Virus record (IMG/VR): IMGVR_UViG_3300043788_000134
Coordinates: 5,882-69,881 of that record
Reading direction: 5' to 3' (one strand)
DNA length: 64,000 nucleotides
Origin: a virus
The notes under the pieces were generated by a model. The model was not told the DNA's origin. It made no database searches and was given only the letters and a program-made list of their open reading frames with translations. Positions 1 through 64,000 of the stretch are shown piece after piece (position 1 is the stretch's first letter; each line of letters starts with the position of its first letter). Both the position numbers and the translations under genes were made by a program.

Positions 1-279
1 ACTCGACATCGGGTTGCGATCCGATCCGACGCGCCCACCGGATTTCCGCGCCGGACGATCCATCCGCGGCTTCACAGCGCCGCCGGTCATGAGACCCAAC
101 ACCTTGCCGCCCGCAGCGCGCCTGTGATGCTTCGCCCGGCCGCCGCGCTTTTTCTCGTCACCCTTGGCGTAATCCTCCTCGCCCTTGGCTTCCTTCAAAA
201 CGTCGGGATTGCCCTCGGCGACCAATTCGGTGCGGCCGCCAGAGGCCTTCTTGTGGTGATGTCCCTTGTGGCCTTTCAT
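1..279 (-). CDS. basic Gly-rich virion-module protein, 5' part only (runs off window start)
   Basis: ATG at 277-279 (minus) with GGAGG ~7 nt upstream; translates MKGHKGHHHKKASGGRTELVAEG...; carries [KR]x[AS]GG[RK] motifs like ORF 14031-14831; no stop before position 1. Confidence 0.45.
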   Translation of the reverse strand, partial: MKGHKGHHHKKASGGRTELVAEGNPDVLKEAKGEEDYAKGDEKKRGGRAKHHRRAAGGKVLGLMTGGAVKPRMDRPARKSGGRVGSDRNPMSS

Positions 280-293
280 CTGAAAGCCTCCTG

Positions 294-1589
294 TTAGGTC
301 GAAGATTGCGCATTGCCGAAGATCGGCACGGTATTGAGCGGCGTACCCGAAATCATGTTCCACACGCCGACGTTCGATATCACAGTCAGCCGCACAACGC
401 CATTAGTCGTGGCGGCATTGGTGATCGGCGTTCCACCCCCGGCCGCGGATAGTTGGATCGTACCGCGCACGTCGCCCGTGGTATTGGTGGCAGGCGAACC
501 CGTGGTGGACACTGCGGCCGTAAAGCCGACGTTGGACACGACCGCCGTTGCACCGGCATAGACCAAAACCTGCGAGGCAAAATCAGCCCGGATCGGGAAG
601 CCAAACACATCGCCCACCCCGACCGTGACCGTCGAAGTCGTGCCAAGCACCGTGTTGCTGATCGACGAAATGTATTTGAACGCCTTCTTGCCATAAGCAA
701 TTGCCGTCGTGGTGTTCAATTCGACCGCGATTTGTTCGGTCATAAGTTGCCGCCACACGTCGTAGCCGGTCACGAGAATTGTCGCGGTGCCGACCGAGGT
801 CCCTGACGGCTGGACTTCAAGATAAACATTACGCGCCAAGGCTTCGGCCGGATTGTGCATCCGGTATAACCCAGCTTGGATGTTTGGATTGACCGAAACC
901 GGCACCGGACTTTGCGGGCCATAATTTGCCGTCGGCGGATAGAGTGTCGCACCATACAAGGCCGCTTGCCCAACCGGAGCGGAAATCGCGGTCGCGGGCG
1001 CATTCGACACCGTGATCGTCGTAAAGTTGGTCGAAGAAATTCCCAGGACCTGGGTGAATAGACCGGTCGTTCCCGCGGTATTGCCGCAGTTCGCGATGTA
1101 AATCCACTGACCCAGCGTGAACTTGGTGTTGTCGTACACCTGGACGGTCGTGGAATTCGCAGTCGTGGTGGCACCGGTAAAACCAAAGTCAAGCGCGATC
1201 GGAACGGTAACGACGCTGCTCGTGCCCTGCGGCACAATCGGCACGTTCAAGGCAATCGCGCAGGCCGGCGACGAAGCATTCTGCACCGGAGCCGAAACCA
1301 GCGTCAGCAAGCCGGTCGCGGCCACGCTCGCCGCCGCGACGATGATGTTGGACGCCGTCGCCATCGGAATAGCGTCGATGGTGGGCGGCGTCGGCAAGCC
1401 CATGAACGCTGGCTGGCGCCCAGGCGCAGTGCCATCCTTGGCAAACGGGAATGCGCGGATATCCTGAAAACCCGCGCCTTGGTAGAACGCCGACGGCCCA
1501 TCCAGCGGGCCGACGCTGGCGGTCGTGCCGGCATCAACCTCCAGCGCGCCCATCGCGCTCAGGGGACCGCGGAAGTTTGAATCAGCCAT
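294..1589 (-). CDS. Ala/Thr/Ser-rich virion structural protein
   Basis: 431-aa ORF directly downstream of capsid gene in same operon; call from position and composition only. Confidence 0.5.
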   Translation of the reverse strand: MADSNFRGPLSAMGALEVDAGTTASVGPLDGPSAFYQGAGFQDIRAFPFAKDGTAPGRQPAFMGLPTPPTIDAIPMATASNIIVAAASVAATGLLTLVSAPVQNASSPACAIALNVPIVPQGTSSVVTVPIALDFGFTGATTTANSTTVQVYDNTKFTLGQWIYIANCGNTAGTTGLFTQVLGISSTNFTTITVSNAPATAISAPVGQAALYGATLYPPTANYGPQSPVPVSVNPNIQAGLYRMHNPAEALARNVYLEVQPSGTSVGTATILVTGYDVWRQLMTEQIAVELNTTTAIAYGKKAFKYISSISNTVLGTTSTVTVGVGDVFGFPIRADFASQVLVYAGATAVVSNVGFTAAVSTTGSPATNTTGDVRGTIQLSAAGGGTPITNAATTNGVVRLTVISNVGVWNMISGTPLNTVPIFGNAQSST

Positions 1590-1627
1590 CGCTCAAGCTC
1601 CGTTTGATGTGTTGCTGCGCATGAGCT

Positions 1628-2542
1628 TTACGATGTTGGAAATTCGCCCCACGCCGCGCGAGGGTCGTTATATCCGAATGAATAGCGCTCGTAAGCTTTC
1701 ACGAGGAGGTTGTCGGTGATGTTGTCTACCCACATATCGCTTTCATACGGGATACGCATCATGTGAATCAGCCCCTCGATATTCGTGGTCAGGAACCACG
1801 CGAAGTTCGAGGTCAAGAAGTCAAGCACGATATGCCCTTCCGGCAGGCCGCCGCTCAAGGTCAAGATCGCGTTCACGTCGTTGTCCGCAGTGCCGGGCCG
1901 CAGTTCGGTTTTGGTCAGGCGGATCGCGATGGCTTCCAGGTTCGGCGGCACGACGAGCCGGCGGGCGCGAGACATGATGCGCAGCCCGCGTTCATTGACG
2001 AACTGGGTGCGGACGTTGGTCATGTCAGCGAGCAGCGTCGATTCGTTCAGGCTTTTCGGCGTCGATGACGTATTGGCCCAGGTGCCACCGTCGAATGGAT
2101 GCGCGGTGGAAAACAGCGACACGCCGTCGCCAATGATCGAGGAATTGTACACGTTGCCGAGATTGAGGATATTGGCGCCCTGGATTTCCTTGAACTGGGC
2201 GAACGCTTCCTGCAGTTTCAGATTGGTTGGATTGAACTGCGCCTTGTAGAGATTGTCGTCGATCATCTTGCGGGTGACGGCGTAACCCAGCGCGACTTCG
2301 ATATGCACGAACGCCCAGGTCCAGCGTTCGCCGGGGTTGTTGTCGAACTGGGTGGCGGCGCCTTCGTCTTTCAAAAACGGCAGCGCGACAAACGCCATCT
2401 GGGTCGAGCGTTCCACCGCCATGTTGGACTTGTGGGTGGTGAACACTTTGTCCCATTGTCTCGGAATCATTTCGTATGAGCCGCGGACATCGAACAGTCC
2501 CGGCAGGAGTTCCGAACGAATATTTGCTAATGCGACGGGCAT
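1628..2542 (-). CDS. major capsid protein (HK97-fold type)
   Basis: 304 aa; sits in head module; pattern ...LVVPPNLEAIA...AWFLTT...RIPYE... resembles HK97-like coat proteins (recognised from memory, not searched). Confidence 0.6.
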   Translation of the reverse strand: MPVALANIRSELLPGLFDVRGSYEMIPRQWDKVFTTHKSNMAVERSTQMAFVALPFLKDEGAATQFDNNPGERWTWAFVHIEVALGYAVTRKMIDDNLYKAQFNPTNLKLQEAFAQFKEIQGANILNLGNVYNSSIIGDGVSLFSTAHPFDGGTWANTSSTPKSLNESTLLADMTNVRTQFVNERGLRIMSRARRLVVPPNLEAIAIRLTKTELRPGTADNDVNAILTLSGGLPEGHIVLDFLTSNFAWFLTTNIEGLIHMMRIPYESDMWVDNITDNLLVKAYERYSFGYNDPRAAWGEFPTS

Positions 2543-2556
2543 TGTTCTCTAGCTCC

Positions 2557-3159
2557 TTACAGGCCGGAACGAAGGATTTGATTGTTGAAGCGGACAATGA
2601 CCCAGTTGTAGTTCGTCGTCGGGTCGGAACCGTTGCCGACGCCGGGGAACAGCGAATAGACCACGAAGGGCAAGCCGGAGGCCGTGGTGCCCGTGGTCGT
2701 GGCGATGGTCGATTGATCGACCGTCATTACCGAATAGCCTTGGCCGGTCTGTGACGCGGTAAAGCCGCCCGTGGTGTAGTTGATGAAATTCCCGATGTTC
2801 GACGAGACGATGGCGGTGGCCAGCGTTGCGACCTTGAACAACGCGCCGGGCGAATCGATCACGTAGGCGGTGGCGTCCTGGGCTGCGGCGTTGCCGGGCC
2901 AGAACGGCGACCATTGCGGGGTTTGGCCCGACAGCTGATAAACGCAACCGACGAAGATGCCCTCGATCGGAAGCGTGGTCGATGAATTGCCCTGGATGAT
3001 ATAAGCCGACGTGGCGTTGGCGCGCTGCACGACATCGCCGAATTGGATGGCCGTCGTATTGCTTTTGAGGATGCCGCGCGTCGATTGCTGATAGTCGGCC
3101 ATAAAGCCGGGGAGGTAGCCCCAATGTTCAAAGCCGAACTGTGATTGAGTATTTGCCAC
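2557..3159 (-). CDS. capsid-associated (decoration-like) protein
   Basis: 200 aa, GTG start with GGAG ~7 nt upstream, immediately upstream of capsid gene; Thr/Ser/Gly-rich. Confidence 0.35.
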   Translation of the reverse strand: MANTQSQFGFEHWGYLPGFMADYQQSTRGILKSNTTAIQFGDVVQRANATSAYIIQGNSSTTLPIEGIFVGCVYQLSGQTPQWSPFWPGNAAAQDATAYVIDSPGALFKVATLATAIVSSNIGNFINYTTGGFTASQTGQGYSVMTVDQSTIATTTGTTASGLPFVVYSLFPGVGNGSDPTTNYNWVIVRFNNQILRSGL

Positions 3160-3324
3160 GGCAAACTCCGAGCGGGGTTTTTATGACCCGACCCGGCAGG
3201 CGCTGCCAAGGCATCGAGGGGGTGGAATCGAACCGGCGCGGCTCGATCAGATAATGATGGATGAAGATATTATTTGCGGGCGAGTGTCAAGCGGGTTGTG
3301 GATAAGTTTTTTGGATCACGCTTT

Positions 3325-3370
3325 GGGTCACGAGAGGGCCTTCGTGGAAGCAGCACCGGATTCGGTCAAC
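3325..3370 (+). repeat. PIR half-site, subtype B1, forward
   Basis: gggtcacgagagggccttcgtggaagcagcaccggattcggtcaac; preceded by partial duplicate ttggatcacg at 3311-3320. Confidence 0.9.
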
Positions 3371-3371
3371 G

Positions 3372-5171
3372 TCACGCCGCCACGCCAAACGTCGCGGTTT
3401 CCAGATCGCTCACGGCAAGCCCGAACGCCGCGAATCGATCGGCCCAGTACGGCGACGTGTGCAATCGCTCGCGCAATCGCGCGATAAGCTGCACCGGCAC
3501 TCTGCCGTGCAAGCGATATTCGAGGACGCCCAAGAAATAGAGCGCAAAACCGTTTTCTGGCGAGATCACTTCCGACAGCACCGTGAGATTTTGCATCTGT
3601 TGCTTGATCTTGACCGGCCGCGTTTCGTTCAAGAGCCGCCGAAAATTCAAATGATAGTTCATGTAGAACCAGATATCGGTTATCTGCTCGCCGGTCGGAA
3701 TATCGTCTGGCTTGATTTTGGCGAAGGCTTCGCGAAAGCCGAGATGCGCGAGTATCAGACCTTGTTCGATCTCGGTTTGCTTGCCGTAAGAGCCGCCGGC
3801 AAAGCGCAACTCCTTCGATCCCACGTCCTGGATAAGACCTTGCGCCACCATCGCATCATAAATAGGCGTATTCGGGAGCGGTTGCAGAGGGCTGATTCGA
3901 TACCAATCACAGTCCATCTCGCGCGCCACATTGATCGTGTCGTGGACCATGCCGAGGGTTTCATTCGGAAAGCCCACCATCAAAAGGACGGACGTGTGAA
4001 TTTGCTCATGCTCGCGGAAAATTTGCGCCGCCTCGATGAAGTTTTCGAGCGTGCCTGGTTTTTTGACTTGGCGCAAGATCGTCCGGTTGCCTGATTCCAT
4101 GCCGATATTAACCGCGATACAGCCAGACTCGGCCATCGCGGCAACAAGAGCCGGCGTACACGACGACGCGATGATGCCGTTGGTGGCGTCCCAGGTGACA
4201 TCGATCTTTCTGCGGACAATCTCATTGAACATTTGCGTGGCGCGGTGCTCGTCCTTCAAAAGATCGTCATCGAGCCACATGAAGTGGCCGACGCCGTAAT
4301 CGTTCACCAGCATTTCGATTTCATCGACGACGTTCGTATAGTCGCGTTGGCGCACGCCCTTGCCGTTGAAATTCCGCACCGAGCAGAACGTGCACTGCGC
4401 GCGGCATCCGCGATTGGACAACACCGTGGCAAAAACCGTATCCTTGGGCTTGAAGCAATAAAACGCGCCGATCGTGCCGTGCTTGGAATGTTCGGGAATG
4501 TCGAGGAGGTCGAATGCCGGGATGATCGAGATATCTTCGGGCACGCAGTCGGCCGTTAGATGGATGCGTTCGGGTTTGTTGATGATGAGTTGAGCAAGGT
4601 CGGTCACGGGACGCAGCCGATTCACGGCTTGGACAAAGCGCGGCAACGACTCGTCGGCTTCGCGAAGGAACGCGGCGGAGACACAGGGAATGTCATCAAG
4701 CACACGCTCCACGTCGTTCGTCACATGCACGCCACCGATGGCGACAGGAGCGTAAGCCGCGGCGAAGGTGCACACGTCCTTGAGCGACTGATGACTCATG
4801 GTGAACATGCAGCCGACGCCGATCAGGTCCGGTGCGGTGTCATAGATGGCCTTGAACAAAGCCCACTTCCACGTCGCCGTGTGGTCAAAGGCCCCGCTTC
4901 CCCGCGCCGCCTTGAGCACGATATGATTCAGGTTCAGAATCTGCATATCCACGTCGATGGCGCGAAGCTGTTGCGCCAGCAACGCCAGTCCGTAGGGAGG
5001 GTAATTGGTGTAGCGACCGCGCTTGGCGATTTCAGGACGGAACAGGTTGGCATCCGCGTCGGGGGGGTTGACCAGAAGCACGCGGCGGATTTGGCGGGCG
5101 GGAAATAGCGCAGAGAGAGCCGCGTCCACAGCGGTTGGGTCATGAGAGCGGAGTGGCGGGGATAGGGTCAT
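3372..5171 (-). CDS. B12-binding-domain radical SAM enzyme
   Basis: 599 aa; N-terminal RVLLVNPP...GGVH cobalamin-binding-like region then CxxxCxxC motif CRAQCTFC; first codons lie inside PIR 5137-5182. Confidence 0.85.
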   Translation of the reverse strand: MTLSPPLRSHDPTAVDAALSALFPARQIRRVLLVNPPDADANLFRPEIAKRGRYTNYPPYGLALLAQQLRAIDVDMQILNLNHIVLKAARGSGAFDHTATWKWALFKAIYDTAPDLIGVGCMFTMSHQSLKDVCTFAAAYAPVAIGGVHVTNDVERVLDDIPCVSAAFLREADESLPRFVQAVNRLRPVTDLAQLIINKPERIHLTADCVPEDISIIPAFDLLDIPEHSKHGTIGAFYCFKPKDTVFATVLSNRGCRAQCTFCSVRNFNGKGVRQRDYTNVVDEIEMLVNDYGVGHFMWLDDDLLKDEHRATQMFNEIVRRKIDVTWDATNGIIASSCTPALVAAMAESGCIAVNIGMESGNRTILRQVKKPGTLENFIEAAQIFREHEQIHTSVLLMVGFPNETLGMVHDTINVAREMDCDWYRISPLQPLPNTPIYDAMVAQGLIQDVGSKELRFAGGSYGKQTEIEQGLILAHLGFREAFAKIKPDDIPTGEQITDIWFYMNYHLNFRRLLNETRPVKIKQQMQNLTVLSEVISPENGFALYFLGVLEYRLHGRVPVQLIARLRERLHTSPYWADRFAAFGLAVSDLETATFGVAA

Positions 5172-5182
5172 CGGTCACCGTT
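5137..5182 (+). repeat. PIR half-site, subtype B2, forward
   Basis: gggtcatgagagcggagtggcggggatagggtcatcggtcaccgtt. Confidence 0.9.
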
Positions 5183-5191
5183 CTATTGAGC

Positions 5192-5404
5192 TCAAACTAC
5201 GCCGATGTAAGCGGCCTTAAACCGTTGATAACTATCCTCCAGTACAGCCGCATCCAGATGATCAAAGGCGTTGAACCGTAAATGGGGATATTTCTCTAGG
5301 GTTGCCTCATGGCCACATTTGCCATCCTCTGGAACGCCGCGACGCAGTTCTTCGAGGCAAAAGGGGCACACGTCGTTGAACGGATCGAACGCGGTCATTG
5401 CCAT
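5192..5404 (-). CDS. small Cys/His-containing protein (70 aa)
   Basis: ATG 5404 with GGGGGAGG 8 nt upstream; MAMTAFDPFNDVCPFCLEEL...; only gene between PIR 5137 and PIR 5439. Confidence 0.45.
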   Translation of the reverse strand: MAMTAFDPFNDVCPFCLEELRRGVPEDGKCGHEATLEKYPHLRFNAFDHLDAAVLEDSYQRFKAAYIGVV

Positions 5405-5438
5405 TACTGTGCCTCCCCCTGATTTTACCATGGTCAGC

Positions 5439-5473
5439 GTTGACCGCACCGGAATCCCTGCGGTTCCGTGACC
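5439..5473 (-). repeat. PIR half-site, subtype A, reverse
   Basis: gttgaccgcaccggaatccctgcggttccgtgacc. Confidence 0.9.
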
Positions 5474-5478
5474 AAATC

Positions 5479-6399
5479 TTAATTCACCGGGAGACGTTCC
5501 GCAACACGTCCGCCGAACGATTGCCGGAATCGCCACCGATCGATGCGTGCCACCTTGTAGGCAATAACATCAATCGACGGCGTGAATTTCGTCGCCATAC
5601 CTCCGGTCGGCTTCAACGACGCCCGCAACGGCCGAGGTTCGCTATAGACGATTTCGGAGAACGGCACCGGCTCAAACGCCATCCGGGCGCCCAACAGGCT
5701 TTGCTCTTTGACCATTTGCGCCAATTCCGCCCGCGACACCGCCGGTTGACTGACCAGATGATAAATCCGTCGCGTCACGGGCTTTGTCGCAATTTCCAAT
5801 AAGCCTCTCGCCGTATCGTTCACGTCCGATACATTGAAAATATTATCCACCGCCATGCGCGCGTTCGGTTTGAGCAGCGTTTCATAGCATTGCGCCACCG
5901 GGCAGTGCTGGCCTTGGACCCATCCCACGTTCCATCCCGTGCGCGCCACGACGCCGCGCGGCGTGCACAGCACATGACTTTCCACGGCAGCTTTCAATGC
6001 GCCGTAGACATTGAGCGGGCGTCGTGCGGTATCTTCGGAGCAATCCCCCGCTTTACCGTCAAACACCTGGTCGGTAGATAAAAACACCACCCGCGCGCCG
6101 GCGTCGTCCGCATCATCGACGAGGTTCTTGCTGGCGTGCAGATTCAAAAGCCACGCCGCTTCCTGATTCGCGTAAATCCACGCAGGAGCGATATAGCCCG
6201 CAAGCAGCACCACCACATCGTCAGCATTCAAGTCGGGAACCACGGTGCGCAGCGACGCGGTTCGCATGTCGAACGGCACGAGGCCGTAGCGCACACGGCT
6301 TAAAGCGGTGCCAATGGCTGGTACACGCGCGGTGCGGGCCTCTTGGTGAAGCACACTGCCGATGACGCCGGAGGCACCGACGATGATGATTCGGGTCAT
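5479..6399 (-). CDS. RmlD-like NAD(P)-dependent sugar reductase (dTDP-4-dehydrorhamnose reductase family)
   Basis: IIIVGASGVIGS Rossmann motif, LSTDQVFDG and YGALK motifs; ATG 6397-6399 lies inside PIR outer block (CTCTCATGACCC). Confidence 0.7.
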   Translation of the reverse strand: MTRIIIVGASGVIGSVLHQEARTARVPAIGTALSRVRYGLVPFDMRTASLRTVVPDLNADDVVVLLAGYIAPAWIYANQEAAWLLNLHASKNLVDDADDAGARVVFLSTDQVFDGKAGDCSEDTARRPLNVYGALKAAVESHVLCTPRGVVARTGWNVGWVQGQHCPVAQCYETLLKPNARMAVDNIFNVSDVNDTARGLLEIATKPVTRRIYHLVSQPAVSRAELAQMVKEQSLLGARMAFEPVPFSEIVYSEPRPLRASLKPTGGMATKFTPSIDVIAYKVARIDRWRFRQSFGGRVAERLPVN

Positions 6400-6439
6400 G
6401 AGAGCGGAGCGGCGAGTGAGAGGATTATCGGTCACCGTT
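6393..6439 (+). repeat. PIR half-site, subtype B2, forward
   Basis: gggtcatgagagcggagcggcgagtgagaggattatcggtcaccgtt. Confidence 0.9.
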
Positions 6440-6448
6440 GCTCACAAA

Positions 6449-6694
6449 TTATTGCGGCCGACTTCGACGACAACAATCTTGCTCGGATCGACCATTTCGC
6501 TCAGCGTCTCGACGGCGTTCTTGTCCCGGTCGTACGGCTTTGATCGCCGCTTCGGCGCGTCTGCCATAGAACGCCAGATCGTGAGTGTAGGCAGCGCGGC
6601 CGATCAGGAACGAAATGACAGAATAGATACCGCCAATGTCGCCCAAGAGGCGGCCGGTGGAAGTTCCGAGAACGGCGTGAGTTGGAAATTTCAT
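6449..6694 (-). CDS. small hypothetical phage protein (81 aa)
   Basis: ATG 6694 with GGAGG; MKFPTHAVLGTSTGRLLGDIGG...; only gene between PIR 6393 and PIR 6723; leader nearly identical to that of ORF 25934. Confidence 0.45.
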   Translation of the reverse strand: MKFPTHAVLGTSTGRLLGDIGGIYSVISFLIGRAAYTHDLAFYGRRAEAAIKAVRPGQERRRDAERNGRSEQDCCRRSRPQ

Positions 6695-6722
6695 AGCTTC
6701 CCTCCTATTACAAACAACCGCG

Positions 6723-6757
6723 GTTGACCGCACCGTAATCCCGGCCTCTCGTGATCC
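6723..6757 (-). repeat. PIR half-site, subtype A, reverse
   Basis: gttgaccgcaccgtaatcccggcctctcgtgatcc. Confidence 0.95.
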
Positions 6758-6762
6758 AAAGA

Positions 6763-7713
6763 CTACTCCGCCGCAACCTCAAATCCCCGATGCAGATCGC
6801 TCGCCGGCTTATTCCACACCGTACAGCCGGAGCACATATCGATCCGATCGCGATTCCCCGCAAGATGGAGTTCGCGCCGCTCATTCTGCAGCTTGCTTTG
6901 CCACAACTCCGCGATGGAATGCGTCGCCACATCGCCCAGCGGATGTTTGTTGTTGTAATCGACATTGCACATCGGCACCTTGCCGTCGGCAAAGATCACC
7001 ATGAGCGACCACAGCGCCACGCAAGGCAGTTTGTTCGGCCTTTCCGGATCAAAGCCAGCCAACTGGCCGCCCCAATTGTGAATATTGAGAAAATAGCAGC
7101 GGTCATTATCGCGCAACAACGGTTTCCAATAGGCATAGAACGCCGGAAACTCATCGCGATTGGATTCCTGGCGAATCATCCGCACCCAGATCGAGCATGA
7201 CGGGCGGATTTTGTCGCGCATTTTGATAAACCGCAGAGCGTTCTTCATCACGGTCTCAAAATTAAGCCGCACGCGGATTGCTTCAAACACGGCCTTGTCG
7301 AGACTGTCAATCGACAGCACCACTTCATCGATTCCAGCCTCAAGAATCGCCGTGGCGCGATCCTCGTCCAGCAATTCGACGTTGGTGGAAATGCCGACGT
7401 TCTTGATGCCGCCGCCCTTCAATCGCTTGATGCGCTTCGGCAGCTTCTTGTCCAAAAGCGGTTCGCCGTCGCGATAAAGCGCCACGCGCTTGACATCGTG
7501 CTTGTGCGCGCAAATCTCCGCCGCGATGACCTCGAACAGCGCGTCGTTCATGCTCGGCGTATGGCGCGTCCAATCGTCGATCGTGCACATCGGACAGCGC
7601 GCGTTGCAGGCGTTCACCGTCTCGATCTCGAAATAGAGCGGAAAATCGGAAAGCGACGCGAACGGCCGCTCCGGCGCGATGCGATTTGACAGGTAGGTTT
7701 CGAGCGGCGTCAT
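6763..7713 (-). CDS. radical SAM enzyme with C-terminal SPASM/twitch-like Cys cluster
   Basis: 316 aa from MTPLETYL; CNARCPMC radical SAM motif; C-terminal CVALW...MCNVDY...CSGC; ATGA overlap with upstream gene at 7710-7713. Confidence 0.8.
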   Translation of the reverse strand: MTPLETYLSNRIAPERPFASLSDFPLYFEIETVNACNARCPMCTIDDWTRHTPSMNDALFEVIAAEICAHKHDVKRVALYRDGEPLLDKKLPKRIKRLKGGGIKNVGISTNVELLDEDRATAILEAGIDEVVLSIDSLDKAVFEAIRVRLNFETVMKNALRFIKMRDKIRPSCSIWVRMIRQESNRDEFPAFYAYWKPLLRDNDRCYFLNIHNWGGQLAGFDPERPNKLPCVALWSLMVIFADGKVPMCNVDYNNKHPLGDVATHSIAELWQSKLQNERRELHLAGNRDRIDMCSGCTVWNKPASDLHRGFEVAAE

Positions 7714-8543
7714 TCCGCCGCCACCGCCTGTGGCTGCTGTTGCGGCTGCGCTTCGACCTGCTGCGCGGGAGGAAACGGCGTCGCCACCTGGAAGATTTGC
7801 TTTTGCATCGCCTCTTGCATGGCCGCCTGTGCTTCGGCTTGCGCCTGCTGCTGCGTAATGTGCTGCAGGTAGCACGCCGAATAATCGTGCATCCCGACGT
7901 GCGAAATCGGATAGGCGATGGCCGCCCACACCTGACCGCCGCAACGGTTCCAACGGATGCAGAACGATAAATCCTCCGACACGATCCCGCGTTCGGGAAT
8001 GTCCAGCTTCTCAAAGGCGCGAATCAATCGCGTGGCGCCGGCCTGTTTCATAAGGCTTGCGGCCGGATGAAGATCGAGCCGCGTATCCACGAGTTCGGGA
8101 AATTGCTGCAGCATCTTCGTCACAACATCGCGACGAATCAGCGTGCAGCCCATGCCGACGCCTTCCACCAGCATAAAATTACCCCGGCGTTCCGTGGTCG
8201 GACCGCCGGAGCCCGATCCCGCCCATGACGTGGGATAGCGCCGTTGCGGATAGATCGTGCCGACCACGGGTTCGTCGAACAAAATCATGTCGAGAACCAT
8301 TTCGGGCGAAAAGCCCATATCGGAATCGATCTGCAGGAAATAATCGACTTGCGGCATCGTATCGTACCAGATCGTCAGTGCCATCGATCGCAGTTCGGCG
8401 ATGTCGGGGAATGACAGCGCGGACACTGAGGCATTGATCGCCTTCGCCGCGAGCATCTGTTGCAATTGCAGCGTGGTCAGGAACGTCGTCGTCGTCAGCG
8501 TGTTGCCGAAGGCGGGGATGAAGGTGAAAACGTGCTTTGCCAT
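7710..8543 (-). CDS. glycosyltransferase (GT-A-like, DxD)
   Basis: 277 aa from MAKHVFTF; QIDSDMGF (DxD) and EDLSFCIRW motifs; Gln-rich C-terminal tail. Confidence 0.6.
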   Translation of the reverse strand: MAKHVFTFIPAFGNTLTTTTFLTTLQLQQMLAAKAINASVSALSFPDIAELRSMALTIWYDTMPQVDYFLQIDSDMGFSPEMVLDMILFDEPVVGTIYPQRRYPTSWAGSGSGGPTTERRGNFMLVEGVGMGCTLIRRDVVTKMLQQFPELVDTRLDLHPAASLMKQAGATRLIRAFEKLDIPERGIVSEDLSFCIRWNRCGGQVWAAIAYPISHVGMHDYSACYLQHITQQQAQAEAQAAMQEAMQKQIFQVATPFPPAQQVEAQPQQQPQAVAAE

Positions 8544-8562
8544 TTTATGCTCGGTTTTGTTT

Positions 8563-8597
8563 GGGTCACGAGAGGCCGGGATTACGGTGCGGTCAAC
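8563..8597 (+). repeat. PIR half-site, subtype A, forward
   Basis: gggtcacgagaggccgggattacggtgcggtcaac; contains stop codon (TGA, 8593-8595 minus) of ORF 8593-9540. Confidence 0.95.
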
Positions 8598-9540
8598 CGG
8601 CGTAAGCGCGAGGAAACGAAACAATCGTATTCGACGGCGACAGCGCCTCGCGGAACGCGCTCGCTTGCGCCTTGTCCATCCCAAAATCGTCGAGCAGATG
8701 CGGAATCATGTCGATGGCGCGCTGCTTGATGCGCAGATAGCGCTCGTCTTTCGGATTAAGCCCGGACATCATGTCGAGTTGCCGCGACTGGGCCCGCACG
8801 GTGTCGTTGACCCACTTGGAACGGTATTCGATCAGCGGATGATGCCGCAGCAGAATGTCCTTATGCCATTGCGGCGTATTGAAGTCAGGATCATTGATGA
8901 TCTTGTGCGCTTCGGCGCGGCGCTTGAGATAAGCCGCATCGAACCACGTCGCCCACCAGCCCGGCTCGCGCATTTCCATGGTTTTGCCGGCACCGGATTG
9001 GTCTGTCCCCACATCGGCAAACGAAATACGCCCGATCATTCGCCCCACGTCGTCGGTCCAATGGTCGGCAAACCAATACGGGAAATATTCCGGCTGCAGC
9101 TTGTTGTCGTTTTTCTCCGCCCATTTTGCGGTATAGGCGATCACGCTCGGAAACGAAGCGTTTGCCATCCGGCCATAGACAATGCCGATGCCGTCAGGAA
9201 AACGTAACGCGGCCTCCAGCAGCAATTCGTCGGTATTCGGCGTGATATAAACGTCATCGTCGGACGCATTGAGGTAAAGATCGCCAGGCTCCGACAATCC
9301 GCGATTCCATTTTCCGGCTACGGTATCGTCGCGCTTTTTGACGTTGATCGTAATGCGCGGATCGAGCTTGCCTTCGTCGTATGCCGCGCCAAGCATCGCC
9401 ACCGTAGCGAAGTCGTCCGAATCACACTGCACGATGACCTTGGTATCCGCCCGCGAAAAGCACGCCATGTGGCGCGGCAGCGTCCCCATCAACTGTTGCG
9501 CACGATTGCGCGTCGCCACGCTTACAACAAGTCGCGCCAT
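8593..9540 (-). CDS. glycosyltransferase-like protein (GT2-like)
   Basis: 315 aa; N-terminal VVSVATRNRAQQL and acidic CDSDD / ASDDD motifs resemble GT2 enzymes; weak call. Confidence 0.45.
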   Translation of the reverse strand: MARLVVSVATRNRAQQLMGTLPRHMACFSRADTKVIVQCDSDDFATVAMLGAAYDEGKLDPRITINVKKRDDTVAGKWNRGLSEPGDLYLNASDDDVYITPNTDELLLEAALRFPDGIGIVYGRMANASFPSVIAYTAKWAEKNDNKLQPEYFPYWFADHWTDDVGRMIGRISFADVGTDQSGAGKTMEMREPGWWATWFDAAYLKRRAEAHKIINDPDFNTPQWHKDILLRHHPLIEYRSKWVNDTVRAQSRQLDMMSGLNPKDERYLRIKQRAIDMIPHLLDDFGMDKAQASAFREALSPSNTIVSFPRAYAG

Positions 9541-9551
9541 GTTTTACCTCC

Positions 9552-9764
9552 CTATTTCCAACGTCCAAGGTCTAGCTGTTCCGGCGGCGCCGTAGGCGCT
9601 TCCATGACCACACCATCGATCACCATAGGTGGTCGCGCCAATTGCGGCCCGCACTTCACGACACAATAGCCGTCGGCATCATACGTGCCGACAAAATATT
9701 TTCGCTCGCTATTGAACGGCATTAAGAGACACGGAGTTCCAACTAACTCGGCAGGGAACGGCAT
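9552..9764 (-). CDS. hypothetical protein (70 aa)
   Basis: ORF track; tightly packed in operon; lower GC than flanks. Confidence 0.35.
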   Translation of the reverse strand: MPFPAELVGTPCLLMPFNSERKYFVGTYDADGYCVVKCGPQLARPPMVIDGVVMEAPTAPPEQLDLGRWK

Positions 9765-9773
9765 AAACGACTC

Positions 9774-10049
9774 CTACGATTGGGGACTCAAATAGTGTGT
9801 ATCCGTTGCACGTTCCACACCGTACAGTGATTTATAAAAATCATCCGCTTGCTTCATCAGGTGCGGGAATACCTCTTTGGTGCAATCAAAACACCATAAA
9901 TCCTCGCCACACACGCCAACAGATGCACCACCGAAACAGGGTGATACATTAATCTTCCATGCGGTCATGAGTGTTGTCTCGGCACGACATCGGTCACAGT
10001 AATATGACGCTGGCACTTCCCGCTTGGCTATTTTTTTATCAAGAAACAT
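9774..10049 (-). CDS. Cys-rich small protein (91 aa)
   Basis: ATG 10049 with GGAAGGGA upstream; CDRC...CGEDLWCFDC pattern. Confidence 0.4.
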   Translation of the reverse strand: MFLDKKIAKREVPASYYCDRCRAETTLMTAWKINVSPCFGGASVGVCGEDLWCFDCTKEVFPHLMKQADDFYKSLYGVERATDTHYLSPQS

Positions 10050-10086
10050 CGCACATCCCTTCCACGATTGGGTGACCGTGATGCGG

Positions 10087-10665
10087 CTATGCTTGCACCG
10101 CGAGTGAATGATCCACAACCTTTTTTTGCGACCGCCACGGATCAAAAAAGCTTCCGTTCCATCGCGTCAGTCCGACCTTGCGCGCCACACCGATATCGAC
10201 GACCATTCCCGCGAAATCCTCAACGTCCTCGCTGGAAATCCGCGAGGGCCGCACGATCGCCGCAGGGACCGTGCGCAGATACGACTCAACATGTGCCTTT
10301 TGCCGTCCATAAGCCGTGGCACCAGCTTTCTCCACGGCCTCCGACGAAATGAATACAATAAATGCGCCGGTTTGCACATAATGTTGCGCAATCTCTATCT
10401 GCGCGTCCACATTCACCCGCCACGATAACGGATTCGATTCACAGTCCACAAATTTGCTCATCGCGCCGACCAGATAAATCGTGCCACTCGTTATCATCGG
10501 CAGATATTGCCAATCGATCGCCGCGAGATCAAGAAACACCGGATCGGGCCAAGATGGAAAGGCGCCGACCTTGCGGCTCGTCGCTTGCCACGCCAAGTGA
10601 CGGCGCTGTAATTCCTGTCGCAATGCCATTCCGACCAGGCCATCACCCCCAATCACGAAATGCAC
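10087..10665 (-). CDS. short NAD(P)-binding Rossmann protein (RmlD/SDR-like)
   Basis: VIGGDGLVG glycine motif, FISSEAV...YGRQK resembles RmlD S...YxxxK. Confidence 0.5.
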   Translation of the reverse strand: MHFVIGGDGLVGMALRQELQRRHLAWQATSRKVGAFPSWPDPVFLDLAAIDWQYLPMITSGTIYLVGAMSKFVDCESNPLSWRVNVDAQIEIAQHYVQTGAFIVFISSEAVEKAGATAYGRQKAHVESYLRTVPAAIVRPSRISSEDVEDFAGMVVDIGVARKVGLTRWNGSFFDPWRSQKKVVDHSLAVQA

Positions 10666-10668
10666 GGG

Positions 10669-11289
10669 TCACTCTCCGGGTTCGGCGAGCGGCAAGGACG
10701 GCGATGGAATATCGAGCGCCGGATCAATCGACATGCGGAGATTGCCGCCGGTGCCGCGATATTTTGGATTCATCGAGTCCTCGGGCATATTGCGCGCCAG
10801 CCCCGCTTTGCCGCCCATCAGCGATTCGTCGCGGTCGCGCATCTGTCGCCGCGCCGCCGCTTCTTCTTCCTGCGCCGCTTCCAACGTCATGCTCAGCGGC
10901 CGTTCTTCGAGCCTCATGCCGTCGCGGATGATGTCGCCTTTTTTGCCGACAGGCACGAAGCGGCCGGGATGTCGCTCCGCCGGCACGGGGCGCCAGCCGT
11001 TTTCGTACATCTGCATCGCCTGACCGACCGTCAAATCCTCGCGGTTATAGACGGTCACCGTGTTCCATTGGTAGCTGTAGCCCTTGGGAATCAGTTCCTT
11101 GGGGATGTGGAATTGATCGATGCCGGCTTGACGATGACGTGTCAGCACATTGCCGTCACGGTCGCGATGCACGACTTTCGCCTCACGCGTCGGCTGGCGC
11201 GTCGAACCGCGAGGGCGCCCGCGGCGTGGCGCAGTTGGCTGTTCCGCGGTTTCGAGCGCGGCTTCGTCGATGCTTTCGGCTTCGGTCAT
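10669..11289 (-). CDS. hypothetical head-module protein, paralog of 11286-11648
   Basis: ATGA overlap at 11286-11289; shares YSYQWN...GWRPVPAERHP motif with upstream ORF. Confidence 0.5.
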   Translation of the reverse strand: MTEAESIDEAALETAEQPTAPRRGRPRGSTRQPTREAKVVHRDRDGNVLTRHRQAGIDQFHIPKELIPKGYSYQWNTVTVYNREDLTVGQAMQMYENGWRPVPAERHPGRFVPVGKKGDIIRDGMRLEERPLSMTLEAAQEEEAAARRQMRDRDESLMGGKAGLARNMPEDSMNPKYRGTGGNLRMSIDPALDIPSPSLPLAEPGE

Positions 11290-11648
11290 GAGCAGGTTTC
11301 CTTTGAGATAAGATCGAACAACCATCGAAGCCACAGCCGGCGGGCTACGCGGCGAACAATCACGACTTGCGTTACCGTAACTGGCTGCGGCTTTTCGACA
11401 ATGATCGGGGACGTTTCCACAATACGCGCGGCGGTTTTGTCATCCCCAATCCGTCTGAATTCCGGCGGGGGCTTGTTCGGATGCCACTTCGCCGGTACTG
11501 GCACCCAGCCGTCGGCAAGCATCCTAAAATAGCTTTCTTGCACTTCGCCCAGAACTTTTTTAGCATTCCATTGATAGGTCATCCCCACAGGCACCATGCT
11601 TTTTGGAAAGTCAAACGGATCACTGCGTTTAACTGGCGTAAGACTCAT
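11286..11648 (-). CDS. hypothetical head-module protein, paralog of 10669-11289
   Basis: MTYQWN...GWVPVPAKWHP motif shared with downstream ORF. Confidence 0.5.
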   Translation of the reverse strand: MSLTPVKRSDPFDFPKSMVPVGMTYQWNAKKVLGEVQESYFRMLADGWVPVPAKWHPNKPPPEFRRIGDDKTAARIVETSPIIVEKPQPVTVTQVVIVRRVARRLWLRWLFDLISKETCS

Positions 11649-11654
11649 GACCGC

Positions 11655-12674
11655 CTACTGCTGAATGAAATTCATCGGATCGTAGCGGCCTTCTGCGGTC
11701 ATGGCCTGCTTGCGGCGGGCCATCTCCTGGACCCCGATAGGATCGCCTTTCTTGAACCGCTTCTGCCCCGACGGATCGTCGTAGTTCCACGTCAAGGTGC
11801 CGTCGGTCGCCGCTGCGGCCTCGCCTTTGCTCAATCGCACCACGCTTCCGCCTCCCGTGGTTTCACCCGCTGTGGTATTGACCGGCGCAACCGGGGCCGG
11901 CTTGGCGCGTGTCTTGCCATTAGTTGCCCCATTCGTCTTGTTGGTTGCGTCCTTCAAACCCAAAAACTTTTCGATATGGGCGAAGTATTCCGGCGTATCC
12001 CGCGCATAGCCCTCCGCCACCGCGTCGCTGTCGGCTGCGTTGATCTTCGCGGCGCGCCGCGAATCGGTGCCGAGTGCAAGCGCGCGGGCTTCCACTGGAT
12101 GCTCGCGGAGCCATTTCTGTGTCTCGGGGGTGCGTGTGGAAAGAAATATTTCAAGCGGATCGCCCTGCGGCTGGCGCTGCGTTTCCTGCTGGCGTTGCTC
12201 CGGCTTTTGCGTCTTGGCGATTTCCAGATCGCTCTTGGCTTCGTCGAATCTAACGATGCGTGCCTGCGCCGCCGCAAGCCTCTCTTGTGCCTCGGCGGCG
12301 CGCTTCCAGTCGCCCGCCTCTTGCGCGGCAATGTAATCCGCCTTTGCCGCCGCCGATTCCGTCTTGGCAGCTTCCAGTCCGGTTTCGACGGCGCCGAGTC
12401 GCGATTCGACTACTTCCGTCCGTGAGGTTTCGACCTCGCGCTCCGCCGCCTGGCGGCCGCGTTCGGCTTCGCCGGCGCGGCGTTCCGCCGCCTCGCGCGC
12501 CGCACGTTGGCGCTCGCTCTCAGCCTGCAGTTCGTCGTACTGCGCCTTGAGCTCGGCGACAGGATCGGGCGCGGTCTTCGCCTGGGTCTTTCCCGTTTCG
12601 CCTGCGTTTTCTTCCGGCGCGGGCGCTTCGATTTCGACGACAATATCTTCGTCAGCCATTGCGGTCCTCATCAT
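11655..12674 (-). CDS. scaffolding-like coiled-coil protein
   Basis: 339 aa, Ala/Glu/Arg/Gln-rich helical repeats, between portal and capsid genes; true start may be ATG 12659 (GAGGA upstream). Confidence 0.45.
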   Translation of the reverse strand: MMRTAMADEDIVVEIEAPAPEENAGETGKTQAKTAPDPVAELKAQYDELQAESERQRAAREAAERRAGEAERGRQAAEREVETSRTEVVESRLGAVETGLEAAKTESAAAKADYIAAQEAGDWKRAAEAQERLAAAQARIVRFDEAKSDLEIAKTQKPEQRQQETQRQPQGDPLEIFLSTRTPETQKWLREHPVEARALALGTDSRRAAKINAADSDAVAEGYARDTPEYFAHIEKFLGLKDATNKTNGATNGKTRAKPAPVAPVNTTAGETTGGGSVVRLSKGEAAAATDGTLTWNYDDPSGQKRFKKGDPIGVQEMARRKQAMTAEGRYDPMNFIQQ

Positions 12675-12839
12675 CCTCGCGCGTCAATTGCGCGGTAAAG
12701 CCGATTGCGTTAATTCGCTCGTCGCGGCGCAGGCGCGGACAAATAAAACCGTCTCGCACCGGATTGGAATAGCCATAGCACACACGGTTATCCCTTTTGG
12801 TCGGACGCCCGCTTGGATGTCTTGTTTTTGGCGCACCAT

Positions 12840-13274
12840 TCACCAGAAAATCTCCGGGTCGGACACGACCATTTTCACGTTGACATCCTCGAACAGCCGG
12901 CACGGCACTTCGCGGATGTAAAGTTGCAGTCCGTCGGAGGGGCGAGTCAACACCCAATCGCCTTCTTTCACCGCCTTTCCGTGAAAGAATACGCCGCGCG
13001 GCGGATCATCCTTGAACGCGCCGGGGCCGACCTTGATGACGAGGCCGATCGATCCTTGAAATTGGTCTTCCTGCAGGTTCTTGTCGGTGCGGAGAATCTT
13101 CGTGCCAGCGTGATATTTTGATCCCGCATAAGTCGTTACCAACACCTGCGAGTGCAGCACTTGTTCATCGGCGATGTTGCCGAGTTCCTTGAGAATCGCC
13201 ATCTTGGGCGACTTCCCGTCGGACACCGCCTCCACAATATCGCGGAGCTTACCGACCGCATTTGAACGCGCCAT
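12840..13274 (-). CDS. GroES/Cpn10-like fold protein
   Basis: ...QVLVTTY...GLVIKVGPGAF...AVKEGDWVL...EDVNVKMVV spacing resembles co-chaperonin; by eye only. Confidence 0.35.
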   Translation of the reverse strand: MARSNAVGKLRDIVEAVSDGKSPKMAILKELGNIADEQVLHSQVLVTTYAGSKYHAGTKILRTDKNLQEDQFQGSIGLVIKVGPGAFKDDPPRGVFFHGKAVKEGDWVLTRPSDGLQLYIREVPCRLFEDVNVKMVVSDPEIFW

Positions 13275-13492
13275 TATCTGTCCTTCAATTCGTTTTCGGT
13301 TTCGATGCAGATTTGAATTGCGGTCTCAATGCCGCGGATTTCAGCGGCGCGTGATGGCATCTTGTCGTCCGGTAGGAGCACAATACCGTCCAATAATTCA
13401 GCGCGGCGGGCTTCCAGCTTGGCCTTGACGGTATTCGCAAGGCGCGGATGATCGGGCGCGAAGAATGTAACGGCGGAGGGGCGTTGTGTCAT
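13274..13492 (-). CDS. hypothetical protein (72 aa)
   Basis: ORF track; starts 12 nt downstream of PIR 13504. Confidence 0.4.
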   Translation of the reverse strand: MTQRPSAVTFFAPDHPRLANTVKAKLEARRAELLDGIVLLPDDKMPSRAAEIRGIETAIQICIETENELKDR

Positions 13493-13503
13493 TTGGACTC
13501 ACT

Positions 13504-13538
13504 GGATCACGAGAGACAGGGATTACGGTGCGGTCACC
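13504..13538 (+). repeat. PIR half-site, subtype A, forward
   Basis: ggatcacgagagacagggattacggtgcggtcacc. Confidence 0.9.
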
Positions 13539-13768
13539 AACAGCTTGTCGCGGTCAAAAACAACAGCAACAAATTCCCAGTTAGTGCCCGGCACTTTAAG
13601 CTCCATCATCCCTCTGGCAATAGCTATCAGTTCGTTCCTTATCATTAGAGCGGATGGTGTTGGGCGACGACAAAAACTCACTCGGAATCGTGCGGTGATT
13701 TGAACGATCGCGCGCGTCCACCAACAGCCAGTACAATGTGTACATTTCGATCACCATATTCCACTCAA

Positions 13769-14008
13769 TCACGGATAGCAGTCTTTTCGAGCCTTCTTCG
13801 CACCAAGTAGAAGTAATGCCCGTGCTTCATTTAGATCATACCGCTCAAAATCCCCGGTATCCTGTGACGCTGACGCAATATTTTTAATTCGCTTCCATGG
13901 CCGTCCCTCACTATCGATATACACGGTGATCGGGACATGCTCCAACTGTGGACTCCAACAATAAGCTGGGTGACCCGGAGGTATTTCGCAGATCGTCTGC
14001 TTCGTCAC
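13769..14008 (-). CDS. hypothetical protein (79 aa)
   Basis: GTG 14008 with GGAGG 5 nt upstream, follows stop of 14031-14831. Confidence 0.4.
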   Translation of the reverse strand: MTKQTICEIPPGHPAYCWSPQLEHVPITVYIDSEGRPWKRIKNIASASQDTGDFERYDLNEARALLLLGAKKARKDCYP

Positions 14009-14030
14009 GGCACGCCTCCGTTTGCGCTCA

Positions 14031-14831
14031 TCACGCCTTCGCGTAATCTCGCGCCGCGCGACGTTCCTTGAACAGCCGCGCTTTGGCGCCGCCGCCGCCG
14101 CCCGGCATCTCCGTAGCCGGAGCGACACCTTCCGGCGATTCGACCTTACCGCCATGCGCACGTTTCTTCACGCCACCGCCGGCCCAGAACGTCACCACGC
14201 GACCGCGCCCGATATTGGCGCCGTCGCTTTTGCCGTCGGCGTGCTGGACTTGCGTGCCATTCCGATTGCCGTCTTTCCAGGCTGGGCCATCCTTGACCGA
14301 TCCGCCGCGCGCACGTTGCGGCTTCGCAATCATCGGGTGACCGCTCATGACCCTTTTCATCTTGCCGACAGGCTCGCTCGGATCGGCCGTTCCAGAAGAA
14401 ATCCTGCCACCCTTCGCTCGAATTGGCACGGCGCCTGGAGGTGGCATCGGCATACCTCCACCAGGAGGCATCGCGCCCTGCGGCGGCGGCATCGGGGGTG
14501 CCATCGGCGGCCGTGGCGGCATCGGCGCCCCACCGGGAGGCATCATCCCCGGCGCTCCGCCCATGGCGTGGCCCGGCGTGTTGATGACGTTGACGACAGT
14601 CCCCTTGCCCTTCGATTTGGTACGGCCGCCCCGCGCGCGCCGGTCCATGCGATGCTTGGACTTTTCGCCCTCGATCTTTATGGCCGATTTCTTCACCATG
14701 CGTTTGACGAGTTTCTTGTCCTGTTTCTCGTCCTCATGCACAGCGCCGCCCGATGCGTAGCCCTTGATGCGCTCGGGCACGCGGCGTTTTTCGACCTTGT
14801 GCGCGCGATGTTCAGAATGAGGATGTGCCAT
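14031..14831 (-). CDS. basic Gly/Pro-rich virion-module protein
   Basis: 266 aa; five copies of [KR]A[RKH]GG[RSK][ITV] (RRARGGRT, IRAKGGRI, QRARGGSV, KRAHGGKV...) and a PPMPPG-rich centre. Confidence 0.5.
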   Translation of the reverse strand: MAHPHSEHRAHKVEKRRVPERIKGYASGGAVHEDEKQDKKLVKRMVKKSAIKIEGEKSKHRMDRRARGGRTKSKGKGTVVNVINTPGHAMGGAPGMMPPGGAPMPPRPPMAPPMPPPQGAMPPGGGMPMPPPGAVPIRAKGGRISSGTADPSEPVGKMKRVMSGHPMIAKPQRARGGSVKDGPAWKDGNRNGTQVQHADGKSDGANIGRGRVVTFWAGGGVKKRAHGGKVESPEGVAPATEMPGGGGGAKARLFKERRAARDYAKA

Positions 14832-14847
14832 TTATTTGCTCCAGATT

Positions 14848-15093
14848 TCAGGTGACCGATTCCGGTCTCTCAACCGCCCAAAACTCGCGTGACACAAGAG
14901 GCACCGCGCCGGCCGCGTCCATCTCGGCAACAATCTCTTGGTGTGTCGCCTCGCGCCATTGAAGCGGTGGAAACGCTCGCAGACCGTTTGGGGTAAAGAA
15001 CGCCTTGCCGACCTTGCGGTATGGCACCCATTCATCGTGGATTTTGCCCATCGCATTACACTTGCGCAAGTAGTTCGATTGCTCCGGCGTCAC
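14848..15093 (-). CDS. hypothetical protein (81 aa)
   Basis: ATGA overlap with portal stop. Confidence 0.45.
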   Translation of the reverse strand: MTPEQSNYLRKCNAMGKIHDEWVPYRKVGKAFFTPNGLRAFPPLQWREATHQEIVAEMDAAGAVPLVSREFWAVERPESVT

Positions 15094-17333
15094 GAGCTAC
15101 CTCCATTTCCACCGCCCGAATCAGCCGTCGCGGGAGGCTGCAACGCTTGATGCACATTCAAGGCATGTTCCGCAAGGTCCATCTGGCGGTCATGCACGCC
15201 TTGCACAGCCTCCAAACCAGCGGTCTTTTGCGCGTTCGCGGCGTCCGCCTTGTGGATAACCATTTCCTTGGCAAGATTGACCGTAGCTATATTCTGTTCG
15301 GTGGCGAGTTCGGCCTGTTTGATTTGGTTTTCCTGCTGCGCATTTTGCGCATCTGCTTGCGCCTTTTGCGCGCCCGTCGTGGCCTGGGTCATCTTCGCCT
15401 CCGCGGCGATCAATTGCGGATTCGGCTGCGGCGCGGCGGCAGGCGGTGCCTGGATCAATCCCGCCGGGTCTTCGCGAATCACCGCCAAGATGCGCTGCAA
15501 GGTTTCGGTCGGATTCATGATCGGCGTGAATGCGGGAATAGCGATCAATTGCGCGAGCGCCACGCCTTTTGCCACACGATGAATGTGCGACGGCGTATTG
15601 GGATCGGAGCGCGGCACCAAGTTACAATCGTTTAGCGCCTGCAAGAACTTTTGCTCGTTCCAAAAATCCTTGCCGCAAATCTTATTGGACTTCCAGAAGT
15701 CCTCCGGGTTTTGTTTGAACAATTCGACAATCAATTCGATTTCCTCGGCCTGGGCCTGGTGCATGCCTTTGAACGCCGCCGACATGACCTTGGTTGCCTG
15801 CTCGATCTGCGCCATCATCGTGCCGACCGGGACGTTTTGAATGCCCTCCGCCGTCGGGGTATCGGCCACGCCGCCGACGGCTTGGGCTTGCGACGTAATC
15901 TTGTCGATCAGCGCAAGAAGGCCCGGCGTCACGTCCTTGTAGGGCAAGCCCTGAATCACTTGATTGATCGGCTGTCCATTCGTCTCGATCGGCATGAACG
16001 TGCCTGCGGCCAAGCGAAAGTCCGATGTGTTTTGTCGCCCTCCCAGTTTTGAAATCACCCCCGACGGAAAATTCGCATACATGCCGGCGTCAAGCGCCTC
16101 GCGCCACGCCGCGGTCATCGCCATTGACGAGTTACCCAGAATATTCAGCATCCCCGTGCCGTAGAATCCAGGTCCAGGCACATACGGATATTTGACGTAC
16201 ATCCGCTTGCGCTCGCACTCGTCGTCATCCTCTTTCCAGTCGCGGCGAATCGCAAGAATCTCTTTGGAATCCTTGTCCATCGTTACGATATAGGGCAGCG
16301 GAATACCTTCGTCCTTGAACTTGCCGGGCGCGTACTGACGCAGATCAAGCTCGCACTGCGTTTCCCACAAATTGTACGGCTGGTCTTCCGGCCGCCTCTG
16401 ATTCGTTTGCGTACCTTGCTGCTGTTCTATTTGCTCATTGACGGCATTAGGCGCCGCCGCCATCGGCTGCGGTAACGACACATCGCGATAGGCGCCGAGC
16501 AATTGCATGCGTTTCATGACCGAAGGACGCATCTGAATTTCGTGCGTGATGCGCGAGCACGAGCGCAAATCCTTGATGGTGTCAGAGACGATCAAATCCT
16601 TCGCATCGACGCTTTCCGAAACTGGCCGCCGGCGCATCGGGCAGCGGTAGACTTTCTTAAATCCCGATCCTCCAAAATAGGTACCCCACAACAGCATGTG
16701 CGACGTGTCGGGATAATATTCCGACGCCGTCGTCGTCAGATAATAATTCATGTCGCGCTCGAACGCTTCGGCCAGTTCATCTTCGCCCTGCGTATCGGCA
16801 CCGTCGTTGCCATCGTCGGCTATTTTAACTGGACCTTCGGACGGCAACAGTTCGGCTTGCGCGTTTGCCCATCCCTTCAAAACCGCTTCAAGCAACAGCG
16901 GATTGGTGACCGTCGAAAGTCCTTCGACTGCCGCAGACGTATCGGCCGCGTTCGCGCGCGGTTCCTTGATCTCCAGTCCGAGCAGTTCGATGCCGCGGGC
17001 ACGGATGGCAAGATAATTGGCGCGCGATTGATTGTCGGCATTGACCTGGTCCCAAAGTTCGACAGAAATTTTGCCGAGTTCAATGGCTGGTATTCGTTCG
17101 GCGAGATTTTCGTAAAATGGATCGTCGTCCGCGTCTGTTGCTTTGGGACGCCGCGCGTCCAACTGCACGATCACGCCACCATCGTCGGCCGGACTTGTGA
17201 CGGTGCCGGTCACGGGATCGACGCTCTCCACGTTGTCGTCATCGTCAATGACGACGGAAACGCCTGAGACTCCCGCGGCGTCAGCCATGGAAGTCACTTT
17301 CGGCATCACGAGAGGTTGTGCCGTTTGCAGCAC
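15090..17333 (-). CDS. portal protein
   Basis: 747 aa, follows terminase genes after three small ORFs, acidic N- and C-terminal regions; likely start ATG 17306 (inside PIR, CTCTCGTGATGCC) or 17288. Confidence 0.7.
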   Translation of the reverse strand: MLQTAQPLVMPKVTSMADAAGVSGVSVVIDDDDNVESVDPVTGTVTSPADDGGVIVQLDARRPKATDADDDPFYENLAERIPAIELGKISVELWDQVNADNQSRANYLAIRARGIELLGLEIKEPRANAADTSAAVEGLSTVTNPLLLEAVLKGWANAQAELLPSEGPVKIADDGNDGADTQGEDELAEAFERDMNYYLTTTASEYYPDTSHMLLWGTYFGGSGFKKVYRCPMRRRPVSESVDAKDLIVSDTIKDLRSCSRITHEIQMRPSVMKRMQLLGAYRDVSLPQPMAAAPNAVNEQIEQQQGTQTNQRRPEDQPYNLWETQCELDLRQYAPGKFKDEGIPLPYIVTMDKDSKEILAIRRDWKEDDDECERKRMYVKYPYVPGPGFYGTGMLNILGNSSMAMTAAWREALDAGMYANFPSGVISKLGGRQNTSDFRLAAGTFMPIETNGQPINQVIQGLPYKDVTPGLLALIDKITSQAQAVGGVADTPTAEGIQNVPVGTMMAQIEQATKVMSAAFKGMHQAQAEEIELIVELFKQNPEDFWKSNKICGKDFWNEQKFLQALNDCNLVPRSDPNTPSHIHRVAKGVALAQLIAIPAFTPIMNPTETLQRILAVIREDPAGLIQAPPAAAPQPNPQLIAAEAKMTQATTGAQKAQADAQNAQQENQIKQAELATEQNIATVNLAKEMVIHKADAANAQKTAGLEAVQGVHDRQMDLAEHALNVHQALQPPATADSGGGNGGSS

Positions 17334-17350
17334 CGGATTCGGTCACCGTT
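17303..17350 (+). repeat. PIR half-site, subtype B1, forward
   Basis: gcatcacgagaggttgtgccgtttgcagcaccggattcggtcaccgtt. Confidence 0.9.
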
Positions 17351-17362
17351 ACTCCGCGCGAC

Positions 17363-17398
17363 GTTGACCGTACCGTAATCGCTCCGCTCTCGTGATCC
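17363..17398 (-). repeat. PIR half-site, subtype A, reverse
   Basis: gttgaccgtaccgtaatcgctccgctctcgtgatcc; 12 nt from PIR 17303 (empty pair). Confidence 0.9.
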
Positions 17399-17402
17399 AA
17401 AG

Positions 17403-17582
17403 TCATTGCAAACTAATCCCCGCCATCACTCTGCGCTTTTGTCCATACCGCATCCGATCATTAAACGCCTTCCAACATTTCTGGCACAAGTCATGATCGG
17501 GTTTAGGTGCTTTTATCATACCGATGCGTTTCGATTTCCGCGCGACAATCGAGCGACCGCATTCGCAAACCTGTCGCGGCAT
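17403..17582 (-). CDS. zinc-ribbon small protein (59 aa)
   Basis: MPRQVCECG...CQKCW; follows stop of 17587-17808. Confidence 0.4.
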   Translation of the reverse strand: MPRQVCECGRSIVARKSKRIGMIKAPKPDHDLCQKCWKAFNDRMRYGQKRRVMAGISLQ

Positions 17583-17586
17583 GGCA

Positions 17587-17808
17587 TCACGCAGGGTTGT
17601 CTTCCGTAAGCGTCTTTTCGTGGTTCTTGGCTTGCGCCTTGACATCGGCAAACGTAAAGCCGCGCGAGACTTTGCCGGCGACGAGACGCAGGTGTTTGAT
17701 TTCGGCAATGGCTTCACCAAGCATGACCGCTAGCGGCCCTTCGTGGTCCAGGCTCTCCTGCCGTAACGAGGCGCGATAGGTTTCGAGTTGCTGGACGATG
17801 TCCGTCAT
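17587..17808 (-). CDS. hypothetical protein (73 aa)
   Basis: ATGA overlap with 17805-18044. Confidence 0.4.
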   Translation of the reverse strand: MTDIVQQLETYRASLRQESLDHEGPLAVMLGEAIAEIKHLRLVAGKVSRGFTFADVKAQAKNHEKTLTEDNPA

Positions 17809-18044
17809 GATTTGAGCACCCGTTTGAGGATAGTCGTTTTCAAGTCGTCGCACGCGAGGTTGAGCGCGCCCGCCTGGGTTCCAGCCATCACCGAAGCAAA
17901 TCCGTTCGCCATGCAGCACACGATAGCGATCGTCGAAAACTTGCCGCGCCGCGCTTCGGCCAACGCCTCCTCCAGAAGATCGACACACGCCTGCTGATCG
18001 TCGGACAATTCGGCTTTTGGCACAATAAGAGTCGGTTTGTTCAC
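17805..18044 (-). CDS. hypothetical protein (79 aa)
   Basis: ORF track, GTG start. Confidence 0.4.
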   Translation of the reverse strand: MNKPTLIVPKAELSDDQQACVDLLEEALAEARRGKFSTIAIVCCMANGFASVMAGTQAGALNLACDDLKTTILKRVLKS

Positions 18045-18137
18045 AATCTCACCATGAAAAATTCGGCGGCCATTGGCGACCGCCAGTCTAGGCGGGTTCT
18101 CGACAGGTACGCTACGCGGCGGATGATAGGCACTAAA

Positions 18138-19925
18138 TCAGACCGGATACAACGCCTTCATGCGCGGCCTGTGCATGACGCGCTCGCGTTCCTCGTGATG
18201 GACCTCCTCCTGCGTCTGGGCAAGGCCTGTATCGCGCAGATATTTAAGCGCCTGCGTCATGGAGTCCACCAGGTCGTCGTGGCGCGACCGCGGAAACATC
18301 TCCGCTTCCTCGATCACCATTTCCGACCACTCCCGATCGGGCGCCCACACCAAGCCCTGGGAGAATGAGGGTTGCACGGCAAGCGCACGCGCCACCTTGT
18401 CGCCCTTCACCGGCATAAGCTGAATAGCCCAATCCTGCAGCCCGAAGCGGTTCTGCAATTCCTGCGCTGCACTGATTCCCGACGCCTTGGCCTCGATCAA
18501 CAGCTTGTCCACTTTGCGGCGGTTGCAGGTATCCTCAACCCACTCCATCAAGCCCCAATCCTTTGACGTGCGCGAGCGAAACATCGCCCGCCGGCGCTGC
18601 ACTTCGCTTTGCGCCATGCCGGGCAGCAAGAGTTCATTTGGCAATCGCTCAACCCGAACCGCGGAAAACGCCAAATGCTTGCGCCACGCATCGACCAGCA
18701 TGATCCCGCGCTTCCCTTCTTGCGTGAACACGCCCCACACCGTCATGGCCGAGGGATCGTTTTCTTCGTCCTCGGTATACGCGCCATCCAGCGAGGCGAT
18801 AAGATAATCGAACATCGGAAACTTGCCGTCGTCGGGCGCCCACAACTGCCACCACTCACGTTTGAAGATGCCTTCGCCGCGCGGTACCGGCGCCTGCTGA
18901 AATTGTGAGCTCCAACTATAGGGACCCATTTCCGCGCGCAGCCGGGCAATGGCATCTTCCGAGAATCGCTCGGTCCACGCCGGCTCGTTATCATTGGCGT
19001 CGGGATCGTCTTCATCCGCGCGCGGGTCCGACCAGCCAATCTGATTGGTGACGAGATTACCGTCTTTATCGAAGGCTCGACTCGGATCGAAAAACCACGG
19101 GATGCACAAATGGCAATAATTGAATTCAGGCGACAGCGCCACGCCGGACACGTCTTCATAGTGAACGCGCTGCATGATGATGATGAGCGCGCCGACATCG
19201 AGATTATCGAACCGCGACGACACCGCCTCGCGAAACCACCTGATCGTCTCGTTGCGCACACGCTCCGATTCCGCTTCCACCACCGAATGCGGATCGTCGA
19301 TGATGACGCGCGTCGCGCGCTCGCCGGTCGCGACACCGCCCACAGAGGATGCGAGCTTCCATCCGGTGCGCGTATTCATGACCTTGATCGTGGTCTTGTT
19401 GCGCAGCACGACTTTGCCTAATTCGTCGCGTTCCTCGAAAGGCACTTCTTCGGTTTTAATTTTTGTTTGAATCGGCCCGTATAGTTTCTGATATTTGGAC
19501 GACGTAATCAGCGTGCGAAACCGATCGTTGTCGCGTTCCGTCAATGATGCGGAATATGAAAAAGAAATGTAACGGTAATGCGTGCGCTTCATCGGTCCCC
19601 ATTCCCAGGCAGGGTAAAACACTTCGGTCATCAAACTTTTCATGGCGCCCGGAAACACGTTGATGAGTACGCGATTTATTTCACCGAATGTGACGGCCTC
19701 CAAATGCTCACAAATGGCCCACAGCACCCACCCATCAACAAACGGTGTTTCCGGCTCCAGCACGTCCCAGAAATAGCGCACGAACGCGATCAGGCCGCCT
19801 TGCCGCACGCCGTTTTCATCGTACCAGCCGCGCTGCGATTGCTCGCGTTTGGCCTCGCGGGAGCGATACTCGGCGAGCAGTTTGCCGAAGCGTTCAAGCT
19901 TGGTGCGGGCGAATGGGGCGTTCAT
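18138..19925 (-). CDS. terL: terminase large subunit
   Basis: 595 aa; ATPase region with RVIIDDPHS Walker-B-like motif and C-terminal nuclease-like LDGAYTEDEENDPSAMTVWG; follows small subunit. Confidence 0.9.
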   Translation of the reverse strand: MNAPFARTKLERFGKLLAEYRSREAKREQSQRGWYDENGVRQGGLIAFVRYFWDVLEPETPFVDGWVLWAICEHLEAVTFGEINRVLINVFPGAMKSLMTEVFYPAWEWGPMKRTHYRYISFSYSASLTERDNDRFRTLITSSKYQKLYGPIQTKIKTEEVPFEERDELGKVVLRNKTTIKVMNTRTGWKLASSVGGVATGERATRVIIDDPHSVVEAESERVRNETIRWFREAVSSRFDNLDVGALIIIMQRVHYEDVSGVALSPEFNYCHLCIPWFFDPSRAFDKDGNLVTNQIGWSDPRADEDDPDANDNEPAWTERFSEDAIARLRAEMGPYSWSSQFQQAPVPRGEGIFKREWWQLWAPDDGKFPMFDYLIASLDGAYTEDEENDPSAMTVWGVFTQEGKRGIMLVDAWRKHLAFSAVRVERLPNELLLPGMAQSEVQRRRAMFRSRTSKDWGLMEWVEDTCNRRKVDKLLIEAKASGISAAQELQNRFGLQDWAIQLMPVKGDKVARALAVQPSFSQGLVWAPDREWSEMVIEEAEMFPRSRHDDLVDSMTQALKYLRDTGLAQTQEEVHHEERERVMHRPRMKALYPV

Positions 19926-19928
19926 TCG

Positions 19929-20630
19929 TCAAGCCACGGAATTTCCCATGCGATAGTTCAGGTCAATTTCAATTCCCAGTTCCTTCGCCTGCTGCGCGAG
20001 TTGCGCGATTAATTCAGCATCCGTCAAACGCCGCAAATCGCCATCGTCGCGAGAGACAATACCGATTCCCAAAAGCTTTCTCAATTCCTGATTTGCCGCC
20101 ATGCGCGAGTAAGCCTTAGGCACCACACGGCCGCGCTCGTCGATCGAACAGGCCTCGATGCACCGCTGTGCGTCTTCTGAAAGCTCCGACAACAATTTCG
20201 GCCGCTGAATTTTCTTTTTCAGCGGTTCGCCGTCCTCGCCGAGAATAGGATTGCCCTGCTTATCGGTGCGATCGACCTCCACCGTCTCCCACAAATCCGC
20301 GTAATTGAATTCGTGCATCGACCACAGCACTTCCTCCAGCCGCCGGCGCTTTTGCTGTAGGATTTCTTCCTCCTGCCGCGACAAATAGGCTACGCGATCT
20401 TGGATATCGATGCGCGCCAGCAAGCGTGATGCGTTGCCTTCCGCAGTGTGATCCGTGGTTGCCTTGAACCGGCAGGAGCGATAGGCCTCGCCCTTCGGCC
20501 GCAATTGGGCGATCAGCCAGCAGAATCGCTCGTGGCGCCGATTGCGCAGTGGATTGGCACCGGGCAACGCCGAAACCGGCACCAAAGCCGTTGATTTATC
20601 GAGGTTTTCCGGCTCGGTTACGGCGTCCAT
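19929..20630 (-). CDS. terS: terminase small subunit
   Basis: 233 aa; NRRHERFCWLIAQ...GNASRLL motif typical of small terminase; directly upstream of terL. Confidence 0.7.
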   Translation of the reverse strand: MDAVTEPENLDKSTALVPVSALPGANPLRNRRHERFCWLIAQLRPKGEAYRSCRFKATTDHTAEGNASRLLARIDIQDRVAYLSRQEEEILQQKRRRLEEVLWSMHEFNYADLWETVEVDRTDKQGNPILGEDGEPLKKKIQRPKLLSELSEDAQRCIEACSIDERGRVVPKAYSRMAANQELRKLLGIGIVSRDDGDLRRLTDAELIAQLAQQAKELGIEIDLNYRMGNSVA

Positions 20631-20649
20631 TGTGCGGATTCACAACGAT

Positions 20650-20895
20650 TCACTCCGCCACAATCGGCGGTTCTTCACAAGATAGCGCATTTTGCGGGGA
20701 ATTTCTAGCCTCGCCGAGAATCGCGTCGTCCCGGCGCTTGCTTTCGGGGGTTCCCGGCACGTCGTAGTTCTGCCCGCTCGCACAAACGCGGCGACGCACA
20801 ACGCCGCGGTCAAGTGACTCGCGGCGATCGGCGGCCCATTGCGCGCGCTCGGCGTCGGAGATGGGCAAAAGGCCTGAGTAAAATCGGTCAGCCAT
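20650..20895 (-). CDS. hypothetical protein (81 aa)
   Basis: ATG 20895 overlaps stop of upstream ORF. Confidence 0.35.
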   Translation of the reverse strand: MADRFYSGLLPISDAERAQWAADRRESLDRGVVRRRVCASGQNYDVPGTPESKRRDDAILGEARNSPQNALSCEEPPIVAE

Positions 20896-21619
20896 ACGCT
20901 TTCTTCTTTTTCGGCTCCGTTGATGCACCCGCTCTATAAAACCAATTGCCGCCGCCGCCAAGGCGGAACTCGACGGCGCGCGCGGATCCGTTTACTGCCA
21001 CATCATCGCGGCTGTAGTGGTGCCATTCGGCAAGCCCATGGTCACACCAAATCCACTTGTGGTCTCCGCTTATGCTCAAATGCCGGGGTTTGGGTAAAGG
21101 TTTCTTCCCGCCAGACTCTTTATGATTGTATTGGTTACTTGTTTCGGCGTGATATTCTTCAATCCCCAAAGGCAGTTGCGGCAATGGTTGGCCCGCTTTT
21201 TGGCCCGCTTTTTGGCCCGGTATGGCTTTGACTGCAGCCTGATAAACGTCGTATTTACAAATGGTTATCCTCGTTCTGGCATAGCCCGGAATAGGCCCGT
21301 TTATCGTACCGTTTTTTGGCCCGTTTTGCGCAGCGCCGAGCGAAACCATTGATTCTGCTGCTAATCTCTCAAGAAAACGATCCACTTTTGATTTGGTCCA
21401 GCGCCACGCTTTCGCCAGTTCGCGCCGAGTTATGCACAGTTGACCTCGCTCATTGTGCATAACTCCGAACTTGTTCCGCGTACCGGACCGCTTCCAGGCC
21501 GCGGCCTCAATCAGCCATTGCCAAGCTTCCAAACGGGACAGAGGACGATTTGTCTTGAACAAAGGATGATCGATAATCCCCCGCGCAATCGCCACATAAC
21601 CGCGCTTAGTGGGCTTCAT
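20888..21619 (-). CDS. putative winged-helix DNA-binding protein
   Basis: MKPTKRGYVAIARGIIDHPLF...ITRRELAKAWRWTKSKVDRFLERL; tandem GQKAGQKAGQ from 12-bp DNA repeat at ~21190-21215. Confidence 0.45.
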   Translation of the reverse strand: MKPTKRGYVAIARGIIDHPLFKTNRPLSRLEAWQWLIEAAAWKRSGTRNKFGVMHNERGQLCITRRELAKAWRWTKSKVDRFLERLAAESMVSLGAAQNGPKNGTINGPIPGYARTRITICKYDVYQAAVKAIPGQKAGQKAGQPLPQLPLGIEEYHAETSNQYNHKESGGKKPLPKPRHLSISGDHKWIWCDHGLAEWHHYSRDDVAVNGSARAVEFRLGGGGNWFYRAGASTEPKKKKAYG

Positions 21620-21888
21620 TCCCCGCCCCTGCAGACCGGCGCCGCAGCTGCGCCGAGCCACACCGCGCCCTCCGGCGTGCGCCATTCGTGCCACGGGTTG
21701 GCGTGCGGCGGCATTACGGTGATTCGCATCATGCCGCAGAAATAGCAGGATTTAATGTTGCGGGCGTTGCCGTCGATCGCGTCGCAGGCAGCGATTCGCT
21801 TTTCGTTGTCGTGATCCCACCGGTGGGAGCGCGCCATCGCCGGGATGATTGTGGGAAGGTCGTTGGAGGGGAGGAGTGTTTGAGTCAT
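21616..21888 (-). CDS. hypothetical Cys-containing protein (90 aa)
   Basis: ATG 21888, 5 nt from PIR 21894; ATGA overlap downstream. Confidence 0.4.
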   Translation of the reverse strand: MTQTLLPSNDLPTIIPAMARSHRWDHDNEKRIAACDAIDGNARNIKSCYFCGMMRITVMPPHANPWHEWRTPEGAVWLGAAAAPVCRGGE

Positions 21889-21893
21889 TGTGT

Positions 21894-21929
21894 GGGTCAC
21901 GAGAGGGAAGCGATTACGGTGCGGTCAAC
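21894..21929 (+). repeat. PIR half-site, subtype A, forward
   Basis: gggtcacgagagggaagcgattacggtgcggtcaac. Confidence 0.9.
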
Positions 21930-21950
21930 CTTTGTTTGTTTGGTCGCCAT

Positions 21951-22199
21951 TCATGCGTGAGCGCGCTTAAGAACGGCACCAAACGTGTAGGGTGCCCCCT
22001 GGCACGGGAAATCCATTTGGCAGATAAGTCCAACGCCGCTTGGTCCGCTGCGCCATAAATCATTCCAAGTCGTTCCAATAGACTTGAGGTACTGTCCAAC
22101 AGCGCAGTTATCCCTGTCACGCCAACAATATTTTTTCTCCGGATTCTGTTTCTTGACCCAGGAAATGAAGCCTTTGTAACTCGGAGTTCTCTTTGCCAT
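21951..22199 (-). CDS. hypothetical protein (82 aa)
   Basis: ORF track. Confidence 0.4.
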   Translation of the reverse strand: MAKRTPSYKGFISWVKKQNPEKKYCWRDRDNCAVGQYLKSIGTTWNDLWRSGPSGVGLICQMDFPCQGAPYTFGAVLKRAHA

Positions 22200-22216
22200 A
22201 GTTTACTCTGCCGTTA

Positions 22217-22501
22217 TCACCGACTCAAATGCGTTGGCGCGGGCCGCGCATCGCGTTGTGCTGAAACATCGTCCACACAAACCGCGCCGCTCGATCCAGT
22301 GAAAGATCGCGCCATCATTTCGCGCGCAAAGTGCGTCGGCGAAAACGGCGTATGGTCCTTGACGACGCCCTCGTGAAAACTTTCGAGCCCGGCGCGCTTC
22401 GCGGCGCGCATCGCTTCGGCGAAATTGTCGTCCATCTCGCGAACCTGCCTATAGGTGAAATAAGCGCCCTTGCCGCCGTCCCATCCGTCTTCGTCGTCCA
22501 T
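22217..22501 (-). CDS. hypothetical protein (94 aa)
   Basis: ORF track. Confidence 0.4.
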   Translation of the reverse strand: MDDEDGWDGGKGAYFTYRQVREMDDNFAEAMRAAKRAGLESFHEGVVKDHTPFSPTHFAREMMARSFTGSSGAVCVDDVSAQRDARPAPTHLSR

Positions 22502-22518
22502 CGTGTTTCCTCGTTGCT

Positions 22519-22821
22519 TTATGGCGTGAGTAGATTGCAGCGTTGGGTCATGCGAGCGGAGTGTGTGACGAGAGAATCATCGGTCACCGTCTCGCTTTGC
22601 ACAGTCGCGGTTGACCGCACCGTACCCACATATCCCTCGTGACCCAACTCTTTCTTCACGGCTTGGTCTAACTCCTTCCGCCACCGCATCACCCGCTCTC
22701 CCGCCGCAACGATAGTAGCATGGCGCCCTTCGTAGCTCTTGGCGAATGCAACAAACAAATAATCAAACGACGCCTTTTCAAGCTCACGCTCGGCCTCTTG
22801 ACGCCACATCGCTGTCTCCAC
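22519..22821 (-). CDS. hypothetical protein whose last ~44 codons read through a PIR pair
   Basis: 100-aa ORF; C-terminal ...GHEGYVGTVRSTATVQSETVTDDSLVTHSARMTQ... is encoded by PIR 22610 and 22545. Confidence 0.35.
   Translation of the reverse strand: METAMWRQEAERELEKASFDYLFVAFAKSYEGRHATIVAAGERVMRWRKELDQAVKKELGHEGYVGTVRSTATVQSETVTDDSLVTHSARMTQRCNLLTP
22545..22590 (+). repeat. PIR half-site, subtype B2, forward
   Basis: gggtcatgcgagcggagtgtgtgacgagagaatcatcggtcaccgt. Confidence 0.85.
22610..22645 (-). repeat. PIR half-site, subtype A, reverse
   Basis: gttgaccgcaccgtacccacatatccctcgtgaccc; 19 nt from PIR 22545 (empty pair). Confidence 0.85.
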
Positions 22822-24013
22822 GGTTACGCACCAAAAAATCGGGAATGTCGATGACTTCGGAAAGGGACGAACCCGCGCCGTCGGGGTGAGTGGCTGGGGG
22901 AGGCTGAGACGGCGCGGGTTCTACCGCCACGGGGCTCTCATGATCCGCGGCGGGTTGGTGATTCTTCTTTTGAACGGGATGTTGCGTGAAACAATGGGTG
23001 TCATCGCCATAAGTAAGTCGCTCGCGCTGGCCGGGCGGAATCCAAAACGGCGGCTGCGGCGCGCGATCTTTCAACCAAACAAGCCAGCAGTAAGCGGTAG
23101 CCGTCGTTCCGTTTGGATTCCATTGGCCTTTGCAGAGATTGACGCGTTCAACAAAAAAAGCGCAAAGCGTCGGTGGCGTATCGCGAAATATCTGCTCGTA
23201 ACGCTCGATTCCTTCGACCGCCCATTGCGATCTGAAAAACATCGCCACGTTGTCGGCCACGGTTAATGCACGATCGACGAATTGCAATGCTTTTTCGCGG
23301 AACGGAGGATTTGTTATGACCCACTCTGTCGTTTTTCCGAGCTCAATTGGTTCGAGAAAATCTTTTACGGCCCCATACCCCCATTCGTATTTATCCGTCG
23401 CCGTGACGCGCTGGGAATATTCGCACAAAACCTCTGCCATGTGCCCGAATCCGCACGCCGGCTCCCACACGAGGCGCAAAGGCAATTCGACTCCCAGATG
23501 CGGCAGCACGCATTCCATAAGCGCCCTGGTAGCCCACGGTGGAGTCGGGAAAAGATCGGCCGAATCGCCAGGCTCCAGACGGCTACCCATGATCGATCGT
23601 GCCCCCCCGACTTCGGTCGCATGATCGGCGGCGATATGCTCGCATTCAGCCGTTATCATAAGCTCAAAATCCCGTTCGGGAATTTCGGCGCGTTTTTTTG
23701 CCTTGGCCGCCAAAGTTTTATCAACGCCAGCTTCCTCCAGCGTCGGCCGCGAAAAATCCTCACCATCGGATTTTTCTTTTTGACGCCCCTGCCGGAACAA
23801 GCCGGCTTTTTGCGCCTCTTGGATCACTTCGCCCAAGCGCCGTTCGGCGCGCATTTGAAACGCGGTGGCTTGGGCGAGCAAGACGTGGTCCTTGATCTGC
23901 TTCGCGCGCAGCTTGACAAGCTCAAATTCGTCCAAAAGCGGCAAAACCTCATCGATCTGTGTGGCTTCCGCGAGCGCGGCACAAGCGCGATCATATTGGG
24001 CAAGCGTCGTCAC
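22784..24013 (-). CDS. SAM-dependent DNA methyltransferase (N6-adenine type)
   Basis: EPACGFGH (motif I-like) and ITNPPF (motif IV, NPPF); GTGA coupling to upstream stop at 24010-24013 (ORF track start 24028). Confidence 0.7.
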   Translation of the reverse strand: MTTLAQYDRACAALAEATQIDEVLPLLDEFELVKLRAKQIKDHVLLAQATAFQMRAERRLGEVIQEAQKAGLFRQGRQKEKSDGEDFSRPTLEEAGVDKTLAAKAKKRAEIPERDFELMITAECEHIAADHATEVGGARSIMGSRLEPGDSADLFPTPPWATRALMECVLPHLGVELPLRLVWEPACGFGHMAEVLCEYSQRVTATDKYEWGYGAVKDFLEPIELGKTTEWVITNPPFREKALQFVDRALTVADNVAMFFRSQWAVEGIERYEQIFRDTPPTLCAFFVERVNLCKGQWNPNGTTATAYCWLVWLKDRAPQPPFWIPPGQRERLTYGDDTHCFTQHPVQKKNHQPAADHESPVAVEPAPSQPPPATHPDGAGSSLSEVIDIPDFLVRNRGDSDVASRGRA

Positions 24014-24387
24014 GCCACCGCCCCCCAAGGCAAAGTGCGGCGCACCATTTTCAGCGATTCGGGGTCGAGGTCGAATATCGGCCGGTGCGACCGCTCGAAA
24101 GCCTTGATTTCATAGGCAATTCCGTCCGATTCATCCCACCCGTCCAAATGCGCCACGATCAGCACATCGCAACGGTCCATCATTAAGTCATTGAAAAGAT
24201 ACCATATTCCGAGGTCGAGCGGATCGAGATTACTGTGGGTCGAAATGGCGTGGCCGTGAACGATCGGCGAAAAGCATTTAACGCCGGATGCCACGAGCCG
24301 CGCGGTCAGCCGGCAGGCATCGTAAAACGCAGCGTTAAGCCCGGCGCGGTATTTTGTGTAGGGGGTCCCAAGATAGGCCAGCGTCAT
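24010..24387 (-). CDS. DUF1937-like protein (nucleoside deoxyribosyltransferase-like fold)
   Basis: 125 aa from MTLAYLGTPYTKY...SPIVHGH...CDVLIVAHLDGWDESDGIAYEI; pattern recalled from DUF1937 family. Confidence 0.5.
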   Translation of the reverse strand: MTLAYLGTPYTKYRAGLNAAFYDACRLTARLVASGVKCFSPIVHGHAISTHSNLDPLDLGIWYLFNDLMMDRCDVLIVAHLDGWDESDGIAYEIKAFERSHRPIFDLDPESLKMVRRTLPWGAVA

Positions 24388-24626
24388 GATTGCCCCTCCA
24401 AAAGCTTGCCGAGGGCGGACTGGGGCAGCGGCGGGTCGCCGAATAGCACCATGGCGCGGGTGAGAGGAACCGATTCGCGGCGCGCACGGTCGGCTAGAAC
24501 TTCGGGAGGAGGTGGTTCTTGGGGGGTGGAACGGAGGAAATCGGGGGGGATATAGCGGTGTTGGGCGTTGACGCGGGCGCGATGTAACCGGCGCCGTTCG
24601 GCGGCTATGGCGGGAGGAAGCGGCAT
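24384..24626 (-). CDS. Pro-rich hypothetical protein (80 aa)
   Basis: ATG 24624-24626 sits in PIR outer block (CTCTCGTGATGCC); ATGA overlap downstream. Confidence 0.35.
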   Translation of the reverse strand: MPLPPAIAAERRRLHRARVNAQHRYIPPDFLRSTPQEPPPPEVLADRARRESVPLTRAMVLFGDPPLPQSALGKLLEGQS

Positions 24627-24670
24627 CACGAGAGGCCCCACCGGCTGAGAGACCGGAATCGGTCACCGTT
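24623..24670 (+). repeat. PIR half-site, subtype B1, forward
   Basis: gcatcacgagaggccccaccggctgagagaccggaatcggtcaccgtt. Confidence 0.9.
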
Positions 24671-24684
24671 GCGTCGGTACAGCA

Positions 24685-24894
24685 TCATTCGGCGGCCTCG
24701 AAAAACCAGGAATCGCGCCATTTAAGTCCGCGAATCAAAGCTTCGGCGCGAATTCGGTCCATTTCATCGCGGCTAGGCTCGGCATCCCCGCTTTCCCACC
24801 GCGAAACGGTGGCTTGATTGACCAAGGCAATAGCCGCCATGGCGGCCTGCGAAATGTGGAAAACCTCCCGCCGTATGTATTCCATTGGGCGCAT
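24685..24894 (-). CDS. XRE/Cro-CI family HTH regulator (repressor-like)
   Basis: 69 aa; ISQAAMAAIALVNQATVSRWESGDAEPS helix-turn-helix; divergent from plus-strand early operon. Confidence 0.7.
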   Translation of the reverse strand: MRPMEYIRREVFHISQAAMAAIALVNQATVSRWESGDAEPSRDEMDRIRAEALIRGLKWRDSWFFEAAE

Positions 24895-24899
24895 AGCCC

Positions 24900-24929
24900 A
24901 TTAAATGCACAGACGCATAGGGTTGGCAA
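24900..24929 (-). promoter_or_regulatory. putative sigma70-type promoter of repressor-like gene (near-leaderless)
   Basis: minus strand TTGCCA (24929-24924), 18-nt spacer, TTTAAT (24905-24900); ATG 24894 only 5 nt after the -10. Confidence 0.4.
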
Positions 24930-24950
24930 GGTTCCGGTGGATCACGAAGT

Positions 24951-24959
24951 TGTGATAAT
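24951..24959 (+). promoter_or_regulatory. putative extended -10 element for rightward early operon
   Basis: TGTGATAAT; no convincing -35; 72 nt upstream of ATG 25032. Confidence 0.3.
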
Positions 24960-24982
24960 AAGGCGGCTGTTTTATGTTGCTC

Positions 24983-25000
24983 CGCATAACAGGCTATGCG
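24983..25000. promoter_or_regulatory. inverted repeat CGCATA-N6-TATGCG, candidate operator
   Basis: perfect 6-bp arms; further CGCATAG copies at 24890-24898 and 24914-24922. Confidence 0.3.
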
Positions 25001-25031
25001 AGAGTGCATCATCGCACAAAGGGAGTAGCAG

Positions 25032-25391
25032 ATGGACCCCACCGAACACGATCCGGCACGCGAAGCTGCCGACGATTTCAAGGAACTCGCCCCGATGGGC
25101 AATTCTCCTGTCGCGCCGGCCCATGTTGTGGCCTCTATCGCCCTCAATATGGCGATGAAATACCACGACATGAGTATCGTGAAAGACGGCGCGCTTTACC
25201 AGCAATACAAGCTTGAAGGCAGGAATATCCGCACAATCGGTCTCGATGATATTTTTGCCGACGCCGTGAGGATCGAAGCATGGCTTCTCGGTTCGTCTGA
25301 TCGTATCGCTAAACTCATTGTCGATGCCATCAACGACGGTCCCGAGGGCGACGAGTCATCCGGCGATTCGACTCCATCGGCCGAAGGTTGA
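25032..25391 (+). CDS. hypothetical early protein (119 aa)
   Basis: GGGAG RBS at 25021; stop TGA 25389-25391 lies inside PIR 25387 (GTTGACC). Confidence 0.5.
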   Translation: MDPTEHDPAREAADDFKELAPMGNSPVAPAHVVASIALNMAMKYHDMSIVKDGALYQQYKLEGRNIRTIGLDDIFADAVRIEAWLLGSSDRIAKLIVDAINDGPEGDESSGDSTPSAEG

Positions 25392-25422
25392 CCGCACCGT
25401 AATCACTCCGCCATCGTGACCC
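25387..25422 (-). repeat. PIR half-site, subtype A, reverse
   Basis: gttgaccgcaccgtaatcactccgccatcgtgaccc followed by AAAGGGAGCGCACC-ATG. Confidence 0.9.
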
Positions 25423-25436
25423 AAAGGGAGCGCACC

Positions 25437-25865
25437 ATGTCCGACCTGTTAGGCAAATTCTTCCGCGATTTGGAAGGCACCTTCACCGCTATTCCACCAT
25501 CGTCGAAACTGGCGTCGCCGACTTCCCAAAATCCGATCGCCAAGGCGCACTTCGCGATGATTCGCGAACTGGCGCGGATGCACGTTCCGCAGATCGGCGT
25601 CTCGCCGGAGCCGGAGGAATTCGAGGATACCGCGGACTATCTGTTGCGGGTGGCGGCCGTGGTGGATGCGTTCGTGCGCGAGGTCGGCTTGGAAGTGAAG
25701 TGCAATGCGCTTTGTTTGGTGGACCTCAAGGATTTTGAAGGCGTGCTGCTCAATGGCATGGAAGGCTATTGCCTGGCGTCTATCGACCAGGCGGCCGAAG
25801 CGGCAAGAGAAGCGCAGAACGAAGGCGACGCGGGAGATCGGCGGTACGACGAGGCGCGGTGGTAG
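25437..25865 (+). CDS. hypothetical protein (142 aa)
   Basis: ATG 25437 with AAGGGAG RBS; flanked by PIR 25387 and 25871. Confidence 0.5.
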   Translation: MSDLLGKFFRDLEGTFTAIPPSSKLASPTSQNPIAKAHFAMIRELARMHVPQIGVSPEPEEFEDTADYLLRVAAVVDAFVREVGLEVKCNALCLVDLKDFEGVLLNGMEGYCLASIDQAAEAAREAQNEGDAGDRRYDEARW

Positions 25866-25870
25866 CCTTT

Positions 25871-25906
25871 GTGTCACGAAGCCGCAGGGATTCCGGTGCG
25901 GTCAAC
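25871..25906 (+). repeat. PIR half-site, subtype A, forward
   Basis: gtgtcacgaagccgcagggattccggtgcggtcaac. Confidence 0.9.
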
Positions 25907-25933
25907 CGAGGTTGTTTGTAATAGGAGCCGAGA

Positions 25934-26125
25934 GTGAAGATAGCGCAGGCAATTCAGATTTGGTTGCTGTTCGGTATTATAACAAGCATCAGCTATGTGA
26001 GCGCCGTTCAGCGATCTTGCGGTTTCTGGCCGCCTAGTGATCGGGTAATTATCGCTGCAGTGGCCGGTCCAATGTACGGCGTTGTGTTTGCCTTCGATCC
26101 TCCTATCGAGTGCAAAGGCATGTAG
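25934..26125 (+). CDS. small membrane protein (63 aa)
   Basis: GTG start after TAATAGGAG; hydrophobic MKIAQAIQIWLLFGIITSISYV... Confidence 0.4.
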   Translation: MKIAQAIQIWLLFGIITSISYVSAVQRSCGFWPPSDRVIIAAVAGPMYGVVFAFDPPIECKGM

Positions 26126-26163
26126 TGGAAGTGAACGCGATCCCTTCCAATAGGCAACGAAAC

Positions 26164-26355
26164 ATGAAACAACTTCATCCATTTTTATGCGGCATGATCG
26201 TTTTTTTGTTACTGTTATATTTAGGGTGGATGCTTGCCAAGCTTCCTTCCCCGGCAGAAGATTTGCTTCATGCGCTTGTGTACGCCACGGCGGCTTGTGC
26301 GGTTGTTGCGTTAATTATTTTTTTGTCACTTTATACCTTTCGGAAAACAAAATAG
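26164..26355 (+). CDS. small membrane protein (63 aa)
   Basis: MKQLHPFLCGMIVFLLLLYLGW... two hydrophobic segments; AT-richer than flanks. Confidence 0.4.
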   Translation: MKQLHPFLCGMIVFLLLLYLGWMLAKLPSPAEDLLHALVYATAACAVVALIIFLSLYTFRKTK

Positions 26356-26398
26356 GGTGACCGATGACCCTCTCCCCCTCACTCCCCTCTCGTGATCC
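26356..26398 (-). repeat. PIR half-site, subtype B2, reverse
   Basis: ggtgaccgatgaccctctccccctcactcccctctcgtgatcc. Confidence 0.9.
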
Positions 26399-26472
26399 AA
26401 CGGACTTCTCTACCTCCTACGAACTTCTATGGGCCTGTTTCCTATCGGGTCAAATCAACAGCCGCCAATGGA

Positions 26473-26497
26473 ACGAACACTTGCAAGACGAACACTT
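26473..26497 (+). promoter_or_regulatory. tandem 10-bp direct repeats ACGAACACTT-N5-ACGAACACTT in a 5' leader
   Basis: exact copies at 26473-26482 and 26488-26497, 36 nt upstream of ATG 26533. Confidence 0.3.
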
Positions 26498-26532
26498 CGC
26501 GGCGTGGGTCGAAAAACAGGAAGGTACGCGTC

Positions 26533-27333
26533 ATGCTTGAACAGAAATATACGCGCGCCGAGCAGGAAATGGCAGAACGCGACGCCTACCCCGACCGCTT
26601 TGCTACTGCAGGCCACAACAATCCGCCTAACGCCATCGACTCCGCCCAGGAAGCGATGGCTGAGCTTGCCAAGTTTGCCGAGGACAATCCCGCCATTCAG
26701 TCTTTCGCCGAGGCCAAGCTTTACGCCGGCATGATCGAGCGCACGCGCGTTGCCATGCAGGATTTGGAGAACGAGCGCGAGCCGCAAGTGCGCCCGCTCA
26801 ATGCGGCGCTTAAGGCCATCAACGACCGCTATCGCTTGGTGCGCCAGCCCCTGGAGAAGCTTTACGATCTGGTCAAGGCGCGTCTGACCAAATACAACAA
26901 CGCGGTGGAAGCGGCGCGTTTGAAGGAAGCGCAGCGGTTGCGCGAGGAAGCCGAAGCGGCCGAGCGCGCAGCCCGCAAAGCCGAAGCGCGTGAGAAAGAT
27001 GCTATGGCGTGTGCCGACGTGGGCGAATGTACCGATGTTGGCGGCGCCATCGCGCAAGCCGACGTGGCATTCAAGGGCTATCAGAAAGCCGACCGCGCCG
27101 CGGCAACCGCCGAGCGCAACGTGCCGGTGCGGATTGCGAGCGTCATGGGCGGCAAAAGCCTCTCCATGCGAACGACCGAAGTCTTTATCGTGGAGGATGC
27201 CTGTGCCGCCATTACCGCAATGGGACTATCCGAAGCTGCGCGCCAACAGCTTATTAAGGACGCAAAGCGATTCCGCGAAGCTACTGGCGAACTGCCGGAA
27301 GGTATCACGTCGCGCTTTGAGCGGAGTTTTTAG
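26533..27333 (+). CDS. hypothetical coiled-coil protein (266 aa)
   Basis: ATG 26533 with AGGAAGG upstream; Ala/Glu/Arg-rich central helix. Confidence 0.5.
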   Translation: MLEQKYTRAEQEMAERDAYPDRFATAGHNNPPNAIDSAQEAMAELAKFAEDNPAIQSFAEAKLYAGMIERTRVAMQDLENEREPQVRPLNAALKAINDRYRLVRQPLEKLYDLVKARLTKYNNAVEAARLKEAQRLREEAEAAERAARKAEAREKDAMACADVGECTDVGGAIAQADVAFKGYQKADRAAATAERNVPVRIASVMGGKSLSMRTTEVFIVEDACAAITAMGLSEAARQQLIKDAKRFREATGELPEGITSRFERSF

Positions 27334-27369
27334 GGGTCACGGAACCGCAGGGATTACGGTGCGGTCAAC
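27334..27369 (+). repeat. PIR half-site, subtype A, forward
   Basis: gggtcacggaaccgcagggattacggtgcggtcaac. Confidence 0.9.
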
Positions 27370-27405
27370 CACGTCGGAACGAGCAAACATCGGAAGTGGA
27401 CGTAA

Positions 27406-27618
27406 ATGACAACGCGTGAGAAACTGAGCAATTTGCAAATTGTCGTCATGCGCTCATTGGTGAAGCGCGGTGGCGCATACACGCCGATTTCGCTTTTAGC
27501 GTGGCAGCGAAGATCGACGTTGAATCTTTGGCATCGCGGCTTTGTCGAGATTTGGTATAAACAAGCAGCGGGGGGGCAGGGAATCGGCCACCCAATCTTT
27601 GCGCGGGCCATTTTATAG
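27406..27618 (+). CDS. hypothetical protein (70 aa)
   Basis: ORF track. Confidence 0.4.
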   Translation: MTTREKLSNLQIVVMRSLVKRGGAYTPISLLAWQRRSTLNLWHRGFVEIWYKQAAGGQGIGHPIFARAIL

Positions 27619-27699
27619 TTTAACCATCGCTGGCGCGGATTTGGCGCAGCGATTTATATACCGTGCGCCTCGGCGGTTCTCAGGGGCAGGAGAAACGAA

Positions 27700-27989
27700 G
27701 TGACCAGCCATCCTAATCGCGGCAACAAAGAATGTGCTGTACTTGTGACGACATCGCACCGAGGGGTATTCTTTGGCTACGCCAAAGATATTGAAGGCGA
27801 CATCATCAAACTTCGCGCAGGCCGGAACTGCCTTTATTGGAGCAGCGACGTGAAGGGGTTCGCTGGCCTAGCGGCGACCGGACCGAGCCCATCATGTCGC
27901 GTTGGACCTGCGGTGGATATCCAGCTTCGCGATATTACAAGCGTTTCTCTTGTCACCGCCGAGGCCGCAAAGGCATGGGAGGCGGCACC

Positions 27990-27999
<10 letters not shown>
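27700..27999 (+). CDS. conserved-looking small phage protein (99 aa)
   Basis: GTG start with GGCAGGAG RBS; ...VLVTTSHRGVFFGY...CLYWSSDVKGFAGLAATGP... Confidence 0.45.
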
Positions 28000-28685
<686 letters not shown>

Positions 28686-28705
28686 TCCTTTTATTGCAGC
28701 GAAAC

Positions 28706-28750
28706 GTTGACCGAATCCGGTAACGCCAACGGCACAACCTATCGTGATCC
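28706..28750 (-). repeat. PIR half-site, subtype B1, reverse
   Basis: gttgaccgaatccggtaacgccaacggcacaacctatcgtgatcc, then partial duplicate aatgatccaaaggg. Confidence 0.9.
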
Positions 28751-28778
28751 AGAGAATGATCCAAAGGGAGCACCAACC

Positions 28779-29210
28779 ATGACACAGACCGCAACCATTG
28801 AAGTGAAGCACGTCTATCCCCCGAAAGACGGCAAACAGTACGGTGCGATCCGCGGTGCCAACAACGATTCCTATCCGGTCAAGAAAGACCGCATCCACGA
28901 ATTTATGCCGGGCAACCGCTACGAGATCGCATGGACCGAGGGCAATAACGGCTTCAAGAACATCATCGGCGTCAAGCCGCTCAATGTGCCGGCGCCGCAA
29001 GCGCAAGGAACATTTTCCGCCATTCCGCCGCAGACCAACGGCCACGCTCATGCGGCCACTCAAGTTTCCAAGTCGGAAGAAATCTTCGTCTGCGGCGGTC
29101 TCTATCGCGACATCGAAAGCAATCGCGTCGGCGCATCGGAAGATGAACTTGTCGAGCGCACGATTTTGTGGCGTAACGTGTGGCGTCGTGCGTTTATGGA
29201 TGCGGTGTGA
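28779..29210 (+). CDS. hypothetical protein (143 aa)
   Basis: ATG 28779 after CCAAAGGGAGCACCAACC (same leader as ORF 25437). Confidence 0.5.
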   Translation: MTQTATIEVKHVYPPKDGKQYGAIRGANNDSYPVKKDRIHEFMPGNRYEIAWTEGNNGFKNIIGVKPLNVPAPQAQGTFSAIPPQTNGHAHAATQVSKSEEIFVCGGLYRDIESNRVGASEDELVERTILWRNVWRRAFMDAV

Positions 29211-29224
29211 TAAGCACCGCGTGA

Positions 29225-29274
29225 CCTGCGGCGGCGGGATGGCGTGCTCCCCGCTGATGGCTCGCCGCCGCAGG
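29225..29274 (+). other. perfect 12-bp stem / 26-nt loop hairpin
   Basis: cctgcggcggcg (29225-29236) pairs with cgccgccgcagg (29263-29274); no U-tract. Confidence 0.6.
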
Positions 29275-29290
29275 AGCTTAGGAAAGCGAT

Positions 29291-29326
29291 GGGTCACGAG
29301 AGGGGAGGGATTACGGTGCGGTCAAC
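29291..29326 (+). repeat. PIR half-site, subtype A, forward
   Basis: gggtcacgagaggggagggattacggtgcggtcaac. Confidence 0.95.
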
Positions 29327-29360
29327 GGATCATCTTAAAGACCGCTGAATGAGGACAACA

Positions 29361-29630
29361 ATGTATACTTGGGGTACAGAGAAGGATGGCCACGCTTACC
29401 TTAGCGATGAATGGCTGCGCACTCTTGATAATAGTTCTCTTGATCCGTGCCCCGCAGCGGCCGAAGAAATAAGGTATCTGCGAGCGAGCAATGACAACTT
29501 GCGCCGGATGCTAAAAACTATGGTTCGCGGTTGGAAATATGCCGACCTCACAGAGTCAGAATTTATTGACGCTTGGGGGGCGTGTGGTGGAATCGACACA
29601 CTACCTCCCACAGAGGGCGGTGAAAAATGA
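29361..29630 (+). CDS. hypothetical protein (89 aa)
   Basis: ATG 29361 after AATGAGGACAACA (track start 29349 is inside the RBS motif). Confidence 0.4.
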   Translation: MYTWGTEKDGHAYLSDEWLRTLDNSSLDPCPAAAEEIRYLRASNDNLRRMLKTMVRGWKYADLTESEFIDAWGACGGIDTLPPTEGGEK

Positions 29631-29959
29631 GCAGACAAAAAGTTATCGATGGCCTCAGGGACGCCGTGTCCGGTAATCTGTCACGAGTCACCATTGAGGG
29701 TCAGGTTTGGCAGCGCACATCGGCCGATCCAAACCCGATCCCACCGTTTTACTGTTCGCGCACGTTGCTTGGGTTTGCTGGCGGACCAGATCTCAATCGC
29801 ATTACGCTCCAAATGCCGGGTCGCTATCACGACAGCAACCAAATCGTGCTATGCGAAATGAATGCAGCGCGCACCGACGATGACATAAAGCGCTGGAATA
29901 AACTTGCGGCGGAGTTGTCGCGCGTCTGGATCGAACTGAATCCACTAAAAAGACCTTAA
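29627..29959 (+). CDS. hypothetical protein (110 aa)
   Basis: ATGA overlap with upstream ORF. Confidence 0.4.
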   Translation: MSRQKVIDGLRDAVSGNLSRVTIEGQVWQRTSADPNPIPPFYCSRTLLGFAGGPDLNRITLQMPGRYHDSNQIVLCEMNAARTDDDIKRWNKLAAELSRVWIELNPLKRP

Positions 29960-30050
29960 TGGACAAACAACGGTGACCGCGTATTTATCCCTTCACAGCA
30001 TTTAAAGGTTGTGGTAGTGGGTAAGTGCGGTCTCGCTAGGAGATCGCTAA

Positions 30051-31094
30051 ATGCGCGAATGTACAGGTTGGTACAACTTAGACCATTTAAATTGGGTCTA
30101 CGAAATCGAGGCCGCGGAGGCAGGGATGCGCGTTTCAGACAAGGTTCTGAAATGTGTGGTTTTCATTGGCGTTGAGAAGCCGGGTGGCTTCGAGCCAGTG
30201 GGGACCGGCTTCGTTGTAATGGTGCCGCAAGGACAGGTTGGCTTCCAATACGTCGTGACAGCGCAGCATGTGCTTGATGGCCTCAGAGAGCCAATTTCAA
30301 TCCGCGTCAATAGAAAGAACGGCGAAGCCGAGCCCATCAAGCCACCATTTGGATGGTATTACCATCCAGATAACAGTCGCTTTGTTGATGTTGCTGTCGC
30401 GCCAATTCTCCTGCAATTGGATACGTATGACGTTATCCACATTAAGATGAAGGATTTTTGTGATTTGCAGTTTTTGCTTGAACGTGACGTCGGAGTTGGA
30501 GACGAACTTTTTTATCCGAGTCTTTTTATGCACCGTCGCGGATTACACAGAAACCATCCAGTTATGCGGTTTGGTGAACTTGCAGCGATGCCGTTAGAGC
30601 CGGTCATAACAAGGTCAGGACCTATTTTGGCATACCTAATGGAAGGTCGCTCTATCGGGGGCCATAGCGGCGCGCCGGTTTTTATCAATTTTCTAGCACC
30701 CCGCACCTATTATTCAGATCAGGTTGTACAGCTTCCACATCCCAATCAGGCGCAAGGCTACCGATTACTGGGGCTGATTCGCGGCTTTCTAAAAGCGAAG
30801 GATACGGGCGAGTACATAACCGATGATCCGAAAGCAGAAGATTTGTGGATAAACTCTGGAATCTCAACTATCATTCCAACGTCAGAGATTTTTGAAACAC
30901 TCATGCAGGATGATCTTGTGCAGCAACGAAACGAACACGCAAAGAGAGTTATAGACGGTCTCGCCGACGTACCAGCAAGTGCGCGTCCCGCAAGCGATTC
31001 GAAGCCTTTGGACGGCGACGCCAATCCCAATCACCTAGCGGATTTCACACGTCTTGTAGACGTGGCAGCCCGAAAGCGGCCACAAGACGATTAA
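30051..31094 (+). CDS. trypsin-like (chymotrypsin-fold) serine protease, IS passenger
   Basis: 347 aa; His VVTAQHV, Asp FVDVAVAP, Ser GGHSGAPVF in canonical order. Confidence 0.6.
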   Translation: MRECTGWYNLDHLNWVYEIEAAEAGMRVSDKVLKCVVFIGVEKPGGFEPVGTGFVVMVPQGQVGFQYVVTAQHVLDGLREPISIRVNRKNGEAEPIKPPFGWYYHPDNSRFVDVAVAPILLQLDTYDVIHIKMKDFCDLQFLLERDVGVGDELFYPSLFMHRRGLHRNHPVMRFGELAAMPLEPVITRSGPILAYLMEGRSIGGHSGAPVFINFLAPRTYYSDQVVQLPHPNQAQGYRLLGLIRGFLKAKDTGEYITDDPKAEDLWINSGISTIIPTSEIFETLMQDDLVQQRNEHAKRVIDGLADVPASARPASDSKPLDGDANPNHLADFTRLVDVAARKRPQDD

Positions 31095-31941
31095 ACATCG
31101 CTTCATGTGAATTGCGGTAGTTGCGTCGATAGGTGAACTCGGCGACGTATTTCCACATGTGTTTCGCCGAAATATGGACGTGAGTGCCGCGTACTGCGCG
31201 CTTGAAATGTCCCCACTGTCCTTCAATCGTATTCGTGTGGTGGACGCCAGCAACCCATTGCTTCTTGCTGTGGTTGACGCGGCCAAGATCGAAGCCGTGC
31301 TTTAGATCGTTGTAGGAATCCCATTCATCCGCCGTGAGGCGAGTGCCTTCCTTGACGTGGCCACGCACGATGGACTCCAATGTGTCTTGCGAAAGGTTCG
31401 GAATCGGGCCAGCGCGCATTTTGCCGTCCCGTTCCACCATCCCGAACACAAGGCTCTTGTTCGATCCTTTAGTGCGGCGCTCGCGGTTGCTCTGATAACC
31501 GCCCATAACCGTTTCGTCGATTTCAACGTGCTTGCCATCGCCACCGAGAGGGCCGCCAAAGTCGGCCGACGCCATCAGCTTCCGCAGTTCGTGGCACATC
31601 CGCCAAGCGCACTTATAGGTCACGCCTAGCTGCCTCTGGACCTCCGCAGCGGCCACGCCATGGCGGGTGCTGGTCATGAGGTACATCGCGAAAAACCACT
31701 TGGTGAGGTTCGTGCGGCTCTTGTGGAAGATCGTACCGGCAGCCGGGTAAATGTGGTGGCCGCAATGCTGGCACACGAACGCCCGGCGCTTGGCGAGGGG
31801 ATGGAATTTCGAATCGGCGCCGCAGCCCGGGCAGGTGATTTCGGTCCCGCCGTAGTTCACCTCCATCAATTTACGGAGGCAGGCCGCGTCGTCCGGGTAA
31901 ATCGCCTGGAAGGCCTTAAAAGTGTGGGTTCCTGGCTTCAT
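31045..31941 (-). CDS. IS1595-family (ISXO2-like) DDE transposase
   Basis: N-terminal zinc ribbon CPGCG...CQHCGH, then VEIDETVMGG, LTADEWDSYN, NTIEGQWGHFKR motifs. Confidence 0.85.
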   Translation of the reverse strand: MKPGTHTFKAFQAIYPDDAACLRKLMEVNYGGTEITCPGCGADSKFHPLAKRRAFVCQHCGHHIYPAAGTIFHKSRTNLTKWFFAMYLMTSTRHGVAAAEVQRQLGVTYKCAWRMCHELRKLMASADFGGPLGGDGKHVEIDETVMGGYQSNRERRTKGSNKSLVFGMVERDGKMRAGPIPNLSQDTLESIVRGHVKEGTRLTADEWDSYNDLKHGFDLGRVNHSKKQWVAGVHHTNTIEGQWGHFKRAVRGTHVHISAKHMWKYVAEFTYRRNYRNSHEAMFNRLVAAFGLPRLQDV

Positions 31942-32011
31942 GACTATCCCCTACCCTCGATTGTGGGGATACCCTATCAACCCTTATAAATGCTGTCAAG
32001 GGATAAATACG

Positions 32012-32056
32012 CGGTGACCGATGATCCCCTCAGCAATCGCTCCGCGCAGATGACCC
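32012..32056 (-). repeat. PIR half-site, subtype B2, reverse (its inner end split by the IS; other copy of CGGTGACCG at 29971-29979)
   Basis: cggtgaccgatgatcccctcagcaatcgctccgcgcagatgaccc; ATG of ORF 32050 inside outer block. Confidence 0.9.
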
Positions 32057-32493
32057 AACCTAAACCCCAACGCATCACCCCGCCGGCGGCCCCAGGCGCA
32101 TTGCTCAAGCGTGCCTTCGGCCTCGCCCAGCGCATCAAACTCCGCGACAGCAACGATCGCGATCCAGTCTATCTGGCCTTAGTCCGGCAGTGTCCTTGCC
32201 TCAAATGCGGAATGGACCCGTGTGGCGAAGCGGCTCACGTCCGATTCAACTCCGGCGCCCACGGCAAGCACAACGGCTTAGGCAAAAAGCCTGCCGATCG
32301 CTTCGCGCTGCCGCTTTGCGCCGGCTGTCACCGCGAAGATAACGACGCGCAACACAAAATCGGGGAACTTGAATTCTGGAACCGCGTCGGGCTTAATCCA
32401 ATTCTCACCGCGGCAAAGCTTTACGCCGCCAAAGGCGACATCGTGCGAATGCGTGCGGTCGTGTTTGCTGTAGTAGCATCGCGACGATCCTGA
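32050..32493 (+). CDS. DUF968 / P1 Ref-like Zn-finger HNH-type protein
   Basis: CPCLKCG...AAHV...GLGKKPADRFALPLCAGCHRE..DAQH pattern (recalled, not searched). Confidence 0.5.
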   Translation: MTQPKPQRITPPAAPGALLKRAFGLAQRIKLRDSNDRDPVYLALVRQCPCLKCGMDPCGEAAHVRFNSGAHGKHNGLGKKPADRFALPLCAGCHREDNDAQHKIGELEFWNRVGLNPILTAAKLYAAKGDIVRMRAVVFAVVASRRS

Positions 32494-32540
32494 TTGAGGA
32501 TCACGGCGAGTTGGCCATACATACCGGGGGAGATTGAAGG

Positions 32541-32780
32541 ATGTTGAATAAGTCCGCGCATAAGACCAAGGCGCAGATTAAACGGTCGCACGACGACATG
32601 GCCCGCTTTATTCGCGCGTTGTGTCAGCGGAGTGACGAGATTCATTATTGCCGAGCCGATGATGCCGAGGAACGATATCAAAGGGCGCTTGTCCTTTTGC
32701 GCCGCGCTGGTTTCCCGTATGAACGTAAAGTACCGGATGTTCCCGTACATGCGTCTGCAAAGAGCGGAGAGTCGAAGTGA
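32541..32780 (+). CDS. hypothetical protein (79 aa)
   Basis: GGAGATTGAAGG RBS; preferred over antisense ORF 32421-32840. Confidence 0.4.
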   Translation: MLNKSAHKTKAQIKRSHDDMARFIRALCQRSDEIHYCRADDAEERYQRALVLLRRAGFPYERKVPDVPVHASAKSGESK

Positions 32781-32937
32781 TATTTCCTCGTGACGGTTCT
32801 GACTATCCTCTCTGGCTTTTGCTCTCCACCAAGAAAGCATTATTTCGTTGCATGGAGGACCCGGAGCTGGAAGATGCGCGATCCAGGAGCGTGAGTGAGG
32901 GGACTTTAGTCCTACGAAAATAATTTGTATGGGCCTA

Positions 32938-32966
32938 TTGACTTGTTAGCGGACAACGCGTTTATA
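32938..32966 (+). promoter_or_regulatory. sigma70-type promoter
   Basis: TTGACT (32938-32943), 17-nt spacer, TTTATA (32961-32966); 27 nt upstream of ATG 32993. Confidence 0.5.
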
Positions 32967-32992
32967 GCGATTGTTGAGAACGGGAGAACGCG

Positions 32993-33106
32993 ATGTCAAA
33001 GCCCAAGAAAACTCAAGCCCAGCGGTGGACCGAAGCGCAGTTGGCCGGTTGGACCGACGATCTCTTTCCGTTGTGGGCGACCATGGAAAAGGCGCAAGGC
33101 CGATGA
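32993..33106 (+). CDS. small ORF (37 aa)
   Basis: GGGAGAACGCG-ATG; MSKPKKTQAQRWTEAQLAGW...; ATGA overlap with next gene; below ORF-track cutoff. Confidence 0.35.
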   Translation: MSKPKKTQAQRWTEAQLAGWTDDLFPLWATMEKAQGR

Positions 33107-33306
33107 ACGCTGATGCTGTGCGGGACCTCTTGGCGAAGGCAGTTGAGCGAGCTGGTACGCTTCGCCAATGGGCGCGCGATCACGAACTCTCGGCGGCCTA
33201 TGTCAGCGATGTTCTAGCGAAGCGCCGGGAGCCGGGACCGTCTATCTGCGGCGCCCTTGGCGTGACGGCAGAGCGAGGCGAGACTATCTATCGCAAAGCG
33301 AAGTAA
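33103..33306 (+). CDS. Cro/YdaS-like HTH protein (67 aa)
   Basis: TLRQWARDHELSAAYVSDVLAKRREP helix-turn-helix. Confidence 0.55.
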   Translation: MNADAVRDLLAKAVERAGTLRQWARDHELSAAYVSDVLAKRREPGPSICGALGVTAERGETIYRKAK

Positions 33307-33353
33307 ACAAAGCTCGGCATTGAGCCGGAAGTCAGCTACCGAAGGGTGAAGTC

Positions 33354-33593
33354 ATGACATGCGATCGACGGACTATTGGCGGAGTTTGCGCAGCCGGATT
33401 TCCGGTTAACTCAAAGGCGTGCCCGAAATGTGGTGCAACGTCGGAGCAGATGTGCGGGCAATTAGTGCCTCAGTTGCTCGCACTCAAAGCGATGGTAGAG
33501 GCTTACAAAGATAGCTGTCCTGATGCCGAGCAGCCTTCCATGGTGAAAAATGCCTCGGCGCTTTTGGCCGAGCAGATGGAAGCCACTCCGTGA
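33354..33593 (+). CDS. hypothetical Cys-containing protein (79 aa)
   Basis: ORF track; RBS GAAGGGTGAAG. Confidence 0.4.
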   Translation: MTCDRRTIGGVCAAGFPVNSKACPKCGATSEQMCGQLVPQLLALKAMVEAYKDSCPDAEQPSMVKNASALLAEQMEATP

Positions 33594-33598
33594 TTTAA

Positions 33599-33623
33599 GC
33601 GCGGTCATCCGCAGTGAATGAGG
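33599..33623 (+). repeat. 25-bp leader repeat, copy 1
   Basis: gcgcggtcatccgcagtgaatgagg; 23/25 identical to 33875-33899. Confidence 0.8.
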
Positions 33624-33872
33624 GAAGTCGTGGGTACGATCTGGATAACGAAATACGCTTTGACTGGTGGCATCAAGACAATCGAAGCGGAGCCAGATGG
33701 TCAGTATGTCGGCTGGAAAGCGAATGGCTATCAGTGTTCAGCATGGGGCGAAGGAAAGCAATGGACGCGCTCGCATGAGGCGGCCATAAAGCGGGCCGAA
33801 GAAATGAAGCGTTCCAAAATCTCATCGCTCAAGAAGCAAATCGCGAAGCTCGAAAAGCTTTCATTTTCATGA
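33618..33872 (+). CDS. hypothetical protein (84 aa)
   Basis: ORF track; real start may be GTG 33630 after AATGAGGGAAGTC. Confidence 0.45.
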   Translation: MREVVGTIWITKYALTGGIKTIEAEPDGQYVGWKANGYQCSAWGEGKQWTRSHEAAIKRAEEMKRSKISSLKKQIAKLEKLSFS

Positions 33873-33874
33873 TT

Positions 33875-33899
33875 GCGCGGTCATCCGCAATGAACGAGG
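33875..33899 (+). repeat. 25-bp leader repeat, copy 2
   Basis: gcgcggtcatccgcaatgaacgagg. Confidence 0.8.
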
Positions 33900-33907
33900 C
33901 AACAATC

Positions 33908-34183
33908 ATGCTGACCCGTGCCGAAGTAAACGCGCTCTTTGCTGTTCGCGATGGGAAGGTAACACGCGTCTATCGAGCCAACGGCAACGTCATGCGTGGT
34001 CCAAAAGGCATCGGCGCGGCGACGCTGTGGCGCCTCGATGCGAAACGATTGATTGCGGATGGACGCTCGAACGGTGGCTGTTATGAGACTCGCTGCCCGA
34101 TGGAGTTGACGAGCGCCGGCACCGCTGCGCTGGACTGGGCTGCGGCACATCAACCAGCAGCGTGCCGGCGCAGTAATCTATAA
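33908..34183 (+). CDS. hypothetical protein (91 aa)
   Basis: ATG 33908 after GAGGCAACAATC; track start 33869 overlaps previous gene. Confidence 0.4.
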   Translation: MLTRAEVNALFAVRDGKVTRVYRANGNVMRGPKGIGAATLWRLDAKRLIADGRSNGGCYETRCPMELTSAGTAALDWAAAHQPAACRRSNL

Positions 34184-34193
34184 TAGGTGACGA

Positions 34194-34502
34194 ATGTTTT
34201 ACGTAGGCCAAAAAGTTGTGTGTATCAGGGAAGATTGGCGAGGCGGTTACGGAGACGAAGAACTGCCACGGAAAGGAAGAGTCTACACCATACGCGGAAT
34301 TGATCTCATTAGAGGCACCTGTTCCGATCAGGTTGGCTTGTGGCTGGAAGAAATTGTAAACGAGCCGCGCATTTATGAAGGGGGACTTTGCGATGAAGTC
34401 AGCTTCGGGCATCAAAAATTTCGCCCACTCGTTGTGCGTAGGACCGATATTTCTCTCTTTCAAAAGATGCTGACGCCGAAAAAGGAAAACGCTTATCTCT
34501 AA
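34194..34502 (+). CDS. hypothetical protein (102 aa)
   Basis: ORF track. Confidence 0.45.
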   Translation: MFYVGQKVVCIREDWRGGYGDEELPRKGRVYTIRGIDLIRGTCSDQVGLWLEEIVNEPRIYEGGLCDEVSFGHQKFRPLVVRRTDISLFQKMLTPKKENAYL

Positions 34503-34515
34503 TAGGAGCTGAGAC

Positions 34516-34773
34516 ATGACGACGAACGGAAGCAATTACAGTCGAGTAATCAAACAACGGTGGGCAAACCCGGTTATGTATCTCGGGATAGCGTGCCCAA
34601 CAGGAGCCGCAAGCTGGCTTCTCGCTACACACGTTGCATGGGGCGCTAGTGCCAACTTCACAGACCTGTGGCTCGGGCTCGTGTCCGTCATCGTGGGTAT
34701 TGGTGCCGTCTGCGCCGGTGTCGGGGGCGTTCTTGAAACCATCGATGCAGTGAACAAAACGCTGCTCGACTAG
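34516..34773 (+). CDS. membrane protein (85 aa)
   Basis: two hydrophobic segments. Confidence 0.4.
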   Translation: MTTNGSNYSRVIKQRWANPVMYLGIACPTGAASWLLATHVAWGASANFTDLWLGLVSVIVGIGAVCAGVGGVLETIDAVNKTLLD

Positions 34774-34799
34774 TCGCAATCCTTTCCAATGAATGAGGG

Positions 34800-35009
34800 A
34801 TGATGATGGGACTAGGACCATGGGCACAGGGCGAGTTGATCCGCGACGTTCAGCGCGCGGAGCGCCAGCGATTTCATCGGCTGATCTTTGCCGCTCGAAT
34901 GGAAATGCACCGCCGCGTGCCGCGCGGAAAGGCGCGAACGGACTTCGGCGAAGTGTTGGATAACCTCAAGACCAAGATCACCCCGAAGCGCAAGCGCGAT
35001 AATTCGTGA
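34800..35009 (+). CDS. hypothetical protein (69 aa)
   Basis: AATGAATGAGGGATG-ATG leader. Confidence 0.4.
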   Translation: MMMGLGPWAQGELIRDVQRAERQRFHRLIFAARMEMHRRVPRGKARTDFGEVLDNLKTKITPKRKRDNS

Positions 35010-35031
35010 AGAATGAGGAAAGGAAAAGATT

Positions 35032-35199
35032 ATGGGTAAGGTCAATGCACTATACCAGCAGCAACGCGAGGACAAGTTTAACGCCCTCGTAAAGCAATTT
35101 CGAGCGAACGGCTATTCGCGTGAGGAAGCCGAAAAAATGGCCGAGTACGATATGCGGCAAGACGACGAGGACAACAGCCAATTTGGAGTCGGTGCTTAA
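35032..35199 (+). CDS. small acidic protein (55 aa)
   Basis: AATGAGGAAAGGAAAAGATT-ATG; MGKVNALYQQQREDKFNALVKQFRANGYSREEAEKM...; below ORF-track cutoff. Confidence 0.4.
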   Translation: MGKVNALYQQQREDKFNALVKQFRANGYSREEAEKMAEYDMRQDDEDNSQFGVGA

Positions 35200-35282
35200 T
35201 GACCCTCCCGGCGGTAACTCATAAGGAACGCGGACAGTGAGTAGACCGACCTTGATGCGCCGTGAAGGCTGAGGAGATCGAA

Positions 35283-36335
35283 ATGCCAAGCATTCAGCTT
35301 GCGGCGAAAGATCGAGACATCGTCGCCTCCCTCTGGACAAAAGCGGACGGCGCATCCGAGAGCCAGCGCATCGACGCTATTGAGAAGCAGATCGGGCGTT
35401 CGCTTACACGCGGCTGGTGTCGCCTTCATTTCGGCTTTCCGGGAGGCAAGCAAACCGTTTTCCTAGCAAAGAAATCGCCTGCCGAAATTCGCAGGAAAAA
35501 TGCTGGCCGATGGCCTTACCAGCGCGCTGCTACCGGGGAAGTAATGCACGTCGGCATGAACTATTTGTCGGAGCTAGTCGTGCGTCCCGGCATTCGCAAA
35601 TATCTTGAACCGCTCTGCCTCTACCGTGGACAAATGAGCCCAGGGCACGCGCACCGGTATTGGAATTTCGTTCTGCTTATGATGGCAGCCGAAGCCGAGA
35701 CGCTTGCCGACGGGATTAGACTTTACGGTAATGAGGCGTTCGCCCAACTGTGCGGCCCACAGCGGGCGCCATCTCGGATGACGCTGCATAGTTTCTTCGG
35801 GCGGCTTTGGGACAATCGAGACGTGACGGATGAAATATCCGGACTGACCGATTACGTTCGGTCTCTCGAAATCGGGCCGTGCCGCCTAGCGCCGGTCCCT
35901 CACGTCACTCAAGAACGCTATTGCGCGTCATGGCGCATTTCCGATCATCCTGAATGGGACCCGAAGGCAGAACGTCCCGAGAGCGGCGTTCGTGCCCTTT
36001 ATTATCCCTATCTGGCCCACAATCCCAAGAAGCCGGACGACGGCCGCGACCTTGTCTTGCTTGCCAATTCGCTGGTCCCAACTTACTGGCCCGATTTTGC
36101 CCGCGCCGATCTGTGTCAGGAACTCATCGTCGCGATTCTCTCCAGCGAAACGACCAAAGAGAACGCTCACGACTACATGCAAAAGGCTAAGCGAAAATTC
36201 TTTAAGGATCAGCCGTTCCTTTATGAACAGGGTCAGCTTGCGCCAAAATCCATGGACGCTCCTTTCGGAGCAGAAGATGATCGAACACTACATGACGTTA
36301 TAGCGGATCGTCTGACAATGGACGTAGAGCCATGA
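35283..36335 (+). CDS. hypothetical protein (350 aa) coupled to the recombinase gene
   Basis: ATG 35283 with GAGGAG RBS; stop overlaps integrase start (ATGA, 36332-36335); no motif recognised. Confidence 0.5.
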   Translation: MPSIQLAAKDRDIVASLWTKADGASESQRIDAIEKQIGRSLTRGWCRLHFGFPGGKQTVFLAKKSPAEIRRKNAGRWPYQRAATGEVMHVGMNYLSELVVRPGIRKYLEPLCLYRGQMSPGHAHRYWNFVLLMMAAEAETLADGIRLYGNEAFAQLCGPQRAPSRMTLHSFFGRLWDNRDVTDEISGLTDYVRSLEIGPCRLAPVPHVTQERYCASWRISDHPEWDPKAERPESGVRALYYPYLAHNPKKPDDGRDLVLLANSLVPTYWPDFARADLCQELIVAILSSETTKENAHDYMQKAKRKFFKDQPFLYEQGQLAPKSMDAPFGAEDDRTLHDVIADRLTMDVEP

Positions 36336-37282
36336 ACCTCTCCGCGCTCATTCACGATTACCGTGCCGACACGGCATCGCCTTACGGCAAGCTGCGGATC
36401 GGCACGCGCCAGCGATACGATTCGCTGCTGCGCCGGATCGAGCGTGATCTAGGCGAGCGCGATGTCAGCACGATCAAGGGCCGCGACCTGACGGTGGCCT
36501 ACGAGGAATGGGCCAAGAGCGGTGTTCCCATGGCCCACGGCTTGATGCAGATGCTTCGGACGATAGCTGGCTACGGTGCCACGCTGCTCGATGACGAAGC
36601 CTGCGCGACGCTGGCAACGAAGATGCGGTTCCTTCGGTTCAAGATGGGCCAGCCGCGCCAGGTCAGGATCACGGCACCCCAAGTGGTCGCCATCCGCCGG
36701 CAAGCGCACCTGATGGGCCTGCACTCAATCGCCCGCGCGCAAGCCCTGCAATTCGAGGGGACGTTTCGCCAAAGGGACGTGATCGGGGAATGGGTGCCGA
36801 TCTCCGAGCCCGGCGAAAGCTATGTGGAGTGGGAAGGCCGGAAGTGGCTTCGCGGGCTGCGGTGGGAAGAAATCGACGCCGACCGCGTGCTTCGCCACAT
36901 CACTAGCAAGAAGCAAAAGGAAGTCGAGATCGACCTTAAGCTGGCCGATATGGTGATGCAGGAGTTCGGCGCCGTCGAGTGGCCGAAGCGCGGCCCCGTC
37001 ATCACCGCCGAAGCGACCGGCAAGCCTTGGACCGCCGTCGAGTTCCGCCGCATGTGGCGCGTCGTGGCGCGCGAAGCGGGCATCCCTGATGAGATCAGGA
37101 ACATGGACTCCAGGGCCGGCGCTATCAGCGAAGCCACCGACGCGGGCGCGAGCCTCGAAATGGTGCGCCACGCGGCAACGCACTCTGATGTGGCGACAAC
37201 AGCGCGCTATAGCCGCAACGCGCCGGACAAGATCAAGGAAGTTCAACGGCTACGATTGCAGCATAGGGAAACAACGCCATGA
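36332..37282 (+). CDS. tyrosine recombinase / integrase
   Basis: 316 aa; TFRQRD (Arg), DSRAGAISE, MVRHAATHSDVATTARYSR (His...Tyr) C-terminal catalytic pattern. Confidence 0.75.
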   Translation: MNLSALIHDYRADTASPYGKLRIGTRQRYDSLLRRIERDLGERDVSTIKGRDLTVAYEEWAKSGVPMAHGLMQMLRTIAGYGATLLDDEACATLATKMRFLRFKMGQPRQVRITAPQVVAIRRQAHLMGLHSIARAQALQFEGTFRQRDVIGEWVPISEPGESYVEWEGRKWLRGLRWEEIDADRVLRHITSKKQKEVEIDLKLADMVMQEFGAVEWPKRGPVITAEATGKPWTAVEFRRMWRVVAREAGIPDEIRNMDSRAGAISEATDAGASLEMVRHAATHSDVATTARYSRNAPDKIKEVQRLRLQHRETTP

Positions 37283-38184
37283 CGCCGCTTTGCATCTATC
37301 ACGGAAACTGCGCTGACGGATTTACGGCGGCTTGGGCGGTTCATAAGGCACTCGGCCGCGACGTTGAATATCACGCCGGCGTCTATGGCAAAGAGCCGCC
37401 AGATGTGACCGGCCGGGACGTAGTGATGGTCGATTTCAGCTACAAGCGCCCAGTGCTGGACACTATGACCGCCAAAGCCGGCTCAATCCTTATTCTCGAT
37501 CACCACAAGACCGCCGCCGAGGACCTTGCCGGCTTCGCTGATGCGCCCTCGTTCGGCGGATGGCGAGCAGCAGCGTGGAATCAAAAGCTATCTGCCGGCA
37601 TTCGCACCGTGACTGTATTTGATATGGGGCGAAGCGGAGCACAGATCACTTGGGACTATTTCCATGCGGAGCCGCGCCCATTGTTGGTCGATTATGTTGG
37701 CGACCGTGACCTTTGGCGCTTTAAGCTGCCGCAATCACGCGAGGTTAATGCCTACGTATTCGCCCACGAATACACCTTTGAGAATTGGGATAGCTTGGAC
37801 CGCCTCATACAGGGTGGTCTTGGCGTCTCGGCTGTTGCCGATATGGGTGCGGCCATCGAGAAAAAGCATCACAAGGATGTAGCCGAACTCGTGGCGACGA
37901 CCAAGCGACGCATGGTGATCGGCGGCCATGAAATTTGGGTCGCCAACATCCCCTATACGCTGACGAGCGACGCCGGGAACCTCATGGCGCAGGGCGAGCC
38001 GTTTGCAGCTTGCTATTGGGACACGCCGAACGGCCGCGTGTTCTCGCTTCGCTCAACCGACGACGGCCTCGACGTGAGCGCCATCGCCAAGAGCTACGGC
38101 GGCGGCGGTCATGCTCACGCCAGCGGCTTTCAAAAGCCGCTCGGGTGGGAAGGCGATGTCCCCGCGATAAGGGAGGCAGAATGA
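37279..38184 (+). CDS. DHH-family phosphoesterase (DHH/DHHA1)
   Basis: NCADG, LILDHHKTA (DHH) and YGGGGHAHASGF (GGGH) motifs; ATGA overlaps on both sides. Confidence 0.75.
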   Translation: MTPLCIYHGNCADGFTAAWAVHKALGRDVEYHAGVYGKEPPDVTGRDVVMVDFSYKRPVLDTMTAKAGSILILDHHKTAAEDLAGFADAPSFGGWRAAAWNQKLSAGIRTVTVFDMGRSGAQITWDYFHAEPRPLLVDYVGDRDLWRFKLPQSREVNAYVFAHEYTFENWDSLDRLIQGGLGVSAVADMGAAIEKKHHKDVAELVATTKRRMVIGGHEIWVANIPYTLTSDAGNLMAQGEPFAACYWDTPNGRVFSLRSTDDGLDVSAIAKSYGGGGHAHASGFQKPLGWEGDVPAIREAE

Positions 38185-38465
38185 TGGAAGTTGATCCGGA
38201 CGATGCGCTGGCATTCAAGAAATACGTCATGGAGCGTAGTCGCGATCCAAATGAGGTTCCGAGCGCGAGGCAGCGCGCCTTGATGGCCTGTCTCGTTATT
38301 CCCAATGAAATTCAGAAGTGGATGATCGAGGTTGGGGCCGTTGAACCATTGTTGGACAGCATCGAAGCCACAATTGTCGCGGCCGAGCAGGCGCAAAAAT
38401 CAGCTCAGTCAGCACCGGATCGCAATAGTGATTTTTGGAGATTTGTCGGTGATATAGGCCGCTAA
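38181..38465 (+). CDS. hypothetical protein (94 aa)
   Basis: ATGA overlap at 38181-38184. Confidence 0.4.
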   Translation: MMEVDPDDALAFKKYVMERSRDPNEVPSARQRALMACLVIPNEIQKWMIEVGAVEPLLDSIEATIVAAEQAQKSAQSAPDRNSDFWRFVGDIGR

Positions 38466-38501
38466 AGTTTTAAGTCAGTCTGAACTCAAAGGAGCGGGAA
38501 G

Positions 38502-38855
38502 GTGAACCTACGAATCCTAAAAAAGCTTTCCAAGAGAGCCGCCCCGCTGCTGCTTAAGCTCGGCGATGAGCAGGAACAGTTCCGTGCAGAAAAGGGTGAG
38601 AATTACCACGGCGCCGCCCTGCCACATCCGCACCCCCTCAAAGGCACGATGATGGCCGGCGGGATGTCGGGGTATTACGAGCCTGAATGGAGCGAGGAAT
38701 GCGCCTGGATGGCTTTGCGCGAACAGGTGTATTGGCACTTCACAAAGTACAACGAAAAAACGGAAGACTTGGAGCCAACGCGCGAGTTGCGTTTGCCGTC
38801 GCAGATTTTCCGGGCGGCCGAAGAAATGATCGCAGCCGACTTGCGGCGTTCGTAA
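38502..38855 (+). CDS. hypothetical protein (117 aa)
   Basis: GTG start with AAAGGAG RBS. Confidence 0.4.
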   Translation: MNLRILKKLSKRAAPLLLKLGDEQEQFRAEKGENYHGAALPHPHPLKGTMMAGGMSGYYEPEWSEECAWMALREQVYWHFTKYNEKTEDLEPTRELRLPSQIFRAAEEMIAADLRRS

Positions 38856-38867
38856 CGGGAGAATGAC

Positions 38868-39245
38868 GTGAAGCAGCGGGTTCTGGTCTGTGGTGGCCGA
38901 GACTATGATGATCGCGAGCGAGTATTCTCGATCCTGGATGTCGCACACATGGCGAATCCGATCATTGAGCTAATCCATGGTGGCGCGACCGGCGCCGACG
39001 CCTTGGCGGACGAATGGGCGCGCGGCAAAACGGCCATTCGCGAGTTTCCATATCCAAGCGCGCTAGGCCGTCGCGGCGGACCAATTCGGAACCAGAAGAT
39101 GCTGGATGAGGGCAAGCCGCACATGGTCATTGCCTTCCCTGGCGGCGCGGGGACGGCCGATATGGTCAGACGCGCCGAGAAGGCCGGCGTTCCTGTCGTC
39201 CGCGTTCGGCGCCGAGCAGTCGCCGCGATAATGAATGGAGGTTGA
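38868..39245 (+). CDS. DUF2493 / SLOG-fold (YspA-like) protein
   Basis: VLVCGGRDY...IHGGATGADALA...FPGGAGT motifs. Confidence 0.6.
   Translation: MKQRVLVCGGRDYDDRERVFSILDVAHMANPIIELIHGGATGADALADEWARGKTAIREFPYPSALGRRGGPIRNQKMLDEGKPHMVIAFPGGAGTADMVRRAEKAGVPVVRVRRRAVAAIMNGG
39222..39240 (+). repeat. 19-bp direct repeat, copy 1
   Basis: gccgcgataatgaatggag, identical to 39313-39331. Confidence 0.9.
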
Positions 39246-39247
39246 CA

Positions 39248-39322
39248 ATGCGATCTAAAAAACCCGGTTTTTGGGAATGGCTTTTCGGCTTTGGCGGCAA
39301 GCCCGGAAGATGGCCGCGATAA
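39248..39322 (+). CDS. tiny ORF (24 aa) bracketed by the 19-bp repeats
   Basis: MRSKKPGFWEWLFGFGGKPGRWPR; very short. Confidence 0.2.
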   Translation: MRSKKPGFWEWLFGFGGKPGRWPR

Positions 39323-39331
39323 TGAATGGAG
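39313..39331 (+). repeat. 19-bp direct repeat, copy 2
   Basis: gccgcgataatgaatggag. Confidence 0.9.
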
Positions 39332-39339
39332 AGGGCTGA

Positions 39340-39747
39340 ATGGGAAACCACATGGCCGGCGACCTCATCGCCAAGTTTGCCGCCATCCAAAGCGCCCAAC
39401 GGCGCCCCGGCGACAAGGCGCTCGACCTTTTAGATAAAGCCGTGGCCGAGGCCAAGTCGGTTTCAGGCTTCACGCCGGATGCCGAGTTCGAGGCATCACA
39501 TCCAACGCAAGCCGGGATCGTACATCCGATCCTGGCCGATTGGACGGACCCCCATCCGCTGGCGCCGCTTGGGATGCTGATGGTGGAGGCTTTTGCCCCG
39601 AACGGTCTGCGCGATCTTCCGCGATACTGGTTTGCGAACGGCGTGCCTGACGATTACCCGGACGGAGAATGTCTGGAGGAGGAAGCAACCGAAGCTTGGT
39701 GGACCGAGATCAAAGAGCCGTTTCGTGATCGATACGGCCTTTGTTGA
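39340..39747 (+). CDS. hypothetical protein (135 aa)
   Basis: ORF track. Confidence 0.45.
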   Translation: MGNHMAGDLIAKFAAIQSAQRRPGDKALDLLDKAVAEAKSVSGFTPDAEFEASHPTQAGIVHPILADWTDPHPLAPLGMLMVEAFAPNGLRDLPRYWFANGVPDDYPDGECLEEEATEAWWTEIKEPFRDRYGLC

Positions 39748-39776
39748 TCCGCACATATAGGGAAGGAACGCCGACC

Positions 39777-40073
39777 GTGTTCAATCTGCCGCCGACCGCC
39801 GCCGTTGTCAGGCTCGCCCGCATTCGCGGGGACGACCTGATCTTTTGCGAGGCGATGCTTCTGCCCGGTGGAGCGACCGCGATTGACACCATACTCAGGC
39901 GCGCTCAGTTGTCTGGCAGGGTTGAAGTCGGTGGCGAAATCGCGAATCACTTTGCTGATATTCTCGATGAAGCCGGCGACATGGTGCAGACAGTGGCGCT
40001 CGACAGCAAGTCCTATAGTGCGATCAAAAATCGGTGGATGCGCTGCAAGGTCGAAAACTCAAATCAGTCTTGA
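39777..40073 (+). CDS. hypothetical protein (98 aa)
   Basis: GTG 39777 after GGGAAGGA; track start TTG 39741. Confidence 0.35.
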   Translation: MFNLPPTAAVVRLARIRGDDLIFCEAMLLPGGATAIDTILRRAQLSGRVEVGGEIANHFADILDEAGDMVQTVALDSKSYSAIKNRWMRCKVENSNQS

Positions 40074-40080
40074 TGAAGGG

Positions 40081-40272
40081 ATGACGACGATGGTTCGCAC
40101 CGTGCAACGTCGATACGTTCTCGATGACCGGGATGTGCATGAAGCTATCTTAGCATACCTAAAGGCTAAGGACATTGTGACGCCGGAATATGTCGGCAAC
40201 ACGCCGACGTGCCAATGGGATTGGGGTGAAGATACCATCACCGTATCGTGGACCGATGAACTGAAAGATTAA
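40081..40272 (+). CDS. hypothetical protein (63 aa)
   Basis: ATG 40081 after GAAGGG. Confidence 0.4.
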   Translation: MTTMVRTVQRRYVLDDRDVHEAILAYLKAKDIVTPEYVGNTPTCQWDWGEDTITVSWTDELKD

Positions 40273-40299
40273 TCAGTAATGCGCCGGGAGGGCCGAGAC

Positions 40300-40410
40300 A
40301 TGGCTGAATTGCCTAAGATCAACTGGACCGAGGCCATGAAACGGGCCATCGCCGAAGCAAAAGCCCGTGTCAGTTCGGCGGCAAAAGTATCACTCACGCG
40401 GCGGGAATGA
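40300..40410 (+). CDS. small ORF (36 aa)
   Basis: GGGAGGGCCGAGAC-ATG; MAELPKINWTEAMKRAIAEAKARV... Confidence 0.3.
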   Translation: MAELPKINWTEAMKRAIAEAKARVSSAAKVSLTRRE

Positions 40411-40417
40411 GGACACC

Positions 40418-40549
40418 ATGGAAGCATACGTGATCGCTATGGGAGCCAGCATCATAGTGTGGGGGTTGCGAGATTGGCAAAGTCGCGCGCGTGGAGCAGT
40501 TCTTTTCTTTGCTGGTCTCGCTGCTGGCTTTTGCTTCTTCACGCGATAA
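40418..40549 (+). CDS. small membrane protein (43 aa)
   Basis: AATGAGGACACC-ATG; hydrophobic. Confidence 0.3.
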   Translation: MEAYVIAMGASIIVWGLRDWQSRARGAVLFFAGLAAGFCFFTR

Positions 40550-40562
40550 TGGGGAGAAAGTG

Positions 40563-40748
40563 ATGGGGCTTTGTTTGGACCCGACGCCGGAAATGGGCGA
40601 GTGGACAATCGAAATCAGACGTGAATCGTTCTGGCTTCGCGGACCTACTGAGGATGACTATATCGAAATCCTTAAGGATGAACTGCCGAAGGTCAAGGCC
40701 GCACTGGCCCAAGTGGACGAATATCTGGCGCTAACGTGTCGGAAATGA
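40563..40748 (+). CDS. hypothetical protein (61 aa)
   Basis: GGGGAGAAAGTG-ATG. Confidence 0.4.
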   Translation: MGLCLDPTPEMGEWTIEIRRESFWLRGPTEDDYIEILKDELPKVKAALAQVDEYLALTCRK

Positions 40749-40757
40749 GAGAAGATA

Positions 40758-40919
40758 ATGCGATTCGAGCAACGAAACTTTCTGCCGCTACATTCGTTCC
40801 GTAGCATCCTCCCGCTATATCAACGCTTCCGGCCAAACAACGGCAAGCGCCGATGGCAGTTCCGCGGCGCGTTGCTTCGACACAATAAACGCCGCGCGCC
40901 TTTACGCGCTATTCAGTAG
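40758..40919 (+). CDS. Arg-rich small ORF (53 aa)
   Basis: fills gap between neighbours; composition atypical. Confidence 0.2.
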   Translation: MRFEQRNFLPLHSFRSILPLYQRFRPNNGKRRWQFRGALLRHNKRRAPLRAIQ

Positions 40920-40922
40920 GAA

Positions 40923-41174
40923 ATGACGATGCCAGAGGGCCACGAATTGGTATTGGCGTTCCGCGATCAATCGCCATCGTTCGCGCATGGCTTTACCTGC
41001 GGTAGAATATGGCAACAGATGCGTGATCGAAGTGCGCCGTTCAGCGAAACCATCCCGGCTGAGCTACGAGAGGATGCGATTGCGCTCGCAACCGCTGCCG
41101 GCTGGATTGAGGAATTTTTGCCACTGGACGAGGCGGGCGAATGGCTGCGTGTTACTTTCATGAAGGATCACTAA
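40923..41174 (+). CDS. hypothetical protein (83 aa)
   Basis: ORF track. Confidence 0.4.
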   Translation: MTMPEGHELVLAFRDQSPSFAHGFTCGRIWQQMRDRSAPFSETIPAELREDAIALATAAGWIEEFLPLDEAGEWLRVTFMKDH

Positions 41175-41198
41175 CATCACAAGAACGAGGAAAAGCCA

Positions 41199-41435
41199 AT
41201 GTATATCTTTCATGATGACGATGAGTGGGAAACGGTGTCCAGCTATCGAGCCTGTACCGCTTGTAACGGCGATATGAGCCGTTGTGACGGTCGTTGCAAT
41301 GGCATGTCTAGCTGGGGCCTCAAGCGCCGCAATCCATCCGAAGTCAAGCGGATCAAGGCAGAACGCCAGCGGAAGCACGAGGATGATATTCTGGCGGAAG
41401 CCGAACTGATCCGTGCTCGCCGCGCTTGTACCTGA
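41199..41435 (+). CDS. Cys-rich small protein (78 aa)
   Basis: CTACNGDMSRCDGRCNG. Confidence 0.4.
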   Translation: MYIFHDDDEWETVSSYRACTACNGDMSRCDGRCNGMSSWGLKRRNPSEVKRIKAERQRKHEDDILAEAELIRARRACT

Positions 41436-41448
41436 TAGGAGCGGAGAT

Positions 41449-41658
41449 ATGCCGGATATTCACGGTACACGCCAGGAGTTGGTGCAATTCATTGGCGACC
41501 AAAATCGCGAGATCGAGCGGCTGCGGGCGCTGAATAACGGAATCATTAAGGCTTGGGAAAGCTTGCCAGAAGGCGACCACCCCATCGGAACAATTGAAAA
41601 GTGGCTTTCAGAAACAATGTTTCCGGCTATTGATGCTGCCCGCAGACTTGAGCAGTAA
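41449..41658 (+). CDS. hypothetical protein (69 aa)
   Basis: ATG 41449 after AGGAGCGGAG. Confidence 0.4.
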   Translation: MPDIHGTRQELVQFIGDQNREIERLRALNNGIIKAWESLPEGDHPIGTIEKWLSETMFPAIDAARRLEQ

Positions 41659-41668
41659 AGGAGAAATC

Positions 41669-41860
41669 ATGGATGTTTGTACTCTGATCGTAACAGGTGC
41701 AATGGCCTTCGGCTGCTATTCAGCCGATGAAGGCCATAAGTCTGTGCCTACCATGGCCTGCTCCAATCGTATTGCGCCCTCGTCGTGGTACAATTGTGTG
41801 AGGCCAGACGGTACGGTTTATACACTGCCCTACAATATGGCCCGCGATTCTAAGCGATGA
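41669..41860 (+). CDS. hypothetical protein (63 aa)
   Basis: ATG 41669 after AAAGGAG. Confidence 0.4.
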   Translation: MDVCTLIVTGAMAFGCYSADEGHKSVPTMACSNRIAPSSWYNCVRPDGTVYTLPYNMARDSKR

Positions 41861-42045
41861 ATGAACTTAATCGCATGATCGCCGAGGTGCAGGAGTGGCG
41901 CGAGTTTCACCAGGCGCAATTCCAGCGTGGCATTAAGGGCGCCTCAATCGAGGCGGCGGCGTGCGCAATACGTGAACGGGCGCTTCTCGACGCCCGTGCC
42001 GCGCTCGTAGCTCAGGGGATAGAGCAAGGGCCTTCTAAGCCCTAG
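41857..42045 (+). CDS. hypothetical protein (62 aa); last 15 codons overlap the tRNA
   Basis: ATGA overlap upstream; no stop until inside tRNA-Arg. Confidence 0.35.
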   Translation: MNELNRMIAEVQEWREFHQAQFQRGIKGASIEAAACAIRERALLDARAALVAQGIEQGPSKP

Positions 42046-42076
42046 GTCGGCAGTTCGATTCTGTCCGAGCGCACCA
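42001..42076 (+). tRNA. tRNA-Arg (anticodon TCT), CCA encoded
   Basis: manual cloverleaf: acceptor GCGCTCG/CGAGCGC, D arm GCTC-AGGGGATA-GAGC, anticodon arm AGGGC-CTTCTAA-GCCCT, variable AGGTC, T arm GGCAG-TTCGATT-CTGTC, discriminator A, CCA. Confidence 0.9.
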
Positions 42077-42105
42077 ACTCTCCGTACATTTGGGCCATCG
42101 GTGCG

Positions 42106-42225
42106 CTAATCCCTCGGCGGCTTTTCCAACCACGGATGGCTCGGCTGCGGCCGTTCGGCATCCGTCGTATTCCAGGCAACAATGCAGGCGACGGCTGCGA
42201 TGCAGAGTGCGCCGACGATCCACAT
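42106..42225 (-). CDS. small membrane protein (39 aa)
   Basis: TGATG overlap with M15-like gene stop; MWIVGALCIAAVACIVAW... Confidence 0.3.
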   Translation of the reverse strand: MWIVGALCIAAVACIVAWNTTDAERPQPSHPWLEKPPRD

Positions 42226-42809
42226 CAACGTGCTGCGTAATGCCGATGATGACGGACAAAACCTCGTGCGTAATGAGCGTGGCCGTTAGGCGAGAAATCC
42301 ATCCCGATATGTCCGCAGTCCCGCCGCGATCGAAACTCGCATCCGCTGACAAAGCCCCAACGATGGGCAAGCTCGGTTACCCGCTCCGTGTGCATGATAG
42401 TCGGCGCCCGATTCCATCCTGTCTGATCGAAGTCGCACGCCTTGCCGACGTGGTGCATAGAATTACGAATATGACCGGTGGCCGAATAGCATCCAATGTG
42501 CCGCGGATGATAGCCCATCGCCACAAGGCCGCGGATAAAACCCTGAAAATTCCCCGCCACAGAGGCCGCCACGGTAATGCGGATACCGGCAGCGGTCGGA
42601 ACTGTCACTAGCCCGCCGCCGTAGGAATGCTCACGGGCGACCTCGTAATGGCGCTCGTGATGCCATCCCTTGCGGAGTGGCGCGATGATCTCGATCGGAT
42701 AAGCCGGACGTGCCGCTACGTCGCTATAGCTTTCCACCGGATGCCGCGCCGCCCAAGCCGGCGCTGTCAGCAGCGCCAATGCAATACTACCGAGCAAGAA
42801 CATTCGCAT
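42225..42809 (-). CDS. secreted M15-like zinc peptidase (cell-wall peptidase)
   Basis: signal peptide MRMFLLGSIALALLTAPAWA; SATGHIRNSMHHVGKACDF resembles SxHxxGxAxD motif. Confidence 0.5.
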   Translation of the reverse strand: MRMFLLGSIALALLTAPAWAARHPVESYSDVAARPAYPIEIIAPLRKGWHHERHYEVAREHSYGGGLVTVPTAAGIRITVAASVAGNFQGFIRGLVAMGYHPRHIGCYSATGHIRNSMHHVGKACDFDQTGWNRAPTIMHTERVTELAHRWGFVSGCEFRSRRDCGHIGMDFSPNGHAHYARGFVRHHRHYAAR

Positions 42810-43218
42810 ATTCGCCTCCGTGGTTGACGCAAACGTAAAGCGTGTTGCGGCCGGTACCGAGACAATCCGACGCGCCAGACGACAGATCGAGTACGTCGCC
42901 CATCCTGCGCGCCAGGCCGTTCGGGCCAGTATCGTTTATTTCCACTTTGCAGCTTCGCCCGTTATGCGGATTGGTGACACCGATCATAGTGTGCATCGGA
43001 TATTCCCACGACGCAGCACTGATCTTGCCGCAGTCCATCCGGCCGCCGCCAGCAAGCGTACCGCCAGATTCGCAGTACCACGAGGCCATGACTTCGCGAC
43101 CGCTGCCGCAGCGCCCAGTCGCATGAACGTAACGATGGACCGTTGCCCATCCGCCTGCCTGTGCCGCCGTCGCAAGCATGCAGCAAGACGCCGCCAGAAG
43201 CGGTGCCAAGAATTTCAT
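42787..43218 (-). CDS. secreted RlpA-like double-psi beta-barrel protein
   Basis: signal peptide; ASWYCESGGTLAGG...VTNPHNGRSCKVEINDTGP...DLSSGA pattern. Confidence 0.6.
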   Translation of the reverse strand: MKFLAPLLAASCCMLATAAQAGGWATVHRYVHATGRCGSGREVMASWYCESGGTLAGGGRMDCGKISAASWEYPMHTMIGVTNPHNGRSCKVEINDTGPNGLARRMGDVLDLSSGASDCLGTGRNTLYVCVNHGGEYANVLAR

Positions 43219-43242
43219 GATGTGAGGAAGCCCGCGGCCCTC

Positions 43243-43320
43243 TTAATTGAGGCCGGTCGGCAAGGAGCCGCAGCCCGTCAGCGCGAGCAGAGAAAGCGCA
43301 ATTGCAAGTCGTCGGATCAT
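43243..43320 (-). CDS. tiny lipoprotein (25 aa)
   Basis: MIRRLAIALSLLALTGCGSLPTGLN, lipobox LTGC; first gene after promoter. Confidence 0.4.
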   Translation of the reverse strand: MIRRLAIALSLLALTGCGSLPTGLN

Positions 43321-43355
43321 GTCAGTCCCCGTGCTTGGTTGTGCCGATGTGACGG

Positions 43356-43385
43356 ATACTAGACGAGCCGAAGGCAGAAGGTCAA
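43356..43385 (-). promoter_or_regulatory. sigma70-type promoter of lipoprotein/RlpA/M15 operon
   Basis: minus strand TTGACC (43385-43380), 18-nt spacer, TAGTAT (43361-43356). Confidence 0.5.
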
Positions 43386-43395
43386 GGCGGTATTT

Positions 43396-43430
43396 GGGTC
43401 ACGAGAGGCCGGGATTACGGTGCGGTCAAC
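43396..43430 (+). repeat. PIR half-site, subtype A, forward
   Basis: gggtcacgagaggccgggattacggtgcggtcaac (identical to 8563-8597). Confidence 0.95.
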
Positions 43431-43435
43431 GCGCG

Positions 43436-43954
43436 TTAGGGCACAATCTGAAACGTTGCTTCCGCCGACGTGCTGCTGATCGGCCACAGGTTTTCCCATG
43501 GATAGCAGATCGAATAGACATCAAGCCGCAGATTGTAGGTTCCGGGAGCGGTACCTAGAATTTTCGGGATCATGACCGGCCGGGGATCGTGCTGGATCGG
43601 GCCGACATCTTGCGGCACGTCGATGCGATGTTCGCCGCCGTGACCGACCTCAAAGCCGTCCTTGTCGTAGATCGTCTCGACTGCGTAGCTCGGACAAAGC
43701 CTGGTCCACTTTCCAGTCTTGGCGAGTTTGATTGGCGTGCGGTTCAGAACATCGCTGGCGCTGACCTGATCGGGGATGATGCGAATGGTTGTCAGGCTGA
43801 CCGGCGAGACAATCCGGCTCGCGGTTTCCGCCATGAGAAATGCACAGACGAAAACTACCGCGCTCACAACAATCGCCGGCAAGCCGTGGCAGGCCTGAAG
43901 TTTGAGGCCCCACGGGAGCTCAATCGGGAGCGTTTTGTTCATGCTATCTGCCAT
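43436..43954 (-). CDS. membrane-anchored hypothetical protein (172 aa)
   Basis: one N-terminal TM segment. Confidence 0.4.
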   Translation of the reverse strand: MADSMNKTLPIELPWGLKLQACHGLPAIVVSAVVFVCAFLMAETASRIVSPVSLTTIRIIPDQVSASDVLNRTPIKLAKTGKWTRLCPSYAVETIYDKDGFEVGHGGEHRIDVPQDVGPIQHDPRPVMIPKILGTAPGTYNLRLDVYSICYPWENLWPISSTSAEATFQIVP

Positions 43955-44150
43955 GAAATGCGGTCCAGAAAGAGGTTATCGCTCCCAACAGGATAACGAC
44001 GCCGGAGCCGATTCTGATCCATAGGGACCATGCCTCTTTCTGCGCCTTGTTGTAGGTCTGGGTCACAAGCCGTTCGGCCCATAGCACTTGAAGCTTTTGC
44101 CCATCTGCTGCTGTTGGAACCCTTGGCTCGAAATCGCTCGGCTCTAACAT
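43944..44150 (-). CDS. small C-terminally anchored membrane protein (68 aa)
   Basis: ORF track. Confidence 0.35.
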   Translation of the reverse strand: MLEPSDFEPRVPTAADGQKLQVLWAERLVTQTYNKAQKEAWSLWIRIGSGVVILLGAITSFWTAFHGR

Positions 44151-44216
44151 CCATTTAGCCCCAAGGTTCCATTTTTGGAACTTGCTTTAACGCTTATCTC
44201 CTATGCCGAATTCAGT

Positions 44217-44483
44217 TCAATCCAGCTTGTCCAGATAGACCATATAAGTGTGTCCCTGAATCTTCGTTCCAAGGTATTCGACGGTACACTGACATTGCAT
44301 CAAGGTGATCTTAGTTCCCGGCCCGATCGACACATGGGCATTCCCCGCGATCTGCGACTCGATCATCCGCACGAATTTGTCGGTGCGGAAGCCGTTAGCA
44401 GCGTGAGCGTAAACGATCATCCACGCCAGCGCGATTGTAGCGCCGGCGGCGAGGAAGAACCAATTGGTGCGCAGCCAAGTCAT
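44217..44483 (-). CDS. N-terminally anchored membrane protein (88 aa), spanin-like position
   Basis: TM WFFLAAGATIALAWMIVYA; in lysis cluster. Confidence 0.35.
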   Translation of the reverse strand: MTWLRTNWFFLAAGATIALAWMIVYAHAANGFRTDKFVRMIESQIAGNAHVSIGPGTKITLMQCQCTVEYLGTKIQGHTYMVYLDKLD

Positions 44484-44767
44484 GACGCAGGCGGGGCGCC
44501 GGCAGCGGTCGCAGCCGCTTCGAAAGCGGCATCAAGTGCGGCTTCCTGTGTCTGCAACTGCGCCAACTGCGCTGCGGTCACCGATGAATTGCTCTGCAAC
44601 GCGCTGATGATGTTCTGGATGATCGGCCCGATATCCTCGATTTCGGTAATGCCGGATGTGATGATCTGTTCGAGCGTTGCGATGACACTACCGATCTGTG
44701 TCGCGTCGGTAAGTCCGCCGACGATCTCGACGAGAAGCGTGAGAAGCTGAGTAAGGGCCGCACTCAT
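44480..44767 (-). CDS. hypothetical protein (95 aa)
   Basis: overlapping stop/start on both sides. Confidence 0.4.
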   Translation of the reverse strand: MSAALTQLLTLLVEIVGGLTDATQIGSVIATLEQIITSGITEIEDIGPIIQNIISALQSNSSVTAAQLAQLQTQEAALDAAFEAAATAAGAPPAS

Positions 44768-45153
44768 TGCGAGGCTCCGATGTTATACTGGCTGATGATG
44801 GCTTGCAGCGTGCCGGTCTGGGCAGTCAGCGCCGAATACAGACTGATCGGTGCGTCGTTTCCGGTGACCACGGAATTGATGAGTGTCGTGCGCGCGGCGT
44901 AGCCGATGCGGATAGCCGGGACGATAGCACCAACCGCCGTTGCAGATCGGCAGAGTGCCGAGCCGCCGGTGGCGCACGGCGGCAGCTTCAAATAGTTTTC
45001 CGCCGTGACTTCGATGGCATCGAACGCATTGGCCGCGATGTAGGCTTGCGAAGGAGTAACGCTGGCGCCGGTCACAACGCCGACGATATTGCTGAGAGTC
45101 GAACATGCGCCAAGCGACAGCGCGAGCACGGGAGCAAGAGGAAACTTTTTCAT
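44764..45153 (-). CDS. lipoprotein (129 aa)
   Basis: MKKFPLAPVLALSLGAC lipobox. Confidence 0.5.
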   Translation of the reverse strand: MKKFPLAPVLALSLGACSTLSNIVGVVTGASVTPSQAYIAANAFDAIEVTAENYLKLPPCATGGSALCRSATAVGAIVPAIRIGYAARTTLINSVVTGNDAPISLYSALTAQTGTLQAIISQYNIGASQ

Positions 45154-45401
45154 GAGGTTTTCACCGCGGGTCCGAGTGGGAATTCAGCCGCCCCAGCGGG
45201 GCCGGGCTGTGAGGGTATCATGTGAAGCACGGCATTGATTGAATTACCGAGCGTAAGAACGATAGTGTCCACGGCTAGAACGCCCTTCACTTCGGCCGGC
45301 GTAAGGCCAAGATCGGCGAAGGAAGCACTAAGCCCAGTAATTGCCCCGCCGAAAGCAAGAATAATGCTCAGCCACATACCCCATTTCGGATTGATCGTCA
45401 C
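45150..45401 (-). CDS. holin-like two-TM protein (83 aa)
   Basis: two hydrophobic helices, next to lysozyme genes. Confidence 0.4.
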   Translation of the reverse strand: MTINPKWGMWLSIILAFGGAITGLSASFADLGLTPAEVKGVLAVDTIVLTLGNSINAVLHMIPSQPGPAGAAEFPLGPAVKTS

Positions 45402-45634
45402 GAATCGGCTCCTGTTTCAAACGGATTGCCTTTGACGGTATTACCCGGTTTTTCCATAGCACGAAACGCATCGAGCGTATCGACGGCAATCTTGGCGAGT
45501 TGGCCGCCAAGGATGTTGGCCTCATTGGCTGGAATCATTCCCTGTGCCCACGACGGCACCATCGCGTTGATGTCGCCCTGCAATGCCTTGGCAAGCGCAT
45601 TCGCCACCGCAGTTAGTTCAGGCTGCGTTGCCAT
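45398..45634 (-). CDS. hypothetical protein (78 aa)
   Basis: ORF track. Confidence 0.4.
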   Translation of the reverse strand: MATQPELTAVANALAKALQGDINAMVPSWAQGMIPANEANILGGQLAKIAVDTLDAFRAMEKPGNTVKGNPFETGADS

Positions 45635-46202
45635 GCTCGATCACCCTTTGCATTTCGGCAAGAACCGTGTCTTGGCTGGTCACGTCGTAATCGCCGGGAT
45701 GGGCGAGATGCGTTGTCGTGACGATCGGCTTTCCAGAACCGCCATTCGTGACCTTGTTTCCCGGCGCGCATATCCATTGGTACGCGCCAATGCCGGGCAC
45801 AGGAACGACCGTGTCGGAACTGAATAGATGAGCAAATAGCACGTTCGGCGTGATGCCGGGATACGAGGGCGTATTGCCGGCGTGTTCGCCGTAGATCGAG
45901 GCTTGAAAGCCCCAAATGCCGGCGATGATGCGTTTTGCATTTTGCAAAGCAACGTAAGCCGCGACTACCGGCGTGTTGTTTGCTCCCAATGACGTGCCCG
46001 CGATTACCACTGGATCGGTGATCGGAAGCGCCATGATTTCCGCGACGATGGTGTTCACGTCATAATCGCGGTACGGCGAGGCGTGCATGTTGATGCCGGT
46101 CAACTCCGTCGCCATGCGCTGCGTCATGGTGCGGGCGCCTGGGTCGGTGATCGGACCCCACATTCCATACAGAAAAAACCCATGCGCGGTCATATCGCCC
46201 AC
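45618..46202 (-). CDS. alpha/beta-hydrolase-like protein (GxSxG)
   Basis: VIAGTSLGAN nucleophile-elbow-like motif; weak. Confidence 0.3.
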   Translation of the reverse strand: MGDMTAHGFFLYGMWGPITDPGARTMTQRMATELTGINMHASPYRDYDVNTIVAEIMALPITDPVVIAGTSLGANNTPVVAAYVALQNAKRIIAGIWGFQASIYGEHAGNTPSYPGITPNVLFAHLFSSDTVVPVPGIGAYQWICAPGNKVTNGGSGKPIVTTTHLAHPGDYDVTSQDTVLAEMQRVIEHGNAA

Positions 46203-46783
46203 TCGTTCGTAATCGTTGTCGAATCGACGCCCTCTGCCACGCTACTCACATCCGTAGGGTTGTGCAATCCCTGGATGACTCCACTCTCGCTGTATTGCCA
46301 CAACCAAGGTGCTTTCCAGCTTTCTTGCACCTCGGCGACTGGGCCATATTCCGCGAGCCAAAGCCGATGCGCGCCGAAGAATGAATCGTTGCCCTGGACT
46401 TGCTCTTTCGCCGTAGCCCCGGAATAGAGAACCGCCGAACGATTAAGCGCGTTCTGGATTTCAGCGAGGAAGCTTTTCGCAATGGTTTCCGATGGTTGAG
46501 TCAGTTCCCAATCGAGCGCGACGAGCGTGGTGTCGTCGGAATCGGCAACCGACAGGAAGTGTTGCGCCTGCACTATCGGATCGCTCATATCCATGAAGTG
46601 ATAGGCGCCAAATTTCAAACCGGCGTTTAAGATCGCAGAACGTCTGGCGGCATAAGCGCCATCCACCATGGATGATCCCTGCGATGCCTTGTGGATAACA
46701 CCAACAATGCCGGCCGCTTTGACCTGTGCAAAATCGTAAACGATGTTGCCGTGATAAAGATCGACGACGAGCGGCTGCATCAC
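46190..46783 (-). CDS. GH25-family muramidase (endolysin)
   Basis: VDLYHGN..DFAQVKAAGIVGVIHKASQG...AGLKFGAYHF pattern. Confidence 0.7.
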   Translation of the reverse strand: MMQPLVVDLYHGNIVYDFAQVKAAGIVGVIHKASQGSSMVDGAYAARRSAILNAGLKFGAYHFMDMSDPIVQAQHFLSVADSDDTTLVALDWELTQPSETIAKSFLAEIQNALNRSAVLYSGATAKEQVQGNDSFFGAHRLWLAEYGPVAEVQESWKAPWLWQYSESGVIQGLHNPTDVSSVAEGVDSTTITNEWAI

Positions 46784-47436
46784 GGCCCCTGGAATGTCGG
46801 ACCGGCGGCGATGGCTGCGGTGCGCAGTTCGGCAATCGATTTCTCGAATTCCTGCGCGGTTCTTATCAGCGCCGGTAGCTGCTCGGGATCGGAAATTACA
46901 GACGCAATGACGGCCGGGATATCGTCGGTGCCGTTCGGATTGAGCGCGTTGATAACCGCGGGCGGCAGGTTGTCTTCGGCGCCGTCGCTCACAACGCGAA
47001 GGCCTATGAAAGGGATATTTCGTATTTGCGCAAACTGCGCCACGGCGTAAGTTTCATCGTCGATCACTTCGCAGCCGGTTTGCGCGAAAAGTTGTGCCCG
47101 CTCCGCGATCGTGTTGGCCGTATTGAAGTTGCCGGACGACCAGCAGTGGCACTCGTAATATTTCGACGCCGCAAACAATCGCTTGCGCCACGCTACATCG
47201 CAAGTGAGGCTTTGTGCCGGCGTCACGACCGTATCGTAAATGAAAGCCTGACCGATCAGCGCGCGCTCGGAAAGACCGCCGCACAGGCCAAAGCTGATGA
47301 TGCCTGTACAGGTATAAGGGATGTTGACGATGAGACTGGAGACGGTTTGTTCGCCGGTCAGAACCAGCACGTCCGGCGCGGCGTATTGCTTCGCCACGGC
47401 GTATTCCGAACTCATGCCGGTCTTGACCGCGATCAC
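46780..47436 (-). CDS. nucleoside phosphorylase / MTA-SAH nucleosidase-like (PNP_UDP_1, HpnG-like) protein
   Basis: GTGA coupling at 47433-47436; ISFGLCGGL, VIDDETYAVAQ, LRVVSDGAED motifs. Confidence 0.5.
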   Translation of the reverse strand: MIAVKTGMSSEYAVAKQYAAPDVLVLTGEQTVSSLIVNIPYTCTGIISFGLCGGLSERALIGQAFIYDTVVTPAQSLTCDVAWRKRLFAASKYYECHCWSSGNFNTANTIAERAQLFAQTGCEVIDDETYAVAQFAQIRNIPFIGLRVVSDGAEDNLPPAVINALNPNGTDDIPAVIASVISDPEQLPALIRTAQEFEKSIAELRTAAIAAGPTFQGP

Positions 47437-47606
47437 CCGAACGCTCCGGTCAGTAAGCCAACGACGATGCCGGCGACAACGACCGCAAACGTAAAAATGA
47501 TGCCGAGCACAATCCACACCCATTCGTGGTTGGCATCTACGTCGGGATCGGAATTGACGGGCTTGGCCGTTGTGCCAAGCCGCTCGAATTTTGTGATTTC
47601 AGCCAT
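47433..47606 (-). CDS. small membrane protein (57 aa)
   Basis: MAEITKFERLG...WVWIVLGIIFTFAVVVAGIVVGLLTGAFG; below ORF-track cutoff. Confidence 0.35.
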   Translation of the reverse strand: MAEITKFERLGTTAKPVNSDPDVDANHEWVWIVLGIIFTFAVVVAGIVVGLLTGAFG

Positions 47607-47871
47607 CGAGCTTATCCGGACGATCGCGTTCGACGTAATTCGCGGTCACACCGCGCTCATAGCGTTCCAAAACCTGCACGTGCTGCGACAATAGATGATC
47701 GCCGTACATGGTCAATTGCTGGCCCGCGAACGTCGCCTGCAGCGGCCCCATGAGAACATGGAATTCGTGGCCGTCTTCGGAGAAGAACACGAGCGTCACC
47801 TTGTCGGAACCTTTCTCAACCCCGACATAGGCCATCGGGTCTTCGATCATGGTAATGTGGCGGTTTTTCAT
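47599..47871 (-). CDS. hypothetical protein (90 aa)
   Basis: ORF track. Confidence 0.4.
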   Translation of the reverse strand: MKNRHITMIEDPMAYVGVEKGSDKVTLVFFSEDGHEFHVLMGPLQATFAGQQLTMYGDHLLSQHVQVLERYERGVTANYVERDRPDKLDG

Positions 47872-47913
47872 GGGTCATGGGGTGACTCTTTGGGGAGTGA
47901 TTCGCAAGCCTTT

Positions 47914-47961
47914 GGATCACGAGAGGGGAGAACGTGTGGATAGTCCGGTTCGGTCACCGTT
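47914..47961 (+). repeat. PIR half-site, B1-like, forward
   Basis: ggatcacgagaggggagaacgtgtggatagtccggttcggtcaccgtt. Confidence 0.85.
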
Positions 47962-48125
47962 CGGTTGTACAAAAAATGGCCGCGCGGGGAACGCACTACG
48001 TTCCAACGCCGCTTCTTTTTCCCCGACAGCGGCGGTTTCCTAAGACCAGAGCATCCGAGCCAGTTACGGGGATGTGATAGTCCGGGGAGGTGTCGGCCGG
48101 TTGGTTACGGCTTCCGCGCGATTCC

Positions 48126-48371
48126 TTAATCTTTCTTCGGCCCCATTCGCCGCAAGCGGTCCACCATGCCGATCAGTTCATGACCGCCCATCGGCGCGTT
48201 CCACTGCCCGGTGCCGAAGAATCTGTCGGCCGGGATTTCGATAGAGCGGCGGCGGCCTTTCTTGCCATTCGCGCCCCAGTAAGCGACCAGTTCCAAGGTG
48301 TGCGGCCACTCGTCGTTGGCTTCATGCGTGACCGCGCGGGCAAGCTGGCCCTCGTTTGTTGCTCGGCTCAT
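48126..48371 (-). CDS. hypothetical protein (81 aa)
   Basis: ORF track. Confidence 0.35.
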   Translation of the reverse strand: MSRATNEGQLARAVTHEANDEWPHTLELVAYWGANGKKGRRRSIEIPADRFFGTGQWNAPMGGHELIGMVDRLRRMGPKKD

Positions 48372-48405
48372 GACTTCCTCTCTTTCTTCTTTGACGGTTT
48401 CTTGC

Positions 48406-49476
48406 GCGGTGGCTTTACCCGCGCAATACGCGCCATTATTTCCTCAAATCTCATGCCGGCGCGAAATGGCGAACGCGCGACGATGCCCTTGGTCACGCGA
48501 TCAGTCCTTTATAGGTCAGACGACCTTCGACTTCGGAGCAAAATTGTTTGATGCGCTCCCCGCCGCTCATACCGCGTCGACTCATGCGCCATGCCATTTC
48601 GTCAAGGTATTTTTGCAAATGTTTTGGCGATACCCAATGATGGGTGCCATTAATTTGCCGCTTCAATTGCGACCAAACGGCCTCAATCGTTTGTGTGTTT
48701 GCTTCTCCACTCCGGCCTTCACCCTTAGAATGATTGACCATCGCGTGCTTTGCAACATCTAAACTGCGATAGGCGCGTCCCGAATCCGTCACCAACTCAG
48801 CATCGGGTGACACGATATCGTCGACAAACTGCTGCGCTTCCGGCTTACCAAGACCTAGCGGCGCAACCCGCGCCACAACCCGACCCTTACGTTCGGCCGC
48901 AGCGATGACTTGCGTTTTGCCGTAGGCACTTTTGCCGCCGCTACCGAAAAAACCATCATCCACTTCAACAACTCCAGAAAGCGGCTTATTAAACGACTTG
49001 TTTCGCGCGGCGTAGCGAAGACGGTGAAGAACAAACCACGCGCTAGGCTGAGAAATGCCTAAATCCTTAGCCAGGGTCGTAGATGCAATCCCTTTTGGGT
49101 GATTAGCCAAAAGCCATATCGCGCCGAACCATATCCGCAGCGGCAATTTGGTATCGCCAAAGATCGTTCCGACGGTCACAGAAAAATTGCTGCGGCATTT
49201 GCTGCACTTATAGGCTTTTTTTCCTGCCTTTTGTATTGTGTAGATTTTCTCACGAGAAGCACAGTAGGGGCAGAACTTGCCGTCTTTCCATCGGATGGCC
49301 GCAAAATATTCCACGGCGGCTTCTGGCTTGCGAAAAGCAATCATCAAATCCGGCAGCGTTTTGAATTGGTCAATCATCGTCCGCTCCACTCTGTTTACGC
49401 AATCATAATACCGCGAAAAAGCCCGGTGTCAACATCTATCTAGGCCTGTATCGCGGTATTGCCACCAGTCCACCGC
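48406..49476. mobile_element. second IS1595-family element, boundaries tentative
   Basis: transposase ORF plus weak imperfect inverted repeats gcggtggctttacccgcgcaatacgcg (48406-48432) and cgcggtattgccaccagtccaccgc (49452-49476); no target duplication seen. Confidence 0.3.
48493..49389 (-). CDS. IS1595-family (ISXO2-like) DDE transposase
   Basis: zinc ribbon CPYC...CSKC, VEVDDGFFG, LVTDSGRAY, NTQTIEAVWSQLKR; same architecture as 31045-31941 but divergent. Confidence 0.85.
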   Translation of the reverse strand: MERTMIDQFKTLPDLMIAFRKPEAAVEYFAAIRWKDGKFCPYCASREKIYTIQKAGKKAYKCSKCRSNFSVTVGTIFGDTKLPLRIWFGAIWLLANHPKGIASTTLAKDLGISQPSAWFVLHRLRYAARNKSFNKPLSGVVEVDDGFFGSGGKSAYGKTQVIAAAERKGRVVARVAPLGLGKPEAQQFVDDIVSPDAELVTDSGRAYRSLDVAKHAMVNHSKGEGRSGEANTQTIEAVWSQLKRQINGTHHWVSPKHLQKYLDEMAWRMSRRGMSGGERIKQFCSEVEGRLTYKGLIA

Positions 49477-49643
49477 TGTCCTAGCCTTACGATATTCCGT
49501 CGATTCGCCCTCGGCAGCGCCTGCCGGGCCTGCGGAAGTCTAAACCCGCCTCACTTTGCGCGCCGCGAAGGGACGGGCTTCACCTGCAACCCGCAGGATG
49601 GGGCCGCGTACTTGGCGGCTATCCTGCCTCATTGGAGGCCCAA

Positions 49644-49937
49644 ATGGACCCGACCGACGAACGCTGGAATGAGTTCGAACGCCTTGAAGAAATCCAAGTC
49701 CGCAAAAACCTAGCAAACCGCATTTATAGCGAAGAAAAAACATTGCTTGCCGAGCAATGGCTAGCTCATTCTGACGGACTTCGACGCGCTGCTGAGTTTG
49801 CCAAGATTGACGCTTCCAATCTGGAGCAAATTCGCGTGGCGCGCAGTGCAAAAAATGCAGCGTGGACAGCAGCAATCACGGCGATAATTGCAGCAATAAT
49901 TGCGGCGATTTGCGCTGTCATCGCCGCCACTCACTAG
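49644..49937 (+). CDS. tail-anchored membrane protein (97 aa)
   Basis: ATG 49644 with GGAGG RBS; C-terminal AAWTAAITAIIAAIIAAICAVIAAT helix; only plus-strand gene in this block. Confidence 0.45.
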   Translation: MDPTDERWNEFERLEEIQVRKNLANRIYSEEKTLLAEQWLAHSDGLRRAAEFAKIDASNLEQIRVARSAKNAAWTAAITAIIAAIIAAICAVIAATH

Positions 49938-50012
49938 GAGTCTGTCCCGACTCGCCATTCTGGCCTTTGGGTGCAACTGCGCGATAGTCGCCATTCTCAT
50001 CATTTTTCATGG

Positions 50013-51560
50013 TTAGCCTTTCCTAAAACGACCATTCGGGTGACCGTGTTGCGCCCCACTATCCACAGGCCTCTCATGACCCACATCTTCCTTGCCCTTT
50101 CGCCCCGATTCAGGCTTAATCCCTCCCCCATGCGCAAAGCCCTGCTTTTGGCGTACTGCACCGCCTGTATTTTGCTGTTGTTCTACCCCTGGAACGCTGT
50201 TTTGCTGGGCCTGTGCTTCTACCGCAGCCGGGCCTTGGACGAATGGGCGTACCGCCTGTGCCAAGGGCGGAAGCGCCAAGCGCCCTCCGCTCAAGTCGGG
50301 CCGCGCCGTCTGGGCCATAGCAGCGGCTTGCCGCTGCTGTCCCAGGGGCGACCGCATACGGATCGATTCACCGAGATCGGCGGCTTTTCCCATCGCCATG
50401 GAATTCGACATCTTGCGGAGCGCCCAACCGGCGATCGGAGCTAAGGCAGTCACCCCATGAGTCGCTAGTGCTCCCATGCCGTACATCGCCGTCAGCAATC
50501 CGCCGCCGCCGCCCAAGATATTTCCCGCGTGGCGCATGGTATTTTCAAGCGGCGTTCCCTCCGCGATTTGCCTAACCTGATCCATTTCATCGGGTGTTAG
50601 GCCCCGTCCGAGCTTCGGATTGCTCGCAATATCGACCATGCGCTGGCGAATCGTATTGGCGATATTCATCCCGGAGTTTGCCGCCTTGGCGCGCAAATAC
50701 GCCTTGGTCATCCGCTGATCCAAATCCGCCGCCCGCGCCATGGCCGCATAGTTGCCATTGGCTTGCTGTAGGATTTGCGCCGCAGCTTGCGGATTACCTT
50801 GAATCACGTCCGCAGCGGGCAGATTGGATAGAAACTCGTCAAGGTGTTGTTGCGCCGACTTAGCCGCCAGCCGTTCAGTCGGATCAATTGAGCCGGCCGC
50901 ATTTCCCAACGTGCGGCGCAGACTACGCAGATTATCCACCGTCAAGAACGGCTGCGGACCTCCATCATCGCCTTGGGGCACTTTTTCAAGCTTGCCGAGG
51001 ATGCCAAAGGTTTTCGGCGCGAGATTTTCGTCGATCCCAGCTTCATTCAAATTGGTTTGGATTTCTTGACTGAGGCGCGGCCCCGCCGCCGCGTGAATCT
51101 GCACGTTTGCGACCGTCGGCGATTCGTAGCCGGCAACGGCCGCACCCTTTAATTCCGGGATAGTTGGTGCTGTTGCTTCTCCGACGGAACGCGGCGTCAA
51201 AGCAACACCGGCAACACCTTCGCCCGCCCGGGCGGCCACTGACGAAGGACTGGTAAAGCCCGCTAGGCTGCTCGCCCTGTCAGCTATTTCTGCATTCGTT
51301 GCTTGCAGCCGAGCCTCATCTTCGTCCGACCACATGCCGGGCTTGCTTGGCACAACATCGGTCGCGCCCGACGCGACATCACCCGGCAATGTTGCTCCTT
51401 GATAGGCACTTTTGACCAATTGCGCCGGCCACGTCTGCATGAGCTTCTGGCCGACCGACGGTGCCTGTGCCGCGGGTTCCGAAGGAGAATCGCTCGGCAA
51501 CGTAAAAGCCTGCGGTGCCGCGGGCGCGTCGCTCGGCAATACAAAATCGTCGGGCATCAC
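50013..51560 (-). CDS. virion internal / tail-associated protein (515 aa)
   Basis: overlaps stop of 1156-aa gene; C-terminal GFAHGGGIKP motif; last ~20 codons read through PIR 50039. Confidence 0.4.
   Translation of the reverse strand: MMPDDFVLPSDAPAAPQAFTLPSDSPSEPAAQAPSVGQKLMQTWPAQLVKSAYQGATLPGDVASGATDVVPSKPGMWSDEDEARLQATNAEIADRASSLAGFTSPSSVAARAGEGVAGVALTPRSVGEATAPTIPELKGAAVAGYESPTVANVQIHAAAGPRLSQEIQTNLNEAGIDENLAPKTFGILGKLEKVPQGDDGGPQPFLTVDNLRSLRRTLGNAAGSIDPTERLAAKSAQQHLDEFLSNLPAADVIQGNPQAAAQILQQANGNYAAMARAADLDQRMTKAYLRAKAANSGMNIANTIRQRMVDIASNPKLGRGLTPDEMDQVRQIAEGTPLENTMRHAGNILGGGGGLLTAMYGMGALATHGVTALAPIAGWALRKMSNSMAMGKAADLGESIRMRSPLGQQRQAAAMAQTARPDLSGGRLALPPLAQAVRPFVQGPAAVEAQAQQNSVPGVEQQQNTGGAVRQKQGFAHGGGIKPESGRKGKEDVGHERPVDSGAQHGHPNGRFRKG
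50039..50082 (-). repeat. PIR half-site, B-like, reverse
   Basis: ggtgaccgtgttgcgccccactatccacaggcctctcatgaccc. Confidence 0.8.
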
Positions 51561-54500
51561 TGTGTTCCCAACAGCCGAGCCGCCGTTCCTTGGCCGTATT
51601 TCCTATCGATCGCCGCGACAGCAGCAGGATTGTTGGCATTGGCCTTAAGTGCTGCGGCATCGCGCGGATCAATGCCGCGCCCAGCCTCGGTAGGCGCGGG
51701 CGCTTCCTCACCCATCCTTGAGAAGATTGCTCTTGCTTTAGGCGACACAAAGAAATCAGAAGGAACGCTGGTGCCAAATCCACGGTTCCATTGGTCAGCA
51801 ACAGAATCCATCTGACCCCGAATGATATTGACGAGACGGCCGTTTATGGTTCGCCGTTCGTCGGACGCTAGACCTGGCGTCATGTTAGAACGCCATTCTT
51901 TTATTTGCGACTCCGTACCTGGAGCGCCCTTCAATGCAAGCGCCGTTTCGCCAGATACGGCGTCCGCGTCAAGGTTGACAGCACCAATACGCGGGTCTTG
52001 CTCCGCACCAAGCCACGCAGCCCTTCCGCGATTAGCCACGCCAGTTAACGGACCAAAGGTTCCAGATTGCCAGTTGTTCAAAGACTCTTGGTCCCTGTCC
52101 AACTGATCCAGATGGTTGGCTACCGTATTGAAACGACGAATCACGTTACGCGCCGTGATTCCAGAAGTCATTTCCTTTAACAGCGCGTTTCGTTGCGACC
52201 ATTTTGCCGCATCGAAGCCGTCTGGGTCATAGAGCGCAGCCGCAGAAAGCATATTTTGCCAAAACGGCTTTGCCAGAGCAAACGAAGTAGGTGGCGAAAT
52301 TTTTCCCTGCACCATCAAATGCACTAAGGCTTTTTGTCCGGGTGTTAGTCCATCCAATGCCTGTTCGTTGAGCTGTTTGCCTTGTAATGGGTTTTGATAA
52401 AGTTCCGGCGACAGGTCTGGACTCGGAGATACCACACCACTGCGAATGCCGCCCTGTTGCAGGATTTGCGAAAGTTCCGCCTGCGCCTGCGGCGTGTTAT
52501 CCTCGTTCATCGCCAGTTGGACCGGCTTGCCGTTTGGTCCCGTCTGCGTTGCCTGCCCTATTGGTCCCGTCTGTCCGCTTGGCGAAACCGCCCCAGGTAC
52601 TCCAAGCGACGTGCCCGTGATCGGCTTCATTGTGATAGGATCAAGAAAGCCGCCACCATTGGGAGCGCGAACTCCCATGATCGGATTGCCCATCATGTCA
52701 TGTCCGACCGTGACAGGCTGCGATTCCTCTCTCTGTTCTGCCCGCTGCTTGAATTCCAGGTCGGCCTTTTGCGCTGCCGTCATCTCGCTATACGGCCGCG
52801 TTTCCGCGGCGACCTTATCCTGCTCCGCCTTGGCCGCCTGATCGAGTTGCCGGACTTTCAATGCAATGTCGGACTGCTGCTCTTGCTCCGATTGATGTTG
52901 TTTCTGTAGCGCGCCGTATTCCGAAAGACCCGTTTCAACGCCCTGTCCAATACCTACACCGGCATAGGGCGAGCGTGATGCCAGCGCGCCGGCACCGGCC
53001 GCCATCAGCGATTGATAGAAGTCTGGCGAGAGACCGAGAAAACCCGGTTGCTGTTGACCGCGCACCGGGGCAACCGCTCCGCTCGGCGCGGTTTCCTGTG
53101 GCGCGAGTTCTTGCGGTGCAGCTAAGCCGCCTGTGGGCTGACCCTCGGCGTAGCCCATGGCGGGAGACGCCGCTTGGGTTGTTGGCGACCCAAGAATTTC
53201 AGGCGGCAGCGCATCGGGAGCGCCAACGCCTGCCGTTGATTGTGCCGGCGCGTAGGGATTCTGCTGCCCATAGGCCGCACCAGAACCTATATTGGGATAC
53301 TCCAAAGCCGCATCCTGCGCCGCCGCCGCATGGTAAGCCTGCATGGTGCTCGGATTGGACACGATGTCGCGCTGCGGCGAACTCAAACCGCCGGGTGGCA
53401 CCAGCACTTGCGGATTTGATCCAAACGCCGCGTCAAAATATTCCTGATCGTAGGGCGTACCGCCATCGGCAAAGCCACCGCGCGCTCGGCGAAGAAACGA
53501 CGGCAAGCCCAAACCTGCGCGTACCGGCACGCCGCCGCCGCGATTATAGATCATGTTGTCGCTGATATCGCCGGTCGGTTCGGCAACTGGCGAAAACCCC
53601 AAATTCTGCGATGGATTGGACGATGGCAAAATGCCTGTGCTGCCGCTGCCGAACCCGCTGGCAAGCCCCGCGGCGTTCTTGAACATCTGCTGCGCCGACT
53701 GGACACCGCTTTGTCCCTGGTTTTGATTCGGGATTTGCGGCGGACGCGGCGGACCGGGACCGCGCGTGATACCCAAGCCGGGAATCCAGCTTGGACCACC
53801 CGTGTAAGGCGTTGACGGCGTACCATAACCGCCGCCGAACAGCGGATAAGCCGCATTGCCGCCCGTCGCCAAACCTTTGACGGGACCGCCCAACGCCCGC
53901 CGCACCGCCTCTTTGGTTGCGGCGTCATAATCGACCACTTTCAAACCATCGCCGGTCGAGACAGCTTCGGGATGTTTTTTCTCGACCTCCTGCGCGATCA
54001 AGCCGATGCGGGTAGCAGTATCGCCCTTGTAATTGAAGCGGTAGATGTTCTGCCCGTCATGCAGCTTGCCGATTTTTTTGATATTTTCCTTGGCGCGTTT
54101 ATCGGACAAGAATGCGCCGAGTCCGGCGATGGCGCTTGTGCCGCCCGCGCTTGACGAAAACAGACTGCCGAGCGAGCCGAGTCCCAACGCCCCATAACCG
54201 AAATCCTGCGCAAGTTGGCTTGGCGCCGGGGCCGTTGTTTCCGACGTACCGCCAAGTTGCGACCCGACGCCGGTATCGATGCCCGCCTCAAACGAAAGCT
54301 GCTGATAGGGATAGGCCTGCTGCTGCAAGAACTGCTGATAAGCCGCCGTGTCCTGCGCCTGCTGCGTTTGCTGTTCAAGCGTTCCCGCGCCGACTTGTGC
54401 GTTGGCTCCCGTAAGCGCCGCATTCTCTCCCGACACACCAAGATTGCCGAGCGAATAAGCGCCCTGCGCCTGCGCTTGCTGTTCCTGCAACGCCGTGGAA

Positions 54501-55027
54501 AGCGCCGTGTTGTAGCCTTGGCTTTCCAGTCCTGCAATCACGGGCGCCTCTTGCGCCTGCTGCTGGCCCGCAAGTACCGATTGGGCCACCGCCGTTCGAT
54601 CGCCGCCAAGCGCACCCTGCGCTGCCGCATTACCCAATACCTGTTGCTGCTGCTGCGCATTGGTGTTGGCGAATTGTTGCTCGGTCGAATTGACGACCTG
54701 CTGCGTATAAGGATTTTCGTAGTTCTGAATCTGCTGGCCGGTTATAGGCGAAGCGGCGGCCGTCGCCAGCCCGGCGGCCTGCTGGATATAGGGCTGCGCG
54801 TACTGCGCATATTGGTTGATGCCGCCTATGCCGGCCTGCTGCTGTTGGTTGACAGGTGCCGTCAATTCGCCAGTGTAGGGCGTGTACGGCGTGGCCGCGA
54901 CTTGACCCGCCTGTGAAATCAAATTCTGATACGCCGCCCCGGCAACCGGATTAGGCGCGGTCGATGTGGTGGTGGTGTTGCTGCCCTTTGAGCCCACGGC
55001 GCCTATCCTAATTTGTAAGAGCCACAA
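51557..55027 (-). CDS. large internal virion / tail protein with embedded peptidase-S74 (intramolecular chaperone) domain
   Basis: 1156 aa; Gln-rich N-terminus; residues ~307-375 LSDKRAKENIKKIGKLHDGQNIYRFNYKGDTATRIGLIAQEVEKKHPEAV match the S74 signature; long coiled-coil/Gly-Pro-rich remainder. Confidence 0.55.
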   Translation of the reverse strand: MWLLQIRIGAVGSKGSNTTTTSTAPNPVAGAAYQNLISQAGQVAATPYTPYTGELTAPVNQQQQAGIGGINQYAQYAQPYIQQAAGLATAAASPITGQQIQNYENPYTQQVVNSTEQQFANTNAQQQQQVLGNAAAQGALGGDRTAVAQSVLAGQQQAQEAPVIAGLESQGYNTALSTALQEQQAQAQGAYSLGNLGVSGENAALTGANAQVGAGTLEQQTQQAQDTAAYQQFLQQQAYPYQQLSFEAGIDTGVGSQLGGTSETTAPAPSQLAQDFGYGALGLGSLGSLFSSSAGGTSAIAGLGAFLSDKRAKENIKKIGKLHDGQNIYRFNYKGDTATRIGLIAQEVEKKHPEAVSTGDGLKVVDYDAATKEAVRRALGGPVKGLATGGNAAYPLFGGGYGTPSTPYTGGPSWIPGLGITRGPGPPRPPQIPNQNQGQSGVQSAQQMFKNAAGLASGFGSGSTGILPSSNPSQNLGFSPVAEPTGDISDNMIYNRGGGVPVRAGLGLPSFLRRARGGFADGGTPYDQEYFDAAFGSNPQVLVPPGGLSSPQRDIVSNPSTMQAYHAAAAQDAALEYPNIGSGAAYGQQNPYAPAQSTAGVGAPDALPPEILGSPTTQAASPAMGYAEGQPTGGLAAPQELAPQETAPSGAVAPVRGQQQPGFLGLSPDFYQSLMAAGAGALASRSPYAGVGIGQGVETGLSEYGALQKQHQSEQEQQSDIALKVRQLDQAAKAEQDKVAAETRPYSEMTAAQKADLEFKQRAEQREESQPVTVGHDMMGNPIMGVRAPNGGGFLDPITMKPITGTSLGVPGAVSPSGQTGPIGQATQTGPNGKPVQLAMNEDNTPQAQAELSQILQQGGIRSGVVSPSPDLSPELYQNPLQGKQLNEQALDGLTPGQKALVHLMVQGKISPPTSFALAKPFWQNMLSAAALYDPDGFDAAKWSQRNALLKEMTSGITARNVIRRFNTVANHLDQLDRDQESLNNWQSGTFGPLTGVANRGRAAWLGAEQDPRIGAVNLDADAVSGETALALKGAPGTESQIKEWRSNMTPGLASDERRTINGRLVNIIRGQMDSVADQWNRGFGTSVPSDFFVSPKARAIFSRMGEEAPAPTEAGRGIDPRDAAALKANANNPAAVAAIDRKYGQGTAARLLGTQ

Positions 55028-55598
55028 CTGGCATCATCGGCACCGCCGATGTAGTCACCGTAGCGGGTGGTAACCGATCGTTTCCGTTTCGCACCTTGCG
55101 CTCACGATCGCGCGTGTGACCGCGCCACAAGTACAAGTCTGGCGCCGTTTCAGTTTCCTTGCCATAAACAAAGAACGCTCCTGCCGGATTCCCCAGGGAT
55201 TTGTGATAAAGGCGCACCTTCGCTTCCATGCGCTTACTCGTCAAAACACCTATCACCAATGGTATTTTTATCTCGTCGGAACATTTCTTCGCGAATTCAA
55301 CCAACGAGAGTGCGTAATCGGATTTTCGGTAGGGTGCTCGAATAAAATTGAACAATTCTTCAAGATGATTGTCGCGGCTGTACCAGAACGAACTAATCAG
55401 CATGTAGATCGCACCGGCAATCTCGCTTTTGCCGTCAATCACTCCGATGATTCCGCCGTTGCGGTTAAAAGCGCGATCCAACATCTCGCGCACCATGCTA
55501 TCATCCATCTCAAAGATGCCATTATCGGCGTGCAATTCCTTGCACAGCCGCATCAAATCGGCTTCGTCGGCGCGCGTGGCGAGACGGACTACGGTCAT
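55008..55598 (-). CDS. GNAT-family acetyltransferase-like protein
   Basis: 196 aa from MTVVRLATRADEADL...; ...LEELFNFIRAPYRKSDYALSLVEFAKK...RLYHKSLG fold pattern; ATGA overlap upstream. Confidence 0.45.
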   Translation of the reverse strand: MTVVRLATRADEADLMRLCKELHADNGIFEMDDSMVREMLDRAFNRNGGIIGVIDGKSEIAGAIYMLISSFWYSRDNHLEELFNFIRAPYRKSDYALSLVEFAKKCSDEIKIPLVIGVLTSKRMEAKVRLYHKSLGNPAGAFFVYGKETETAPDLYLWRGHTRDRERKVRNGNDRLPPATVTTSAVPMMPVVALTN

Positions 55599-56392
55599 GA
55601 CTTTGCCGGCCCCGGCAACTTCCGAAGCGTGCGGATGTGCTCCCTGCGATTGGCTTTCACCCATTCATCCAGAATCCGATGTCCACGATCGATATCGCCA
55701 CCGCCCACCGCGGCAACATCGGTCGGACTGATCGAGAATTCTCCGCCCGCCGCCATGATCGGCACATTGCCGCCGCCGCTTCCGCGAGCACCGCCACGGT
55801 CGCTCATCGTTCGCGGCGGCATCGCGCCACGTCCCATCGGCGCCGAACGCTGCACCGAATTTGGAAACATGCGGCTCAGGATTTTCATACCTGCGAGCGT
55901 ATTGCCTTGACCGAGCGAACTGACGTGATCCGCAGGCAGTATATACGAAGACGAAGGAACATCGATGGCGTGATTATCAGTTCGCCCCGGCACCGCGCTC
56001 AGTATCGGCCCGGTATGAGCCAGACTCTGCGCTTCGTTGCGGACATAAAACGGCATCTGCCCCACGCCTGCGGTAGCTCCGCCATCGGCCTTGAGCGCCG
56101 ACAAGTTCGGCCGCGAGAAACCAAGACCGCGGGCTTCGTTGCGGACGAAGAAAGGCGGCGACGCCGTCGGCGGCTTGAACGGCGCCACCGGTTTCGGGAT
56201 GGAGATTTTAGGAGCGGTGCCGCCCATGGCGCGCGTGGCTTTGCGTGCCACGTTCAAAGCGATAGCCACGGCCTGCTTGTCGGCTTTTTCTTTTCCGAAC
56301 TTCGCTGCCGTATGAGCGAACGTTTTTCCCGTATGCAGTTCACGGATGTTTTCCGACACTGCGTTTTTACTTCCTGATTTAATCAATGGCAT
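55595..56392 (-). CDS. virion-module protein (265 aa)
   Basis: N-terminal SKNAVSENIRELHTGK...; duplicated FFVRNEA / FYVRNEA segments; xGG motifs. Confidence 0.4.
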   Translation of the reverse strand: MPLIKSGSKNAVSENIRELHTGKTFAHTAAKFGKEKADKQAVAIALNVARKATRAMGGTAPKISIPKPVAPFKPPTASPPFFVRNEARGLGFSRPNLSALKADGGATAGVGQMPFYVRNEAQSLAHTGPILSAVPGRTDNHAIDVPSSSYILPADHVSSLGQGNTLAGMKILSRMFPNSVQRSAPMGRGAMPPRTMSDRGGARGSGGGNVPIMAAGGEFSISPTDVAAVGGGDIDRGHRILDEWVKANRREHIRTLRKLPGPAKS

Positions 56393-56394
56393 GT

Positions 56395-56430
56395 GGTGAC
56401 CGCACCGTTATCGCTCCGCGTTCGTGATCC
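56395..56430 (-). repeat. PIR half-site, subtype A, reverse
   Basis: ggtgaccgcaccgttatcgctccgcgttcgtgatcc; abuts ATG 56392. Confidence 0.85.
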
Positions 56431-56437
56431 AAAGCAA

Positions 56438-56842
56438 CTACGCCGGATTCACAATGCCATATAGAAACGTCTCCGATCCCGACGCCACGCCCGTTGCCGT
56501 GGACACCACGAATCCCGATCCTGCGGTGACCACCGACAGATAAAGCCCGTGATTGAGCACTGTCAACGCTGCCGTGAGATTCGTCGGCGCCCATAGGGGA
56601 AAACCTCCGCTTTTCAAGCCGGTCTGGCTGATCGTCGTGGTAGTGGCGTTGGCAAGCGTGAACGATCCCATGGCCTGCGGGAATACGTTGATGATCGCGG
56701 TCGCTACCGCGGCGATGGCGGCGACGAGATTGGCGTTGCCGGTGACAAGCGAAGTTCCCAACGCCTGGATTTGCGCCGCCTCGTTCGAGATATTGGTGAC
56801 GATGCCCTTGAGCGTCGAATTGATGTCGTCGGGGGAGGCCAT
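56438..56842 (-). CDS. Ala/Thr-rich virion protein (134 aa)
   Basis: ORF track; GGAGG RBS. Confidence 0.4.
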   Translation of the reverse strand: MASPDDINSTLKGIVTNISNEAAQIQALGTSLVTGNANLVAAIAAVATAIINVFPQAMGSFTLANATTTTISQTGLKSGGFPLWAPTNLTAALTVLNHGLYLSVVTAGSGFVVSTATGVASGSETFLYGIVNPA

Positions 56843-56856
56843 GGCTCAGGTTTTAT

Positions 56857-56891
56857 GGGTTACGAGAGACAGGGATTATGGTGCGGTCAAC
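56857..56891 (+). repeat. PIR half-site, subtype A, forward
   Basis: gggttacgagagacagggattatggtgcggtcaac. Confidence 0.9.
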
Positions 56892-56937
56892 GTTGACCGA
56901 ATCCGGCGCAATTCCAACGAAAGCCCTCTCGTGATCC
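56892..56937 (-). repeat. PIR half-site, subtype B1, reverse
   Basis: gttgaccgaatccggcgcaattccaacgaaagccctctcgtgatcc; directly abuts PIR 56857. Confidence 0.9.
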
Positions 56938-56941
56938 AAAG

Positions 56942-58987
56942 CTACCTCCTGCCTACTGACTGCTGGTACCGATATCTTACCTTACCCAATCGCCAGAAGC
57001 TTCCCGTATCTAAGTTCTGCACTTCAATCGCCATCTGCCGTCCCCGCATCCGCGTGGTAAAAAACTCCGTGCTTGACGTGACGCTATAGGGTCCAAACAC
57101 CTGCGGCGAATCGCCTGGATAATTTACGACATAGAACGTCATGAGGATAGTCGCACCGCTTGTTCCGGGATAAAATCCCCACTTGAAATCCGGGTAAATC
57201 TGATCGACCATCACGAAGTCTTCGCCTTCGGCAATCATGAAATACCCCGTCGTAAACGAGGCATTGAGCGCCGCACCGGCGGCATCGTTGGTCGTTTCGT
57301 GCTGATAGACGTTGCCTTGCGGCGTCGCTGCGATCGGCATTCCCAACGCGCCCTGATCGATCCAAGCCGAGCGCGACAACGACCCGTAGTCCCATGGCGC
57401 ATTCGGTTCGGTGATGTTCATCTTGACGTAGGAATCGCATTCGCCGGTCGCCGAGGCGCTTGACGGAAACAGCCAGCCGCATTCGTTAAACGGCGTATTC
57501 GGCATGGCACGCACATTTTGCGTATAATTCAGGTTTATGTTCTGAAACACAAAATCCCATACCGAACACGGCAGCACCGCTACACCATTTGACGTGAGCG
57601 CATAGAAATTATTCTGCCCCATCCAATAGACATTCCCGCGCAAACTTTGCACCGCATGCGAGGAAATCGCCCCAGCCCCAGCCCCGATTTGGTTGAAGCC
57701 AAACACATCGGGAGGCCCTATATAATTCATCGCCCACAAGTCCAAATCCGTCCAGATCAAGTCCTGGTTGGCAACTGCTGCCCCTGCCATGATCTTCGAG
57801 CCGCGCGGAATACGGAACGATCCGGCTTGGTCGGTCGCCAGTACGGCAAAATTCGTATAGTCGCCAACCGTGGACCACTTGACCAGCAACGGGTCCTGAA
57901 TCACGCCGATATCTTCATTCGTGGTGGAAGCCCAGCAGATCAAAACTTGCTGTGTCGTCGAAACGAAAATGCCGCCATTGAACGGCGGTGCTGTTGCGAC
58001 CAATCCGGCATTACTGAATCCGCCAGTCGGATCGTATTGATAGACACCGCCGCCCTTGGGACACTCCAAAAGAATCTCGCCCCAATTGTCGGATGTCCAA
58101 TCGGCCGCCGTGATCGGCGTACCGACCTGTGACGTTCCACCGGCAGTCCCCAGACCGTAAAGCCCAGCCCCATAGGCGCCGATGCCGTAGCCTTGCCCGG
58201 CCAGCGTCGGCCCAAGATTGAGATAATAGACCACCTGCGCCGAGCCGTTGTTCATGCGCAGCACGGTTGTTGCGCTGGCCTGTGCCGCCGCCGAAATGGA
58301 AAAATTGTTGGCGTCCGTGATGGACAGCGCGGAGTAGTCCCCGGAAATCGTAATGCCATCGCCGGTTGTTGGAATCGGAAAGACCACCGTGCTCCCGGCC
58401 GACAGGCCATGCGTCGCGATATTCACCGACACGATTTGCGAATTAAGAGTAGGCGTGAATGTCGGAACCGTACCCGTGCCGGTCGCGCTTGATATCGCAG
58501 GCGTCGGCGAATTGATCGTATAGCTGGATGCTCCTGTGATAGAGACGAGCGGGAACAACCCCGACAGTACAATGCCGCCGACCGAGACCGGCGTATCCAG
58601 CAGCACGGCGTCGAAGATTGTGACATTGGCGATATTGGTGTCGGTCACCGTGACAGTGGTCGAATTGGCGACGGTAGAAAACCCGTTGCTGAAATTCGAC
58701 GTGAGGATTTGCGGCGTGATGGTCGCCACCGCACCTGACGTGATGATTTGTAAGCCGTTGGTGGCGCCGATCGCCAGGTGGCCGAGGTTATCGAGGTCAT
58801 CCCACCCGTGCAGATCGCGCGGCGTCGTCGCCACCGTGAACTGATAATAGGGTGTCCATCCGCCGTATTTCTGGATCAGTGAATCCTTGTAGCGGATCAA
58901 TTGCGAGGCGGAGACGCCCGCCTCGTTCAAGGTCGGCGTTCGCTCGGTATTGACTCCGGGAATGAGCTCGACTTCGCCGAATGGCAT
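56942..58987 (-). CDS. large tail structural protein (681 aa)
   Basis: size and position between fibre genes and internal proteins; no motif recognised. Confidence 0.4.
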   Translation of the reverse strand: MPFGEVELIPGVNTERTPTLNEAGVSASQLIRYKDSLIQKYGGWTPYYQFTVATTPRDLHGWDDLDNLGHLAIGATNGLQIITSGAVATITPQILTSNFSNGFSTVANSTTVTVTDTNIANVTIFDAVLLDTPVSVGGIVLSGLFPLVSITGASSYTINSPTPAISSATGTGTVPTFTPTLNSQIVSVNIATHGLSAGSTVVFPIPTTGDGITISGDYSALSITDANNFSISAAAQASATTVLRMNNGSAQVVYYLNLGPTLAGQGYGIGAYGAGLYGLGTAGGTSQVGTPITAADWTSDNWGEILLECPKGGGVYQYDPTGGFSNAGLVATAPPFNGGIFVSTTQQVLICWASTTNEDIGVIQDPLLVKWSTVGDYTNFAVLATDQAGSFRIPRGSKIMAGAAVANQDLIWTDLDLWAMNYIGPPDVFGFNQIGAGAGAISSHAVQSLRGNVYWMGQNNFYALTSNGVAVLPCSVWDFVFQNINLNYTQNVRAMPNTPFNECGWLFPSSASATGECDSYVKMNITEPNAPWDYGSLSRSAWIDQGALGMPIAATPQGNVYQHETTNDAAGAALNASFTTGYFMIAEGEDFVMVDQIYPDFKWGFYPGTSGATILMTFYVVNYPGDSPQVFGPYSVTSSTEFFTTRMRGRQMAIEVQNLDTGSFWRLGKVRYRYQQSVGRR

Positions 58988-58989
58988 GG

Positions 58990-60519
58990 TCAGCCCATGA
59001 TTTCTTCAAGCAAAAGGTCCGATGTGCCGGTGTCATTAATGACAGGACTCGATGAGGCACCACTGTTTACTCCGTACACATAATAGGTGAGCGCTGAGGT
59101 TGATGCTGGAGCATCAAGTGCCCGGACCTGCGCCCCGCCTTGACTGGAATTAAGCACGACCTGTTTGGTCCCAATCAACGTGGGAGAAGTCCCGCGTGAA
59201 ATCTGGAATGTCACACTGCCCGCGCTGCCACCGCCAAAGGAGATATTTGACGAGGCGCGCACCAGATTTACGGTGCTCGTCGGCGTGATCGAAGCACTGA
59301 TCTGCGTTTGCGTCTGTGTATTGCTGATGTTCGTTGTAGCCGTGACTACTCCGGAATACTTTTCTCCGAACGCCTCGCCAGGCTTCCTCGTGCCGGGACT
59401 GAACAAACGAACCAAAGTCGGCGAATTGTTGTAGGTGCCGGCCGTGACCAAGCCTGCCGAATATTCCAGAAATCCCACGACGCGGAACGGGCTCGCTCCC
59501 AGCGTCACGCCGTTCGGCGTGTAGAATATGCCGGCCGAAGCGGCGGTCGCCGACATCCCGACGGTGGATGCCAACACGGATTCGTTGAGCGGATAAATCG
59601 CCGTCGCCACCGAACAATTGATCAGAGCGAGATTAAGACCACCACTATTGAAAACCGTTATCCAGAACCGGAACGGCGTACCGTTGGATGCGCCGAGATT
59701 GGCACCCGTGGTAAATGTGGAAATCGACAGCGCAGAGGTGGCGTTGACCGTCACTGGGTCGCCATTACCCAATGTCGAATCGCCAAATGCAAAGACGATA
59801 GGATTCGTCAAAGTCGGCGTGGTTCCGGTGTTTGCGGCCACCGCCGTGAGCGTGAGCACATTGGCGCTGAGCGACGCGGTAAAGGAAAGATTCGCCGGCA
59901 TATCAAAGCCGCGCGTTAGGCTCACCGCAGGCTGGGACCAGACGGCCGAGCCAGCCGTTCCCGATGTGGTGCAGAGATAAAAAGCATTGTTCGTGTAATC
60001 GTAAGCGACGGAAACGTTGTTGTTGATGGAAGCCGCAGTCCCGGCAAGCTGCCCGGTCGGATTTCCGGACACGCCAACGATGCTCGCCGGCAAACCGGAA
60101 TTGTCATAGCCGACATTGACCGTATCGGAATAAAGATTGACGACCTGTCCTTGCGGCGCCAGCGCCACGCCCGAAGTCGCATTGGCTGCAGCCGTCTTCA
60201 CCGTCACCGCATAGCCGCCAGAGGTGTTGTTGATGACAACAAACTTGCCGCCGACAGCCGCAGCGGTCGTGCCAGTCTGATAAGGCAGGATGAAGTTGTG
60301 ATTCCCGGTCAACGTTCCATTCAGAATAAAGATTCCGTTCTGGAATTGCGTCGTGGTCAGCGTCACATCGGACGAAGTGATCGAGGCGGAGTATGTCGCG
60401 CCGAGAATGTTATCGAGGACAACAAAATCGCCTTGATTGAGGCCAGTTCCCCAGACACCGGAATCTCCGCCTTGCTGCTGGAGCAAGAGGTTGTAGTTTG
60501 GCGTAAAGCTGTCTGCCAC
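58990..60519 (-). CDS. tail fibre / spike-like protein (509 aa)
   Basis: N-terminal ...GVWGTGLNQGDFVVLDNILG typical of fibre N-termini; Ala/Thr/Ser/Gly-rich body; GTG start after AATGAGGTAGCCC. Confidence 0.55.
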   Translation of the reverse strand: MADSFTPNYNLLLQQQGGDSGVWGTGLNQGDFVVLDNILGATYSASITSSDVTLTTTQFQNGIFILNGTLTGNHNFILPYQTGTTAAAVGGKFVVINNTSGGYAVTVKTAAANATSGVALAPQGQVVNLYSDTVNVGYDNSGLPASIVGVSGNPTGQLAGTAASINNNVSVAYDYTNNAFYLCTTSGTAGSAVWSQPAVSLTRGFDMPANLSFTASLSANVLTLTAVAANTGTTPTLTNPIVFAFGDSTLGNGDPVTVNATSALSISTFTTGANLGASNGTPFRFWITVFNSGGLNLALINCSVATAIYPLNESVLASTVGMSATAASAGIFYTPNGVTLGASPFRVVGFLEYSAGLVTAGTYNNSPTLVRLFSPGTRKPGEAFGEKYSGVVTATTNISNTQTQTQISASITPTSTVNLVRASSNISFGGGSAGSVTFQISRGTSPTLIGTKQVVLNSSQGGAQVRALDAPASTSALTYYVYGVNSGASSSPVINDTGTSDLLLEEIMG

Positions 60520-60542
60520 GGGCTACCTCATTCAAGTTCAGC

Positions 60543-60579
60543 GGTTAACCGCAACGGATTCCCTACTCATCGCAAGCCC
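60543..60579 (-). repeat. degenerate PIR-like half-site
   Basis: ggttaaccgcaacggattccctactcatcgcaagccc; reverse complement resembles GGG..CGA.GAG..GGGAATCCGTTGCGGTTAACC. Confidence 0.45.
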
Positions 60580-60587
60580 AAACCATT

Positions 60588-60755
60588 TTACGATACAAAA
60601 TCGGTTTCTCGGCGCAGTTGTTTTATCTCTTGCAACAACGCCTTGAAATTCTCGGCAAGCACCCACACAAGGGTAGCCCTCTCGTCCGCCGGTACCCACC
60701 CCAAAGACTCGACAAACTTCCTTGCGCGTTCGTTGGCTTGATACTCGATGTCCAT
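60588..60755 (-). CDS. small helical protein (55 aa)
   Basis: ATG 2 nt after upstream stop; MDIEYQANERARKFVESLGWVPADERATLVWVLAENFKALLQEIKQLRRETDFVS; below ORF-track cutoff. Confidence 0.4.
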   Translation of the reverse strand: MDIEYQANERARKFVESLGWVPADERATLVWVLAENFKALLQEIKQLRRETDFVS

Positions 60756-60757
60756 CT

Positions 60758-61474
60758 TCACGTCCTCGGCGGCGTCACGATCTGCGACGGCGCCTTACTC
60801 GACCAGCCCGGCCCGGTGAACTTCTTCATTGCTTCCTCGGTCTCCGCGGACTGCAGCAACAGCTTGAATTGCGATTCCCAATTGACAGGCTGCTGCGGAT
60901 TATCCACCGACGCGCCGTAGTTCATTTGGTATCCCGAACCAAAGATCATCGAGGCACAGAGAAACAGATCGGGAAAGTACACCGTCAACAACGTCGTGAC
61001 ACTCGTCGTCGAAAGCGGCACGGGGCGGAACGATCCCACCACTTCCGCCTGATACGCCTGATCGGGCCACGGTCCCACGATGTACGTTGTCTGCGTCGTC
61101 GGCGCGAAATACTGCGGCACGCCTGATCCCGCCGAACTCGGAAACAATGCGTCGATGAACGACCGCGAAGCCGGCGTGAGATAATTGCGCGTGCCCTGGT
61201 CCGGATTTGTCGTGCCATAGGGCGTAATGGCATAGATCGAATCCACCACATAGAACGTCGCCACCGCAGTCGGCAAATTAAATGCCCGTGTGCCGGTTGA
61301 AAACGCCGCCGATGTATCGCGTGCGATCGTATTGAGCAACTGCAGTTCGCGATAGCACCGCTGTTCCGCATAGTCGATCGCGTTCGGCACCATGGTCTGG
61401 AAGCCAACGTCGGTCGTTGCCACCACCAGAAGGTTGCCGAAGCTCACAATATATGACGTGTAATTGAGCGCCAT
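60758..61474 (-). CDS. virion structural protein (238 aa)
   Basis: ORF track; overlaps stop of fibre gene. Confidence 0.4.
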   Translation of the reverse strand: MALNYTSYIVSFGNLLVVATTDVGFQTMVPNAIDYAEQRCYRELQLLNTIARDTSAAFSTGTRAFNLPTAVATFYVVDSIYAITPYGTTNPDQGTRNYLTPASRSFIDALFPSSAGSGVPQYFAPTTQTTYIVGPWPDQAYQAEVVGSFRPVPLSTTSVTTLLTVYFPDLFLCASMIFGSGYQMNYGASVDNPQQPVNWESQFKLLLQSAETEEAMKKFTGPGWSSKAPSQIVTPPRT

Positions 61475-62991
61475 TAGTTTATCTGAAACACTTTCATGGT
61501 TGATCCGGGAAGCACGACGGTGGTCGCAGTCGTGGCGGCGGCTTGCGCAATCTGCGGGTAGAACACGGTTGCCGTTCCACTCGATAGCGTGCCCACAACA
61601 CGAATCGTCGGCGTTGTCGCACTCGTCGAAGTTGCCACAGCAACCCCAATTGTGGTCGCACGCCCCTGCGCTACCAACGAACCGCCTGAATAGCTTTGCG
61701 CGTCATAAATGACGGAGGCGGGCGTCGTATTCGTTTGGAACGCAAGTTGCGTGCCACCCGTCGCACCGGCGGTGCAATACAAGATCGCCTCGAAAAAATA
61801 ATTGCCATTGCTCGCAACCGCGACAGACAACGCCGGAACCTCTGCCAGAGTCGTCGTGGATACGACATTGAATGCCGTGGTCACCCGCGCAAAGCCGACA
61901 TCGCTCTTGATAAAGCCGTTGACATCGAGGGTGGCGGAGGGAGTGGCGGTGCCGATGCCAAGCACACTGACCACAGCCGTTCCTGCGACGCTGACTAATG
62001 CACTTCCGACAACCGTTGTGCCAACACCAAGCGCAGTAAGCGACGCGGTTCCGCTAACATAAAGCACCGTTGACGCAGGCGGGGATGACGTGCCGATGCC
62101 GACGTTCCCAGTACCCGTTATGAAAACCCGTAGTGTGTTGCCGGTACCAAACTCAATACCATTTCCAGCTTCATCGTTAAGGCCGACAGCATAGGGCTGC
62201 CCGTTATTCATTAGAAAGGCATCGGCACCTTCAACACCTAAGTAGCCTATCCCTGTCGTGTTTCTCAAATCCAGGTAAGCCACACTAGTCGCATTAACCG
62301 ACGAGAAATAGGCTATCGCAAAATCTTCACTTAGCTGTTTAACGGCCAGATTTGTTACGGACTCAGGTGCAATTCCTATTCCAACCGGACCATTAAATTG
62401 TGTCGTCGAATTAAAGATATGTTGCCCAGTCCACGTCGGTGTAATGGCCTGCGACAGCGGCGGCGCGGCATCGCTCCGCATCCCTGTGGTTGCCGCACCA
62501 TTGACCGCAACAAGCCCGACGGTGCCCGTCGGATTAGCCAACCCCGCAAACGTCGCTATCGCCGTATTGAGCGCAATCGTGATTGTGGTCGCGTTGCCGG
62601 TCGTGAACAGCCCGTTGCCGACGCCGACGAAGTTTGTAATGCTCTGCCAGCTTGAAATATAATTCGAGCCGCTGGTCTTGGCGAGGATTTGCCCAGTGCC
62701 GCCGCCCGCCGGAAGATTGCCCGCCGCCACGCCGAGGTTGCCGACGAGCGTTGCCATCGGCAGGCCCGAGGACGCCTGCAGGAACGTCACCATGTCCGAT
62801 GCGGCAGGCACCGCGTTCGGCAGCACGCCCGGCACCTTGCCGACCATGTTGGTGACAAGATCGTAATAGGTCGCCGCCGCCGTTGCGGTTGCCGACGTGA
62901 CCAACAAAAAGATTTCACTGCCGGTATATTGCAGCGCGCCCGGCTGGTAAGGCGGGAACGAGGGGAATGTGCCGGGAGTGGGGGTCGCCAT
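61474..62991 (-). CDS. tail fibre-like protein (505 aa)
   Basis: GGGTGQILAKTSGSNYISSW motif common in fibre proteins; Ala/Thr/Gly-rich. Confidence 0.55.
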   Translation of the reverse strand: MATPTPGTFPSFPPYQPGALQYTGSEIFLLVTSATATAAATYYDLVTNMVGKVPGVLPNAVPAASDMVTFLQASSGLPMATLVGNLGVAAGNLPAGGGTGQILAKTSGSNYISSWQSITNFVGVGNGLFTTGNATTITIALNTAIATFAGLANPTGTVGLVAVNGAATTGMRSDAAPPLSQAITPTWTGQHIFNSTTQFNGPVGIGIAPESVTNLAVKQLSEDFAIAYFSSVNATSVAYLDLRNTTGIGYLGVEGADAFLMNNGQPYAVGLNDEAGNGIEFGTGNTLRVFITGTGNVGIGTSSPPASTVLYVSGTASLTALGVGTTVVGSALVSVAGTAVVSVLGIGTATPSATLDVNGFIKSDVGFARVTTAFNVVSTTTLAEVPALSVAVASNGNYFFEAILYCTAGATGGTQLAFQTNTTPASVIYDAQSYSGGSLVAQGRATTIGVAVATSTSATTPTIRVVGTLSSGTATVFYPQIAQAAATTATTVVLPGSTMKVFQIN

Positions 62992-62993
62992 TT

Positions 62994-63029
62994 ATGTCAC
63001 GATAACCTTGTGATTACGGTGCGGTCATC
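62994..63029 (+). repeat. PIR half-site, subtype A, forward (diverged outer block)
   Basis: atgtcacgataaccttgtgattacggtgcggtcatc. Confidence 0.7.
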
Positions 63030-63056
63030 GTCCTTCCTTCATTCAAAAAGAAAGAA

Positions 63057-63100
63057 CGGTGACCGACGATTCTCTCCGCACACGCTCCGCTCACATGATA
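63057..63100 (-). repeat. PIR half-site, subtype B2, reverse (diverged outer block)
   Basis: cggtgaccgacgattctctccgcacacgctccgctcacatgata. Confidence 0.7.
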
Positions 63101-63106
63101 CAAAAC

Positions 63107-63478
63107 TTAACCCGGATACGTCCCCGCATTCTGCGCCCCCTGCAAGTTATCCCCAAGCAATGCCTGCCCGTTTTGGGCGTAAAGCTGTTGCCCTGTCTGT
63201 GAGACCAGGAACGTCTGCTCATCGATCGAATAAGGCTCCGGCCGCGCATTGAGGATTGACACCGGATCGGGTGGCAGGATGATGGTGCCGAGTTGGCGAT
63301 TCGGGATATCAATTTGATCTGGCACGCACAAAATACGTTTATTGATTAATTGGGTGCCAGCCCACTCGTACTGCCATTGTAGGTTCTTCTGATTGCCAAT
63401 AAAGCCAGACCTGTCACATGTACCCCAAGCATCGGGGTGTGAGGCGTTGGTTCTTGCTCGTCGTGGATGAGGGCGCAT
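63107..63478 (-). CDS. virion-module protein (123 aa)
   Basis: ORF track. Confidence 0.4.
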   Translation of the reverse strand: MRPHPRRARTNASHPDAWGTCDRSGFIGNQKNLQWQYEWAGTQLINKRILCVPDQIDIPNRQLGTIILPPDPVSILNARPEPYSIDEQTFLVSQTGQQLYAQNGQALLGDNLQGAQNAGTYPG

Positions 63479-63481
63479 GGC

Positions 63482-64000
63482 TTACCTATGATAATAATTT
63501 CCGAGTGAGGGAGCCAACATCAGAGGTACGTTCTCGGTATCCTGTGCCGCGGCAATCTTCCATGCCTCGTCGGCGTCCACCTTGCGCAACGCCTCAAGCG
63601 ATGGTGCGTAAGTCCGCGACACGCGATGCGCTAATTCGGCAACAAGGACATCAAACCAGCGGTATGGAACGTTAGGCGTTTCGCCGGCCGGAAGATTTGC
63701 ATCCTGAATCTGCGTACACCCGAACCAATCAAATGTATAAGGACCGTTGTCGTCGGGGACTGGATAGAAAGTGATCGTGGGGCTTATGAGGCGGTCGAAC
63801 CAATAGACCGTCGGCGGCCCCGGCGTTTGCTGATTCGCAAAACTCAAATACTCCGTACGCGAGATCGGCGTGATGTAGCGCCGCGATTCGTTCTGCATTC
63901 CGTAATTCAGAACTACGGAAGCGTCCAAGATCATTACCGTCTGCGGTGTTACCGTGTAGGTCGCCTGTCCGCTGACCAGCGTCGTTTGCGTTCTAACCAC
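63482..64000 (-). CDS. head-tail adaptor-like virion protein, 3' part (gene runs off window end)
   Basis: open to window edge; position upstream of tail genes. Confidence 0.4.
   Translation of the reverse strand: MVRTQTTLVSGQATYTVTPQTVMILDASVVLNYGMQNESRRYITPISRTEYLSFANQQTPGPPTVYWFDRLISPTITFYPVPDDNGPYTFDWFGCTQIQDANLPAGETPNVPYRWFDVLVAELAHRVSRTYAPSLEALRKVDADEAWKIAAAQDTENVPLMLAPSLGNYYHR

Follow-up and report, generated by a model that had tools for sequence, protein, structure and literature searches.

The locus at 56854-56940 raises the question of whether a phage can keep dedicated sites for the gain and loss of small genes. Here two copies of a short element face each other through their inner ends with nothing between them, and at other loci of the same viral DNA pairs of the element enclose one or more genes; an initial annotation read the two arrangements as the empty and filled states of a cassette-acquisition site. 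The window analyzed is the whole 64,000-nt stretch of IMG/VR record IMGVR_UViG_3300043788_000134. The phage is uncultivated and comes from soil/groundwater, with a podovirus-like genome of ~70 kb. We refer to the element as a half-site, designated F where it precedes a start codon and R where the same element, inverted, follows a stop codon. The focal locus comprises the following features:

56854-56892, minus strand: F half-site, type 1; outer box 16 nt upstream of the ATG of a 134-aa gene (56438-56842)
56891-56940, plus strand: R half-site, type 2; outer box adjoins the TAG of a 681-aa virion gene (56942-58987)
56394-56433, plus strand: solo R half-site following the 134-aa gene's stop codon; ATG of the next gene (56392) 2 nt beyond the inner box

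The abutting inner boxes of the focal pair make GGTCAACGTTGACC, and the junction GGTCAAC|GTTGACC is, as first described, a perfect palindrome, of 14-16 bp. This zero-spacer junction is conserved in L229, an 86% relative. Other relatives carry at this locus R alone, or F alone plus an IS, from which it follows that half-sites vary singly, and in an 80% relative the pair is apparently missing, judging solely from gene coordinates, which leave no room for a half-site. No contig encoding the exact protein of the 134-aa gene was found.

Anatomy and placement of the half-sites

The window carries ~29 copies of the two-box half-site, an intergenic element of 32-50 bp whose inner box, CG(G/T)TGACCG, is near-palindromic and whose outer box, CTCTCGTGAYCCAAA, always stands against a gene end. 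Half-sites fall into three length classes, two of which exceed the shortest by 8-10 bp, and all three types are seen in both orientations. A strict pattern finds 9 matches in the window against 0.02 expected, and a two-box PWM finds 27 matches there but none in any of 10 shuffled versions. Taken together with 10 stitched relatives, the window yields 132 copies (70 F and 62 R), with ~30 similar copies per genome and near-identical copies (98% over 40 nt) inside one genome. The element is restricted to a single clade: the type-2 pattern occurs at 62 viral loci vs ~6 estimated by chance, relatives with 50-62% identical structural proteins show 0-2 regex matches per locus, which is the background rate. 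Roughly 30 IMG/VR genomes bear half-sites. A search of 185,579 bacterial and archaeal species genomes returned one match, at chance level. This sole match, in a Tepidisphaeraceae MAG upstream of vapBC, was rejected as an indication of the host because it equals the chance estimate. INPHARED phages included no near match to the window, and a metagenome scan yielded relatives at <=68% identity only.

All four abutting pairs and all six gene-filled head-to-head pairs of the initial annotation were recovered where it had placed them, with spacers in the abutting pairs of 0, 13, 19 and 26 nt in place of 0, 12, 19 and 27. Besides the focal locus, the empty pairs of the window are:

17300-17348, minus strand: F half-site, type 2, upstream of the portal gene
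17362-17401, plus strand: R half-site, type 1, of the same pair; spacer 13 nt between extended boxes
22542-22589, minus strand: F half-site, type 3; spacer 19 nt
22609-22648, plus strand: R half-site, type 1, partner of 22542-22589
62991-63030, minus strand: F half-site, type 1, inner box ATGACC
63057-63104, plus strand: R half-site, type 3, partner of 62991-63030; the 26-nt spacer is itself palindromic

The filled intervals are bounded and occupied as follows:

5134-5180, minus strand: F half-site, type 3, preceding the B12-radical SAM gene; right end of its filled interval
5438-5477, plus strand: R half-site, type 1, after the epimerase gene; cargo is a 70-aa ORF (5192-5404)
6390-6437, minus strand: F half-site, type 3; start codon of the epimerase gene (5479-6399) within the outer box
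6722-6760, plus strand: R half-site, type 1; cargo is a DUF7736 ORF (6449-6733)
25868-25907, minus strand: R half-site, type 1, after gene 25437-25865
25908-26354, plus strand: cargo of two small ORFs, GC 0.46
26355-26401, plus strand: F half-site, type 3, before the exonuclease-like gene 26533-27333
27331-27370, minus strand: R half-site, type 1, after gene 26533-27333
27371-28704, plus strand: cargo of a 70-aa ORF, a DUF6948 ORF and a Gly-Tyr repeat ORF
28705-28753, plus strand: F half-site, type 2, before the OB-fold gene 28779-29210
29288-29327, minus strand: R half-site, type 1, left end of the 29.3-32.0 kb interval
32012-32059, plus strand: F half-site, type 3; start codon of ORF 32050-32493 within the outer box
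47911-47959, minus strand: F half-site, type 2, end of the 47.9-50.0 kb interval
50038-50085, plus strand: R half-site, type-3-like, inside the 3' end of ORF 50013-51557

Further copies are:

3322-3371, minus strand: solo F half-site, type 2
8560-8598, minus strand: solo F half-site, type 1; TGA of the upstream gene within the inner box
13501-13539, minus strand: F half-site, type 1
14850-14898, plus strand: weak R half-site, type 2, downstream of the portal gene; position conserved in relatives
21891-21930, minus strand: solo F half-site, type 1
24620-24668, minus strand: F half-site, type 2
25386-25425, plus strand: F half-site, type 1
43393-43431, minus strand: solo F half-site, type 1; shares 95% identity with the half-sites at 6722 and 8560

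Half-sites obey strict position rules relative to genes. The outer box lies 4-37 nt upstream of the start codon in F copies (median about 27 nt) and 0-10 nt downstream of the stop codon in R copies (typically 0-7), and the half-site midpoint falls inside a called gene in 5 of 29 cases, though 88% of the window is coding. Among the 132 copies, neighbors less than 288 nt apart are head to head via their inner boxes in 20 of 20 cases, and the minimum separation of tail-to-tail or tandem neighbors is 288-300 nt; two half-sites that share an intergenic space face each other in this way because their outer boxes adjoin gene ends. The two arms of a pair are of unlike types and lengths, the length of the interior is not fixed, and the spacers of empty pairs (0, 13, 13, 13, 19 and 26 nt between inner boxes) have no conserved core. 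Half-sites are abundant in the structural arms and absent from the window's 11.3-kb early small-ORF array as well as, judged by eye on maps, from the equivalent early arrays of relatives. Early arrays without half-sites also have many intergenic gaps, and their lack of copies thus favors a transcription-class-specific signal over a repeat that lands in any gap. F copies are dispensable, since orthologous genes do not consistently have them: two relatives have one at the capsid-like gene and the window has none. A further rule, that the cargo ORF stops at the TGA of the F inner box, was discarded (16 of 65 F copies vs 9 of 56 controls, not significant).

Searches for a familiar expression signal gave the following picture. 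The TTGACC-like inner box resembles a -35 element; no sigma-70-like -10 element stands at the right distance from it (the hexamer 17 nt downstream is TCTCGT) and box spacing varies between half-site types, so that F is no more than a putative promoter. A consensus promoter scan gave no promoter excess, and sigma-70, ECF and sigma-54 promoter readings were rejected since in neither orientation does any of them fit all three types. Were F a promoter, transcription from R would run antisense into the gene before it. Single half-sites are not palindromic and have no fold signal (z about 0 on both strands), and abutting pairs fold as hairpins (z -1.2 to -4.3) with no U tract. An RNA motif or ribozyme was likewise dismissed, there being no Rfam match at E ≤ 1 except one tRNA and no fold signal in single half-sites. 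Two structural proposals also failed: a type-2 hairpin as the defining feature, because many copies pair in the variable middle and a whole subfamily (GGCGGCAAAGAACAAACAAAC) cannot, and a 5'-3' panhandle formed by F and R around one unit, because partner outer boxes do not co-vary.

Gene gain, loss and replacement among relatives

Comparison with relatives bore out the expectation that the DNA between paired half-sites would be polymorphic, by presence/absence or by replacement, while the flanking genes are syntenic. L002 and L013 (~92% identical) have a pair in common, with 12 nt between its inner boxes in one and 194 nt, including a 60-aa ORF, in the other; the filled site possesses its two resident inner boxes only and no third, recombinant one. 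Over the 25-29 kb region the closest relative compared is L227 (~82% identical), whose homology to the window ends at 25912 and resumes at 26356, the inner ends of the pair; the 25908-26354 cargo is there replaced by an unrelated 61-aa ORF, each breakpoint falling about 5 nt or less from an inner box. Homology ends again at 27369 and resumes at 28750, L227 being without both the 27371-28704 cargo and the F copy 28705-28753, and it also lacks the unit formed by a 119-aa ORF (25032-25391) and F 25386-25425. L167 and c50821_3948 have no cargo at either the 25908-26354 or the 27371-28704 position. The portal-upstream pair, empty in the window, holds a 128-nt small ORF in c43205_5 and c37840_153. 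The junction at F 8560-8598 has nothing in c43777_67 and an R-cargo-F arrangement, with mutually unrelated cargo, in c37840_153 and c50821_3948, and the w8593|w7710 junction exists in four states. At several junctions the absent state is without any half-site (L167, c43777_67), and whole R-cargo-F units are present vs a half-site-free state (L167). Finally, L019 differs from c43777_67 by a 179-nt ORF, present after a solo R in L019 and flanked by the direct repeat GTGCGGTYACC, and elsewhere by the presence or absence of a unit consisting of a 45-aa ORF plus F; two of the four indels between these genomes do not adjoin a half-site. In a sample of about 10 breakpoints, breakpoints thus lie within a few nucleotides of inner boxes in three independent comparisons of close relatives.

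The cargo itself had been described as often low in GC and accessory-looking. Its GC content is 0.46-0.55 in five of six intervals and 0.585 in the sixth (window mean 0.573), in keeping with the first description; the second agrees with a depletion of core genes between inner ends, where they make up 6 of 30 genes vs 76 of 154 elsewhere (Fisher p = 0.004; structural arm, six genomes), though six core genes do lie in head-to-head intervals. In that same sample the majority of accessory genes lie outside head-to-head intervals, and accessory-gene enrichment is not significant over all partial contigs, being significant only in the fully covered region. A consensus scan of the cargo made no promoter or terminator evident. 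Nor is cargo confined to flanked positions: homologs of the DUF6948 and Gly-Tyr cargo occur in c44714_24, another phage, without a half-site or box nearby, an outcome that the initial annotation had named among those that would refute it.

These observations bear on a purely regulatory reading, in which the repeats have no role in recombination, R and F mark the ends and starts of operons, and DNA between the end of one unit and the next start is transcriptionally insulated so that random illegitimate insertions survive there more often. Such a reading would accommodate the position rules relative to stop and start codons, the frequency of accessory genes outside head-to-head intervals, the two indels away from half-sites and the cargo found elsewhere without flanks; replacement of cargo with both breakpoints next to inner boxes, the joint gain or loss of an ORF with its F copy, and the concerted similarity among copies within a genome are all easier to explain if the repeats join in the exchange, and we judge it unlikely. 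The proposal of a dedicated acquisition site is, for its part, only partly supported: polymorphism and breakpoints at inner boxes speak for it, and the gain or loss of single half-sites, the absent states that have no half-site, the core genes inside intervals, the accessory genes outside them, the unflanked cargo of c44714_24, the lack of target duplication and of a cognate enzyme, and the indels of L019 and c43777_67 away from half-sites speak against it.

Mobile elements, recombination genes and modes of exchange

The genes of the window that bear on the mode of exchange are:

29971-32020: IS1595-family element with terminal inverted repeats, a 347-aa passenger ORF and a transposase (31045-31941)
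48493-49389, minus strand: second IS1595-family transposase, inside the 47.9-50.0 kb cargo interval
36332-37282, plus strand: divergent tyrosine recombinase, the only recombinase besides the IS transposases
25437-29210, plus strand: three conserved genes, interrupted by two cargo intervals

The 29.3-32.0 kb interval does hold an IS, as annotated at the outset, with the correction that the element interrupts the inner box of half-site 32012-32059, where a 9-bp direct repeat, CGGTGACCG, flanks it. Could the half-sites themselves be the ends of a non-autonomous transposon of the MITE/Correia type? Their outer boxes would then act as terminal inverted repeats. The smallest form of the element would be an abutting R|F pair, pairs with cargo would be enlarged forms of it, and solo copies would be halves left by decay. 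Elements of 77-107 bp with inverted ends at gene boundaries have the appropriate form, but direct reading revealed no target-site duplication at any half-site pair, the arms are of unlike types and lengths around an interior of no fixed length, and solo F copies, precisely placed at start codons, are as frequent as pairs. The near-identity of subfamilies within a genome, the whole R-cargo-F units that are present or absent in L167 and the apparent loss of the focal pair in the 80% relative are consistent with transposition, and outward signals at both ends would make insertion non-polar either way. The IS1595 terminal repeats, however, are unrelated to the half-sites, the proteins scanned included no other transposase and no sign of an autonomous partner that shares the half-site ends, bacterial and archaeal genomes gave only the chance-level match, and the early-gene arrays, rich in intergenic gaps, have no copies. 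We consider a transposon origin quite improbable.

Breakpoints located right at the inner-box edge, and not scattered along the arms, look more site-specific than homology-driven. An integron-like system, in which a phage or host recombinase would cross over at the inner box (CGGTNACCG / GGTCAAC|GTTGACC) and insert, excise or exchange cassettes there, fits these breakpoints in the three close comparisons, the direct repeats of inner sequence around the 179-nt insertion of L019, and the perfect focal palindrome conserved in L229. The consensus of the attC core site is GTTRRRY, with which GTTGACC agrees at 6 of 7 positions, and abutting pairs of 77-107 bp fall in the attC size range. A conserved core is nonetheless missing from the variable spacers of empty pairs, filled sites lack a third recombinant inner box, solo half-sites occur in either orientation at the same locus, and the DUF6948 and Gly-Tyr cargo exists elsewhere without flanks. 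As to the enzyme, it had been held that none could be assigned from sequence. The window does encode a tyrosine recombinase, and no link between it and the half-sites was found: the gene lies 4.3 kb from the nearest half-site in a half-site-free stretch, its relatives are in 27 contigs that are all half-site-free, and one of five half-site-bearing genomes has a homolog (partial coverage). As a cognate enzyme it is thus unsupported, and we regard an integron-like system as rather unlikely. Its genome-wide form, a dispersed set of roughly 10-15 docking sites per genome whose inner boxes serve a putative site-specific recombinase, is decidedly improbable; if true, small ORFs would move in and out of docking sites embedded in the phage's own gene-expression punctuation.

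The three conserved genes at 25437-29210 encode a helical 142-aa protein, an exonuclease-like 266-aa protein and an OB-fold 143-aa protein, and form a candidate phage recombination/ssDNA module. All five half-site-bearing genomes have these genes and no half-site-free locus does, although the co-occurrence of the exonuclease-like and OB-fold genes with half-sites may be purely phylogenetic. The structure model of the 142-aa protein has a pLDDT of 55, too low for a structural comparison.

Our preferred interpretation, to which we give about an even chance, is that the half-site is a lineage-specific intergenic regulatory punctuation that also acts as portable homology for modular shuffling. We infer both the transcriptional role and the homology-driven exchange; the anatomy, the placement at gene ends, the clade restriction, the polymorphism and the breakpoints at inner ends are observed. 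F copies would be phage-specific promoter or leader signals before start codons and R copies end-of-unit marks after stop codons, and where R lies next to F a long imperfect hairpin could attenuate or process read-through RNA. With ~30 copies per genome and the same families in co-infecting relatives, half-sites would provide short portable homology, such that crossovers within R and within the next F could swap, add or remove the DNA between inner boxes and leave empty and filled states. Because cargo-flanking copies are inverted, simple recombination between them would invert the cargo and not excise it, and the exchange would require two crossovers with a second genome, possibly catalyzed by the phage exonuclease-like/OB-fold module or by host functions.

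Relation to known repeat and cassette systems

The mechanism by which small accessory genes are gained or lost in conserved modules is known for very few tailed-phage systems. In this clade a well-defined repeat family, which is probably a new class of phage expression signal, delimits precisely where genes have been gained, lost or replaced, the head/portal/tail arm included, and public data already hold one and the same site in its empty and its filled form; whether cassette exchange is driven by homology or is site-specific can thus be tested directly here. Among known systems, the abutting pair recalls the integron attC site in being an imperfect palindrome of 77-107 bp with two complementary box pairs, a variable center and a GTTRRRY-like core, and the cargo, like integron cassettes, consists of small, apparently promoterless ORFs. 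Unlike in integrons, cargo sits in the center of the palindrome and not between successive palindromes, the sites are scattered over the genome instead of forming one array, and an IntI-type integrase, an attI site and a Pc promoter are all lacking.

Correia elements of Neisseria are MITEs of ~100 bp, intergenic, with inverted ends next to genes; they can form transcript hairpins and may carry outward signals. Half-site pairs share the ~100-bp intergenic form, the inverted outer boxes at the ends, the possible hairpins and the possible outward signals, but differ from MITEs in the lack of a target-site duplication, fixed unit or detected partner transposase, in arms of different types, and in half elements that look functional and are precisely placed. 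REP/BIME/REPIN sequences are extragenic, lie just after stop codons and form inverted pairs of unlike subtypes with short variable linkers. Half-sites share this extragenic placement and the unlike inverted pairs, whereas they are singly non-palindromic, apparently phage-borne rather than host-borne, and accompanied by no RAYT (Y1 transposase) domain among the scanned proteins. The morons of lambdoid phages are accessory genes between conserved genes, often lower in GC, with their own promoter and terminator. The cargo described here similarly lies between conserved genes, is polymorphic among relatives and has atypical composition, but sits between a shared inverted repeat. The start-associated sequences (SAS) and stoperators of mycobacteriophages are likewise short oriented repeats, present in dozens of copies that lie at gene starts or in small gaps between genes, as half-sites do; they have one orientation relative to transcription and are not known to bound indels, whereas half-sites occur in both orientations and do bound them.

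The half-site system is best read, by analogy, as a probable inverted-repeat variant of the PeSL principle of T4-type phages. PeSLs combine a sigma-70 consensus promoter with a G/C stem-loop, form direct repeats, sit in hyperplastic regions of early genes and generate mini-circles (PMC2839356, PMC4122927). As with PeSLs, a short repeated intergenic regulatory motif surrounds small, mostly orphan genes, indels and replacements between close relatives end at the motif, and no dedicated recombinase is known, the repeat serving as portable homology. Half-sites differ in having two boxes with no recognizable -10 element, single copies that are unstructured, and cargo-flanking copies that are inverted and not direct repeats; moreover, they are frequent in the structural arms of a podovirus-like ~70-kb genome and missing from its early array. 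The system therefore lets the T4-type model of repeat-mediated shuffling be tested in a second, unrelated architecture.

Half-site anatomy and placement

The half-site is built from an inner box, cG(G/T)TGACCG, and an outer box, CTCTCGTGA(C/T)(C/A)CAAA, and occurs in three length types. A strict pattern matches nine times in the window against 0.02 expected, and a two-box PWM matches 27 times there and never in ten shuffles; with two weaker copies added by hand, the window total is 29. Because GTGAC is present in both boxes, the half-site is internally a direct repeat, and the inner box CGGTNACCG also approximates its own reverse complement. Copies within one genome are nearly identical. Single half-sites gave no folding signal on either strand and no Rfam match, and R|F pairs have hairpin potential.

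Length types of the half-site
Type 1: ~32-33 nt; …CCGCACCGTAATC…
Type 2: ~42 nt; …CCGA(A/G)TCCGG…
Type 3: ~40 nt; outer box often CTCATGACC

The key anatomical fact is a rule of position, and it reorganizes the picture drawn in the initial annotation. F copies turn the outer box towards a co-directional gene and end 4-37 nt before its start codon, which in type 3 lies inside the box (e.g. the epimerase with a Rossmann-type N-terminus, starting at 6399). R copies are the inverted element, their outer box starting 0-10 nt past the stop codon of the preceding gene. Along transcription the order is thus F-gene(s)-R, then F-gene(s)-R again, and the supposed cargo is the DNA from an R to the next F. 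Since every outer box is turned towards a gene, any two half-sites that share an intergenic space can only be head-to-head; among 132 copies (70 F and 62 R) in the window and ten stitched relatives, neighbors less than 288 nt apart were head-to-head in 20 of 20 cases, and tail-to-tail and tandem neighbors always had at least one gene between them. Half-site midpoints fall within a called gene in only 5 of 29 cases in a window that is 88% coding. The early small-ORF array of the window (32.1-43.4 kb, 11.3 kb) contains no half-sites, nor do the corresponding arrays of the relatives, as judged by eye on maps.

Some start codons have no Shine-Dalgarno sequence and lie either within the outer box of a type-3 copy or 2 nt beyond the inner box of an R (6397-6399, 32050-32052 and 56390-56392), a hint that certain genes may be initiated in a leaderless or SD-independent way. 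Elsewhere, a 514-aa ORF (50013-51557) reads through the half-site at 50038-50085 for ~25 codons before its stop, which suggests that the gene lost its original 3' end to the repeat.

A novel phage clade

The window, drawn from a 69,881-bp JGI contig, is most of a novel tailed-phage genome, which also encodes an endolysin. No close match was found among deposited phages; the nearest isolates share ~40% protein identity, and the relatives were recovered from metagenomes of soil, peat and groundwater.

Structural landmarks of the window
15090-17333: portal
18138-19925: large terminase
50-63 kb: ejection/tail and virion proteins

Genes run leftward over 1-24.9 kb, rightward over 25.0-42.0 kb and leftward again from 42.2 kb, with a tRNA-Arg(TCT) gene (42001-42076) exactly at the convergence of the rightward and leftward blocks. 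The divergent region between blocks (24886-25031) carries TGTGATAAT, like an extended -10 element, after the outer-box-like GGATCACGAAG; its counterpart in the relative L227 (1200-1345) keeps TTTGTGATAAT. A canonical-looking TTGACT-N17-TTTATA lies at 32935-32975. Among the window proteins scanned, no DNA polymerase, primase or helicase was recognized; only a DHH phosphoesterase, a DnaD-like loader (20888-21694) and the exonuclease/OB-fold genes were found. Genes for a B12-binding radical SAM protein, an RmlD-like epimerase and a SPASM radical SAM protein lie among half-sites in the structural arm (3372-8543); none of the three has a homolog in five related genomes, and the trio resembles an accessory module for metabolism or modification.

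The half-site family is clade-specific. Phages that bear it have terminases 58-67% identical, and the type-2 pattern occurs at 62 loci from ~30 viral contigs, mostly of 57-67 kb, against an estimated ~6 by chance. From relatives with structural proteins 50-62% identical the half-site is essentially absent (regex matches number 0-2 per locus, the background rate), and they have no substitute repeat. One half-site-free relative (L029, IMGVR_UViG_3300044714_000124) carries at 1117-1614 seven copies of a 44-nt unit, GTTGCGGCCCGGCTCGCCGGGG.GGAAGCGAGAT, with a period of 73-75 nt, which looks like an iteron or CRISPR-like array. Since the single type-2 match in 185,579 bacterial and archaeal genomes equals chance expectation (~1.5 hits by our own estimate), the half-site is phage-borne. 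That match (L226, 233-273, in the Tepidisphaeraceae MAG DASXMX010000381.1) has a 7-bp hairpin mid-element and is followed, 31 nt downstream, by a vapBC-like antitoxin/PIN toxin pair; it points to a host weakly at best.

Gain, loss and replacement at half-sites

All ten head-to-head pairs of the initial annotation (four empty, six filled) are present where it placed them, and the polymorphism that it predicted is borne out: orthologous loci are empty, filled, replaced or absent in several comparisons. Between L002 and L013 (~92% identical), one R/F pair holds 12 nt vs 194 nt between its inner boxes, with flanks alignable as far as the boxes; the extra DNA of L013 encodes a 60-aa ORF, with a ribosome-binding site past the R inner box and a stop codon supplied by the TGA in the F inner box. 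For the 25-29-kb region, the closest relative compared at the DNA level is L227 (~82% identity). Homology extends across gene 25437-25865 and the R behind it, ends at 25912 and restarts at 26356, where the inner box of the F begins, 443 nt in the window being replaced by 236 unrelated nt. It ends again at 27369, the inner end of an R, and restarts at 28750, so L227 lacks the 1.3-kb cargo and its F; also absent is the unit of a 119-aa ORF plus F (window 25032-25425). Within cargo ORF 27975-28685, repeats of 12/18-nt period (28000-28400) encode Gly-Tyr, Gly-Ser and Gly-Asp.

In L167 and c50821_3948, the three conserved genes of the 25-29-kb region follow one another directly, and no cargo or half-site separates them. 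In two relatives, the pair upstream of the portal, empty in the window, is occupied by a homologous small ORF of 128 nt. The junction of the 8593-9540 and 7710-8543 homologs occurs in four states: nothing, a solo F (window), and R-cargo-F with either of two mutually unrelated cargos. Between L019 and c43777_67 (~90% identical), the former carries an insertion, a 179-nt ORF, that starts exactly behind the inner box of a solo R and closes with a direct repeat of that box (GTGCGGTCACC … GTGCGGTTACC), and only the latter has a unit of a 45-aa ORF plus F. In six genomes with full coverage of the structural arm, core genes there number 6/30 between inner ends vs 76/154 elsewhere (p = 0.004).

At the focal pair (56854-56940), the zero-spacer palindromic junction is kept in an 86% relative (L229); c43205_5 has the R only, and in c50821_3948 the R is missing, and an F is preceded by an IS1595 element and small ORFs. 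In an 80% relative, gene coordinates put the two genes 1 nt apart, leaving no room for a half-site. Because these states differ, the focal pair is itself an optional insertion; no filled R-F state was seen there in the relatives compared.

The polymorphism stands, but a dedicated cassette-acquisition site is not demonstrated. Half-sites vary singly, some core genes lie within head-to-head intervals, accessory genes lie mostly elsewhere, and two of the four indels between L019 and c43777_67 are away from any half-site. In c44714_24, homologs of the DUF6948 and Gly-Tyr cargo (55-66% identical, the Gly-Tyr homolog 66%) have no half-site or isolated box within kilobases. No target-site duplication was found, and empty-pair spacers have neither length nor sequence in common. 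Breakpoints fall sharply at the edge of the inner box and L019 carries its direct repeat, which together leave a site-specific mechanism a low but real probability. The only tyrosine recombinase in the window (36332-37282) is divergent, has its relatives in 27 contigs that are all half-site-free, and is read here as an ordinary phage integrase. Both IS1595-family elements (29971-32020 and 48493-49389) have ends unrelated to half-sites; the first, which carries a 347-aa passenger ORF, interrupts the inner box of a half-site and is flanked by a 9-bp duplication. A 54% identical transposase occurs at the focal-locus ortholog of c50821_3948 (56279-57220). Rival accounts are a MITE-like origin of the half-sites and a purely passive "permissive gap" model.

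Proposed roles as punctuation and portable homology, and the PeSL comparison

We think that half-sites may serve as expression punctuation doubling as portable homology, because they combine strict start/stop placement, restriction to non-early regions, R|F hairpin potential and near-identical copies with breakpoints at the repeats. Candidates for the predicted recombination function are the exonuclease-like gene (a phrog_10477 match) and the OB-fold gene, whose product (pLDDT 79) has weak fold matches to IF1, CSP, LEF-3 and RecO; both occur in five of five half-site-bearing genomes examined and in none of the half-site-free loci, a co-occurrence that may be simply phylogenetic.

In the PeSL cassettes of T4-type phages, indels and replacements arise by recombination between repeated promoter/terminator motifs, with no dedicated recombinase involved (PMC2839356, PMC4122927), and the half-sites would share the principle of a regulatory repeat acting as portable homology. 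In contrast to PeSLs, half-sites have no sigma-70 consensus, are abundant in the structural arm, and flank their cargo as inverted rather than direct copies, so exchange would need a partner genome, with no simple looping-out of circles. We therefore classify the system, with a putative biochemical role for the repeat, as an inverted-repeat variant of repeat-mediated modular shuffling: the shuffling itself is known from T4-type PeSLs, and the phage clade and the inverted-repeat arrangement are new.
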